60,195 nt of DNA from Piedraia hortae CBS 480.64. Taxonomy: Eukaryota. The translations under genes and the position numbers were made by a program. This document shows positions 1-60,195 of this stretch, in pieces. The stretch spans positions 62,001 through 122,195 of the forward strand of contig MU005977.1 in assembly GCA_010093745.1 (NCBI GenBank), written 5' to 3'. How positions within the stretch are numbered: position 1 is the first letter of the stretch; every line of letters begins with the position of its first letter. The notes beneath the pieces are model-generated. The model had not been told where the DNA came from. It saw nothing but the letters and a program-made list of their open reading frames with translations, and made no database searches.

Positions 1-223
1 TCTAGGCGCGGAAATGACGCTCGTGGCGAATACGGCATTGTTGAGGGTGTTGGGGAGGTTGAAGGGTCTTCAGCCTGAGAGGGTCGTTGCGAGGGGTGTT
101 AGGGGCCCGGCGAGAGTGGATAAAATTCCGTTTGGAGATTCGGGGTTCCATGCGTATCTTGATGAGAGTTGGGCGGAGACGGGGCCGTTTCCGAGGAATT
201 TGAGGTGTGTTTATGAGGTGTAG
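1..223 (+). CDS. C-terminal end (partial) of probable psi-producing oxygenase / linoleate diol synthase (peroxidase-P450 fusion)
   Basis: The frame from base 2 reads LGAEMTLVANTALLRVLGRLKGLQ...KIPFGDSGFHAYLDESWAETGPFPRNLRCVYEV*. This resembles the recalled Ppo C-terminus after the heme Cys (CLGxxxxxxALTxMLKVxGRLxNL...FPFPxxMKxxW). Truncated by the window edge. Confidence 0.55.
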   Translation, partial: LGAEMTLVANTALLRVLGRLKGLQPERVVARGVRGPARVDKIPFGDSGFHAYLDESWAETGPFPRNLRCVYEV

Positions 224-478
224 ATGGGAAGGGTGTTGGAAGTGGTCTTTTTTTTTTTTTTTTTCTCTTGCTAGTACAGTCATAGATAGCACTCCGTCTT
301 CCTCTGTGGACGTCGGAAACATTAAAATTGCGCTGATCTTCTTTCCACTCGTAGGTTCCTGTCAATTGAAGGACGACGGGCTAGATGCGACTCAACAGAC
401 AAGGGTGTTCTACATCATTACATTCCTGCAACCACAAATTACTTCAGAATGGAAGGGGTATCATAAATTGCATTACAT

Positions 479-1591
479 CTAAGGGTTTCTACCATACGGC
501 GTTGCGCCCCCCAAGCCTCCATACGTAGTTGTATTCCCGTACGCAGGCGTGGTTGAGCCGTAGCCGGGCGTATGTCCATAAGCCGTATTCTGTCCGTACG
601 CCGTCGTCTGCACAAATGCAGGAGTCGTACCGCCATACGCAGTCCCATAATTTGTATTCTGAACATGCGCATCAGTGATTCCGCCATCGGGATTCATAGC
701 CTCCTTTGGAACTTCACGAATCTCATGTCCCATGTCAGTCATGTTGAGGAGATCACGCACGATGCGGGTGACTTTGTGCTGGAGGGTGTAGACAGTGTCG
801 TTCATGATTTGCTCGGGCGGCATGACGCCGGTGCCCTCGAGGTTGATGAAGAATTGCTTCGGCTCGGCGTCGTAGTTGAACTTGTCCATTTCCTGGGGCG
901 CTTCTTCCCACTCGGCGTTGCTGCTGACGGGCCATTCTTCCTTGGGGTTGGGGCCCTCGTGCCAGAGGGTTGTGTGGCGGAGTTTGTTGTGCGGGTCGTA
1001 CTCGAACCCGATGGCTGCCGTGGGAACCCACTTGGCGTGCTCTTTTCCAATGCCTTTCTTCGCGATGCAACGCAGACGTAGCTCCTGACCGCGTCGGAGT
1101 TGGCAAATAAGAGCACCGTTGCCGGACGGATCGGTGATAACAGGCATGCCGCGCGGAGGGAGCTCGTCCTCGTGGCCGATGCCGGGTCGCTGAAGCGTAT
1201 TACCGCTGATGGTCTCGGTAAACAGGTCCTTGGCGTATACTTTGACGTTTTGATCGGAGCTGCGGTTCGCAGCATGCAGACGCAAGATGACAGCGCAGTT
1301 GTCGCACAGCTCGTCGCAATTGCAGTCGCGAGTATACGCCATCTGATCCATCTCGCGCGAAACCAGGGGAATCATACCCAGACGGTGCGCGAGAAACTCG
1401 TCCGCCAGGACCGACGTGTTGGTTTCAATCTCCACCAGGTCAATCGCAATCGTCGGCACCTCAGACAACATGACGCGGCGCAGGCTGTTGGCCATGGCGA
1501 GCGACGTGTTCCTCAGCACGAACTCGATCATCGTCGGAGTCGCATTACGGATGCTGACCTGCAGTTCATTTTCGTAGTCGTACGCGTCCAT
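479..1591 (-). CDS. RPB3: DNA-directed RNA polymerase II subunit RPB3
   Basis: Intronless 370-aa ORF with ANSLRRVMLSEVPTIAID, LADEFLAHRLGMIPL, the Zn site CNCDELCDNC, and AKKGIGKEHAKW...FEYDPHNKLRHT. Confidence 0.97.
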   Translation of the reverse strand: MDAYDYENELQVSIRNATPTMIEFVLRNTSLAMANSLRRVMLSEVPTIAIDLVEIETNTSVLADEFLAHRLGMIPLVSREMDQMAYTRDCNCDELCDNCAVILRLHAANRSSDQNVKVYAKDLFTETISGNTLQRPGIGHEDELPPRGMPVITDPSGNGALICQLRRGQELRLRCIAKKGIGKEHAKWVPTAAIGFEYDPHNKLRHTTLWHEGPNPKEEWPVSSNAEWEEAPQEMDKFNYDAEPKQFFINLEGTGVMPPEQIMNDTVYTLQHKVTRIVRDLLNMTDMGHEIREVPKEAMNPDGGITDAHVQNTNYGTAYGGTTPAFVQTTAYGQNTAYGHTPGYGSTTPAYGNTTTYGGLGGATPYGRNP

Positions 1592-1736
1592 GGTGATGTG
1601 GAGGAGAAGGAAAACGCGTCCCAGCTGGAAGCTGTGGAAATTCTTGGGTCAAGTGATGCTAGCGCCGGCCCCTCCCGTCACAACCCTGCGGTGAACGCCC
1701 CGCGTTCACCTCAGCAGCCCCGCATCGCGCAACAAC

Positions 1737-1985
1737 ATGGCAGACTCCCAGCCAGCAGACGGCTTTCGCGAATCCGACTTTGTACCAGACGCTGAAAAGG
1801 GGCAGCAGCGAGAAGCCATCGAGCAGTTTGAGTTGGATCGCGGACAGCCCACCCAAGAAGACACGGAGTTGGAGCAGCTGCGAAACGAGTTCCCAAGCGT
1901 AGATGGCAGCCTCATTGCGGCCTTATATGGAGACCACCAGAATGCGGCAGCAGTACGCGAGGTGTTGAATGCGATTGCAAAGTGA
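1737..1985 (+). CDS. small CUE-like (ubiquitin-binding) domain protein
   Basis: 82-aa ORF divergent from RPB3. The C-terminal LEQLRNEFPSVDGSLIAALY...VREVL has the CUE FP motif. Confidence 0.65.
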   Translation: MADSQPADGFRESDFVPDAEKGQQREAIEQFELDRGQPTQEDTELEQLRNEFPSVDGSLIAALYGDHQNAAAVREVLNAIAK

Positions 1986-2460
1986 GGAGTCTGGGACTAT
2001 CACTGTATGCCTAGGCCAACCATGCATGTATTTTCTAACCAAAGCAAGACGCCGGGCAGCGTTGATGTATGTCGCTAGCAAACGGGCCGGTCCTCCCAGA
2101 GCGTTGGCGCAACGCGCGTGCAACCCCCAACTCTAAAGAGAAACTGGTTGAGCAGTCGTGGGGATCACGCCGAGCTCGGGGTGGAGATAGGTAGCTCTAC
2201 ACTCGTGTCACGTTTGCCAGAATGTGCATCAAGCTGTACGATATACCATGAACCGAGCCAAAGCTCGCTTCACGGGCTCTCATGAAAACGTTTCCAAGAT
2301 CATGCAAAACCCCCAGTGGTTGTTTCGGCGGGAGCTCCCGCAGGGACCTCCGCGGAGATTAGCCTTTGGTGTGAGGTCCCAGAATCAGACCACCTCGTAC
2401 ACTTTTGCAACTTTCAACTTCCCCTTAACACACGCCTTACACATTCCCTTAATCGCAATA

Positions 2461-3785
2461 ATGCTCGCTTCAGCCTCTGTCCGTTCAGTTCGTCGCGCTG
2501 GCGCTCGTTCGACCGTCCTGCAGGCCGTTCGCGCCGCCTCTGTATGGAGCAATGTTCCCCAAGGCCCCCCCGACGCCATTCTCGGTAAGCTTGCAGAGGA
2601 AAGTTAGCAAAGGATGCTGACAGTTCAGGCATTACCGAAGCATTCAAAAAGGATTCCAAGCAGGGGAAGATCAACCTGGGCGTTGGAGCCTACCGTGACG
2701 ACGCAGGCAAGCCGTACGTGCTTCCGTCAGTCCGCGAGGCTGAACAGCGCATCCTGAAGCAGAACCTCGACAAGGAGTATGCCGGCATTACCGGCGTTCC
2801 CGACTTCACGAAGGCCGCTGCTGTGCTGGCCTATGGCTCCGACTCTGCCGCCCTGAAGGAGGGCCGCATTGCTATTACCCAGTCTATCTCCGGTACAGGT
2901 GCCCTGCGGATTGGAGGCGCTTTCCTCGAACGCTTCTACCCGGGCGCCAAAACCATTTACATTCCGACGCCTTCGTGGGCTAACCACAAGGCCGTCTTCA
3001 GCGACAGTGGCCTTGAAGTCAAGTCGTATCGCTACTACAACAAGGACACCATTGGCCTCGACTTTGACGGCATGGTTGAGGATATCAAGAAGATGCCAGC
3101 CCGGAGCATCATTCTCCTGCACGCCTGCGCCCACAACCCTACGGGCGTTGACCCGACGCCCGGGCAGTGGCGCGCCATCTCGGATGCTGTCAAGGCCGGC
3201 AATCATTTCCCCTTTTTCGATATGGCGTATCAAGGCTTTGCGTCGGGCGACACCAATCGTGACGCGTATGCTTTGCGCTACTTCATCGAGCAGGGGCACC
3301 AGCCGTGTCTGGCCCAGTCCTTCGCCAAAAACATGGGCTTGTACGGCGAGCGCGTGGGCGCATTTTCCATGGTCACAGCTAGCCCGGAGGAGAAGGCGCG
3401 GGTTGACTCGCAGTTGAAAATCATTGTGCGTCCCCTTTACTCGAATCCGCCGGTGCATGGCGCACGTATTGCATCCACGATCCTCAACGATGCCGATCTG
3501 AACCGCCAGTGGCTTGGCGAGGTTAAGGGCATGGCGGACCGCATCATCAAGATGCGCGCGCTGCTGAAGGAGAATCTAGAGAAATTGGGGAGCAAGCGCA
3601 AGTGGAATCACATCACGGATCAGATCGGCATGTTTGCCTACACGGGTCTGACGCCGGAGCAAATGGGTCAGTTGGCAAAGGAGCACTCGGTCTACGCCAC
3701 GCGCGATGGCCGCATTTCGGTGGCGGGCATCACAAGCGAGAATGTGGGCCGGCTGGCGGAAGCCATTTTCCGCATTACAGGCTGA
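2461..3785 (+). CDS. AAT1: mitochondrial aspartate aminotransferase
   Basis: Exon 1 (2461-2584) has an Arg/Ala-rich presequence and [15 protein letters not shown] 44-nt intron (2585-2628) follows. Exon 2 has [31 protein letters not shown], the PLP lysine motif [13 protein letters not shown], and DGRISVAG. Confidence 0.96.
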
Positions 3786-3978
3786 AATAGAAAGTAAAAG
3801 TCGATAATTCAGACGGTGCGGCAATGACGTCGTCGTGGTTGCCTTCGCCTCCATCGCCCTCAGACCCCACCTTACATCCCCCGCGTGAACCGTGAACACT
3901 CTTGTCGTTGACCGTTCCGTCACCGTCTCCACCACCCGCGGCTCCGGCCCTAACCGCTAACCGGACTGGGCCTCCATC

Positions 3979-4687
3979 ATGTCTGCGACTCCGAAGGCCG
4001 ATAAGCCTGTGCAGCCCGCTGCCGTCTCCAAGCCTAATGCGACGACCAAAGCTGCTGAGACAAAGGTTTGCGCCGTGTCCAGCACGCGCTGTCCATGCTA
4101 ACCGCTCTTCCAGACTGCCGACAGCGATCCAAAATCGCCAGACGAAGATGCGTCCAGTACACCCGATTTTGGTGATCTGGTCGACTCGGCCGCCTTTGAG
4201 CAGATTCTAGAAATGGACGATGACGACGAGCGCGAATTCAGTAAGAGCATCGTGTACGATTTCTTTGCCCAGGCCAAGACCACATTTGAGAAGATGGACA
4301 AGAAGCTGTAAGTGATCTTACTGATGCGGCCAGCCGCCCGCTGATCGACCCCACAGGGAAGAGAAGAACCTCGCCCAGCTGTCGGAACTCGGTCACTTCC
4401 TCAAGGGCAGCTCGGCCGCGCTTGGCCTTACAAAGGTCAAGAACAGCTGCGAGAAGATTCAAAACTACGGCGCGCACAAGGACATGACTGGCACAAAGGA
4501 AGAGCCTGACGACAACGTCTGCCTAAAGCAATGCAAAACGACCATCGAGCAAGCCAAGGACGAGTTCAAAGATGTCCAGGCCGCGCTACGCAAGTTCTAC
4601 AAGGACGACGGAGAAGACGAGCCTGACGAACCTGACGAGCCTGACGAACCTGACGAGCCTGACGAGCCTGACGGCCAGTCCGACTAG
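3979..4687 (+). CDS. YPD1: histidine-containing phosphotransfer protein (HPt) of the HOG two-component phosphorelay
   Basis: Spliced by eye with two introns (~4066-4113 and ~4308-4356): FEQILEMDDDDEREFSKSIVYDFFAQAKTTF...LSELGHFLKGSSAALGLTKVKNSCEKIQNYG. HFLKGSS is the phospho-His motif. Confidence 0.93.
4616..4672 (+). repeat. 9-bp coding tandem repeat GACGARCCT x6 encoding (DEP)6
   Basis: Directly visible at the end of the YPD1 CDS. Confidence 0.95.
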
Positions 4688-7600
4688 ATGATGTCATGAT
4701 CCTCACCCCGCCTACCCCCGCACGCAACTCTATGATATTACTGAAAAACGTCCTGGTAATACGACCCTACAATGACTTAGAGCAGGTTATGAGCTTCTTC
4801 ACCTATCTTTGTCATTACAGATAGTCTTCCCCCTGAGCAACTAAACTTTCATTCATGATCTGAGAGAAGGGGGGTTTGTCCGTCGCATGGAGTTTGGTGT
4901 TTACATGGCTCTAGACAATGTCTCGAGAAAGAAGACTGCGTATTTGACTGTTCCACATACAAGCACATTCCCAGATGTCACGTGATACTCAATGGCTGTC
5001 GTCTGACAAGAACATCACCCTGGGCCGCTTCCAGCTAGACAAAATCGCAATTTTGTTTGACAGTGAAGCCTATAAACTTGTGACGAGAGATCGGGTAAGA
5101 CGAATCCTCTGCAAACTGATCATTACAGCAAATTGGAGCAATCTCCCGTAATCCCATCATCTTGGATTTGGTGAACAATTGGAAATGGAAAAGATGACTG
5201 TGGGCCCCGGCCAGAACGTTCGCCTGATACCTACATATACCTCGTTTCTCTCGTCGCGGTGCCGCCGGATCGGGAGACGGATTTGATTTACACCGAACTA
5301 TACTTCTCTCGACGAACTCAGTCGCGGAATCACTGCATCAACCACGCAAAATCATGCTTTCTAGGAGATGAAATACCGCACTGCCGAGGCCATGTGTCAA
5401 AGGGATATCCGCCGGGAGAGCGTTGCGGGCAGATACTGCGCTTCATTTTCCCAAGGGTTTGAGCGAGCTATGATGTGATATGCTATTTCCAAGGGAAGAG
5501 ATCATTTTACTGGGCGGTCGGCCCTGGACGTGGACACTGCCTTCCATCAGCCAAGAGAGGATGCAAAGGAGGGATCATGCAGTTACAGCACTCTTACTCA
5601 GCACTCGCCGGGAATTTTTTTTCACTGTGGACCATATCTTCGTTGATGAAGATAGCTCTCGTACTGCTGCCTGATGACCTCTTCGAAACAAGTATGGATT
5701 TGCGCCCCTTGATACGAATTCTAATACTATCATGAAAAATTTGAAAGGAGCAGTCCAATTACCTAAGTTACGTCCCTGTGGAACTGTCCAGCTACCGATG
5801 AATAACGCAAAAGAGTCTGCTAGCCCACTTTCAATCATTCCCCCCGCAAAAATATCAACACGGTGGCGTTGACCCTCCGAGACACAACCGACAGTGATCC
5901 ACTCTGTCTTCACTGGTTCGCCACCGGTTAACTTTCCACTCGATACATCCGCCCATTTGCTTCTCTCATCGAATCACCCGCCTGTGAGAAATCTCTCCTA
6001 CTGATTAGTTGTACACGGCCCGGCCCTCCATCGTGAGAAGCAACCTCTACCCGTCAGGGTTGCTCGGGCAGCCAACTCCCCTTTTCGTCTGGCCACTCCA
6101 GCCCCAATGCCCTCCTTTAGAACCATTGCTTCCGCCAGCCGAGAGCACTCCAATTCCCAGATTCCAATGATTGTCATACAGGTCTATCTCTTTCTCTCCC
6201 CCGTGGCCGATGAAATCACTTAAGCTTCATAGTCTACCTGGGCTGGTCACCGGGAAAGTTCCGATGGTTGTGAGCAGATGGGTCACAGTATCATCTGCTT
6301 TGAGACTGGGGTGGTCGAGAGGAATCGTTCAGCGTTGATTCCTCGGCGGGGTGAGCAACCAGCGTGGAGTTTATGCCAGAACTGTCACACTGATTGAGAT
6401 GTAACGCGAGGACGGTCTGCTCAGCTCAGGTGGTGGTGTAGCGAGTGAAGCCGCGGCTCCTAAAAGCTGCCGGGCATGACTCTGGTCACCGGACACGACA
6501 GGGCGAACTGAGGGTGCATCGTAAAGAGGACGACTGGCTCGGCAAAGGCGCGTTGGCACTAAGGAAGAGCGAAGACAAAATTGGCACGGATGAAGTCCGT
6601 AACTGCTCTGTCGACTTCACTGGAAGCCGTCAACTCCTCACCTCTTTGAGGTGGACTAGAGCAAGGTAGTTTCCGACCGCGTCTACATTGTCGAGCGGAG
6701 CGATGACATGGCGGTGGAATATCCTCTTCGCTGGATGGCACACCCCGAAAAGGAGAGGTTGGGGACCGGCAGCGGGCGCTGGAGATCGTGCTGTTTGTCA
6801 TGCTGAGATTGGTTTCCTGGACTGACGCTTCCAACTGATAACTCGTCATACACACTGTGTGCATCCTGCATTGCATGTTGAAAGCCTTGATTTCGCTGTT
6901 GAAGTCTCCAGGGACTTTTAGTAACTCCATCTTTCCGGGGAGGATTCTCTCTCTCTCTGCAATGAAGGCTCGGGATAAGATTAACAAATTTCTTCCAGTG
7001 GTCCCTCGACTTCTGGTGTCTTGCCTCTCAAGACATTCTCAACCTTGGCAAGCTTGACGGTAACGCAAGATTCCCGGGCTCATAACTGTAAACAACTGGG
7101 AAGACGGGCTGCTATCAGTTCGTGTCAGAAGGATGTGGCACCCACCATGACCAGAATCTCTCATAGAAGTCGAAACTTCTCAGGTTTTTTTACCCTTATA
7201 GAGGAAGTTTTCCCTGAGACGAGTCATTGTCTCGTTTATGCTTAAGGGCATGGTTCGCTGACGTTTTCTTGGCGAATGTGGTTAGACTGAGGTAGTGTGG
7301 AGAAGGTTTCGAACCTCACCTCACATAGAGATAGACAACTACATTCACCTTTTGGCCAAAGTTAAGTGCACGTATTTGTCGTTGATATACGTTCCGCTTT
7401 AGTTCTAGGAGGTTTACCCCTCCGACAGTTCGTTGATATCCCAGTATCTTGTGAAACGAGACAAGGTGAGCGTACTCGGTCGCAAGGAAAACACAGGAAA
7501 ATTGCTACCGGAGGCGCACGATCCGGCCTCTGTACTGGGTCATTCATCGTTGCATGAGTCGCTTCAGGGCGCTGATGACTTCAAGGGCACCGATCCTTTA

Positions 7601-8154
7601 ACCCCCTTTCGAGAAGTAATTTGCTTGTGGTTAAAGGGGAGGAACCGATAGTGTGAGTACACTAAGACATAAATAATGGTATAGTTGTATGTGCTGCATA
7701 CATGAAAGGACGTTGTACATGGTCATCACGTGACACCTCCTTCAACTCTTGTCGTTCGTTTCAGACTGTACCAGGTGCTGGGGTATCATTGGTGGGCAAT
7801 GCGTCAAACTAGTCAAGTTCAAGAGCGTTTCGTCTCAGTCTTGGTATAGAGTCTGGATGTAGGTAGAAGCGGAATGTTTCCGCACTTGCAAGGGAGGTTT
7901 CATCTAATTGGCTCATTCCTCTGGAGTGACCGCATCCGTTCTAGGGCTCCAATAACGAACCAAGTTGGGTCGGGCCGAACCTAGCAAGGCTGGGGGGTGC
8001 CGAACGGTACGCCCATAACCCGCAGGAGACCTCAAGTAGAACAAACAATACACTGCACCTCATATAGATCTGCATTCCATGTGCCATATTTCACTACATA
8101 GAGTTTCGGAGTCTTTTTACGAGAATGGAGAGCCTACAAGACTCTAGAGTAGTT

Positions 8155-8513
8155 TGTAGCGATAGTACTCTCGTGGATGGGAGTGCGCAGCGGCCCGAAC
8201 TAGGAGAACGTGGCGATAACGGAGATCAACGACAGGGATAGGAAAGATGCAGGTGGGTAGGAGTCAATACCAGTGTCGATGTGACAATGTAAAGGAGTCT
8301 GTATCTCTGCGAGGGGACGTCAGAATATATATTCTGCACCGGTGGGCCGGTGACATCACGTCGTACACTAGCAGGGCGCATTCGCCATTTCATATATGAC
8401 ATGACCCTGAGGGAAAAACTCTGCGGGGGAAAAACCTAGGGTGAAGCTGGTAATATGGGACTTACTGTGCAAGTGCTCCGCACACGCACTGATGGCGATG
8501 CTTGAATCGAAAA
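8155..8513 (+). mobile_element. solo LTR (copy 1) of an LTR retrotransposon family
   Basis: Starts TGTAGCGATA and ends CTTGAATCGAAAA (copies 2 and 3 end ...AACA). Flanked by a perfect 5-bp TSD TAGTT (8150-8154 and 8514-8518). Homologous to 13648-14020, 51666-52037 and 53178-53308. Confidence 0.9.
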
Positions 8514-11500
8514 TAGTTGAGCTTGCCAGCAACCTAAACCCTGCTGGGACGGGCTCCCGACAAACATCGACGAAGCCTGCCCCACCACAGCAATGTAACT
8601 GGGTTGGGGCTCGTCAACATCAATCAAGCTAGGATGAGTTGGCACGAGCAGCGTTTGGGGAGAAAAACTTAGCGGAAGCAAGCTATTCTATACTTTGTGT
8701 GATGGACAATAATATTGACAAACTAACAAAAGTTGTCGACAACTTAGCTTATAAGAACGCTATATTGCCGTCGAGCTTGGAACAAATATCTTTGAGGCCA
8801 CATTTCAACGCCTGGCGAATCCGGAGTCAGTACAGGCGGCGGATTGTTGCCAGAAGTCTTGCTGCTGCACGGTTGGATCCGTTGGTATGTATAACTCAGC
8901 TGCAGCGGGGTTTGAGCGGTCAGGAACGGGAACTACCGCCGCGCGAGAAGGGTTGAAGCTGAAGGTCGCAATATTTGGGCCAGAAGGTCGCTGTGTCCTT
9001 TTGCTAACTTTGCGAGGGGCCCCTGTCGCGCTGTTTGGCACCCGGGAAGTGAGACCGCGATTGCCGGAAATGGGGCTGGTGGTCTTGTGACTCTGGTCCC
9101 CTAGCCGCTCCACATGCTGCCGAAGGCTGAGCAGCCACGACTCGTCATCGGTGGCATCTGGATCATCGTTCAGCATGATTCCCTTGTGATGCGGTGGATG
9201 ATTGGCAGAAGGGTCCTGTATAATCCCCTGAAACGGGCAGACCCAGTGGCTATTGTCATAGCCGCGCTCGGCTTCGTGTCCGGCTTCAACTATTGTAAGT
9301 CAGCAACATGAGATACGGGAACACAACGCTCACAGTCTAGGCATGGATTAATGCTTTGCGGATATCCTGATACATAAGCGGCCTTCCTACAGGTCGAGGA
9401 GACATGATCAGTGTAGTTCGAAATGTCAGGGACTGGGCAGGTCGGGTAATTTCCGGCGCAGAAGCTGGGTTTATTCGTATGTGAAGGTGTGGCTTTTTGG
9501 CGTAAGAAGAGCTCTGAAAGTTAGGGCACTTAGCAGACGAACCTTGTGATACCATGCAAATGCCACTGTCGATAGTTGGATTCATATCAGATGGGTGAAA
9601 CTCTGCCAATGTCTCTGAGACAGAGGTCTGTAGCTGAATGTGAGAGAATGAAGATTTGGGGTACACATCCGTTGCCCGGGGTTGGTGAGTGACACCTGCC
9701 TATTTCCCTGAATAGTCAAGTGAACCCCGGCCAGGACTAAGCAGGTGTTGCTCACCAATGCAGGGAACTACTTTGATATGTCAATCGCCGATGAGGTGAC
9801 CAATGACTAATCTGCCAAAGTACAGACAGCCCGGCGAAGAAGCGGGGCATATCGGCCAACTTCCTCGTAGCCTGCCCTTTTCAGGATGTTAGATAATGAA
9901 CCCACTGATACTCGCTTTCTCATCAGTAACGCATCAGTGCTCCCATCGGAGCCTGCCCGAGATGGCATACTAAGTTGAGGGTTTTTATTTCCTCTTTTCA
10001 CCCTCCAATCACCTTCGTCAGCTTGCTGCCTTGTAACTCCAGTCCAATCATGACGGTCGACTACGCGTTACAGTCCCAAATACCGCCTCCACATTGAATC
10101 ATTCAGATCACCAAGCCCAAATGCGAACAACAAGGACATTCTTTGGCCACTGGAGCTGTGAGAGACATCCTTCCTCGCAACAGGTCTGTCTAATCATGCA
10201 GCACACATGGTCTTGCAGTTGTCCTCAGGGAGTCTTTCAGCGTGTTTCTCTCTCCACACGCCGGTAACGATCCTCTCGTCGGGGTCTACATCAAAACTCA
10301 CGCGACTACCACAGCGACTGACAGCCACGGTGAGACGAACGCGAAGCGGGGCCAAGACAAAACGAAGTGCGTCCAGGTTGAACTCGTTCTCACTCGGCAC
10401 AATCAACAAACCGACCAACAGGTATAGAAAACATCGAAGACTGTTAGTCTTTAACGTTTTCTTGACTCAATCCTCTCCACATACATACTAAGGAGCTAGC
10501 GGAATATGCTGCAGAAAAGCACAACACAAGGAATCACAAATGCTTGCAGAATTGTTTGTTTGAACTTAGAGCCATCTAAAGTGTCTCAGTTTACGACTCC
10601 AATTGTTGGCTTGGAACAAGGATGAAGGACAGGTGTGTGAAGTCCAGGTCACAGAGCCCTTACCAAAGGTTGTATTGAGTGAGAATAGGAGCACCTCCTC
10701 CCCTGCTAACTAGACATATCCACATTAGCAAAACCCCATCACCCAGGACGCACTCCAACATAAATGAGACAAGGACTCGTCTTCGGAAAATCTTCCTCCT
10801 TGGAGGTGAACATTCTGGAAGGCCCCGACGTCTATCTACGGTCCACCTGCAGAAAGTGCACACCCACCAAAAGTCTTCTTCAACCCTATCCGGACTTGTT
10901 CTTGAAGGTATGGTGGCCGTCCTGGGAGACATGCATCGCGCTGAGCAAGCAGTTGTCGTCAAGTGCAACTCCGCCCGTACAGCTGCACAGTGACGAATAC
11001 CTGGCCACAACGCCATCTCGCTGAGCCTGACGCGCTTGCTAGTTGCTGCATAGCATCAATTCATCAGGAGTAACATTTCCCACCAACCCGTGTTTGTCCA
11101 GCATTCCGTTATCACGAATCGAGTTTCCATCCTTCAACTCGGCCCCTGGATGAGCTGTTGGCTGTCGTCTCGATAGTACAAGGGATGGGTTTGGGCCCGA
11201 CAATATGGTCCAAGCTACTGTCCACTGTCCGCAAAGCTGCCTAAGTGCATCGTCTGGAATTTGTCTTCGCGGCACCGTAACACATTGTCCTTGTCTCAGC
11301 TAACGCTTCCACACGATGATCCCATCCTGACGTGTGGCCTCTTCCAGCTGGCGCTTCAGTTAGGCGATCACATTATCCATTCAGCGATATCTAGTCGTAT
11401 CACGCTGAGGTGGGAGCAAATACAGCTACCCATACATCATGCCCTCCTTAAACAGTCCACCAGGCCGTAACGTGCACCGGGCCAGTCTCATACCCCCTAG

Positions 11501-12229
11501 ATTGTCCTGAGACCCCGCTACTCCATTGCGCTTGTATTCGAACAAACGGGCCGTTTTCAGAAGCGCGAATTAAGCGTGCTAAGCCAGCGAGCGAGACCAA
11601 CCACGCTCGGAGGTGTTGGATATGACCGTTGAAAGCTTGCGACCAAATGGGTTGACTTGGACGTAGCAGCCTTCGCCACACGCTTTTGGGGCTAGGATGA
11701 CTGCGCACTTGCAGTTTGGCTGGCGGAGGTCTTTCCCACCGACAGTGACTCGATGGTGGAATATTTGAAGTGGGTCAGTTTCTTTGGCTTGGCTTCCATG
11801 AATTTCCAAGTGGTAGGTTTGGGTACGCGGCTCGAGCTCTGGGGTTGATCCTTGTTTGTGAGCTTGGCAGCCGGGGTCTTCTTTGCTGACCGGTGGGTGG
11901 AAATGGCTTCTCTGGACGGAACCAGTTCAGTACTTACCCAGATCTTCCACATAGATTTTCCGGTATATATTCTTGCCCATGAAACCCATCAGATCAACCG
12001 GCAAATCCAGAGCGTAGTGAGCCGGATCATTGTTGAGGTGCTCAGCGTCCCAACTGAGCGATAGGCGTACTCAGCCAGAGAAGTGGTGACGGTCAGTCCA
12101 CTGTCCATTCTCGTCAGCATCTCCTGTGTCAGGAGACCTTGTTGATTTGCACCCTAGATGTTCAAAGCTTAGCCCAATGCTAACGCTTTGTCTTCACGTT
12201 TCTTGTCTTGCAGCCACTTCCAATTCCAC

Positions 12230-13165
12230 CACCAGCCATGCGACATTCATGTACAGGAATTCTCGAAGTCTGAATTATGCCAGTCTGGGATTTGTCATTC
12301 TTACCAAACAGAGCGGTCGGTGTGCTTCGTATCCCCACCCGGCGTCCCTCTGGCCGAGGTTCATGTTTTATAGAAGCCAGCTAAAGCTTCGCCGACGAAT
12401 GAGAGAGTGGATGCTATCTGCATCTCTCTCCCGCTCGGTGAAGGTGTGCCTGGCCCAAGCGCAGTGTCAGAATGCGCTCAGCGACAACGGCCACCCAAGT
12501 GGAGAACTTGTGCAACTGTGGAAATCTGGGTGGGCTCCTTGTTCGCTGCAAGTCCATAACGTGGCGAGCCTTGCCAGTGCTGAGATGCTCAGCGTCTCAG
12601 CTTAGCGAAAACCAGATGGGCTTCATGTCCTCGGCCAGAAAAGTGCTGGTTAGGCTGTCGTCCATATATGTAAGCGTCTCCTGCGTCAGCAGGCCTTGGA
12701 ATTTGCTGTTGCGATGGGTGTCGTCGGCAGCCAGTTGACGCTCTGCCGGCGGATAAAGGAGAAGATGCTCTCCGTATCTCGCGCCAGCCGTCATGCACTC
12801 GGCGTGGATGAGTATCACCTCATTCAAGCCAAAGTAGGTGGTTTAGAAACTCTGGAGCGCTGTCCAGATCCCTCTTGGGGTGTCCGTACACACAGCGATC
12901 AATCAGACCCTTCGCACCCTTTCTATTCCTGCCGATGAAGTCGTCGGGCATCGCAACGAGATGAACAGTTTGGTACGATAGGCCCTTGCGCACGGACAGC
13001 ACGCACTCGACGTGGACGTCAAAATCCCCATCGTTGCGAACGAAAAGACTTTCAATGAGCGCTTTTGATGGCCGTGGCTGGGTTAGCAATAGCCTCGCTG
13101 CCTGTTCGAAGAGTGCATACTGTTTCTGCTGTTCTCGCCGCTTGGATGAGGGCAAGGCGGCCCAA
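12230..13165 (-). pseudogene. degenerate gene of unknown family Y (copy 1, with internal duplication)
   Basis: Exon (TTG)GRLALIQAARTAET, then an intron GTATGC..GCTAAC with a mutated acceptor, then NDGDFDVHVECVLSVRKGLSYQ..., RDTESIFSFIRRQSVNWLP and a second RDADSIHSLIRRRSFSWLL block. Contains frameshifts and stops. Homologous to 53345-54148. Confidence 0.65.
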
Positions 13166-13647
13166 ATGGAAGCCGAGAGAACAACTGGTGGGTACTACTC
13201 AGGGAGACGGGTCTCCGAATAACACACCCTCCTCCCCTAAAGAGTGTTCCACGCAGTGTCCCATGAACTTCGGCAAGAAATGGGCAGAGGGCGAAAGGCG
13301 TGGTGGGTGGATGTGCATGAGTGGGAAATTTGAAGAGTACGTGCAAAATTCAAACCTTCAAAAGTGCGAAGTCTGGGGTTAACCTGAACGCACGGACCAC
13401 AAACCAATCGTTGGTATGGATATGTAGAGTCTGTTGGAGCATGTGTCCCATGGAGATGCACATGTGAGTTGATATCCTCTTTGCTATATCATGAGGGAGT
13501 GATTCCAAACCGTCAAGAGCAATCACCACGCTGACGCAGATTTACAGGTCTCTTTTAAGATTTGATGATTTCCAAGATCATGTTTAAGGTGTACGTTTCG
13601 AAGCCTCGGGTCTCGAAGACAAGCCTGGAAACACGTCTCAAGGGATA

Positions 13648-14020
13648 TGTTTGATTCAAGGATCGCCGCTAGCGCGCATGCGGGGCACTTGCATAGCAAG
13701 TCAGCTATACCCCCTACACTTCCAGCTGCACCCTAGGTTTTTTCCTTCACAGTGTTTTTCCCTCAGGGTCATATCATATGTGACATGGCAGATGCCCCCT
13801 GCTAGTGTACGACGTGATGTCACCGGCTCACCGGTACAGAATTTTTATCCTGAATCTCCCCTCATTGAGACAGATAATCATTCACACCGTCATATCGACA
13901 CTGGTATTGACTCATATCCATCTACATCTGTCCTGTCTCTGTTATCAATTTCCGTCTATCGCTTCGTCCTCTTAGTTCGGGCCGCTGCGCACGCCCATCC
14001 ACGAGAGCCTTATCGCTACA
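13648..14020 (-). mobile_element. solo LTR (copy 2)
   Basis: The reverse complement runs TGTAGCGATA...CTTGAATCAAACA (TG..CA termini). Flanks are GGATA / GGTTA (4/5 TSD match). Confidence 0.88.
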
Positions 14021-15461
14021 GGTTATGTGAAGTGCGGCGGTACACTGACGTGTATTTGGTTATCTTCAGTCTGTCTCACGATGGCTCCATGGCGCCAACG
14101 CCTTGTTGCATCGGATAAAATCTACAGCCCGACTTGGGATCCTAAAAAGGTTTCCAAACATATGCAGCTGAAGAACATGCCGTGGGTTGGCCTGTGATCT
14201 GAGTCAATGCACTGGTAAAACTCCTTGAATCATTTGTCCAAATGCCATTCGCTAGGCAGAACCAGATCGTCCCGAAGAGCTGTTGGCAGAGATATATCTT
14301 GCTTGCGATTAGTCTCACAGCTTTCGATTGTTGAGTCAGGAGCTGTCAGCGACTCAGAAGCTTGGCGTCTTGGCACCGCTGTGGCTTTGCGAAGTAAATT
14401 TAACGCACGGCAGTGTTGGACTACCTCTATCACTACCTTCCGACGCTCTACAGGGAATCGACGAAGGTGCGGTGTGAAACTGAGGTATTGTCTAAGGTAT
14501 CTCTATCTTCTGTGGTCGAGCGGCGAGGAGCCGCTCTTGAACCTTGGTTCTACATCACCTCTTCCAAGACACACATATAGTGATAATACTATAGAAGTGA
14601 ATCAAGGTGTCAGTCAGATGTCACGTGATATACCTCAACTGAAGCAGCTCCTCACGCTCTGTCATGTTCATGCACGCTCACTCTCGGGATGTCACCTCGA
14701 TTGCTCGGTCCGGTCCAACTCGCTTCTATCCAACTACACTCATTTCATTGCAAAAGATTGGGAAAAAATTTTGATTCGGGATGAAAGAAATTCAATTTTC
14801 GGTTTCTGGATTTGTGAATATCCGTGATTCCCAGTAGAAGTGCGAAGAGTTTTCCATCTCTGTCCAACTTTACTTATCTGAAATTGAGTTTGCAAACCGA
14901 CACGAGTCGCATTGTTGCGTGCTACTCGGTGGGTGCATATACGAATGGTAAAGATGGAAGGGGGGATCTACGTAATGTGATGCAGCTGCTATAGAAAATG
15001 AAGGGAGTTATCACATGACATTGTTTACTATCAATGTCAATATCTGGTTGTTAATATCATCGTAGTACAAGGGAAACGAGGACCTCGTCCTTCCATTGAA
15101 TACGACGTACACTACCGCTGCAGACTTTACATGATGATGGCGTGAATGTCGATAGAAAAGGATTACCCACACCAGCAAAGGATGTTGTATACCGCCCTGA
15201 AACGCCTCCTATGCTGATCCCCGCCCCTTTCCTAGCTCCGTGACTCCGAAAAGAGCTTCGAACAAAGTAAGGCCACTCGCCCATAGGCGAGTCTATCGAT
15301 TCTTGAACCACTTCATGCTTCGCCAGATGGTGACCCCAGAGTCTGATCAAACTGCCCTGGCGGCGAAGTCTCGTTTGTATCAGTGAAAGAATCTTTGTCA
15401 GACTCCATCCCAGTTTTTTCTTTGGCATCTCCATTTGACGGTGCCTTCGTTTCCTTCGTAT

Positions 15462-16490
15462 TCACAGACTCTGGATTGGATTGCATCCCCTTTGTTCCGC
15501 CATTCTCGTAGCGTTCTTAGGAACGGGTTCCTCAGATTTGGTAGACCCATCTCCGCTCCCGACTTCTTTCACTCGCTTGCTGTCTCCGTCTTCGTTGTTT
15601 GTAGCAGGTGTGCTATGTTCCTGTTCATCGTCTGCAGCAGGCTTGTCATTTCTGACTTCATTGCCTCCAGCCGGATTGCCATTCCCATTTTCATTTCCGG
15701 TGGCCACTTCGCCGTTTCCGAGCCCATTATCCGTAATCTCTCTGTCATGAAGGCGGTTATTCCACAGAATCTCAAAAGTTTGCCCGCCAAACCATGCTGG
15801 GAGATCTTCATCTCCGCACAAGAAGCCTGTTGTCCCATTGCGGTGAAAACCAATGACGGGATAGGACACCCCATTTGCTGTAATCGTAGGCCAGGCCTCC
15901 ATTGGCACGGGCTCTTCATCCGATGTCGTTTTCTGCGCCCACATGGCCATGGTTACCTGTTTGAACTCTGACATTTCCACCACCACCGCACGCAAAGCTC
16001 GTGGTGGGCAGTCAGAATCGACGATTGTGCCGTATTCCAGTGTATCGGCAAGGAGAACAGCGGGCATCGGACTTTGGTACACCTTGGCTTGGTTGGCCAC
16101 TTGGTCATTGATGTGTTGCTTGCAATAATCGCGGTATCCTGCATACGCTGGGTCCACCAGTAAAGGGGGTAGCACCTCGAAGCCGTGAGACACTAGTTGC
16201 CTGCGCAAGGCCGGCGTCTCCTTTCCGTCATTCATAATGAAGAGTTCTACGACTCTTCCCCTTCCGCGCCCGTACACAACTTCGGCATTGGCAGCGTAGC
16301 TGTAGAGATCCCTGTTTACTTCATGGACCCATGGGGATGCGTGCCACATTTCCAGAGTGCACTCGTGTTGCTCAACACATAGGCGCAGGTACTTCGTATT
16401 TGTACGCTTGTCCGGGTCCATGATGGAAGTGACGTTGTCGCATCTCACTGACTTCAACAAAAAGGGACCGTCCACGACCGGTTTACGCAT
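15462..16490 (-). CDS. hypothetical protein of unrecognised family X (copy 1)
   Basis: Open frame from a Met conserved with copy 2 (MRKPVVDGPFLLKSVRCDNV...). About 83% aa identity (manual count) over ~240 gap-free residues to 50317-51228. The acidic/Gly-Asn tail has a 1-nt deletion near 15505 relative to copy 2. Confidence 0.75.
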   Translation of the reverse strand: MRKPVVDGPFLLKSVRCDNVTSIMDPDKRTNTKYLRLCVEQHECTLEMWHASPWVHEVNRDLYSYAANAEVVYGRGRGRVVELFIMNDGKETPALRRQLVSHGFEVLPPLLVDPAYAGYRDYCKQHINDQVANQAKVYQSPMPAVLLADTLEYGTIVDSDCPPRALRAVVVEMSEFKQVTMAMWAQKTTSDEEPVPMEAWPTITANGVSYPVIGFHRNGTTGFLCGDEDLPAWFGGQTFEILWNNRLHDREITDNGLGNGEVATGNENGNGNPAGGNEVRNDKPAADDEQEHSTPATNNEDGDSKRVKEVGSGDGSTKSEEPVPKNATRMAEQRGCNPIQSL

Positions 16491-16657
16491 GTCGGCAGAT
16501 GTAGAAATGTACCACTGAAGTGGGTGGTGCTCTGTTATAATGGAGTAGCAGTAAGAAAAATAAGTTGATGCTGTGGTTACAGATGAAGGGTGGTGTCTTG
16601 TGCGCTTCTTGCCAAGCAATTGTGTGAACTGTAACTTTACGGGACTAGCAGCTGAAA

Positions 16658-16681
16658 CTACCCCGCTACCCCGCTACCCCG
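16658..16681 (+). repeat. 8-bp tandem repeat CTACCCCG x3 just downstream of the RPL3 stop
   Basis: Directly visible. Confidence 0.85.
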
Positions 16682-16684
16682 CGA

Positions 16685-18117
16685 TTACGTTGTCACCACG
16701 AGATCCTTCTTCATCGTGCCCATGACCTGTTTCTTCTCCGCCGGCGTCTGATATGCGCCGTGCCCAAACTTGCTGCTCGTGTCAATCCATTTCAGATCGA
16801 CCTGCTCAAGCGCGCGGCGAGCGGTGTGAGTAAACATGGACTTCCTGAGGGTTATGACGCGCTTCTTCACCCCCGGAATTGACCCTTTTACCATGACAAA
16901 GTCGTTGTTCACGATTCCGTAGCGGACGAAACCACCCATCCTACAAGCCGTTAGTTCAATTCTCCACAGTGGCACGAGCAACTTACGGCGTGATCTTCTT
17001 CTTGCTGACGTCGATTTCGGTCGATGCATTGGCTTCATCAGAGCCCTTGCCGATGCGATAGATCTTGTGGTTGACGGACGTGCGGTGGTGGTAGCCCATC
17101 TGACCGGCGCGGGCAACAGTCCACTGCACGTGGGACGGATGCCAGGCACCGATACAAGCCACCTTGCGCAGACCCTTGTGAGTTTTGCGCGGCAGCTTCT
17201 TCGTACCCCAACGGCTTGTCACGCCCTGGAAGCCATGTCCCTTGGTCACCGCAATGCAATCGATCATCTCGTTCTGCTCGAAGATCTTGTCAATTTCAAC
17301 GGGCTTTTCGAACAGACCGTGAGCAAAGTCAACCTTGTCTGCAACGGAACCGCCGTTGACCTGAATCTCCATCAGATGCGCCTTCTTCTGCTTGAGAGGC
17401 GTCTTGCTGATCTGGGTGTGCGCCAACACGCGGACAACGGTGCAGTATTTCTTGATGCGCTCAATGTCGCGAGCGATGTTCTTGCCGCTTTCGTCAGCGT
17501 GCTTCTTCGCATACTTGGTGAAGGCCTTCTTCTTGCTCTTGTACCAGTTCTTGTAGAAGCGGCGCTTGACTTCATCCGAAAGATGCGCAGCCCACACGGT
17601 GGTCAAGGAGCGCAGTCCACGAGGCGTCTCGATGTATCCCACCATACCAACAACCATCATCTATAATGTACGGATCAGCGCATGCCATGAATGGTATTGG
17701 CGCCAAGTCTCGTACCGGAGGAGTTTCGATGACCGTGCAGGCCTCGACGATCTCCTTCTTGTGCAGCTTTGCACCGGGGCGGTCCAGGTCACGGACAATG
17801 GTGGTCATGCCAGCCTTGTAGCCCATGGCAGCCGTCAGATGGACGGGCTTCTTAGGGTCTGCAACTCCATCAGTAACAACCCCATCAGTATCCGAGCTTA
17901 GCCTTACCATCCTTGGGGAACGACTTGACCTTTCCGCGATGACGAGCGGCACGCTTGCGCGGTAGGAACCTATGGTCGTCAGCTTCTTTTTTACCTTGCG
18001 CCCTTCGCGGCGATCCTTACGCGAGCGATCCGTGACGAGGGCTGTCAAAACGTTAGCACAGGGACAAAGAGATGCGCAGTTATCGCTGCCTTACGCTTCA
18101 AACTTGCGGTGCGACAT
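16685..18117 (-). CDS. RPL3: 60S ribosomal protein L3 (uL3)
   Basis: Six exons: [43 protein letters not shown]...|MMVVGMVGY...[18 protein letters not shown]...|MGGFVRYG...KKDLVVTT*. Introns are canonical GT-AG. Confidence 0.98.
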
Positions 18118-18410
18118 GTGGTGCTGCGGTTGATGTCGAGTGCGAATGGCTGAGCGAGAGCGAGGAAAAAGAGTGCGCGCGCCAAGAGTTTGGTGCACGT
18201 GATTGTCAAGCACGTGATGTACCGCGGAACCACTCCGTTGAACGGCGAATCGCATGTTACGATTGGTCGAACATTGGACGGAACCACCCGCAGGCTCGCA
18301 CCTTACGGACAGTTGTCTTTGGAAGGTGAAATTCAGCTGCGGACCTCTGCAAGCGCCCCTTCAAACAGCCGTAACCCGCGGAACGCCTAGAGCGTCCAAC
18401 AACCTCAGCC
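18118..18410. promoter_or_regulatory. bidirectional promoter region RPL3/SEC61 with tandem GCACGTGAT (bHLH E-box) motifs
   Basis: Divergent ATGs about 290 bp apart. GCACGTGAT occurs at 18195-18203 and 18210-18218. Function is inferred. Confidence 0.5.
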
Positions 18411-20030
18411 ATGAGCGGGCTACGATTTCTCGACTTGGTAGGGGTCTCCACCACTCTGGACGCGCAAGTCTGATCATTCTAGGTGAAACCCTTTACGCCT
18501 TTGATCCCCGAGGTCCAGGTGCCCGAAACTCGGGTACCGTTCCAGCAGCGCATCGTATGGACCAGTGTGACTCTGATCATCTTCTTGGTGATGAGCCAGA
18601 TGCCTCTGTACGGCATTGTCTCGTCAGGTTTGCAGTGCCCAATTCTAGGAGAAGGGCGGGCTAATGAGCCATGTAGATACTTCGGATCCTCTTTATTGGC
18701 TTCGTATGATGATGGCGAGTAACCGGGGAACGCTCATGGAGCTGGGAATCTCACCCATCATCTCCTCGGGCATGGTGTTTCAACTACTGGCTGGCACCCA
18801 CCTCATTGACGTCAATCTCGATCTGAAAGCCGACCGCGAGCTGTACCAGACGGCGCAGAAGCTGCTGGCCATCATTATTTCCTTTGGGCAAGCTTGTGTG
18901 TATGTGTTGACGGGACTGTACGGCCCACCATCGGATTTGGGCGCCGGCGTCTGCGTGCTCCTTGTTGTTCAGCTCCTTGTGGCCGCTCTGATTGTTATCC
19001 TGCTCGACGAGCTCTTGCAAAAGGGCTACGGCCTTGGCTCTGGTATTTCCCTCTTCATTGCGACCAACATCTGCGAATCCATTGTCTGGCGCGCATTCTC
19101 GCCAACCACGGTTAACACTGGCCGTGGTCCCGAGTTCGAGGGAGCCATAATCGCTCTCGTTCACCTCCTTGTTACATGGCCGAACAAGCAGCTAGCTCTC
19201 AAAGAAGCCTTTTATCGTCAGAATCTGCCCAACATCATGGGCCTCCTTTCTACCATCTTGGTATTCGGAGCGGTCATCTACCTGCAAGGTAGGTCGAGTA
19301 TCTTTACTCTGTGAGACATGTCGCTAACAGTTCTGAAGGATTCCGTGTTGAAATCCCAGTAAAGTCGTCCAGGCAGCGTGGCATGCGTGGCTCCTATCCT
19401 GTTCGCCTCTTCTATACGTCCAACATGCCCATCATGTTGCAGTCTGCACTGTCCTCTAACGTTTTCCTCATCAGCCAGATGCTCTACAACAGGCTTCCGG
19501 ACAACCTCTTGGTCCGCATGATTGGAGTATGGGAAGCTCGCGATGGCTCTGCTCAGGTTCTTCCCGCCTCTGGCCTTGTCTACTACATGAGCCCGCCTTT
19601 GAGCATCAAGGAAGCGCTACTGGATCCCCTCCATACAGCCATCTTCACCACGTATATGCTGGTTGCCTGTGCCGCCTTCAGCAAGGCCTGGATTGAAGTG
19701 TCAGGCAGCGGGCCGAGGGATGTTGCGAAGCAGTTGAAGGAGCAGGGTCTTGTCATGGCTGGCCACCGCGATGAATCTATGTACCGCGAACTCAAACGTG
19801 TCATCCCGACTGCAGCTGCTTTTGGCGGAGCATGTATCGGCGCTCTCTCTATCGTTTCGGATCTCGTGGGTGCTTTGGGTAGCGGCACGAGCATCTTGAT
19901 GGCAGTCACGTAAGTTGACCAACTGTTCAACTAGAAGTTGCTGACACTTGCTAGGATCATCTACTCTTACTTTGAAATTGCGATGAAGGAGGGCGACATG
20001 GCTGGTTTGAAGGGCATGGTTATGGGTTGA
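18411..20030 (+). CDS. SEC61: protein translocon subunit Sec61 alpha
   Basis: [20 protein letters not shown]..., [65 protein letters not shown], ...[19 protein letters not shown]...GMVMG*. Four introns. Confidence 0.97.
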
Positions 20031-20413
20031 GCTGGTGGACAGAGTTGGCTTTTGTGCACCATATAGACGACTGGTGCAACCAGTCACGAGCGTTTAATGG
20101 TTGTACGTTGAGACATTTTTTCTGACTGCCAACTTCTTTCGAAGCCACGAGGTTCATTTCACAAGCTGGTTGACGCACCAGGATTCTACCATTTCTAAAT
20201 CTACGCAATCCAGTTTTCATACACGCTAACACACTCCCATCATCCTCATAGCTAGTCATTTGCCCAAAGGAATTCAACCATACTAAAAAAGCTGGCCGAC
20301 AACGTTCGAATAGTAGGCTATTGCCAAGCCCATGCTATCCAGACGCCCGCCAGCCAACCAAACAAGAACAGACAAGGTATCATTCAAAAATACAAATGCA
20401 AAACAACTAAAAC

Positions 20414-21467
20414 TCAGATGGTTTCCCTGTCCTTATCCGACTTAGTCTCACTGTGCAACGACTCGAGATCTATATCCTCTGGTCGGTGACCAACAGGTCG
20501 CTGTTCAGGCTGCTTGGCGTAGCTTCGCATCTTGCTGCTTCCATCAGGCACATGGAAGCGCTTGTCTATTCGCACAATGAGGTAGACGTAAATGACGATG
20601 ATCTCCGGAACGAAGCTGAAGCAGTAAAAGGCCGGTTTGGTATGGTACCATGCCGGGTTCGTCGCCATGCGAACTGGCATCCAGGTCGTACCTGCACGGA
20701 ACCCTGCGATCAGCGTGCAGAGGCATGTTCCCACGAGGAGGGTGGCTAGTTTGGTGACGTTTCGGCCTGTGCCGAAGGGTTGCTGGATGGGGAGGTGAGG
20801 AGGGGCGAAGGTTAATGCTAGAACGACCAGGGGCACGACGGCGATGACGAGTAAGTATGTGATTGCTCCCCTTTGGATCCAAGATGCAATTGTTCGGGTA
20901 TGTTGATTCAGCGTGTAGTATGTGATTATAGTCATTGTGATAACCATGATCAGACAACAGACGACTAGGCTGTAAAGTGTCGTGTAAACGATCTTGACGA
21001 TTGGACTCCAGCCGATCGAGGGTTTGAATGCGCGGAGACACCGCTTCGATAGCTCCATGTTGATGACATACACGACGAGGATGCCCGCCGCCACAAAGAT
21101 CTGGGCTGCAATTGCGAGTCTGATGTTGTGTATGAACTTGCTCCAGACTATGCGAAGGATGCATGTAACGACTCGTGACATGCAGAATTGGATCATGAGA
21201 ATGATGAGCAAGAACTTGTGTTGCTTTTTGGAGTTCATCTTGATTAGTCGGATGAAGGAAACACCGCCATACAAGTACAACATCGCAAGCACTGAACAGA
21301 TGGCGATATCAACGTCTGCTGTCGGCAAGCCTCCGCTCAGCGCGACCGGGGACATGTATGGGGGCTACAAGGGTTGTTAATATCCGCAGATCGTTGCACT
21401 TTTTGGTAGTACTCACCCCATTCTTACTGGACTCTTGGACCAGCTGCATTTGGAGTGATCCTGCCAT
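20414..21467 (-). CDS. multi-pass membrane protein, DUF3112-like family
   Basis: A short first exon (MAGSLQ...KNG) spliced to PPYMSPVALSGGLPTADVDIAICSV.... About 7 hydrophobic helices, with AIAAQIFVAAG and RIDKRFHVPDGS motifs. Confidence 0.75.
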
Positions 21468-21822
21468 GATGGTGGTAGATGTCGCTTGGTTCAGTTATGG
21501 CGGGGACAGCTGATTATATGCCACAGCTGGGTCGGCCGAAGAGAAGGAGCTGTAGGCTGAAATCTGACGTCATATGTGTGGGATCTCGGCCGAAGAGCCC
21601 TGCCCGAGCATGCAGACGAGGCTTGTCGTCGGGAAGATAGGGCTTGTTGGGGCGTTGGTGATTCATCCTTTTTGCATTTGTAGACGTTTTCTTTGAGTGA
21701 AAGGAACAATGAAGTGAGGAAACTTTCCAAAATGCGGAGAAGAACTTGGTACGCGTGCGGGATGGAAGGGATTAATCTGCTAAAAATAGACGTCCCTCAT
21801 GAACGGCTCTTGAGAACAATTC

Positions 21823-22537
21823 TTACTTTTGCTTTGCCTTTTCAGCCATCTTCCTTCTCACCAGGCCATCAAAACGGAGCTTGCCAAACACTCCCTCGAA
21901 TATAAAGGTTAGGCTCCACAACCAGAAAAGCGAAGTGCGTGGGTTTATGCTGTGCTTCAACAGCTTTGTGCGCATGTAGATAATGGTTTCAATAAAATGC
22001 GCAAGCATCGTTACCGGGACAAAACGTGGCTGAATCCACCAGGACCACGTTGCAAAGCCTGCTCCAAGATAACGCTCGACAACCGAGCCCCGAGCAAACC
22101 ACCATCGTTGACAGTAGGCGGCGTACATCACAAACAGAAGTGCACATTCTAGTGCATAGAGGCCGCGAGGTGGTATGTATTCCTTGATGTCAATGTCCGA
22201 TTGGCCCAGAGCCTGTCGCGCCTCCTGGTCGAGCTGAATGACTCGCCCGCGCGCCTCTTTATAGTTTGTCAGCGGTGGGTCAAAGTGAATATGATATGTT
22301 TTGCCGTGACACACGATTGCGAGGCCGTTTAGGTGTATTCCTGACAGTCGTCCGTCATACGCCTGCCATGGTGACAAGTTGAACCGGTGCTGCAGATATC
22401 GAACAATCTCAAGAGATCTGCGTTAGCGTAGGAGACTCTCTTGTTTGAGATTAATATACCGAGTCATGATGGTCCTTGTTCATGTGCAAGACGATGCGAT
22501 TGCGTGCAACGGCGTTATCTGCTCCCTGATCAGCCAT
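21823..22537 (-). CDS. DUF2470-domain integral membrane protein
   Basis: Exon 1 MADQGADNAVARNRIVLHMNKDHHDS (HMNxDH motif), intron 22408-22459, then IVRYLQH...FDPPLTNYKEARGRVIQL and C-terminal TM segments ending WLWSLTFIFEGVFG. Confidence 0.8.
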
Positions 22538-23141
22538 GGTGCAGTTCGCAATGGTCTTCGCGTTATGTAAGCGTTAATTACTTCGGCGGACGACATAAAG
22601 CAAATGACGTGCGCCGAGCTAGAACATGACAACAGTAAAAGTGGAGCAGCGACTCGTAAGTTGAATAAACGTTTTTGACAGAACTTTACAGGACGAACTA
22701 TTGACATGGAGAAGGTTTGAGGCTGCGGAACAAAGTTTTCGCTCCACGGACTTCTGACCGAATCCATTGCAGGGGATCATCCAGAGAATATCAACAATAT
22801 ACTACTCTGAACAAGAATCGACCAGCCGTATCTACCCCATGAATAACCATCAGAAGTCTCAGGAAATCTACCCACCTTTACTCAACACATGATGAAAGAG
22901 CAACCAACCCGAGCTGAAGCCTCGGGTTACACAACAGATCGCCGACGCGTCAAATCATGGGGGGAGAATCCTTGAAGCATTCGCGTCACCAAGCCATCCA
23001 ATGGCGTCCTTGATAAGGGTCACACATTCCTCTTTACCCGACCTCACCACCACGCGGCTGGTTTTGAAAAACCAATGCAAATTTTCACCTCTTAACAAAT
23101 CCATTCCCCTTATCTCACTCCTCCTGATATAACCCCCAATC

Positions 23142-23741
23142 ATGTCCGATCAAGAAAACACCGAGCAACAAGCCTCAGCTGGAGCGGAAACACCCAAAAA
23201 GCGCACCCCCAAGAAACTCGGCAACAAAAAGCCGCAGCAGCAACAACAACCTACCCCCGAGCCGGAAGAAAACACCAACATCAACGGTGTTAACAACGAA
23301 ACTACGAGCACCTCCCCTTCACCCCCCTCGTCCCCCTCAGCTACTCGCCAGCGAAGCTCCTCCCGCCGCATGAGCCGCGGCCGAGGCCGTCACAGCCGGG
23401 CAAACTCCCTCAGCGACGTCGAGTCGATCTCGCGAAGCGACATCAGCGCAACAGGCGGGCGACGTCAACGCCAACGCCAGAAGAAGAAAAGCGGTAAAGG
23501 CTCACCGTTGGAAGATATCACAGAACAGACCAACGAGGCGGGAGAACTGGTTCAGAATACGGCGGGGAATGCAGTGAATCAGGTGGGTGATACGACTGGC
23601 AAAGCCGTGGGGGGATTGACAGGTGGAGGGGATAAAGATAATGGAGAGCAGTTGAGGCTCAAGATTGAGCTGAATCTGGATCTGGAGCTGCAGTTGAAAG
23701 CAAAGATTAATGGGGATATTACGATCGGGTTGTTGAACTAG
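23142..23741 (+). CDS. small hydrophilic protein with conserved fungal C-terminal LRLxLNLxxExxLKAxIxGDxTxxL motif (LEA-associated family)
   Basis: Low-complexity N-terminus, LVQNTAGNAVNQVGDTTGKAVGG, and the C-terminus QLRLKIELNLDLELQLKAKINGDITIGLLN. Confidence 0.75.
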   Translation: MSDQENTEQQASAGAETPKKRTPKKLGNKKPQQQQQPTPEPEENTNINGVNNETTSTSPSPPSSPSATRQRSSSRRMSRGRGRHSRANSLSDVESISRSDISATGGRRQRQRQKKKSGKGSPLEDITEQTNEAGELVQNTAGNAVNQVGDTTGKAVGGLTGGGDKDNGEQLRLKIELNLDLELQLKAKINGDITIGLLN

Positions 23742-24227
23742 GTGGTAGAGGTGGTTGCGATAGGAGGGCAGGGTTGTGACGAGAGGATTGCAGCGGGAAG
23801 TTCGGCTTCCCTTTTCCTATCCTTGTCCGTTGGGCATGATCGACTTACGCGTCTGATCCTCCACCCACACCCTTGTCCGCATCACGCAGGAAGCGAGGTC
23901 GGGACGGAAAAGAAAAAAAAAACAATTCTACCCTTCCGTCTCTCTTCTTCACCGTCCCCTTAAAATCACAACCTAACCATTCACAGGATGATAGTGATGA
24001 AGCTGCAAAGCTTCCTCTCTGGTATATTATCCAAGCGCAGGAATAAACTTCTACTCCCTGCACCCGTTCCCTCAAACCTTCCTCCCTGAAGCAGTTCACA
24101 CGTAAAAAGTAACACAAAATCTTGTTTACTTTTTGTAAACTTCCCAATGGGGGGACGATACCCAAAACCCCGTAGAGGTTCCAGTATCGCAAATAACACG
24201 AATTAGCCCTCCATCATGTAACCCCCA

Positions 24228-24668
24228 ATGACTCAACAACCAAATGACAGCAGCACCGGCGGCGATGGTAGACGCCCCGCATCCTCTACCCGCCGCTCGC
24301 GCCGGCAACGAGCCCGCGAAGCAGCCCAAAATGGTCAAACGATGCGGACTACCAACCTCGAGACGGTCGAAGAATCCGCCGCCGCCGGCGCCCTATCCGG
24401 CCCGCAGCCCTTCGAGCGCATAGGCCCCGACGCAACGAGTATGGACGGACCTGTCACAAAGGCGAGGATGCTGCGTGGTGAAATACCATTGCGTGGGAGT
24501 GATAACGACCCTAATGGGCCGAATTATTTGTCTCCGAAGGAGGACAGCCAGGAGGGGGGAAAAGGATTAGAGGAGCAGGATGGCTTGAAGCTCAAGATTG
24601 AGGCAAATTTGGAGATCGAGCTCGAGTTGAAGGCGTCGATTAGAGGGGATATCACCCTTTCGTTATAG
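24228..24668 (+). CDS. tandem paralogue with the same C-terminal motif
   Basis: The C-terminus LKLKIEANLEIELELKASIRGDITLSL aligns with the upstream gene. A possible intron near 24669 could add a few residues. Confidence 0.72.
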   Translation: MTQQPNDSSTGGDGRRPASSTRRSRRQRAREAAQNGQTMRTTNLETVEESAAAGALSGPQPFERIGPDATSMDGPVTKARMLRGEIPLRGSDNDPNGPNYLSPKEDSQEGGKGLEEQDGLKLKIEANLEIELELKASIRGDITLSL

Positions 24669-24896
24669 TGAGCATTCACCACATCCCCCCCCCACCCCCG
24701 CCAAAAACAAGGGGGGATAAGAAAGGCTGACGAATGGGATAGTGAATAATCGTGCCCAAGAACAACCAAACGGAGGAGAAGGGTTGTCAAGACATCATAC
24801 CCAAACACTATACCTCCAACAATGGAGGAAAGTATCATTACATCGAATGATAGCCATACCCAACACCTGACCAAACCAGTGAATTATAACCTGAAC

Positions 24897-27677
24897 CTAC
24901 GTCCCCCAATTTCCGGATGTCCCCCTAACCGAAAACCTCCCTACCTTCCCCAACTCCTTCCTTTCTAGTCGACTACTCTCCGCTTTAGCCTTCTCAATCA
25001 TCCCCTCAACCCACTTGGCCTTCTGCTCTCCCAAATTACTTCTCTTCCCTCCACTCCTCTGCCCCGCAAGGCTAACCTCCCCCAGTCGTCTCTGCCCGTC
25101 AGCCGTCGAAGGCCTACTTCCCCTAACCCTCGGCGTCGAAATCGGCGAATCCGAACCCAAACTCTCACCCATCCGCTGGGGCGGCGTCAAGAAAACATCC
25201 GTGTGATTACTCCGTCTGCTCATCGGTCGTGTAGCCCGTCCTGGTGTGTCTATGACAATAGGACTTCCCCCGGAGGGGCTCGCTCTTCGCACAGAGCGGG
25301 GGCTTTCGGCAGAGTGGAGTTCTAGTGTCCCGCTGGAAACTGTGCGGCTGCCATGGTGTTCGGCATATTGGTGCAAGTATTCGGCTAGATCGGCCCAGCC
25401 CCCCCCTACGCGGACCATTACGCGCTCGTCTTCACCGACAATGCGGACGTATAGTTTGATCGGCTCGTCTTTGTCGGTTTGGGAGAGGTGGTAAAGTTTC
25501 GAGTCGTGTTTGGCTAGGCGGCTGGGCGTGGAGTCTGCAGGACGGAGGGTTAAGTGGGTGCGGCGGGGAAGGCCTTTGGGTCGGGGTGTTGGGAGGGTTT
25601 CTGCTCGGGGTTTGGCGGACAATTCAGAGTTGTGGCGGGGTTCGAAGGTTATGGTGTGTGAGGGGAGAGTTTCGAGGACGTCGAGGACGTGTCGGTCGAA
25701 GGTGTCTGTTGGTTTTTTGGAGGGGGTTGCTAGGTTTCGTTTTGGGATGGGGCGGCTTAAGGGTGGGAAGGCCAATTTGCCAGTGGGTTGTACATTGTCA
25801 GGAGAATTTTGACTGGTTTTTCCGCTTTGTGGTGACGAGGGATCTGGCTGCACATTATACCCAAAGTAACTCGAGGGTGAGGATGCAGGACTGCTCGGCC
25901 CAGTGTTGGATGCCAGGGCTCGCTGCGCAGCGCTATTGATCTCCTCATCGCTAGCTGTACCTGGAATTCTCAGCTTGAGATGGGGAGCCTTAAATATGGA
26001 CGTGAAACTAAGCTCTTCCACATTGTCATCATCCCGCAGTTGCTTTGCAAAGTCCTGGACAGACACCTCGTGAAGGACATTTTCATCTGATGCGATATCC
26101 GGACTAATGTTGCCATCCGCCCCATTCTCTTCCAGAGTGACTTTTGCGTCAGCTATGTTGCCGTCAGGAGAGGATTCCTCTTGCGCTTCGTAGTAGAGGC
26201 TCCCAGAACCCAGCGAGCTGACAGTGTACTTGGAATGGAATGTTTCAGCTGGACTGTGCTCCGACTCATCAGCGTTAGCAGAGCGTTGACTCGTGCTGCA
26301 TAAATTCTTTACACCCGAGCAGGGTCGAGATTCATCCAAACATGATTGCACGGCAGCCATTGTTTCCAAGAGCACGGGGGAAACAACGTTTGGGCTGGCA
26401 GAGTGAGTTGGGGAGTCCAAATGGTCATCGCTCCTAACACTACGCAATGGGTTACTGCCTTCTAGACTGTTTGCGCAATCGGAGATTGGACTTATGCTGG
26501 TCTCTTCGGACGTTGGCATTGATGGGTCGGTGATGAAGTTTCCTTGCGCAGTTTTAACATTTCCATCCATAGATTGGGCATGGCTGATTGCGCCTGACTG
26601 CGCGGCTTCATCTGTCAGTCTGGCTAAATCATTGCTGTGTTCATGATCCGACTCTACATCGTTCTCATAAGTGTCATTGAGATTTTGGGGTAAAGGTTCC
26701 TGTGTCGAGTCATGTCCAGTGTCTGTTGCCACTTTCCACTCGTTCTCGTGAACTCTTTTCTCCGCCTGCACAACCCAATCCGCATAGGCGTTTTCTAATT
26801 CTTCAAGCTTCTGTATCCAAATATCGGGAAGAACATCGTCTCTGCCCTCGAGTGCGTCCAAGAAACCATCGACCCTTCTTCCCAGCCTGGCTACCTGCTG
26901 TTGTATGATACGCTGTAGCTCCGTCATGTCTTCGCGAGAAAAACTTCCCAAATTCGAGCCTTTGCCTGCCGTCTGCGGCGAAACGATGGCTTCCCAAGCA
27001 TTATCCAAGTCGACTTTAGCCCTTTCCAAATCGCGCAAAAAATCAGGAGTGCGGCGCAAAACAGATAGCCTTACGGTCCACATATCAACCAACTGATCCA
27101 ATCGAGAGAAGTACGGCAAGATATGCAGCAGGGTCGCAGTAAACTCTGCTATGAATTCGTCTAGCAGAATTGGGGCAGCGCCATGACCGGGGTTGTCAAA
27201 TCTGTTGAACGGTTTTCTCGCCCCAAGTGCATACTGCTTTAGTTCGTCAACGTCTATTGCATCAAGGCCGTGGCATATCTCGTCCAGCCTCTTATCGTAA
27301 TGCTGCACGATGTGCGCCGGCAAACTGCCCCAAAACTCCTCGTCACCGGATGGACAGTCTGGAAGGACAAAACAGCCGGGCCATTTCCACTCCTCAAGCT
27401 CAGCACACCAACTTCGCAAATTGTCACACGCCTGCACTGCGCGGTCGGCAATTGCGCGATCAGCGGCTGTGACCTCGGCCTTCTCCGCGCTGACTAAGGG
27501 CTGCGAGTCGGTGAACGCATTCAGGGTCTTGCGTACCGGCAGCGAATTGTAGTTTCGCAGCTCATCACCGCTCCGAGCCTTGCGCTTCACTGACCGCGAC
27601 GACACCCGATGAAGACTACTGTAACGGGAGCTCAAGGAATGGGGATTTGCATCTGTCGTTGGACTAATGTTAGACAT
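24897..27677 (-). CDS. GAS2/GAR-domain (microtubule-binding) protein
   Basis: 926-aa ORF with a C-terminal PIKLYVRIVGEDERVMVRVGGGWADLAEYL GAR motif. Confidence 0.88.
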   Translation of the reverse strand: MSNISPTTDANPHSLSSRYSSLHRVSSRSVKRKARSGDELRNYNSLPVRKTLNAFTDSQPLVSAEKAEVTAADRAIADRAVQACDNLRSWCAELEEWKWPGCFVLPDCPSGDEEFWGSLPAHIVQHYDKRLDEICHGLDAIDVDELKQYALGARKPFNRFDNPGHGAAPILLDEFIAEFTATLLHILPYFSRLDQLVDMWTVRLSVLRRTPDFLRDLERAKVDLDNAWEAIVSPQTAGKGSNLGSFSREDMTELQRIIQQQVARLGRRVDGFLDALEGRDDVLPDIWIQKLEELENAYADWVVQAEKRVHENEWKVATDTGHDSTQEPLPQNLNDTYENDVESDHEHSNDLARLTDEAAQSGAISHAQSMDGNVKTAQGNFITDPSMPTSEETSISPISDCANSLEGSNPLRSVRSDDHLDSPTHSASPNVVSPVLLETMAAVQSCLDESRPCSGVKNLCSTSQRSANADESEHSPAETFHSKYTVSSLGSGSLYYEAQEESSPDGNIADAKVTLEENGADGNISPDIASDENVLHEVSVQDFAKQLRDDDNVEELSFTSIFKAPHLKLRIPGTASDEEINSAAQRALASNTGPSSPASSPSSYFGYNVQPDPSSPQSGKTSQNSPDNVQPTGKLAFPPLSRPIPKRNLATPSKKPTDTFDRHVLDVLETLPSHTITFEPRHNSELSAKPRAETLPTPRPKGLPRRTHLTLRPADSTPSRLAKHDSKLYHLSQTDKDEPIKLYVRIVGEDERVMVRVGGGWADLAEYLHQYAEHHGSRTVSSGTLELHSAESPRSVRRASPSGGSPIVIDTPGRATRPMSRRSNHTDVFLTPPQRMGESLGSDSPISTPRVRGSRPSTADGQRRLGEVSLAGQRSGGKRSNLGEQKAKWVEGMIEKAKAESSRLERKELGKVGRFSVRGTSGNWGT

Positions 27678-28141
27678 GACGCCTACCCCAGTCGTTCATC
27701 ACCGGAATGCAGACTCTGTTGATTGACAGCAAGGAGCATGGAATGCAATGGCCTGTGCTCCTTCCTACTTGAGCAAGCCATTCGCGGAGAGGCTTCGGCT
27801 TCTATTCCTATTGTGGCAGTGACATGACTCTATTTGCCTGTCATATGTTTGTTTACGGTGCCCCACCTTCAATCTGTCAATCAACGACGCTGCATATGAC
27901 CAAGAACTTAAGCAAACAATGTGGTTGTCAATCAGCAAGCGATGACGTTTTCAAACGGATAGCAATGCTGTATACCCATGTGTATCGATCTAGGTAGTGT
28001 CTTACGAAGCAACGTTGCCTTCAGTCACGATCGTAGCAACCATCTGCTGTTCCTGGCAGTCTTGTTAAAGACGGAAACATTCCGCGGCCGGGAACAGCCG
28101 CCAGCTTCGTCAAGACGACAGTTCGCAGATCCAGCCATCCA

Positions 28142-31100
28142 ATGCGTCAAGTAGCTCGGCAGGACCGATGGCTGGCTAGTTACAGTCATTGTGCAAGACA
28201 AAGTACAGCACCTGTGCGTCGGAGTCCGGCGTTCCAACAGTGTCGAACGATCCACCGCAGCGTCAGACAGCTATCAGAGCCCAAACCACCCAGTGACCCC
28301 AGCAACTGGCGAAACAACCACGTTGCAGAGAGTGGAGAGGATCCTGAACGAGATGGAACAGTTACCGCAAGTGATGCCGTAACCAACAACGGGTCACGTC
28401 GAGAAGGAAATCGTAAACGATGGAAGACGCGAGTGGAAAAGAGCGAGGGTCAATCACCCGCAAGACCAATGCCTTCACCGGTGCCAGACTGGTTTCTAGA
28501 AAACAACGTCACGACTACTACAGACCTCGCGGCAGATACAGATGCCTCGCATCAGCAGAGTCTGCGTTGTGTGGATAAACAGACTAATCGAGTGCTGTTT
28601 ACCCTCAACGATAGCAGTTCTGTCGAGGAAGGAGTAGAACCATGGCCGCTTTCTCCGTCAGCAAAAAGAGTGCTCACTAGGATTGGGGGGAAGCAGTTAG
28701 ACGTGACTGCGCTTCATCTCAATCCAGCAACGCTGGCAGCTGCTTCCGAAAAAGAACGCAAGGAGATGATTATCAATGCAACAATAGAGCAACGAGCTCG
28801 TCCAGTCTACAGTATTGACACCGCAGCTCTCGGCGAATTTTTAGTGTCGTTGCCGAGTGAGCTGATGGAGGCTACCCTGCGTCGTGAGAGGGGGAACTAT
28901 GATCCCTCGAGCGATGAAAAATCGACCAAGACGAGCGCACCGGGTGAAAATTTCTTCAGTCCAAAGTATGCACCGCAAAAAGCCTCAGAGCCAGTGGCTA
29001 GTAGCAGCCAGAGCAGAGAATCGACAAAGGCATGGCTACTTTTGGAAGGGGAGGCGATCCTACGTGCGGGACTAGAGACGGCAAATCTTCCCTTTCAAAC
29101 CAAATTTGCAGCGTCCCGAGTCGACACACTGATCCAATTCTTGGACTTCGGCTCGCTGCGAGCGATTGACGAAACCGTTAACGATATGGCTGGCCTGATT
29201 GGCGCAGATATAGTTCGTCTTGATGCCAATGACATTTCGGAGTTTGCTGAAAGTTATCTGGGAGAGACGACCGATGGTCCGGGTTCACTGTCTGCCCTCT
29301 CCTACGAGGTCTATAAGGGGTATGGAGAGCACGCGGATGAAGAACTAATCAAAGAGGAAGAAGACTTTGATCCTGAGGATGACGAGCTTTGGGTAGATCC
29401 CAGAGACCTGCGCCGAAGCGGTTCTCCACAATTTGGAATGCCAGGCATGTTTGGCATCACCATAACGAGAAAGCCGACAACTATCCGTCTTTCGAAACGT
29501 GATCATCTTCAATTGGACTCGATGTTTGGATCGTTACTGGATGCTGCTAGGCAAAGGTCTAGTGACAAAGCCCGTGGTACTCGAAGGCACAGCGTAAGTT
29601 CTCATGCGCTGCGAGCTCAGATTCGGGGGTTGTTGGTTGAGCACTTGAAGCAGGCTTCCGATGTTGTGAAGTTGGAAAGACACATCGTTGGAAGGGGTGA
29701 GCTTCGCAGCGTGGAAACGCCAAAGACGATTGTGCATGTGCGGGATATCAAGAAGATCTGTGATGCACGGTATGGCCGAAATGTCATCCGCCGGCTTGTA
29801 ATGGAAGTGCAAAGACGAAGAAGTAGACTGGAGCAGACGCTGGTTGTGGGTACTTCTTCTAAGGAAGACAGCAACTTTCATCTGACGCATGATTCTCCTG
29901 ATCTTGGTGTTGGGCTGCGCTTTGCTACAGTGCCGTCGATCTTAGATCCAACAAAACAGGCCAATTTCGAATACAGCCTCCCTCAGTCTGAGTTGGAGGT
30001 GATGGAGAACAACCCCTTTGGCCGGATTTTGGAGATTAATTTACGACATATCACATCAATGCTACGACGACTGGTACAAGGATACGATGGAGATTTGCTT
30101 TCTGAAGCGGCGAGGAAGCAGATGACCATACCAGGAACTCGCATCTTGTCGGAGAGGGTGCTGTCCATGGACCAAATCCAGCGACTCGTACTCATTGCCG
30201 TAGGACTCAAATTAACATATTTGAAATCGGCACACATTGCGCCGCTGCATATTGGCCTCGCAGCTTTGACCATGACACAGAACAATGCGATTCTTCGTTC
30301 TTATGTAGAAAACAAATACGAGAGGACGTCAGGTGAAGAGCACAGCCAGAATGAAAAAAAGACGCAATCGAGGATCGAATCTGTTAAGAAGAACTGCAAC
30401 TCTCACGAGCGTCGTCTTTTGACAGGAGTCAAGGACGAGAAGAAGATCAAGACAGGTTTCGATGGTGTGCATGTCCATCCTGAGACTATCGAGGCGTTGA
30501 AAACTGTGACATCGCTGTCACTGCAACGGCCCGAAGCGTTTACATACGGCATCCTCGCCGCGGACCGACTCTCCGGTCTGTTGATGTACGGACCTCCGGG
30601 CACAGGGAAGACTCTGCTAGCCAAAGCCGTTGCCAAGGAGAGCAAAGCCATTGTCCTCGAGATTAGCGGTGCGCACATTTACGAAAAGTATGTGGGTGAA
30701 GGAGAAAAGATGGTTCGTGCCGTCTTCTCGCTGGCTAAAAGGCTTTCGCCCTGTGTGGTATTTATCGACGAGGCAGACGCAATCTTTGGAAGTAGACAGG
30801 ATGCAGGAAACCGCACGACGCACCGCGAGATTATCAATCAATTTCTCCGAGAATGGGACGGCATGGATAATCACGGCGTGTTTATCATGGTTGCTACGAA
30901 TCGACCTTTTGACCTTGATGATGCTGTTCTGAGGCGGTTACCACGACGGTTACTCATCGATTTGCCAACAGCGAAAGATCGAGAGGCAATTCTGCGCATT
31001 CACCTCAAAGACGAGATTGTAGACGAGTCTGTCAATCTGACCAAGATTGCAGAAGAGGCACATTACTATTCCGGCTCCGACCTGAAAAACATGTGCGTAT

Positions 31101-31387
31101 CAGCGGCGCTGGCATGTGTGCGCGAGGAAAACGAGATGCTCTCAGCCAATATAGACGCCAAGCCGCCTGAGATACGGATTCTAAAGGCCACACACTTTGA
31201 TAAGGCCATGCAGGAAATTGGCGCTAGTGTCAGTGCTGATATGCACAGTTTGGCAGCCATTAGGAAGTTTGATGAACAATACGGGGACCGCAAGGGCAAG
31301 AGGAAGGTGTCATCGTTTGGGTTTGGGGATCCGAAGGTTGATGAAAACTCTGTTAGAGTAAGACATCCTTATTCGATTGCTATCTGA
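28142..31387 (+). CDS. mitochondrial AAA ATPase (Msp1/spastin-like, fungal long form)
   Basis: 1081 aa with a presequence-like N-terminus, Walker A GPPGTGKT, Walker B VVFIDEAD, and SRH ATNRPFDLDDAVLRR. Confidence 0.92.
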   Translation: MRQVARQDRWLASYSHCARQSTAPVRRSPAFQQCRTIHRSVRQLSEPKPPSDPSNWRNNHVAESGEDPERDGTVTASDAVTNNGSRREGNRKRWKTRVEKSEGQSPARPMPSPVPDWFLENNVTTTTDLAADTDASHQQSLRCVDKQTNRVLFTLNDSSSVEEGVEPWPLSPSAKRVLTRIGGKQLDVTALHLNPATLAAASEKERKEMIINATIEQRARPVYSIDTAALGEFLVSLPSELMEATLRRERGNYDPSSDEKSTKTSAPGENFFSPKYAPQKASEPVASSSQSRESTKAWLLLEGEAILRAGLETANLPFQTKFAASRVDTLIQFLDFGSLRAIDETVNDMAGLIGADIVRLDANDISEFAESYLGETTDGPGSLSALSYEVYKGYGEHADEELIKEEEDFDPEDDELWVDPRDLRRSGSPQFGMPGMFGITITRKPTTIRLSKRDHLQLDSMFGSLLDAARQRSSDKARGTRRHSVSSHALRAQIRGLLVEHLKQASDVVKLERHIVGRGELRSVETPKTIVHVRDIKKICDARYGRNVIRRLVMEVQRRRSRLEQTLVVGTSSKEDSNFHLTHDSPDLGVGLRFATVPSILDPTKQANFEYSLPQSELEVMENNPFGRILEINLRHITSMLRRLVQGYDGDLLSEAARKQMTIPGTRILSERVLSMDQIQRLVLIAVGLKLTYLKSAHIAPLHIGLAALTMTQNNAILRSYVENKYERTSGEEHSQNEKKTQSRIESVKKNCNSHERRLLTGVKDEKKIKTGFDGVHVHPETIEALKTVTSLSLQRPEAFTYGILAADRLSGLLMYGPPGTGKTLLAKAVAKESKAIVLEISGAHIYEKYVGEGEKMVRAVFSLAKRLSPCVVFIDEADAIFGSRQDAGNRTTHREIINQFLREWDGMDNHGVFIMVATNRPFDLDDAVLRRLPRRLLIDLPTAKDREAILRIHLKDEIVDESVNLTKIAEEAHYYSGSDLKNMCVSAALACVREENEMLSANIDAKPPEIRILKATHFDKAMQEIGASVSADMHSLAAIRKFDEQYGDRKGKRKVSSFGFGDPKVDENSVRVRHPYSIAI

Positions 31388-31564
31388 GCTATGAATAGTA
31401 TGCAGATCGTGCTGTAACGTAGTATAACACAGTCAATGGTTTGCATAGTATGGCAGGTGGGCAATTGTTGATTGGAAAACAGAAAGGTTGTTAATTGCTA
31501 AACTGAACTCGAATTTTTGACTCGGAGAGACACGGTCTGGCTGTTCTATATCATCAACATCAAC

Positions 31565-33633
31565 ATGGCCCCCATTCCAATATTCCATCCCAATGGGCTT
31601 CGAACTCTCATCCAACCACCTGGACTGGGTCAAACAACACGACCTCGCCCTTGAAAAACACCTTTCATCCCCCACCTCTCCCATCGAAATCAACGGCCAA
31701 GACCTAACAATCGCTGATATCATAGCCGTATCCCTCTACAACAAACCGGTCACTATCACCAAAGACCCCCAAATCCTCGAAAAAGTCACCCAAAGCGTCG
31801 AATTCCTGAAACAACACCTGCAAGAAGGAAACATTGTCTATGGCATCAACACCGGCTACGGAGGCAGTGCCGACACGCGAAGCGACCAGTTCACTGCCCT
31901 ACAACAGGCCTTGATACAGCATCACAGCTCTGGCATTCTTCTTCCCTCTGGCATCGCCAGTGGCGTTAGCAGTCCTCTCAGCTGCGCCAGCTCATCCCTC
32001 GCCCTCCCACGCCCCCTCGTTCGCGACGCACTCCTCATTCGCTGCAATTCCCTCCTACGCGGGCACTCCGCCGTCCGTTTATCTATCATCACCACCATCA
32101 CCACCCTCCTCAATCACGACTTCATCCCCATCATTCCCCTCCGCGGATCAATCTTCGCATCCGGAGACCTAACACCGCTCTCGTACCTCGCGGGCGCGCT
32201 GGAAGGGAATCCGGGGATATATGTTTCCAGCGCTTCGCGGCGCATCCTGCCAGCGGAAGAGGCGTTGAAACTCCTCTCCCTGGAGGCCATTACAATGAAA
32301 CCGAAAGAAGGTCTGGGTCTAATGAATGGAACGGCAGTCTCCTGCTCGGATTGCTGCTTTAGCTCTTCACGAAACACAGTACCTCGCTCTCACTTCACAG
32401 ACGCTAACAGCCACGTGCACCGAGGCTTTGGGCGGGTCAAAAGGAAATTACCACCCGTTTACCAGTGATGTGAGGCCGCATACGGGACAAAGCGAAGCCG
32501 CCTCCAATATCCACAGGGTATTAGAGACTTCGAAACTCGTGGCAGGGAAGGATGGACAAACAGCGGGTTTGTACCAAGACCGGTACGCGCTCCGCACGGC
32601 ACCGCAGTGGATTGGCCCGACTCTGGAGGATCTCCTCCTCGCCATCAGGCAGGTTAGTGTTGAGTTGAACTCGACGACGGACAACCCCCTCATTGAAGTC
32701 GATGGATGGGGAGGAACTCCCCTAAAAGGAAGAGTCAATGGAAAAATCCACCACGGAGGCAACTTCCAAGCCGCTTCCCTGACTTCAGCATGTGAGAAAA
32801 CACGCCTCGCGGTGCAGATGTTGGGACGCCTCCTTTTCGCGCAATGCGCAGAGATGATTAACCCTTTGCTGAACAACACCCTCACGCCAAATTTGTGTTT
32901 CGATGAGCCGAGCACGTCGTTTACGATGAAAGGTGTGGATGTCAATATCGCAGGGTATATGTCTGAGCTTGGGTTTCTAGGGAATACGGTTGGTGGGTTC
33001 GTGCAGAATGCGGAGATGGGGAATCAGGATGTAAACTCGCTGGCGCTGATCTCGGGGAGGGTAACGATGGAAAGTTTGGAGGTGCTGGGGTGTATGGTCG
33101 CCGCGGGGGTGGTGGTGGTGGTGTGCCAGGCGCTTGATCTGCATGTCTACCATAAAGAGCTGATGCGGGGGATTAAAGGAAGAGGCTGGAACGGATGGGA
33201 GGGAGGGATGGTTCCCCCTTTTTGAGAAGAGTTGGGTTGAGGGAAAGAGCCTCGATACGTTGCCGCGGGCGGAAAAGGCGGCGGAGGCGACTATCACCTA
33301 GAAGTTGGAAAATCAGGGGTCTTGGCCAAGGAGGAGATGAGGGAGTGGGTTGATTTGTTGGTAAAGATTGTTACTTCGTATGTGGATGCTACGAGGAGGA
33401 AGTTTGTTAAGGATCCCACTGGGGAGAGCACGACGGTGCCGTATTTGGGGCGGGGGTCGAGGATGATGTATCGATTTATTAGGGGGACGCTTGGAATTAG
33501 ATTGCATAAGGGTTTGGAAGAGCATTCGACGAGGAACCCCCGAGGCAGGACAATCGGGGGGGATATTTCGAGGGTTTATACTGCATTGCGAGGGGGCGAG
33601 ATGAGGGGAGTTTTGGTGGGGAGTCTGTCGTGA
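31565..33633 (+). pseudogene. phenylalanine ammonia-lyase (MIO-dependent aromatic amino acid lyase), disrupted
   Basis: YGINTGYGGSADTR, LIRCNSLLRGHS, ASGDL (MIO), KEGLGLMNGT, QDRYALRTAPQWIGP, ELNSTTDNP, HGGNFQ, KGVDVNIAGY and AEMGNQDVNSLALIS are spread over several frames. Frameshifts near 31595, 32349, ~33200 and ~33318, and an in-frame TAG near 33299. Confidence 0.9.
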
Positions 33634-33830
33634 GGATGGGGAGTGTTTGGTGTACTTGGGGTTGGGGGGTAAGGTGTGTAGGTGGAGGGTGTTTATGCAG
33701 AGAGTTCGTCTGATGGGACGAGTTGACTTTTCTCGTTTCCGTTGGATGATGGGTGAGGACGACTTCTGTTTTCATATGAGATATGGCTCGTTGATTCGAG
33801 AGGATTTTGATCTTGGTTTTGAGAGAGAAG

Positions 33831-33861
33831 GTGTGTATGTGTGTGTGTGTGTGTGTGTGTG
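33831..33861 (+). repeat. (GT)n microsatellite
   Basis: Directly visible. Confidence 0.95.
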
Positions 33862-34323
33862 CTTGCGTCGAAAGTTCCGTTCATATAGGTGTCTTAGCCT
33901 GCACTCATCTCAAACCCCGAGCTTCTTTATGCTGCGTTCCCTCTTAGACCAACCCCCCTTCCCCCCCTCCCTTTTCATTGAAACCGCCATATCAACCTTC
34001 TAGCACTTTTAACCACCATCTAAACTGCCATCCTTTCCCTGTTCAGCAAATTCTCCTGTCATTATAACCCCTAGATAAAAATACTATCCTAACGGACAGG
34101 AAGAATTTGGACGCCGTCCTTTGGCCTGGAATGGCTTGAAGGTTGGGCGGGATGGAAATATGGCTTCGTCTTCGATCTAACGAGTCGCCTGATGCCGAGT
34201 CGGAATGGGATTGTTTGCCTTGCAATGCCATAGACAGCACTGAATCAGAATAAACACCGGTATGCATACTTTCATGTACATATCAAGACACCCTCGTTAC
34301 CAGCAGTACACATTACAACCCTT

Positions 34324-35327
34324 CTAATGTCTCCTATTCTCCTGTTCTCTCATCACTCTCCACCGCGAAATCAACGGCGCCATCTCCTGGTCGCAACTTC
34401 GACCAGGATCCTTCGCGCAGCCGTTGAAATTGGCGACAAAGTCACCTTCCTGGTAGATGCCTAGCCAGGGTCAGCACATACACCTCCACAGTACTGCGGC
34501 CACTTACCCTCTGAATCGGCACTCTTCAATCCTTCTCGCGTATGCGAGTTTATGACTCTAAGCGGAACCAAGGCCATCTTGGCTAGGATGGTTCCATGCC
34601 ACTGGACGATATGCTCAAGCGCATGTCTCTCGGCCTTTTGGAAGTTATATTTTCGGAACAGAGGATCGTACCAAGCGTCAAGGAAATACTTTGCCCATTC
34701 GCCCCGACGGATGAGCAGACTGCCTGCGGCCAACCCCTTGTCATCCTGGGCGAGGATCAAATCCACCCGCTCCGGCTTGAGATGCGAAAAGGTCTTGATG
34801 ACGCTGTCGGGCGGGACGACAGGTTTGTCGGTGAGCATCAAAGACTGCAGCTTGGCCGGGTCGAGGACACGATCCCGCAGCGAAATGTGCGGCTCCATGA
34901 CGAGGGCCGTCGAGGTCAGGAACCAGACCCAATTGGCCTCGGGGAACTTGGCCAGTGCATGGCGCATGGCTGGGACGGAGCTCCAGCTCTTTGGCGTGTT
35001 GGGCATAAGGTCGTAGTCCGTTGCATTGGGGAAGAAGGTAGCATACCCGTGACGGTGGGCGTAGTCTCTCCGGTTGTCTTTGATGTCGTGTTTGAGCTTC
35101 TCGCTCATTTCCTGGTCTAATACCGTTACAATGACCACATTCGATGTTCCAGCCCGACTTTGGGATGGGGAGGAGCCGGTAGAGTGCGCAAAGTAGTATA
35201 TAACAAGCAGCAGCACGACGAAGCCGACGGCATATGGCGCACGCGATGGCAGGTTCCGTCTCCGATAGGCTGAGGTCCGGGCAGCCGCAAACGAGGGCGT
35301 CGTCGACCGCGGATATGGGAACTGCAT
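34324..35327 (-). CDS. MNN11: alpha-1,6-mannosyltransferase subunit (GT34, Mnn11-like)
   Basis: Type II TM anchor, NRRDYAHRHGY, FFLDAWYDP-like YFLDAWYDPLFR, and HALEHIVQWH. An intron (~34462-34508) precedes GIYQEGDFVANFNGC...RH*. Confidence 0.82.
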
Positions 35328-35467
35328 GGTGTTCCGGTCGGCCGTCGTTTATTTCATCAGTGACCGACCACGTGACAAACGTTTATCTGCCAGAAACGCA
35401 GGGTCTGCGCTAGCTAGCTGCTGAGTCATCCATGTGAATTCGACTTCATCTCCTCAGTCGAGATTCA

Positions 35468-37141
35468 ATGCGGTCGCACACTCGCGCGGCTTGGAGACTT
35501 TTGAAGACTTTTAGGAGGCCGTCACAACCATTTTACCGCTGTGTTTGTCCCAGTCCGATTGCTGCCAGTACAAATAAGTTTGCAGTTTCGCATGAACACA
35601 ATCTGGTCAAATCGCTGCCTTTGACCTGTCCTGGATGTGGCGCGTTGAGCCAGACAAATGATCCCCAAGCACCTGGGTTCTACGATTCAAAAAAGGCAGC
35701 GAAGAAACAGCGCAGCTTAACAGCAAAGGCCGAAGAAGACCAAGTCTTTCGCAGTGCAGTGGAGAAGGGTCTCATCCCGGCAGCTCCATCTCCAGAGAGC
35801 ACGGTTGATACCCCCACAATATGCGCCCGATGTCATGCCCTTCGGTACCAATCAAGCGGGGAGAGCATTGCCCATCCCTCGATAGGCTCCATACGCGCCA
35901 TGTTGAAGAAGAGTCCCCATAAGGTCAACCACATCTACCAAATCATTGACGCTGCCGACGCCCCAGCTTCGATCATTCCAAATCTGAACCGTGCCTTGGC
36001 TCTACCTCGTCTGCGCAGCAAGAACCGCCGCAGCAAAGAGCATCGTCGGGTCGCCAATGTTTCGTTCATCATCACACGTAGCGACCTGCTGGCTTCTAAG
36101 AAAGAAAAGGTTGATGAATTATTCCCTTACTTTCGCGAACTGATACGAGGCGCTCTGAGCAAGGCCAGTAAGAACGCTCGACTGGGCAACGTATGGCTGG
36201 CGAGTAGCCATCGAGGGTGGTGGACTCGCGAGATCAAGGAGGATATATGGAAACGCGGCGGAGCGGCTTGGATGGTTGGCAAGGTCAATGTCGGCAAGAG
36301 TGCGCTGTTCTCCAACATTTTTCCCAAAGGGCGGGGGGAACACAAAGAGCATGTATATAAATCCCCATCGAAGTCTTTGCATGATGCAGAAACAGACGGC
36401 CTGCTTCCACCAGCAAGACCAGAAACAGCGTACCCAGAAATGCCCCTCGTCTCCTCCCTCCCTGGAACAACAGCACTACCAATCCGCATACCCTACGGCA
36501 GCGGGCGAGGCGAAGTGATCGACCTCCCCGGGATCCAACGCACCGACATCGAAAAGTGGATCGCACCCGAATTCCACAAAAATCTCATCATGAAATCCCG
36601 AGTAACACCTGAGCAGTTCGTCATCCATCCCGGCCAATCCCTCATCTTGGGCGGTCTAATCCGCATCACCCCCAGCCTCCAACCCAACGAAGTAATGCTC
36701 GCCCATCCCTTCGTCCCGCCAAGCTTCACTCCGCACGTAACAAGCACCCACAAAGCAATCGCTCTCCAAACGGGGATCCACTCCTCCCTATCCAAATCCC
36801 TCGAAGGCCAGGCCTGGAAGGGGAACATCCCCACAATAGCCACTGCCTCCGCGCGGGAAAACATCCTCTCCGCGGGATCCTTCCACCTAGAACACGACTC
36901 CACGAGAAAACTCACCGGCCCATTAACCTCCCCCTCAGCGGGGAAACAAAAACCGTCCAACCTTCCCTTTATCGTCTACTCTTCCGACATTGTAATCGAA
37001 TCAATCGGCTGGGTTGAGCTATCCTCTCAAGTCCGCAAATCAGCAAACCTAGTCCCGGAGGTCGAAGTCTTTAGCCCCGGAGGGGGGTACATCACCCTCC
37101 GTCCCCCCCTCCACGCATCAACTTTGACACCAACACACTGA
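35468..37141 (+). CDS. GEP3: mitochondrial circularly permuted GTPase (YqeH/Gep3/Mtg3 family)
   Basis: CPGCG...CARCH Zn motif; G4 TRSD precedes G1 GKVNVGKS, G2 SSLPGTT and G3 DLPG. Confidence 0.88.
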   Translation: MRSHTRAAWRLLKTFRRPSQPFYRCVCPSPIAASTNKFAVSHEHNLVKSLPLTCPGCGALSQTNDPQAPGFYDSKKAAKKQRSLTAKAEEDQVFRSAVEKGLIPAAPSPESTVDTPTICARCHALRYQSSGESIAHPSIGSIRAMLKKSPHKVNHIYQIIDAADAPASIIPNLNRALALPRLRSKNRRSKEHRRVANVSFIITRSDLLASKKEKVDELFPYFRELIRGALSKASKNARLGNVWLASSHRGWWTREIKEDIWKRGGAAWMVGKVNVGKSALFSNIFPKGRGEHKEHVYKSPSKSLHDAETDGLLPPARPETAYPEMPLVSSLPGTTALPIRIPYGSGRGEVIDLPGIQRTDIEKWIAPEFHKNLIMKSRVTPEQFVIHPGQSLILGGLIRITPSLQPNEVMLAHPFVPPSFTPHVTSTHKAIALQTGIHSSLSKSLEGQAWKGNIPTIATASARENILSAGSFHLEHDSTRKLTGPLTSPSAGKQKPSNLPFIVYSSDIVIESIGWVELSSQVRKSANLVPEVEVFSPGGGYITLRPPLHASTLTPTH

Positions 37142-37214
37142 GCGGAAAACTGTATGATACATTACTCTACTGATCACTACAATACAAACCCCCAACCCAT
37201 GTAACAAACCTACA

Positions 37215-37946
37215 CTATGTATTCTTAACAACCCCCACTTTCGCCGCCCTCAACACCCGTCCATTAAGCCTAAACCCCGTCTGCTGGGTATAAAACACCG
37301 TCCCATCCTCCTTCCCCTCCTGGGGCGCTTGAAACGTAGCCTCCATAACGTTCGGATCGAACTTTTCGCCCTTCGCCGCCGGATCGTACTTCTCTACCCC
37401 ATGCCTCTTTAACGTCTGCAGCAGAACATCGGCCGTCATCTTAATCCCAGAATGTAGGTTCTTCAAATCCTTTGAGGGTGGGTCACTTGTTGAGTTTAGT
37501 TTTGACTCGGGGACGGTTGCCAACGCGAGATCGAGGTTGTCGACGGTATCGACTAGATCCTTTGCGAATTTTTGGAGCGCAAAGTCCCGTGCGGATTGGA
37601 TCTCGCGTTTGGTTTGCGTTTGGAGGTTGCGGTAGTCCGCCACGGAGCGTTTGAGGCGGTCGTCGAGGGTGCGGATTTGGGTTTCTTTCGCTTCGAGTTG
37701 TTTTGCTAGGTCCGCGGGGGGCTCCTTGGGGGGTGAGGTTGTGGATGAGGTGGGTGTGTCTTTGGGGGAAGCTTCTGTTGCTGCTGCTGCTGCCGCCTCG
37801 CCTTCGGCTGCCGATTCGGATTTGCTTTCGGAGTAAAATCTCCCGAGTCTTTGGGTGAGGACGGGAGAGGGGTAGATTGGGCGTGTGCAGCGGATTGACG
37901 AGGGGAATGGGAGAGGTCGCGCTCGGAATAGAGTTCGTTGAAGCAT
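37215..37946 (-). CDS. MGE1: mitochondrial GrpE nucleotide exchange factor
   Basis: RSVADYRNLQ, FALQKFAKDL, KFDPNVMEA and GFRLNGRVLRAAKVGVV. Confidence 0.95.
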   Translation of the reverse strand: MLQRTLFRARPLPFPSSIRCTRPIYPSPVLTQRLGRFYSESKSESAAEGEAAAAAATEASPKDTPTSSTTSPPKEPPADLAKQLEAKETQIRTLDDRLKRSVADYRNLQTQTKREIQSARDFALQKFAKDLVDTVDNLDLALATVPESKLNSTSDPPSKDLKNLHSGIKMTADVLLQTLKRHGVEKYDPAAKGEKFDPNVMEATFQAPQEGKEDGTVFYTQQTGFRLNGRVLRAAKVGVVKNT

Positions 37947-38771
37947 TGTTTGGTGGTGAGTGAGGTGAGCTGAATTTTTCCGCGACGATGCGCTAGGACG
38001 CGGGTACTCCCGTGCGGCGAATCAGGTTGGGGGAGTTTTTGGACGGGAGATGAGATGGTGGATGATGGAGGGCTTGCTATGGGTATGGATTGCTATGGGG
38101 ATATGTAGTTCTTGTGCAAAGTTTATTTACATGTTGCTCGTGGAGTGGGCTATCGCTGACGCGATGCTTCTCTTACAGTCAGATGGCGTCTCGAGGGTTC
38201 TTAATGATTGAACTGAGTGGTTTACGTGCATCTTGGCCACATGGCGCTAGTGCTTCTGGAGAATGCTACTGGGTTCCAATTATGGAAGACATTACGCCCT
38301 TCAGGATAACGCACACCGTTTTTGTGGCCCGCAAAAGCCCACGGGCACCATTTTGTATCGCTATCAAAGCTCATGAGCAAGCCAGAGGCAAGAAGTCATC
38401 TTCCACACTCTCTGCAGGCCTCTACGTCGGCTGCTTGAGGGCGAGTCAGTGTGGTCAACTCCTTTCAAATTGTCCAGGGGGATCGATCTAAAAGAAGCAT
38501 TCCTGGTCGTTTCAAGATGAGAACGGACTGCCACAACGAGGAAACAGCATCACAACTTCAAGGACATCAAAGGCAGCAATAACGATGACAGAACTGCGTG
38601 CGCATCTCACGAGTGCCGTTACGCCAAAGCCGAGACTGGCATGGCAGAATGAAGATAGAATCCAGCATAGATTAACGTTTCATCAATGCACGGCCATTCT
38701 ACCGAATCATAAGAAATGAAACGAGAGAAAATTCCCCGTTTCCTCTCACTCCTCCCTCTTCCAGCTCCAAG

Positions 38772-40055
38772 ATGCTCTTCAACGTGGTACTGGCGACCAC
38801 GCTGGCCTCGCTCGGAGCAAGCAGTCCGACGCGCGTGCCTCTAAGGCAACATCCCGCCCAGCCAAACGCAGTGCGTCCGGTCGTCCATGCCCTTCATAAA
38901 CACGCGTACAAGGGAGCTGTAGCGTCCAAGCCAGCGCCCGAGACTCTGGATTCCGGTTTCTGGTTCGGCTCGTTCGATGTTGGCAATGCCAAGAACCTTT
39001 CCCTCTTGATCGATACTGGCTCCTCAGACGTGGCCGTGAACCCTGGCCTGTACAAACCAGGAGTAGGTTTGCCGCATTGTAAACGCATTAAACATACTGA
39101 ATTCTTGTAGTCTGAATCGTCCGACCTCCAGCACGCCGGCGACTTGGGGTATGCGACTGTGAATGTCAACGGATGCGGCAAGGCCAAGATCCATTACAAC
39201 ACGTTCGAAGATGCCGTCACCCAAGGACAGCTCACCGCTCATAAACAAGCGCTGGGGAACATCGTTGCAACGCCTCCACCAGACAACGGAACCATCACCA
39301 CCCTTCCCCATGATGGCTTGGTTGGCTTCGGAGTGCCTCAAGCCGGACAGACGCAAATGGGCGGGAAACCATTCTTCTCTTCGCTGTGCGAGCAGAAATC
39401 TGTTGATAAGTGCCGATTTGGCTTGGCTTACGGTACCGATGGTACTGGTGCTCAGATCCTCGGCGGCGTAGACAACTCCCTCTTCGATGGTGATCTGAAG
39501 ACATCATCGAGCGACACGACCTGGAACGCGCAGTGCTCTGTAAAGATCAACAACAAGGATTCCGTCAGCGAGAACCAAAAAGTCCTTTTCGACAGTGGGA
39601 CCGCGAACGTAGGTCAATCATTCAATGCAACAAATCCCTTCCCCAGCTGATATAATTAGGTCGTCGGCCCACCATCCCAGGTCCGTCAACTCTTCTCCAA
39701 ACTGGGCATCCAAGCCGTGGAACAGAATCTCCCGGGATGTACATCCGTCTTGTTCGGGTACTACGATTGCGCCGCGCCGCCGACGGTCGGGTTCACCATT
39801 GGAGATGAGACGTTCAACATCGCGGCTTCAGCTTTCCAGCAAGCGAAGAACGGACCGAATAACTGCACTGCCGTCATCACCGGTATCGACTTTGGTATGC
39901 TTCGTCCTGTTCCATCTCTACCATATGCTGACTTCCTAGGCTCCGATTTCTGGATCGTCGGCCAGGCGTGGTTCCAGGGCAAGTACGTAGACTTTGACGT
40001 TGACCACTCTCAAATCGGTGTAGCGAGTCTCAGAAAGGCGCACCAACTCAGCTAG
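38772..40055 (+). CDS. secreted aspartic protease (pepsin A1 family)
   Basis: Signal peptide, two catalytic motifs LIDTGSSD and LFDSGTA, DGLVGFG, and WIVGQAWFQGKYVDFD. Three introns (39063-39110, ~39609-39659, ~39895-39939). Confidence 0.9.
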
Positions 40056-40095
40056 ATTGTGATACAACGTGAGGTAGGAACCGTAAATTGCATTT

Positions 40096-40111
40096 GGGGG
40101 GGGGGGGGGGG
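40096..40111 (+). repeat. poly-G tract (16 nt)
   Basis: Directly visible. Confidence 0.9.
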
Positions 40112-40340
40112 AAACTATCCACCTATATAGAGAAGCGTGGGAGAACAGACAAACTTTGTCTCTGTTTCTTTGTCAAACAAGCAAAGAGTAGACACCTTGC
40201 ATCGCCACGACATCGTTCCTGCCAGACCTGACGGGCATCCCGGGGCAGTCCCCATAGTCTTTTAACAGATTGTATAGAACCTGCACTAGTCCGAAAAGGG
40301 GCGTATCACTTCATCCTCTGTCAACCGGCATGCCTAACCC

Positions 40341-41519
40341 ATGAAACGGGCGGTGTCCCCACCGTTACCAACCCCAACATCAACATCAACAATGGAAAAA
40401 AAAATCCTCATCATCCTCACCGGCGGAACAATCTGCATGAAACCCAGCCACTCCGGCTACATCCCCTCATCCGGCTTCCTGGAGGAGGGAGTGTCCCCCA
40501 AAACCTCCCTCAATGACGGGACTCAAAAGATCCCCCTACCCGCCTACCCCGAAACCCCCGCCAACGAAGCGATCACCCTCCCCTCCCTTCGCACCCCCAA
40601 AAGCCGGCACGGCCGGCACGTCCGGTACTGCGTCCTCGAATTCAGCACCATCCTCGACAGCAGTAGTATCAATCAAACAACCTGGTCCCTCCTCGCCACC
40701 ACCATCTCCAAAAACCACCCCCTCTTCGACGGCTTCATAATCCTGCACGGAACAGACACGCTAGCGTACACTAGCAGCGCGCTAAGCTACCTACTCACAA
40801 ACCTCGACAAAACCGTAATTCTAACAGGTTCCCAAACCCCAATTTTCGAGCTCAGGAGTGATGGGGAGTCGAATCTCCTCGACTCACTGATGATAGCGGG
40901 TCATTACACAATCCCCGAGGTATGTCTGTTTTTTAATCGGAAGTTATATAGGGGGAATAGGTGTACAAAGGTTTCGGTGAATGGATATGAGGCTTTCGCA
41001 TCGCCGAACTTCCCACCCCTGGCCGTCTGCCAGACGGACCGGATTGAGGTTAATTGGGATTTGGTGCTGAGGAATCGCGACCCGGAGGCGTTGAGGGTTG
41101 AGAAGCCGCTCGAGATGGGTGGGATCGATATCCTTGGCGTTTTTCCGGGGATGACGGCGCAGAGGGTGGGGAGGGGGTTGAGTGACGAGGGGCTCAGGGG
41201 CATTGTGGTTTTGACGTTTGGGGCGGGGAATGTTCCCTCCAGTGAAGGGAATTCGATCCTAGGGCCGTTGAAGGAGGCGGCGGAGAGGGGGGTTGTGATT
41301 GTTAGTGTGACGCAGTGTCTTGTGGGCAGTGTGACGCCGAGGTATGCGCCTGCCGCGGCGCTGGAGAAAATGGGTGTTGTTCCCGGGTGGGATTTGACGC
41401 TCGAGGCCACAGTGACGAAGTTGGCGTTTTTGTTTGCGCAGGGGAGGGGACAGGAGGAGGTAAAGAGGTTGATGACGGTTCCGGTGAGGGGGGAGATGAC
41501 GGTTAAGGGGAAGTTGTAG
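40341..41519 (+). CDS. L-asparaginase (type I, cytosolic)
   Basis: IILTGGTI, LDSSSI, ILHGTDTLAYTSS, LTGSQ and GNRCTK. Alternative start at 40392. No C-terminal ankyrin extension. Confidence 0.93.
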   Translation: MKRAVSPPLPTPTSTSTMEKKILIILTGGTICMKPSHSGYIPSSGFLEEGVSPKTSLNDGTQKIPLPAYPETPANEAITLPSLRTPKSRHGRHVRYCVLEFSTILDSSSINQTTWSLLATTISKNHPLFDGFIILHGTDTLAYTSSALSYLLTNLDKTVILTGSQTPIFELRSDGESNLLDSLMIAGHYTIPEVCLFFNRKLYRGNRCTKVSVNGYEAFASPNFPPLAVCQTDRIEVNWDLVLRNRDPEALRVEKPLEMGGIDILGVFPGMTAQRVGRGLSDEGLRGIVVLTFGAGNVPSSEGNSILGPLKEAAERGVVIVSVTQCLVGSVTPRYAPAAALEKMGVVPGWDLTLEATVTKLAFLFAQGRGQEEVKRLMTVPVRGEMTVKGKL

Positions 41520-41569
41520 GTTTATATAGATGGGATGAGGACATGTCATTAGATTCATAAACGGCGTGG

Positions 41570-44113
41570 TTATAGTAGAAAGACTTCGATGACTTTTCCC
41601 CTTTTCTCTTTACCCTTTCCTCCCGCGTGGATGACTAGGCCGCCAAAGAAGGTGGCGTACCCCCTCGCTATTCCCAGCCTTTCCTGTCCGGTAACGCCCA
41701 AAACCTCATCCAAAATTCGCCGTAACATCGCCACAACGAGGACGAATGCGACCGCGTTCCGCGGCTTCCGCGCAAGAATCTCCTGGATGCCCACCCTGGC
41801 CTTATCCAAGTCGCTTTCACCCAGGAGGTTCGATTTCAGGATCGCTTCCCACAGATCTGGGGGTATGATTCCCTCGGGGAGGTATGTCAAGAACAACGTC
41901 AAGAGCTGGGAGATTGTATACAGCCATTCCAATGTGGGGAGATCGGTGAGCGGTTCGTTTGTATCCAATAATCGAGCCGCTTTCTCGAGATTGCCATCAT
42001 CGAGGGATGCTTCGCGAAACGGCCAGATTGGGTTCACATTCCAAGGTGCGGGTTCGGTTTGCGCTGGCTCAGAGAATGCGAGAGTTGTGAGCTTCTCCAC
42101 CGCCTCAGTCAGACGAAGGAGTTCGCGCGGGGCGGAGGAGTAGATGTAATTGTCATCGTGGGTTTTGTTAACGGTGCGGACTCCACCCTCGGGGATGCGG
42201 ACCAGTTCGTCCATCGTTAGACTCAGACTCGTCCGGAGCCACTGTGCCCGTACAGAGATGAAATGGTCCCTTCCGCCTTCTACTCGTAAAACGAGGACGT
42301 CTTCGATTTTAGCTGGGCCGTTGTTTAGGCTTTTGATCACTTCGCAGTCAACGACGTGAGTCTCTAACTCGACCTCGCTGCACTCTCCAGGTTCAAGAGC
42401 GATGTGATTATTTGCAGTTGTGATAGCTGAATGGGACACGGCGATGGTGAGCCAGTTGGGACATATACTCATTTCGTCTCCCGCGGGACGCTCGATGAAG
42501 CTTAGTTTGGCCGTCATGCGGCTTGTGTTTGCTGCTGTCAACGTACGGCGTTTAACAGAGGCGAATTCAAGGTCGCCAAAGTCGATGATGCCTTCGGAGT
42601 CAGAGGCTTCCGCCTGGTGTCTGTCGACTACGACGGTCACGTTGGGCCGACTCTCGTTCTCGGCTCGATCAAGTGCCTTGGCCACTTCGGCGTGCACTTT
42701 GGCCTTCAGCTCAGGAACGACTCGGTCGTATTGGAGGGTGAATGTCGCTGTGAGGGGCTTGTGGTCGCTGGATACCACTTTCTGATGGGCAGCGTACTGC
42801 TCGAGGATTATCTCATCGCCAACGCCTTCTTTGGTCATTACTCTAGCCAGGTCGTGGTCTTCGTCGTCTGCGCCGTCAAATTCGGGGTCGTAATCATACA
42901 GAATCTCCTCGTCGTCACCAGCTTGGTCGGTGCCGTTGGCTTTCATTTCGTTATCGCGTTTCAGTGCCTCAGCCTCTTCTAGTAGTTTCTTGTCATACAT
43001 TAAGCGGTCTCGCCTTGTGCGGTAGAGGATGCGATCGCACCAACTTGGCGCGCGTTTCTTATCGCTCGAGTCGAATACTCCCACTTTGCCGACATCGTAC
43101 TTGTATGTGGGAAGGAAAGTGATGGGACCCTCGTGCCATCCATCTTGAAACGCCTTCCGACTCTTCATCTGTTGCTGGAGCTCGTCATGGGGTAGTAAAG
43201 ACGACAGCGTCGTTTGCAAAGATGTTGGATCTTCGTCGTCTGCGATATTCTTCTTTACTTGTGCCGAGTCCGCAGACTCCTCTGCCTCCTCCTCCTCGGT
43301 CGAATGCAGCGCAAGCAACTTCCGCACATCCTCAGCCGGAACGCCTTCAAGCCGATAATTCAAATCCCCAAACCAAAATGCAAAATCCTCATCCCCAATC
43401 CTCTCCCCTGAATTCGAATCCACCCCATCTTTAATCGGCGCAAAACGCACCCGGCTAACAACCTGCGCTGCATCCCAATTCCTCCTTTCCAACGCACCCT
43501 GATCCGCACCAGCAGACATGTGCGAGTTCACAAAAACCAATCTCGTCGACTCCCCAATCACAACCCTCGCAGCCACAGCGCCTTTATTCCCCATGAGCCC
43601 TCCAATCCCCGTCCCCACACTTGTCGAGCTCACAAACTTGACATCACCCCTGACCTCTTCAGATGCATAAACCAAAAGCAGCAGGCCAACAAGCTGCTGT
43701 TCCACAACAAGCGCAAATCCCTCCGGCAGCGCCGCAGCAACCGCATCCTTCCACCTTTCCGCGACAGCGGAGTTATGAAACGGCCTCAGTGCTTCCGTAA
43801 AGGAATTAAGATCCACAACCTCCTGAAGTCCAAGCACGTACAACCCAACCGGCCTCCTATCAACAAACCAACTCCCAAGATCCTTCTCCGTCCCCTTCAA
43901 CGAAGCCGTATTCCACGACCCGACTTTAATCCTAATGTCCGAGGGCCGGACGTATTCCGCTCTGCGGGCGTTAACCGCCTGGGAGAGGTTTACGTGGTTG
44001 GAGGATTGTTGTTGCACGTCGTCTGTAGGGCTGCTGGGGAGTTCGCCGGGGACGTGCTGCATTAGGCTGCTGGCCGTCGTGCTGGTACTGCGGCGGCGGG
44101 GGTCGGACATCAT
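41570..44113 (-). CDS. inositol polyphosphate 5-phosphatase (OCRL/INPP5B-like)
   Basis: GSWN, GLQEVV, MGNKGAV, FWFGDLNYR, PTYKYD, PSWCDRILY and SSDHKP, followed by ASH and RhoGAP-like regions. Confidence 0.93.
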   Translation of the reverse strand: MMSDPRRRSTSTTASSLMQHVPGELPSSPTDDVQQQSSNHVNLSQAVNARRAEYVRPSDIRIKVGSWNTASLKGTEKDLGSWFVDRRPVGLYVLGLQEVVDLNSFTEALRPFHNSAVAERWKDAVAAALPEGFALVVEQQLVGLLLLVYASEEVRGDVKFVSSTSVGTGIGGLMGNKGAVAARVVIGESTRLVFVNSHMSAGADQGALERRNWDAAQVVSRVRFAPIKDGVDSNSGERIGDEDFAFWFGDLNYRLEGVPAEDVRKLLALHSTEEEEAEESADSAQVKKNIADDEDPTSLQTTLSSLLPHDELQQQMKSRKAFQDGWHEGPITFLPTYKYDVGKVGVFDSSDKKRAPSWCDRILYRTRRDRLMYDKKLLEEAEALKRDNEMKANGTDQAGDDEEILYDYDPEFDGADDEDHDLARVMTKEGVGDEIILEQYAAHQKVVSSDHKPLTATFTLQYDRVVPELKAKVHAEVAKALDRAENESRPNVTVVVDRHQAEASDSEGIIDFGDLEFASVKRRTLTAANTSRMTAKLSFIERPAGDEMSICPNWLTIAVSHSAITTANNHIALEPGECSEVELETHVVDCEVIKSLNNGPAKIEDVLVLRVEGGRDHFISVRAQWLRTSLSLTMDELVRIPEGGVRTVNKTHDDNYIYSSAPRELLRLTEAVEKLTTLAFSEPAQTEPAPWNVNPIWPFREASLDDGNLEKAARLLDTNEPLTDLPTLEWLYTISQLLTLFLTYLPEGIIPPDLWEAILKSNLLGESDLDKARVGIQEILARKPRNAVAFVLVVAMLRRILDEVLGVTGQERLGIARGYATFFGGLVIHAGGKGKEKRGKVIEVFLL

Positions 44114-44374
44114 ATATCGTAGACTTGGGGGATTGGGTTATGGTGTTTGAGTATGGGATGGAAGTGGATCGATGGTGATGGTACTGGCTAAGGCATGCTC
44201 ATGGCCCGCTCCTGGAATCCGCTTGGATGACATTGTTGCTTGGGGAAGGATTACATAAGCAGCCTCGTTGCGATGACGTCGTAAGAGAACTGTTTCCGGT
44301 ATTGGGATAGTATGGGATAATGGGTTGGGGGATCAACGGGTATTTATGAGGATCATAAGCCAGGCTACATATGA

Positions 44375-44955
44375 TTAACATCTGGGTTGGTTACATGGCG
44401 ATGCGCCAGAGGTGGCCATTGATACATTCGCGCCGGAAATGGTATAATCCAATGGCTCGTAGTAACCTGCAGAGATATGTTAGCAGTTGGTTTCGATACG
44501 TATGGTAAAGCAGGCTGACCAGAGTACGTTTCATAAGCGCTCAGGATGTACGGGCCGGTTCGATATTCGCCTTCGATGGGACAGATGGAGACGTTAAACC
44601 TGTACGAGTAGTAGCCCGCTGCGGAGTCTTTGTCATCTGGCTTGACGTTTTTGGCGAGCAGCTGGCCGCTACGCATGGCTTGATACGGAGAAGAGCTGAA
44701 TCGAGGCGACAACCACACGGAGAGATCCAGACTGCTGGTCTTAAAGTACTGGCCCGAGCAGTACAGGATTTCAAAGTTGTTGCATTCTGAGTCGGAGATG
44801 TACTGCGATAGGATGGCTCCTTCAGCGGGCTTGTACAAACCTGAGCTCTTTCCAGAGCAGAATGGTGTTGTTGCGTTGGCCTGCCTCGGAGTGATGGGGC
44901 TGGCAAGGGTAGCCGTCGCGTAGCAAGCCAGGAAGGTGAGGAGTGAAGAGAACAT
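44375..44955 (-). CDS. small secreted cysteine-rich protein (paralogue A)
   Basis: Signal peptide MFSSLLTFLACYATATLA. Phase-1 intron 44467-44519, then last exon GYYEPLDYTISGANVSM...CNQPRC*. Confidence 0.78.
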
Positions 44956-45805
44956 GATCAAAGTTGGAAGAAAGTTGAGACGATGTTGTCCTACTTATAA
45001 GATTGCATCCTCGAGCACAGTGGGGCCTCGCGTTGCACAGGCTGGTGCCATGCTTTTGTCATTGGCGACCTCGTGCCGTTCGCGTTCATCTTAGCCCAAG
45101 GACAGGGAAGTTGAATAGAAAACGTCAGCTTGGCAGAAAGATAGCATGCCGTCTGCCCATTCGAATTGCAATGTGATGTGCATGTGATCACCGAGCTGAA
45201 CCCTCGGCTATGAGTCTTGATCAATCGTCGCAATCATCTTGAAGGAGCAGTACTCGACATCGGGGGGTTGTTCAATCCGCTGCATGTACGTCAGTAGACG
45301 AAAAAGCCGGGCATGGTCCCTTGCATGACATGCATGATGTCGGCATCAGAGCTGATTTTACCCGAGCAGGTGGAACAATTTTCTTGCAGGAAAGCTCGTT
45401 CATCGTGCGTCGACAAGTGAAGTAAGGAGGTTTGACCTTCCACCTACGTTATCGTGGCTGCGGCGTTTTCGTGTTCGCCACTGGTTGGGGATGGCTTGGC
45501 AACTTTACAAAGTGATCGACTTGGTCAGCTGTGGGGGAACTTTAGCATGCCGGGCTGTCAGTGCATAGGAACTGCAGGTAATTTATCAAAGGGTATCAGG
45601 AAGATCATCGATAAAACGCCCTCGATCATGTCCTAATAAAAAAACAGTTACTGCGTCACGCTGCGCAGGGCAACTAATTGACCGTTTGGTGGGACTCGGA
45701 AAGGGCCGAACCCAACTGCACTTCATCTCACTTTGGAACAGAGGATGATTAACAAACACTCTTGGATAGCTCATGCGCTATGTACCATACTCATGCCAGC
45801 TCCTC

Positions 45806-46323
45806 TCAGAACGTCTCCATGTTAACATCAATCCTTGAAAGCAAAACCCCGTTCGGATTCTGCCAGCCTGGTATCGCTAGCAGGTGAAGCTTGAGACGAA
45901 GGAATATCACCTACCCGTGTGTATTTCATACGCGGTAATGACCCGGTCCCCCTTGGGGTACCCATCGGCAGATGGACAAACCTTGGCCTTGAACGTGTAC
46001 GAGTTACCATTGCCGTTGTCATCTGGGCGGGCATCTCTCGTGATAACCTGGCCGGTTATAGCGCACGATCCATTCTTATGCTCCGACATCCAGATGTCAA
46101 CAAACAACGTCTCCGTATTTCCACCTTGACTCGAGCAGTAGACCATGTCAAACTCGTTGCACATTCCGTTGGTGGTATTCTGCTTCAAGATAGCGCCGTC
46201 ATACGGCACACGCAAACCATATGACTTGCCATCACAAAGCGGCGACGAACGCTTGCCATTCTCTGCGAAAGTACCTGCTACAAGCGCAGAGAGCATAGAG
46301 AAAATGAACGAGAAGAAAAACAT
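45806..46323 (-). CDS. small secreted cysteine-rich protein (paralogue B)
   Basis: Signal peptide MFFFSFIFSMLSALVAG. LCDGKSYGLRVPYDGAILKQ..CNEFDMVYCS aligns with paralogue A. An intron falls at the same codon (YEIHTG vs YETYSG). Confidence 0.72.
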
Positions 46324-46909
46324 GGCGATGAGCAGCGTGAGGTAGGTTGAGGAAGAAAGTAGGTGTTGAAGTGAGGTGCAGCTATGACATAAAACGCGCC
46401 TTTATTTCCACCGCGAGCAAGCTACCCCACCTGGCTGGCCTGATCAGGTCCAATCGGCTCGTTAGTGCTTGCATCACTGCACATGCCCCTCCATGACATT
46501 GGCAACCACCCGCCAAAATGGGAAGCTGTTGGCACGTGTCTCTTTATTTACAGCATCAAGTAGTTTGAAAGTTGTTCATGCTCCAATAGCCATGCAGAAA
46601 AGATGCATGTTCCTGCACGATGATCCAGTCACTACCAGGCACATGGATTTCAGGTCATATTTTGGCCTCCTGCTTCATCTCATGCAGCCTTCCGGCCAAC
46701 CAGCAGGGCCATTATAACGGCGGGCGGACAGCAACCATGTGATGACGATAGACCAGCTCGACTGCTCTCTTTCATGCAAGCTGAGCGACAATGGAATCGC
46801 TCACATTCGATCGATTGCTCTAACCTGCCTCGCTTGACGCTGCCAAAGAATACATAACGTTGACTCAATATCCATGTTCAAAGAAAGTCAGCTCCTCGCA
46901 AGACAACTA

Positions 46910-49373
46910 CACTACCAATCCCGCGTCAGTGATGATCACTGATATGAGGGTTCTGATCATTTATCACTAACTATCAGGATATGCCGATCAGGAACTATCA
47001 CCGTGACGATCAGAATTGCGGTAAAAATCTCTTTCCAGATGGTCACTGCTGGTCATAACAAGCATCAGTGCCTTTTACCATGCTTATCAGTGACAGCACC
47101 ATTTCTACCCACCGTTAGATTTACCGGTCTTGATGACAGTCACTGATGGTCATGGCAAGTATCAGTGTTCATCACCATGTTCATCAGCAACCCACAGTAT
47201 TCTACCTCAGGTTTCAGTTAACTGGCCTTGGTGACAGTCACTGTCCATCACAAGTACAGCCCCTGACTGTCGTCAAGCTCATCAGCAACGGACGCCAACC
47301 CTTCTTGATACTCTGTCGATATCGGCCAAAATAGGTACATTCCCAGTCCATAATCCATTGCGAGTCTAGTAGCTAAACCTGCGCAATGCATCAGTGTCTC
47401 ATCACCTAGTGATGGAACCTAAGCATATGGTTGTTGACAATCCACCGACTCGATGGGACCGCTTTTCGCTCGAATCTGTAGGCGTTCTCTGTCCAGGTTT
47501 TGTGGCAGCCGGAGTTGCATTAATGTTCCACATTTACTATCCGAGAAAGAGTGGAGCATGCCACAGCAGTTCGGTCTCTGCTCAGTGCTAATAGCCTGAA
47601 ACCTTTCACCGTGAACCACGTTTCGCTCCGTGTTCGCGGCTGTGCAATTCGAAGCCTCCACAGCAATTCCAAGATCGTGCTTCCGTTCCCCTACCGTAGG
47701 AGGTGCTCAACCCTGTCAATATCGCCATCGTTATGACACTCGACGAAAGACCGAGAATGGCAAGTCACAAGGCCATGGAGATGCAAGTACATTTGGTATG
47801 AGCCATGCGACCATTCAAGGACGTATCTGTCGCGCGATTCATTGTGAAGGCTTTGGTCGACCGATCTCGGATGTGATAACGTTTGACTTTGCGGAGCCCT
47901 TTCGACTGGAAGTCCTAGTTGTTCCGCTTTCTGTGCTCCTGGCAGATCTTCAAGACCTTACTACCAGCGTGGGCCGTGTAAGTTCCAACGTGCCACCAGC
48001 CTCCTTCAGCAACATGCCATTATGTCTTCAACAAGAGAATATCGGTTGGCCACATCATGAGATGTAGAATGCATGTTCCTGTGTCTGACAACCACTCGGA
48101 CATATTTGTTGCCGCTTTCTTGTCTTTGGGCAGAAGCTCCAATGACTGGGGCCATGCAGCCGTGCAAAAAGTGAAATATGGAAAAGAACATTGAGTTTGT
48201 TCTTGTTGGAAATAGTCCGGAATCCAAAGATGGTTACCAAGCCTTCCAAAAGCCCACTGGCCGCATTAATCACCCATTCGGACCAGTAACCCAAGAGTGA
48301 AATATGGTCATCATATATGAGGTTGGCAAGCTCTGAGAGCGAGCACCATAACTCAAACAGCGATTGGTTCCAACCTGACAGCCTCCCCGTGAAGCATAGA
48401 AGGTTCCCAACATGAGGGCCCATATCTGCACAACACATTGGAAATCTTTGCCAGTGAATGAACCACTCCAGCGATTGCTCTGCTTGGGGCTGGTAAAGCT
48501 CTCGAAGCCATCCCGGTTCATCGCCGTGGCTTCCAGGGCAAGATCCCAAGAATCTGGTTTTACATCGTCGTTGTCTTTCGTCATCCTTCATATGTACTTG
48601 ACTGATGGAATATGGAGATGGTGATCTAGCGCAGCGTCCTGTGCAATATGGACATGGAGAGTGGGAGCAAGGATAATATCTGTAATTATGCTCATGCATT
48701 GAGTTGTATTTTCTTATTGTCCTTTTTTTTAAGGTATTGGGGAAGTGAGGGGTTGAGGGGAAGGGCCACCACTGCCCCCACATTCTGGCACGGTCAAGAC
48801 CGCATTCGCCGTGATCACATCCTGTGACGTGGCCACGTCCCAGGGGAAATATCCTCTGTGAGGTAAAAACCTTGAGAAGTCTGGCCACATTTGCTCACGC
48901 GTTCATAGCAACGAGGCTTCTTGCCAACACCAGGTTCTTCATAACCCCTACCGAGGATGATTTCGAACAGTCCTTCGCCATCTTTAGGGCCTTGCCGGCC
49001 GAAAGGTAGGCGGCCATCCTCAGCCGTGACGTGGGAAAACTTGGATGGAAAGACCTTGGTGATAAGAGCTCGGGCCTCCTTGAAAATGATGAGGAGATTT
49101 TAGCCGATGAGTAGATCATTTTATAGAAAATGTGAAATATTTTGGCATAACAGTGCTTGCACCATGGATGGGAAGGTTTTCCACAAATGATTATCGTGAT
49201 GACTGTCCCTGATGGTCACTAATTTCGATCAGAACTATATCAATAATGATAGTCACTTCTGATCCTTGCACTTTTCTTCTCTCAGCAGTGATCGTCCTGA
49301 CATGTCCTGTACTAGTGTTTTATGACCATCAGTGCCCTCATCAGAGATAATAACTGACGCGGAACTGGTAGTG
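46910..49373 (-). mobile_element. CACTA (CMC/EnSpm-type) DNA transposon, internally deleted, non-autonomous
   Basis: TIRs CACTACCAATCCCGCGTCAGTGATGATCACTGA vs CACTACCAGTTCCGCGTCAGTTATTATCTCTGA (28/33 identical). Dense TCACTGAT/ATCAGTG-like subterminal repeats lie at 46921-47290 and 49190-49345. Contains a transposase remnant. Confidence 0.85.
47930..48680 (-). pseudogene. CACTA-type transposase remnant (C-terminal half)
   Basis: Collinear motifs recalled from fungal CMC/EnSpm transposases: VKYI*RMT, GSFTGKDFQCVVQIW, WCSLSELANLIY, KNKLNVLFHISLFARLHGP, QESGNKYVR..RNMHSTSHDVA, HVAEGGWW..HAGSKVL. Multiple frameshifts and stops. Confidence 0.75.
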
Positions 49374-50316
49374 TGCATCCAAACGTTTAGTACGCTGGAA
49401 GGCGTGGGATGCCTCTGTTGATGAGTATCGAATCCGCAAACAAATTACCCTCCCACTCTGACGGCAAGCACAGAGAATGACATCCGGCGGCAGTTTATGG
49501 CGGATACTGGGGAGTCGCGGCGCCGCACCTTGACGAGCAGAGGAATAAGTGTCTGTTAGCTTGCTCAAGAAGACGCACATGAGTAGGGTGTTGGTAGAGG
49601 TGTTGCGCAGGCGAAGAGTTTTTTGGGGAAGCATGACTCGTGATTTTATTCGGTGCCCAGACCACAACGCCAGTATTGTTTGTGCACATGTTGCATCGAG
49701 TATGTGCTTTGCTGCACACAACCTAAACTGGCTAGAGCTTTGGAGTGGTTAAATTCGTGAGGATATTTGAGTGTTTCCCGGCGATAGTGGGAAAAGGACT
49801 TCAATGATTTTTCCATGACATCAGGGATTGATTTGCCAGGTATGAGTGCAATCGTTGATTGACAACGGCTAACGCATATACGGAAGGCTATTGACAACAG
49901 TCAATGCATATACGAAAGACTGGAAAGTGAATAACTCTAACTGGTTACGGTTCACCATCGTCGACGGTTAGGCTCGACTGGTTGTTTACATCATCATAAT
50001 ATAAGGAAAATGAGGACCTCGTGCTTCTATTGAATACGATGAGCAATACAGCTACAGACTGTACTGTACAGTCTGTACATGAGGATGCTGTGTATTTTGT
50101 TTGGGACAGATTACCTATACCAGCAAAGGATGGTGTATGCCGTCCCGACCCGCCTCTTATGCTGATCCCGGCCCCTTTCCTAGCGCTGCAACTCCTAAAG
50201 GAGCCTCAAACAATGCATGACCACTTATCCATAAATCAGTCTGTTGATTCTCAAGCCACTTCATGCTTCGCCAGACGAGGCCCCGGGGGCTGATCAGACT
50301 ATCCTGGTAACGAAGT

Positions 50317-51228
50317 CTAGGTCGCCTTAGTCAGAGACTCCTGGTCACACTGCGTCCCATCTGTTCCGCCCTTTGCCGTAAGATTCTTGGCAACGGGTTC
50401 TTCAACCTTGATATTGCCATGGCCGCTTCCATTGTCGACAGCTGCCTTGCCATTGCCGAGGCCAGTATCTGTATTTTCCTTGTCATGAAGGCGGTTGTTC
50501 CACAGTATCTCAAACGTTTCCCCGCCGAACCATGCTGGGAGATCTTCGTCCCCGCACAAAAAGCCTGTCGTCCCGTTGCGGTGAAAGCCAATGACGGTAT
50601 AGGACAACCCATTGGCTGTAATCGTAGGCCAGGCCTCCCTTGGCACGGGCTCAAGATCCGATGTTGTTTTCTGGTTCCACATGGCCATAGTCACCTGTTT
50701 GAACTCTGACATTTCCACCACCACCGCACGCAAAGCTCGAGGTTGGCAGTCTGGATCGACGGTTGCACCGTATTCCAACGAATCGGCGAGTAGGATAGCA
50801 GGCATCGGATCTTGGTACACTTTGGCTTGGTTGGCCACCTGATCGTTGATGTGCTGCTTGCAAGAATTGCGGAAATTCGAACATGCCGGGTCGTCCAAGT
50901 GGGGTGGTAGCACTTCGAAGCCATTCGATTCCAGCTGCCTACGCAAGGCCGGCGTCTCCTTTCCATCGTTCATAATGAAGAGCTCTACGACTCTTCCCTT
51001 TCCGCGCCCGTACACAACCTCGGCGTTGGCATCGTAGCTGTAATATTGCCTATTCGCCTTATGGACAGAACGGGATTTGTCCCACGTTTCCTGACTGCAC
51101 TCGTGTTGCTCAACAAATAGGCGCAGATACTTCGTATTTGAACGCTTCTCCGGGTCGATGATGGACGTGACGTTATCGCACCTCACTGACTTCAGCAAAA
51201 AGAGGCTGTGCATTCCTGCTTTAGGCAT
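50317..51228 (-). CDS. hypothetical protein of unrecognised family X (copy 2)
   Basis: 303-aa ORF MPKAGMHSLFLLKSVRCDNV..., paralogue of 15462-16490. Flanking DNA is also homologous (50118-51347 vs 15170-16605). Confidence 0.78.
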   Translation of the reverse strand: MPKAGMHSLFLLKSVRCDNVTSIIDPEKRSNTKYLRLFVEQHECSQETWDKSRSVHKANRQYYSYDANAEVVYGRGKGRVVELFIMNDGKETPALRRQLESNGFEVLPPHLDDPACSNFRNSCKQHINDQVANQAKVYQDPMPAILLADSLEYGATVDPDCQPRALRAVVVEMSEFKQVTMAMWNQKTTSDLEPVPREAWPTITANGLSYTVIGFHRNGTTGFLCGDEDLPAWFGGETFEILWNNRLHDKENTDTGLGNGKAAVDNGSGHGNIKVEEPVAKNLTAKGGTDGTQCDQESLTKAT

Positions 51229-51665
51229 GTCGGCAAATGTAGGAGTCTGCACCTGAAATAGGTGTTGCTCTGTTAAAATGGTGAGGCAGGAAAAAAAAAA
51301 ATTAAGTGGGTGGTGCGGCTACGGGTAAAGGGTGGTGTTGTTGTGCGTTAATCTGTCGGGAAGATTGAACAGGCAACGATGTGTGTTTGTCTGAGACTAG
51401 CTAAAATGAGGCGTGGCATCATGCCAAGGCGCTAATGCCGCGCTATGGGTCAGACCGCATTCACCGAGGCCACGAACTGTGACGTCACCTTCTTACTAGG
51501 AAGACATCTCCTAAAGAGGTAACAATCGTTTGGGAATCGTGTGGGACCTGAGCCGTGAGGTGAAGTGTCCCGGCCGTACAATGCATGAGATAGTCTACGG
51601 TCTCACGTACTGGCCAGACAATTGTGCGAACTGAAACGTTACGGGAATATCATAGCAGTCTAAAC

Positions 51666-52037
51666 TGTTGAATTCAAGCATCGCCGCTAGCGCGTATGTG
51701 GGACACTTGCACAGCAAGTCAGTTATACCCCCTTACACCACCGGCTGCACACTAGGTTTTTCCCTCACAGAGGTTTTCCCTCGGTGTTATGTCATATGTG
51801 ACATGGCGAATGCGCCCTGCTAGTGTACGACATGATGTCACCGGCCCACCGGTGCAGAATATACATTCTGACGTCCCCTCGTAGAGATACAGGGTCATTT
51901 ACATTGTCATATCGACACTAGTATTGACTCGTACCCACCTGCATCTTTCCTATCCCTGTCGTTGATCTCCGTCTATCGCTATATCCTCCTAGTTCAAGCC
52001 GCTGCGTACTCCCATCCACTAGAGTCCTATCGGATTA
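51666..52037 (-). mobile_element. solo LTR (copy 3)
   Basis: Full-length reverse-complement match to copy 1 with long identical runs (e.g. GGAGATCAACGACAGGGATAGGAAAGATGCAGGTGGGTA). Ends ...GAATTCAACA. Flanks TAAAC / GAAAC (4/5). Confidence 0.88.
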
Positions 52038-53177
52038 GAAACCTTATCACGTCTAATCTCACGGACGTGCAGTTCTTAGAAAGCGTTCTTAACATCTGGA
52101 CTGGGCCCTTCTCTATTGCAGAAGTGACCTGTAACGCATGCCAAGTGTGTGGAAAGAGCTTTGCAAGATATCAAAGCCCGGAGCCTGGTGACCGACGATG
52201 TCCTGAGCGCGGATCTTTAGATCTTGGAGGATAAACCACAAGTTTGCCTTAGAGAAGAATCATGTGGGCCTGTAATTGGTGTGATGCTCAACAGACTTAT
52301 GTCCTCTGGGAACAACACTGGGAGCTCATCTGCTGAGGGGAAGGTAGGCCCAACTGTTGCAGGAGACGCCAGGCATGGCCCCACTTGAAGCTGTCGCGAA
52401 TCTCAAGTGGGCACCTTGTTACGGACCCCAAGATTCCGAAAGGCCTGTGGATTTATAACGTGCGTTACCGGATGGATTCTGCGCACTTCGCTGAGAATTT
52501 TGCTGGATTTCGGAGGTCGGCTGCCCCTAAAATCCACAGGCAGTGTCAAGAATGCTGGCACACTCAGGTAGCTTCTCAACTACACCAGGTGGTTGACGGA
52601 CTCGGACCCGCTGTCCAGAAAGGAAGTGGCAGGCGTTATGAGCAAGCTGCAGGATCATGCTGCAAGGTTTCCTGTTGACGATAAGACCAGTTATTGCCAA
52701 AAGCGCGATGAGGCTAAGCATGTCGCTGGCAATGTTCCAGGCTTCCAAAGGAAAGTGGACATCCATGCTTGTATCCCCGCAAACGAAGTTGAGAGGCGTA
52801 TCGACTATCAAATTGCATTGTGCTCTCCGCTATGGCGAGGCCAATGAGACACTTCAACGATGACGTTCTAGCGATCTTAGTGCAGCCTTAGCACATCCTT
52901 AGCGTGACCCCGGCCAAATCGTCTGATGTTTATATTTTTTGCGTCTGATGCTTAAATTGCCCCGGAAGGATGGTACTATAATACCGGGACTGGCATCCAT
53001 CAGTCCAGTGCTGTCATTTGCGGTTGACGGGCGATCAGACTGAATGCTGCTAGGCGCGTCATGAGATTAGAGTAAGCGGGGAAAGGCTCCAATATGGTTG
53101 TAGCAGTGGTAAGGGATCTGGAACCTGTTCTGGCACCCGTTGACGGAATTGGTACAAAAAAGCTGCTCTGTTTCCTA

Positions 53178-53308
53178 CCATGTGTCATAACCCAGAGGGA
53201 AAACCTCTGCGAGTGAAAAACCTAGGGTGCAGCTGGTAGTAGGAGGTATCGCTGACTTGCTATGCAAGTGCCCCGGATACGCGCTAGCGGCGATGCTTGA
53301 ATCCAAAA
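53178..53308 (+). mobile_element. 5'-truncated LTR fragment (copy 4)
   Basis: Matches the 3' third of the LTR (GAGGGAAAACCTCTG...AAAAACCTAGGGTGCAGCTGG...GCGATGCTTGAATCCAAAA). Confidence 0.85.
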
Positions 53309-53344
53309 TTGTCCATGCGCTTGAGAATCTCTTTGCGGTGACGT

Positions 53345-54148
53345 CTTCGGCCCCATGCGCCCTTGGCAAACCGAAATCCTCGGAGTCTGGGCCGCGCCGG
53401 TCTGACATTGCTCAGTCTTACCGGACCGGAAGACCGTTAATGTGGCAACCTCCTGGCTTCGCAAATCCATGTGGCGACCCTTGTGATGGGAGTCAAGCGG
53501 AATCCCATTGCCGTTGCGTTGGCAGCCAGTCGAAGCTCTGCCGGCGGATTAAAGAGGATATGCTTTCTGCATCTCTCTCACATTCGGCAAAATGTCTGGC
53601 CTTGCGCAGACCCAGTATACGTTTGGCGTGGATGAGGAAGTACTCATCGCTGCGAACACCGGGTTCTGACTTCGGCATTCCAGCCAAACTAGGTGGTCGA
53701 AATAACTGTACAGGAGGTCCGGCAGTCACCGTAGAGGTCCTCCAGGTGATTGACCACCCGTCTTTGTAGGCGCAAGAGCTCGCTCTGGTGAATTAACGAG
53801 CTCCATCTGGGGCTGACTACTGGACGATTCGTCTTGTAAGTCTTCACCATTTGGCTTCATTTTGTGCTCGTACGCTTGGCAATCTACGCCGTCGTTTACG
53901 CGTGTCCTTTCCCATCCGGTGCACTCGGGAGACATCGTAGCGTGACAGATGTTCTGATACGGCAGGCCCATGTGTACAGCCGGTATGCGCCCAACTTTCA
54001 CGATGAACTACTCGTCGTTTGGAATCTACCCACTCCCGGTTGGCACATTGAAGGCTACGAGTAGGTTCGCAATAAGCTCTGTGTCCGCTCATGGGGTATA
54101 TACTATCTAGGTTGCTCTTGCTGCTTGAACGAGGGCAAGGTGGTCCAT
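53345..54148 (-). pseudogene. degenerate gene of unknown family Y (copy 2)
   Basis: ATG at 54148 gives MDHLALVQAARAT*, then an intron, then PAVHMGLPYQNI...FLIHAKR..ARHFAECERDAESISSLIRRQSFDWLP and KTEQCQTGAAQTPRI. Homologous to 12230-13165, including upstream DNA (54262-54400 vs 13297-13420). Confidence 0.65.
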
Positions 54149-57100
54149 GTATACCGGAAAGAGAGATTAGGGCGTGTTATCCAAAGTGTCGGCGAGGAGG
54201 GCGATCTCCTCCGCCAAGGATTGCCGCACGCACTCTGGCAAGCCGAGGGCGGGAGGTTAAAAGCGTGGTGGGTGGATATGTATGACTAGAGGTTTTGATG
54301 AATGTTTTTAAGGTCGAAACCTTAAAAAGTGCAAGACCCCGAATCAGGCGCAAACGCACGGACCACCAGCCTTTCGTGTTGTTGTGGACGTGTAGGATTC
54401 GTGACAGGCATGTGGCCTGTGCAATTAACCGGCCATACACGTCAATTACTCGATCATTTGTCCCTTAGGCTGTTTTCAGGCGCTAAATGCAGTGTACGCT
54501 AAGGTACAATGCCAACCCCGCATGAACTTACTGCGACCTATATGGGTGGTAACCACTTGCTGCCAGTTTTGACCTTCGAGTTAGTAGAATCAGATTCTGG
54601 AGAAACAGGGGCATGCGACTTTCTTTTTAACGCCAATCTAAGTCCTCATGAGGTGCGAAAGACATGCCATGGCTTTGCCCGATTTCTTTTGATAGCTGCA
54701 ATTCGATTGGTACCAAAATCATGTGCTTTGGAATTGATTTCAGTTTCGCAACTGGCCACAAGTAGCTTAATCAAGTCTTGGCCAAGCCGGAGTTGTGCGA
54801 GGCCACAATTCTGACTTGTATCAATCTGTATATGTCTGTCCTATAACGACGATTTTCTACCGGAATGTAACGTCGAGAAGTTCAACTTGAGCCGATTTAG
54901 GCTCGCCGCCGAGATGAGTGACTCAATGCAAGGATATGAAACTTTGAATGCATGGCGCAATCGCTTGAGGGATTCGATGCAATGATGGCTGTAACGAGTT
55001 ATCATGACAACCTATTTAATATCATTTGTATGGCATTTTTAATCTCTGACTGAGTCCTTGCCAGGTCATCAAGGCGGTTCTGTAGTCGTGTTATGTCCTC
55101 ATGGTGGCGTTCTTCGACCTGCCGGAGAGACGCAGGTAACATGTCGAGCGAGCGAGTTGTGGCTGCTTGGGCCTCTTTACGGGCCTCCATGCGGCTTTGG
55201 AGGTGCTCAAGTAGCTCTGAGGAAGGCTGACTTCAACCCCTTGCGCGATTTCCGCGAGCAGAAGCTGGCTCGCGGCGTGGGGCTTCTGGGAAATTATGGC
55301 ACTGGTGCTCGGCGGGCCGGACACTGTCGACGGGGAAAGGCTCAGTCGAATCGACCGGCTCATCCGAGGGCACTGGATCTATGGCCAGTGATTGATGGAT
55401 TTGGCGCCAGGAGGAGCTGTCAAGCTAACTAATGAATACAGCGGCATAGCATCGCTGACCGCCTGAGGCACAATTTTTGGACTCTGCGACGGCGGCGGCG
55501 GCACGAAACTCGGGTCATGTCCAAAACTTTCGTTCCAAACCTTGTGTTACGGGCTAGCCCTTTCGTCCCATGGTTGTTCCATGGATGTGATTTACCAGGC
55601 GTGCGCATACGCGGCACGCGCGCGCTTTCTGTGCAGGAGCTCATGTGTATACAGCAGGCCCTCTGACCCTCTATTGCTTCCATACGAGAAAAATCCCTTA
55701 CTCGAACCTGGGCCCGTGTGCACCCCTAGTGCTTTCCTTCACACTTTCATTCCTTGTCTGCTCTGCTGGCATGCCTCGCTCTCCAACTCGGCTTCATGCT
55801 TGCACACTTCCCTCTTCTGCTGCGCCATACGCGGACGATGCTCCTTCTGCGTTTCCTCCAGGTAGCCCTGACGCGCGTGTTTGTCCCTGCGCGCATGCGC
55901 CGTATCACCTTTAACCTCCTTCTTACTGACCATACTATTTTTGTTGGTATCCAAAGTGAGTGGGTGACACGGGGTTAAAATTTGGGATGCAAAAATTATG
56001 CGTGTCATATGGACACAGATTACTGAATGACGCGTTGTTCTTGGCAAATTTGACACAACAGGACAACCCGACGCAGCGAAAATGCGGAGAAATCGCCTGC
56101 TTGGACACACCCTTTGTATCAGCGTCATGCTCGTGTAAAATTTGCGGGCACTGCAAACCTGTGGGAAGAAAAACAGGATATCTTAGCAGAAACCATGAAA
56201 AACATATCTTCCGAGCGGGTAAGTTGCAATGTTCTTCTCTCCATTTTGTCGGAAGTAGCCATTCTGCCGATCCAGGTCGGGCAGACCAACTAACCACCTC
56301 TATCGCACAGATACAGGAATTGTATGTCGTGGCTCGTTGGAATCAACTACCCGACCGTCCCTCCAATACTTCCTCTAGACGCGAGACCATGGTTCATCCC
56401 CCGCACGAGGCATAGTCCTAGGTCCGCTTGAAAATGCACGAATACTTCTCTGAGGAAGCCTCGCATCGAATCGCCCAGTTCTTTTTCTCTCCCAGCTGTT
56501 CATTCCCCAGAAGGGAAGAGAAAAAGGCAAGTTTGCGCAACTTCTTTCCAGCGAGAGGCTGAAACATGGTTGAGTATTGCTTAAACTTGAAGCTGTCTTG
56601 TTTTGCCTTCTTCGAGTGTGGCTTCTTCCCAGCCTTAAATCCGCCTCCACCTTTAAAGTCATTTTGATAGGTGTAGAGTTGCAGGAGACGTGCGAAAGAA
56701 AATTTTGCCGGTAGATTCCGGTTTGAAGTGTACCATCCCACAATCGGCCACAATAAAAAGCAATAAGTATTTTGCGACATCGGCTGTGATAACTCTATCA
56801 CTGTCAGGCTAAGACCACCCCTCTAATAGGATTGAGAACAACAGATATATACACCCATTTCTCTGCCCCCATACGCGGGCCCGAGCTAGAAATCTTATCT
56901 TGGCAGGCCATTTTCATTTCTAGGTTCATGCCGGAAAGGAAATGAGCTCTAACAGACTCCACGGATGGAACGAAAACACCAACGCAAAGACAAAGGCCTA
57001 CACCATCGGGAAAATGAGGCGGTGAGACGAACGAGGAGGTCAAGTAAACAGATTTCAACCAATGTCTTCACCAAATGATGACTCCAATTATATCCATGCA

Positions 57101-60100
57101 AGCCGTTGTCTAAGGCCAGGCTAAACAACAGCAGAAAACAAAGTAATCACAAAGCATCCAGACACACGACGCCCATAATACATATTCCCGTCACGTCGCA
57201 TGGGAACTATCCTTTCGTCAGACATCCCCACAATGTAAAGGGCAAAAGTTACTTTACCTCTGAAACTTATCAGGGTCCTTAATGCTGCACGCAACTGTTG
57301 CTTCCATGTATCCCACCTGTGGGAAAACTCTGCTGCCTTGCCCGGTGCATTTGATCGTTTAAAAAATAGTAGCAGTCAGGCCTGGAAGATCAGGACGAGG
57401 ACGGTGACTATGACGACGCAACCGAGCTTTGCCATTGCCGAGTCCTTGTCCACGCAGACTGCCTCTATTATCTCCTGGGGCATTTTCGTTGTCGAACATG
57501 CTGAACGCGGCATGACCCTCATCGTTCGGGTCAAAGGCATTCCGCAGATTGGCCAGGCTTACGGTTTGCGTGTCGCCATCGGCGAAAGTCTCCCCCGGAG
57601 CAAGATCGCATCTGCTTGAACAAAATTGATCGATTTCTCGATCCGCATCTAGGTGATAAGAAGCATGGCGTTCTGTGGCGATAGAGTAGCAACCGGTGTA
57701 TCCGGCCTGTCTCTTCCTATATGCTAGTCTTCGGCCTGCATCTCTAACACACACAGATTCCCGGGATTTAGCGACTTTCGAACCAGACTAAATGGTTGGC
57801 AGATTTCAGTACGCTGTCTAGGAGGCCGTTTGGACGTCAGTATGCCCAGCGTTCTACGCGGACGTTAGCGCGTGTTTTCTTCTAACCATACGTTCAGCGC
57901 GGACGACTAAACGTTCGTCGTTGCGCTGGAAGCCACTCACGATGGGCACATTGGCCGCTGGGATCGTATTAGCAGGATTGCAGTGGTAGAAGGGGGTTTA
58001 CTCACGGATTCCGTCGCTGACACCCACAGGGCGATATCTGATGGGGCCAGAAGAGAGCTGAGGCTCAGGCTCGCCGCTCTAAGCCGAAGTGGTACGGCTT
58101 AGTGCCGACACTGGGCTGGAAGTGCCATCTGGAACCTTTCACCAGACTCTTGCTAGATCCGAAGTGTTTTGCGGCACCGAGAGCATGCAAATGTCCCCGA
58201 GATCTGATGCCCGCGTTCAAACCTAACTCGTCGGTCGACGTACTCGGGGAGCTGTCTAGAGGACCTTTGGGCTGCCAGTAGACCCAGTGATCCACGCGCC
58301 CATTGGCTCGCGTTCATTACCAGCCGGGGTACCCCTATAGGCATATCGAGCAGGCTGACATCTTGATATTTCCTATTCTTTCGCGCAGCCAGCATGCATT
58401 CGCCAAGGACGATGAAATACCCTTTATCTGAGACATACCTACTGCATCGCCTTTGAAGCTAGAATTGTGTTAGCAAAGTCCCAGTTCTCAAACTTGTGCC
58501 TACGTACCGTCTCCGTCGCAGACGCCAATAATGCGATAGCGCAGTTTGAGCTCGGTTCGTCCAGGCGTCGTAGATGTAGACATGATGAGTTGTTGATTGC
58601 AGAAACAACCTGGATATGTCTCCAATAAGACCGACAAAAGTATGGACCGGCATTAGGGAGAAGGACCGACAGGTCGCGTCAGGCCAACTTGGTAAAATTC
58701 AATGTTGAAACGGGACTAAAGCTGCCATTCGGAACTCGAGGCAGATATGGTAATGCTTGGGAATGTTATTTGAGGTTATGATGATGCCGACAGCTTCCGC
58801 CAGGGCCCCTGACCGTCGCTGATTGAGGATGCACAGCAGGTTGAGGTGGCTGTTGAGGTGGCTGTTGGGGCCTGTACCATCCATTTGTCGCTGCATCTTT
58901 TTGAACTAGGTGTAAAGTAGGCTAATTTTCTTGACAATGTAATCGTCACCACGGCCTGGGTCCCCCGTGTTGCCGTATATTGTTGCTCTATCCACCACGT
59001 CAAGGGGGATTTTGACGAAGACGAGGACGATGGACTGGAAGCGAGTTCGCCTGATGCTGCGCTGCGGGAAATATTGGCTGAGCTTCCAGTCTTCAAATGC
59101 ATAGACTACCGCATTTTCGATGGTGTAAGAATGCCCATGACGTTGTGCTGGGTGAATCCATGTGAGAGGGGTTCAATTTGGAAAAACCTTGGTTGGAAGA
59201 CGTGTTTGAAGACACGATGGGTGGTTGTTTTTCGTAACAACAAGTATCAAAAAGTCATCAATGCCGCGACGATGTCAGAAGTTTCCAGAAGCAGATAAGA
59301 GGTGCTGCTTGCTGCTAGGCGAGGATGTGTGCTAGACGTGAGCCAAAGCTCTATCGTCGAATGCTAAAACAAAATCATGAGTTGCTTCTTCATGTTGTCC
59401 CACCTCGCAGGGAATCAATAATCGCCACCCGTAACCTTCTTCAACACGGCACATTGTGGCTTGTGAGGTCAAACGAATCCTGGAAATGCCCAAGCTCGTC
59501 TTGTTCCATATATACAGCAAGGAATAGGCGTTCGATGGCGGTAAATCCCAAATTTGCTTAAAAGGCGTTCGCACAGAAGTATCTCCTCACCATGCGCCAA
59601 CTTAACCCAGATTTTTGCTGCAACTCATTCGTCACTATATGCATGGGTAGGGTTTCATCAGAAACCGACAGGGCGGATGTTGGTCCATATCTTAGGACCT
59701 CTGGGGATTGTTATTCACCTCAGCGCATTAAAGGTTGGTTTGATGGATGGTCTCTCCCGTTATCAGTGGCTTCTGACACCCGCCTCTTCAGATTCGGTTG
59801 GCGACATGGGTATCCCAAGAGGTGTTAAGAGTGGTTGAAAGCTTGCATTGAGTGGGGCCCGGAGGAGTGGTCATGAGGCTCATGTGGGTTACACTATAGT
59901 GCACATATATCGTCCGGTGAGGTGCTCGTCATCTTCTTTAGAGTTACGGCAGTTTGGATAGATCTAAGCCTTTTAACTAACAGCTTCGCGATAGGCAAAC
60001 AATAATCTCTTCCGATCGCTGGGACGGACAGCCGCATGAGACGCAATGCACGATGCACAAACACACTTTCAGCCAGAAAAAACCAACCATTCAAATAATC

Positions 60101-60195
60101 CGTAGACCACGCACAAACAAATCCTCTCAAAAAGCTGTCCTCTCAAACAACAATTTACATACCACACACACCAAACCCCCCATCCTATCAAACCT

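Follow-up and report, generated by a model that had tools for sequence, protein, structure and literature searches.

The window analysed here, a stretch of 60,195 nt, is a piece of a fungal chromosome of Dothideomycete-like character: the nearest named relatives of its asparaginase are from Dothideomycetes (51-55% identity), and the host has no close relative in the databases. It carries two copies of a gene, referred to here as X, both on the minus strand and both at the coordinates assigned to them by a first-pass annotation of this DNA. Copy 1 (P0001; 15462..16490) is an open reading frame of 342 aa followed by TGA, for which the protein database holds an identical gene call; copy 2 (P0002; 50317..51228) is an open reading frame of 303 aa followed by TAG, likewise with a gene call in the protein database. 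Protein-database searches returned no further copies, so that the two in this window are the only ones on record. Both copies lie within unusually ORF-poor stretches bearing dispersed repeats, and housekeeping genes surround both. The gene on the 5' side of copy 1 was identified by Pfam (PF00297) as RPL3, and copy 1 starts ~200 nt past the RPL3 stop codon. Poly(T) loose ends located before 16612 and 16620 in an RNA sequencing run place the poly(A) addition sites of the RPL3 mRNA at 16612..16620 (minus strand), ~120-130 nt before the ATG of copy 1.

The two X proteins share 218/276 identities without gaps (BLASTP, E 1e-166). The first 249 aa of each constitute a conserved core, encoded at 15744..16490 in copy 1 and at 50482..51228 in copy 2 (minus strand in both), which aligns ungapped with 47 differences (81% aa identity). 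Evidence for the copy 1 core further includes AF2 secondary structure and pLDDT, dN/dS and homology to the N-terminal domain of a protein family described below, and that for the copy 2 core dN/dS and a relative-rate test. The first-pass annotation had counted about 40 differences in an ungapped alignment of about 240 aa running from FLLKSV to NRLHD; our count over this segment (aa 10-249, 240 aa) is exactly 40, with no gaps. It had also pointed to a stretch of identical protein with at least six third-position differences, and we found the 23-aa stretch GFHRNGTTGFLCGDEDLPAWFGG to be the same in both copies despite seven nucleotide differences, all of them at third codon positions.

Beyond the core, copy 1 continues into a tail (aa 250-342; 15462..15743, minus strand) that is acidic, Gly/Asn-rich and predicted to be disordered, with pLDDT below 50 over residues 251-342, and that differs from copy 2 by indels of 132 nt and ~78 nt. 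One nucleotide near 15500 is deleted in copy 1 relative to copy 2; copy 2 has a TAG where the shifted frame of copy 1 has GAG, then another in place of CAG, plus another 1-nt indel in its former tail. Without these lesions, both copies would read to a common ...SGEA-stop (...SGEA-TGA in copy 1). The deletion and the two stops are the lesions that the first-pass annotation had described as independent decay of the tails, and comparison of the frames suggests that each copy probably did lose a longer ancestral tail independently. Frame analysis and alignment to copy 2 indicate that 15313..15500 (minus strand) was probably once a coding extension of the copy 1 C-terminus; it is now out of frame and part of the 3' UTR. 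Because this extension is inside an unspliced RNA contig, the frameshift of copy 1 is not spliced out in the assembled transcript. A possible 77-nt GT..AG interval (15469-15393), spotted by eye, would restore the long frame if removed; as the RNA contig is colinear across it, splicing was rejected for the assembled form.

Copy 1 is transcribed. A 1351-nt RNA contig, unspliced and present in one form, spans 15174-16524 with 0 differences and 0 gaps, at a k-mer depth of 213 versus 1.7 in the bin 14757-15007 and 31 in 13000-13500. Absence of transcription, which the first-pass annotation had named as a result that would count against its proposal of a functional gene, is thus not what was found at this copy. 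The evidence on expression consists of the assembled contigs of one sequencing run and concerns copy 1 only; the run carries no RNA record, and its type was inferred from its behaviour, namely five intron-sized GT..AG/CT..AC skips in RPL3 and four in Sec61, together with poly(A) loose ends. The run that gave the copy 1 contig also shows RPL3 with its introns removed. Because RPL3 ends ~90 nt upstream of the contig, the contig may represent read-through from RPL3.

The segment shared by the two loci is small. Self-blastn pairs 15675-16604 with 50413-51347 (81.5%) and 15044-15412 with 49978-50359 (73%), which gives a duplicated unit of ~1.5 kb at 15044..16604 around copy 1 and 49978..51347 around copy 2 (minus strand), composed of X and UTR-like flanks only (~115 nt 5' and ~420 nt 3' of the gene). 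Differences in the 3' flank are spread evenly over codon positions (26/29/28, p 0.92), as expected of neutral sequence with no coding signature, and the 3' flank of copy 2 contains 4-10 stops in every frame. The other sequence common to both surroundings consists of short dispersed repeats that lack colinearity with X and score alike on both strands; one of these, a repeat of ~370 nt, is located 3' of copy 1 and 5' of copy 2. We found no terminal inverted or direct repeats pairing the ends of either unit, and saw no target-site duplication, A-run or poly(A) tract at the unit boundaries. A Pfam search of 134 stop-free frames of at least 70 aa from the ORF-poor stretches detected no transposase, RT, integrase or recognisable pseudogene domain. 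RIP was considered as a cause of the divergence between the copies and rejected, given 69/51 transitions/transversions, no CpA bias and RIP indices that are alike in the islands and in genic DNA. The description of these surroundings in the first-pass annotation as mobile-DNA islands with pseudogenised neighbouring sequence therefore finds no backing in the domain, repeat or RIP analyses.

As the first-pass annotation had proposed, X is a functional gene: it codes for a protein, is restricted to its lineage and has a core under purifying selection. The 747 nt of the core differ at 28, 27 and 65 first, second and third codon positions, respectively (chi-square p 8e-6), and the Nei-Gojobori method yields dN 0.107 and dS 0.519 (Fisher p 4e-15), for a dN/dS of 0.21 that is far from a value near 1 but is a pairwise value and as such cannot prove present-day constraint on both copies. 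The ratio rises to ~0.4 when scaled to 4-fold sites and flanks. K2P distances are 0.273 at 4-fold sites, 0.283 in the 3' flank and 0.264 in the 5' flank, and because this neutral divergence amounts to ~0.27 substitutions per site, the duplication would have taken place long ago. Lineage-specific changes number 10 in copy 1 and 9 in copy 2, indicating equal rates in the relative-rate test, and the copies have kept 35/81 and 33/81 family-conserved residues, respectively.

The designation of X as an orphan did not survive profile searches. An exhaustive hmmsearch of 1.84 billion representatives retrieved five proteins at E<=1e-3: the X cluster and four distant representatives, P0003-P0006, at E 1.3e-5 to 2.2e-4. 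A further profile search accepted 9 of 7585 candidates: the two X copies, five hypothetical proteins of Elasticomyces elasticus (LTR27_001929, LTR17_016800, LTR97_012384, LTS10_009219 and LTR56_007957) and two of Hortaea werneckii (KC331_g13574 and KC349_g1424). Among these named strains and species, each Elasticomyces strain contributes a single relative and Hortaea contributes two. Further relatives are the database proteins P0004-P0006, one of which could stem from the same genome as X. Both X copies, which had been part of the family profile, score E 1e-97 to 1e-106 against it. With tblastn, all ten relatives match both X copies (E 2.5e-7 to 1.2e-14), and no other match in the window falls below E 0.02.

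The X core is homologous, at ~25% identity, to the N-terminal domain (~250 aa) of an uncharacterised Dothideomycete family, a relationship based on weak single-profile E-values (1e-5 to 2e-4) together with consistent motifs. The motifs common to both are (F/Y/W)(L/V)L(K/E)S, GR..(D/R)(E/V)VELF..(E/N)DG.ET..LR, P.P..L(L/I)(A/G)(D/N), (N/R)G..Y.(V/L).G and (D/G)E(E/D)....(F/W)F, and the alignment of 12 family sequences has 20 invariant columns. X and the family also share the predicted order of strands and helices, are soluble and have no Pfam domain. Identity is only 22-27%, and X is shorter, at 303-342 aa versus 400-574 aa. All ten relatives have two long Lys/Arg/Glu-rich helices after the domain, and the family also has an acidic Ser/Asp/Glu stretch and a short conserved C-terminal motif. 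Both X copies lack all of these; tblastn detected no remnant of the helices or C-terminal parts downstream of X or elsewhere in the window. In contrast to the family, X has an acidic, Gly/Asn-rich disordered tail, which closes with low-complexity sequence unrelated to the family's C-terminus, and is duplicated.

Searches for domains and folds were consistent with the statement of the first-pass annotation that X has no signal peptide, TM segment or recognised domain. No TM segment or signal-peptide-like N-terminus was detected (maximum Kyte-Doolittle 19-aa window 0.88), and Pfam assigned no family to X or to the 12 family members. A match of copy 2, one of those 12, to Tsi3 (type VI secretion immunity, PF22211) reached 12.6 bits versus a gathering cut-off of 26 (E 0.19) and was dismissed as noise. 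The AF2 model of X has a mean pLDDT of 61.8 and predicts a two-lobed alpha/beta core. The model of the relative P0009 has pLDDT 80-88 over most of residues 12-250, shows the same order of strands and helices as X and adds helices at 243-276 and 290-321. Searching the PDB by sequence with X returned noise only (Gins51, E 0.079), and the family profile matched only eL24 and proteins like it, through the composition of its basic region, at E 0.087 or worse. The ESM Atlas gave no usable neighbour for the X core or P0009, and fold searches with both models against the PDB and the viral structure library BFVD gave no match with Foldseek E <=0.001 or VIA Z >=5, lobe 2 being hardly covered as a separate domain. 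In BFVD the best match has E 0.017 and TM at most 0.17, and all matches are phage proteins. Together with the protein-database searches, these yielded no well-characterised family, no known TE ORF and no fold match above noise; the relatives are uncharacterised proteins. Comparison of the two lobes by hhalign detected no internal repeat (probability 0.3%). Lobe 1 bears a weak resemblance to the ADF-H/gelsolin fold (cofilin, coactosin, twinfilin, gelsolin, fragmin), with all scores below levels that the search tools' own guidance gives as common for unrelated folds and no Cofilin_ADF or Gelsolin Pfam match in the 12 family members; we treat the resemblance as no more than a lead and consider it unlikely to be real.

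We consider it likely that X is an ordinary cellular gene that encodes a protein and that a Dothideomycete-like fungus carries as a pair of old paralogues. It is very improbable that one or both copies are instead young pseudogenes or non-coding transcripts whose frames are open by chance. Compared with the inferred ancestor, the tails do have a shifted frame and early stops, and long stop-free frames are common here, with 18 frames of at least 134 codons in 24.8 kb of island sequence. Against this stand the strong synonymous excess of the core, a frame that stays open in only 1.3% of simulations with 120 random substitutions (P 0.013), the last 49 core codons with dN 0.027 versus dS 0.43, and amino-acid change that is symmetric on both branches, with family-conserved residues kept equally. 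A transposon-borne passenger, a domesticated transposon or viral gene (the alternative offered by the first-pass annotation), or a second copy made by retroposition of X mRNA seems unlikely to us. In favour of such an origin, the RNA contig (16524 to 15174) covers almost the same stretch as the duplicated unit (16604 to 15044), X is intronless and the ~370-nt dispersed repeat is near both copies. The repeat, however, is on opposite sides of the two, none of the marks of a mobile or retroposed copy (terminal repeats, a target-site duplication, a poly(A) tract) was seen at the unit ends, and Pfam finds no transposase, RT, integrase or capsid domain in X, the 12 family members or the 134 island frames. 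BFVD gave no match above noise, and none of 480 pattern matches in metagenome contigs was confirmed as a relative by tblastn.

The first-pass annotation had favoured the pattern expected of an antidote or immunity gene, in which X is retained and a linked toxin gene, Y, is lost. We regard it as highly improbable that X is the antidote/immunity part left over from a toxin-antidote or meiotic-drive module after decay of the linked toxin, or a single-gene killer like wtf/tdk1. X is lineage-restricted, duplicated and fast-evolving, resides in ORF-poor, repeat-bearing DNA and has tails that turn over rapidly. In these respects it resembles the killer drivers (wtf and tdk1 of fission yeast, Spok of Podospora/Fusarium), which are described as lineage-restricted, fast-evolving, sometimes multi-copy and devoid of recognisable domains. 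Moreover, a single soluble protein can be both toxin and antidote, as PMC11551426 describes for Tdk1, deposited as PDB 9JA6. Nevertheless, no second gene was co-duplicated with X: the unit holds X alone, its 3' part is neutral, and the other shared pieces are the strand-indifferent repeats described above. Only two copies are on record, both in the window, unlike the fungal drivers, and the relatives, with their small numbers per strain or species and conserved longer architecture, look like a cellular gene. X has no TM segment, unlike the wtf products, which are multi-pass membrane proteins according to the abstract of PMC10721834, and it does not have the layout of NTD, coiled-coil stalk and CTD of Tdk1. 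No result lends an antidote or immunity function specific support, the Tsi3 match being noise. Driver proteins, 9JA6 included, do not appear among the listed sequence and structure matches of X, an absence that does not exclude membership of such a family. By analogy with tdk1, the X pair might also be a selfish single-gene element, derived by truncation from a nuclear protein that is otherwise conserved, turned killer/antidote or dominant-negative driver and spreading gene-sized into gene-poor DNA. We give this idea, to which none of the results points in particular, a very slim chance; if true, it would be the first such system in Dothideomycetes.

If X is an ordinary cellular gene, as we favour, its history would begin with a gene-sized segment of ~1.5 kb, roughly a transcription unit, copied in a single old event, as the neutral divergence of ~0.27 substitutions per site suggests. 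Both copies have kept an intact 249-aa core under purifying selection and evolve at equal rates; since the duplication, selection would have acted only on that core, while the low-complexity tail would have been shortened separately in each copy after duplication. Because X appears to have lost the two Lys/Arg/Glu-rich helices, the acidic stretch and the C-terminal motif of its relatives, the N-terminal domain would itself be the functional module. As to its mode of action, composition and architecture lead us to a tentative guess that the domain is a soluble intracellular binding or adaptor domain and not an enzyme; the invariant polar residues of the family (R75, E82, D88, T92, C123, Y210 and E228) could equally mark a catalytic site. 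In the full-length relatives, the domain would be tethered by basic helices resembling nuclear/nucleolar or nucleic-acid-binding segments, whereas X would act untethered, with an acidic disordered tail. Its partner could be cytoskeletal if the ADF-H/gelsolin-like resemblance of lobe 1 is real.

What at first appeared to be a selected orphan in decaying mobile DNA is thus better described as two shortened, fast-evolving paralogues that belong to a small fungal family, and the locus may serve as a calibration case: apparent orphans are usually explained in this way, by fast evolution in a host without a close sequenced relative. The family is defined by a domain of ~250 aa that has no Pfam model and no detectable neighbour among solved structures and is conserved across black and extremotolerant Dothideomycetes. 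In the X pair this domain is kept under selection without the basic C-terminal half, and these two naturally "minimal" versions would lend themselves well to determining the structure of the domain and finding its partners.

Two minus-strand copies of gene X were confirmed, copy 1 at 15462-16490 (342 aa) and copy 2 at 50317-51228 (303 aa), and BLASTP aligned their products with 218 of 276 positions identical and no gaps. The first-pass annotation had counted about 40 differences between FLLKSV and NRLHD; we found 40 there and 47 across the gap-free first 249 residues, and the stretch it had described as identical in protein spans 23 aa, with seven nucleotide differences that all fall at third positions. 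Across the core, nucleotide differences by codon position are 28/27/65, and the purifying selection proposed for the core was borne out by a Nei-Gojobori calculation (dN 0.107, dS 0.519, dN/dS 0.21; Fisher p 4e-15). At 4-fold sites, divergence (K2P 0.273, 94 sites) resembles that of the duplicated unit's non-coding flanking sequence (0.283 on the 3' side, 0.264 on the 5' side), and when these sites or flanks serve as the neutral yardstick, dN is ~0.4 of neutral. After 120 random substitutions, the frame was still open in 1.3% of simulated trials. With the distant family as outgroup, lineage-specific changes number 10 in copy 1 and 9 in copy 2, and the two copies retain 35 and 33 of the 81 family-conserved residues, respectively. 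Given the selection statistics and the balance of changes, neither core resembles a pseudogene in decay. The pattern of divergence is unlike that of RIP (69 transitions to 51 transversions, no bias towards CpA contexts), and the ORF-poor islands have the same RIP indices as genic DNA.

After residue 249, both proteins run into Gly/Asn/Asp/Glu-rich sequence, and residues 251-342 of the X tail were left disordered by AlphaFold (pLDDT <50). Segments of 132 nt and ~78 nt of the copy 1 tail are missing from copy 2. Near 15500, a 1-nt deletion sets copy 1 apart from copy 2; the GAG and CAG of copy 1's shifted frame are TAG in copy 2, where there is another 1-nt indel as well. Without these changes, the two copies would read to a common ...SGEA-TGA, which lies within a perfectly conserved 20-nt block. 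The earlier view that the tails decayed independently is a reasonable one, with a longer ancestral tail having been shortened separately in the two copies.

By its gene content, the window reads as a fungal chromosome. Its long frames include an Rpb3/RPC40-type RNA polymerase subunit, an aminotransferase, ribosomal protein L3 (RPL3; 16688-18090, minus strand, three exon-sized frames), Sec61/SecY, an AAA ATPase, an aromatic amino-acid lyase, an Mnn10-type glycosyltransferase, GrpE, an aspartyl protease, an asparaginase and an inositol 5-phosphatase. These genes fill ~17-44 kb. An ORF-poor stretch flanks the block on each side (roughly 4.7-15 kb on the left, 44-60 kb on the right), and the X copies sit at the edges of these two stretches. 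Pfam searches of the 134 stop-free frames of at least 70 aa in the ORF-poor stretches detected no transposase, reverse transcriptase or integrase; the only match above the curated cut-off was an Hpt domain (4325-4684, plus strand; PF01627, E 7e-8), which is probably a Ypd1-type phosphorelay protein and is the sole recognisable gene of the left stretch. In the ORF-poor DNA (4700-15000 and 44200-60195, ~25 kb), GC is ordinary (0.49-0.51), there is no sign of RIP, and the Hpt gene provides the only Pfam domain. This DNA nevertheless shows transcription, with RNA contigs, a minus-strand poly(A) site at 14468 and a depth of 52-187 in bins 14255-14756, and may hold unannotated orphan genes or non-coding RNAs. 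Transcribed ORF-poor stretches next to densely packed housekeeping genes are unusual.

Expression of copy 1 was assessed in one public run, which contains 75% of the sampled words of 15000-18200 and whose contigs were mapped on 13000-20500. The run behaves as RNA: its contigs skip intron-sized segments bounded by CT..AC at five places in RPL3 and by GT..AG at four in Sec61. A 1351-nt contig spans 15174-16524 with no mismatch, gap or joint, and comprises the entire copy 1 CDS plus ~290 nt past the stop. Copy 1 is present in RNA, unspliced, as read from the contigs of this single run, which do not fix its ends, strand or level; the contig is colinear over copy 1, and so, in the assembled form, splicing does not take out the frameshift. 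The k-mer depth was 213 for this contig, 1.7 in bin 14757-15007, 31 in 13000-13500 and several thousand for RPL3 and Sec61. The run's poly(T) loose ends place the poly(A) sites of RPL3 at 16612 and 16620; RPL3 ends ~90 nt ahead of the contig, and read-through from it is a possible source of the copy 1 RNA. The poly(A) sites lie only about 120-130 nt ahead of the X ATG at 16490, and given this very tight tandem layout, X transcription could be shared with or dependent on that of RPL3. Directly after the RPL3 stop TAA, at about 16686-16688, the 8-nt unit GCGGGGTA occurs three times in a row.

In a self-comparison, homology between the two sites spans 16604-15044 in copy 1 and 51347-49978 in copy 2, with a sharp limit on either side. 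The duplicated unit consists of X with ~115 nt upstream and ~420 nt downstream, almost equalling the span of the RNA contig. No terminal repeats, inverted or direct, bound the unit, nor does a target-site duplication or an A-run. In copy 1, an open frame of 134 codons lies in the downstream part of the unit; we rejected it as a second gene because the differences between the copies there show no codon-position bias (26/29/28, p 0.92), every frame of copy 2 is interrupted by 4-10 stops, and frames of this length are common (18 in 24.8 kb of island DNA). Inside the 3' flank of the copy 2 unit lies a perfect 12-nt inverted repeat (TACAGACTGTAC / GTACAGTCTGTA, 50053-50077), where copy 1 has a 14-nt gap, and a tandem 32-nt repeat (49858-49921, two copies, 81% alike) lies just past the unit's 3' end.

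A dispersed repeat of ~370 nt beginning TGTT is present in four copies that are 77-85% identical, at 8155-8515 (-), 13646-14020 (+), 51666-52032 (+) and 53179-53312 (-, partial). It is found on the 3' side of X copy 1 but on the 5' side of copy 2, and has no coding signature, scoring alike in several frames and on both strands. RNA k-mer depth over the copy at 13646-14020 is 463-964 versus ~31 beside it, so the repeat is multi-copy and/or transcribed somewhere in the genome; a solo LTR, a MITE or another element are candidate classes. Other sequence common to both neighbourhoods amounts to several shorter fragments, which do not run colinearly with X and give similar scores on either strand. 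Further weak similarities are a stretch (13059-13379 versus 54048-54335; 34% at the peptide level over ~100 codons, strands similar) and 64-nt repeats (12375-12438 and 12729-12792 versus 53524-53587; 66-75% alike). Their order relative to X differs between the two sites, and an older, larger repeated element could have left them behind.

X had been regarded as an orphan, a description that did not survive profile searches. A word-seeded search of 5.8 billion proteins retrieved just the two X proteins (2 of 2800 candidates), and nothing was retrieved from Pfam, PDB sequences or the ESM Atlas. Exhaustive hmmsearch with a two-sequence core profile against 1.84 billion representatives yielded four further proteins (E 1.3e-5 to 2.2e-4) with obvious common motifs over the whole core, and the resulting six-sequence profile added seven entries named "hypothetical protein", of which five come from strains of Elasticomyces elasticus and two from Hortaea werneckii (with both X copies, 9 of 7585 candidates). 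All 10 relatives match both X copies by tblastn (E 2.5e-7 to 1.2e-14), with no other window match below E 0.02. The relatives are 400-574 aa long and share with X an N-domain of ~250 aa, past which come long segments rich in Lys, Arg and Glu, an acidic Ser/Asp/Glu stretch and, C-terminally, a short motif that is conserved; X lacks all of these, and tblastn found no remnant of them downstream of X. None of the 12 family members belongs to a Pfam family, the family profile gave only compositional matches in PDB, and a metagenome scan found no relatives. The asparaginase (40338-41516, plus strand, 375 aa called) has at most 55% identity to any other database entry, its best named relatives being the Dothideomycetes Elasticomyces, Friedmanniomyces, Recurvomyces, Cladosporium halotolerans and Cryoendolithus. 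It is a short form without the C-terminal ankyrin repeats of most Pezizomycotina homologues, as also found in Elasticomyces, Friedmanniomyces, Recurvomyces, Oleoguttula, Meristemomyces and Neophaeotheca, and its best identity of only 51-55% indicates a poorly sampled host lineage, Dothideomycete-like and with no close sequenced relative on record. X thus looked like an orphan because its host is phylogenetically isolated and the gene evolves fast.

The AlphaFold model of X, built with the 12-sequence alignment, is of moderate quality (mean pLDDT 61.8), and that of P0009, one of the Elasticomyces relatives, is better (most blocks of residues 12-250 at 80-88), with two helices at 243-276 and 290-321. 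Both have the same strand/helix order, in two lobes with no internal repeat between them at the sequence level. Foldseek found no convincing neighbour in PDB (best E 0.73 for X, 0.10 for P0009) or in the BFVD viral library (best E 0.017, TM <=0.17). For lobe 1, ADF-H and gelsolin domains recur on top with both models and both programs, at scores the tools call common for unrelated folds. As stated in the first-pass annotation, X has no hydrophobic segment and no signal-peptide-like start.

That annotation had suggested, as speculation, an antidote in a toxin-antidote or drive module that had lost its linked partner, a role for which we found no specific support and which we consider very improbable. 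No linked partner was co-duplicated with X, protein-database searches record two X copies only, and the relatives resemble single cellular genes. X also lacks membrane segments like those of wtf and the layout of NTD, coiled-coil stalk and CTD described for Tdk1 (PMC11551426); the lone Pfam "immunity" match, Tsi3, is noise (12.6 bits against a cut-off of 26). An origin of X from a transposon, a virus or retroposition is unlikely, its sole support being that the duplicated unit almost coincides with the transcript.

The best-supported reading is that X is an ordinary cellular gene. It would be a rapidly evolving member, shortened at its C terminus, of a small and uncharacterised family of Dothideomycetes, carried on a gene-sized segment that was probably copied once, long ago, with both copies apparently retained through selection on the N-domain. 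Our tentative guess is that X is a soluble binding or adaptor domain; should the ADF-H/gelsolin lead be real, there is a slim chance that its partner is cytoskeletal. In the full-length relatives, the domain may be tethered via the predicted basic helices, which resemble nuclear/nucleolar or nucleic-acid-binding segments.
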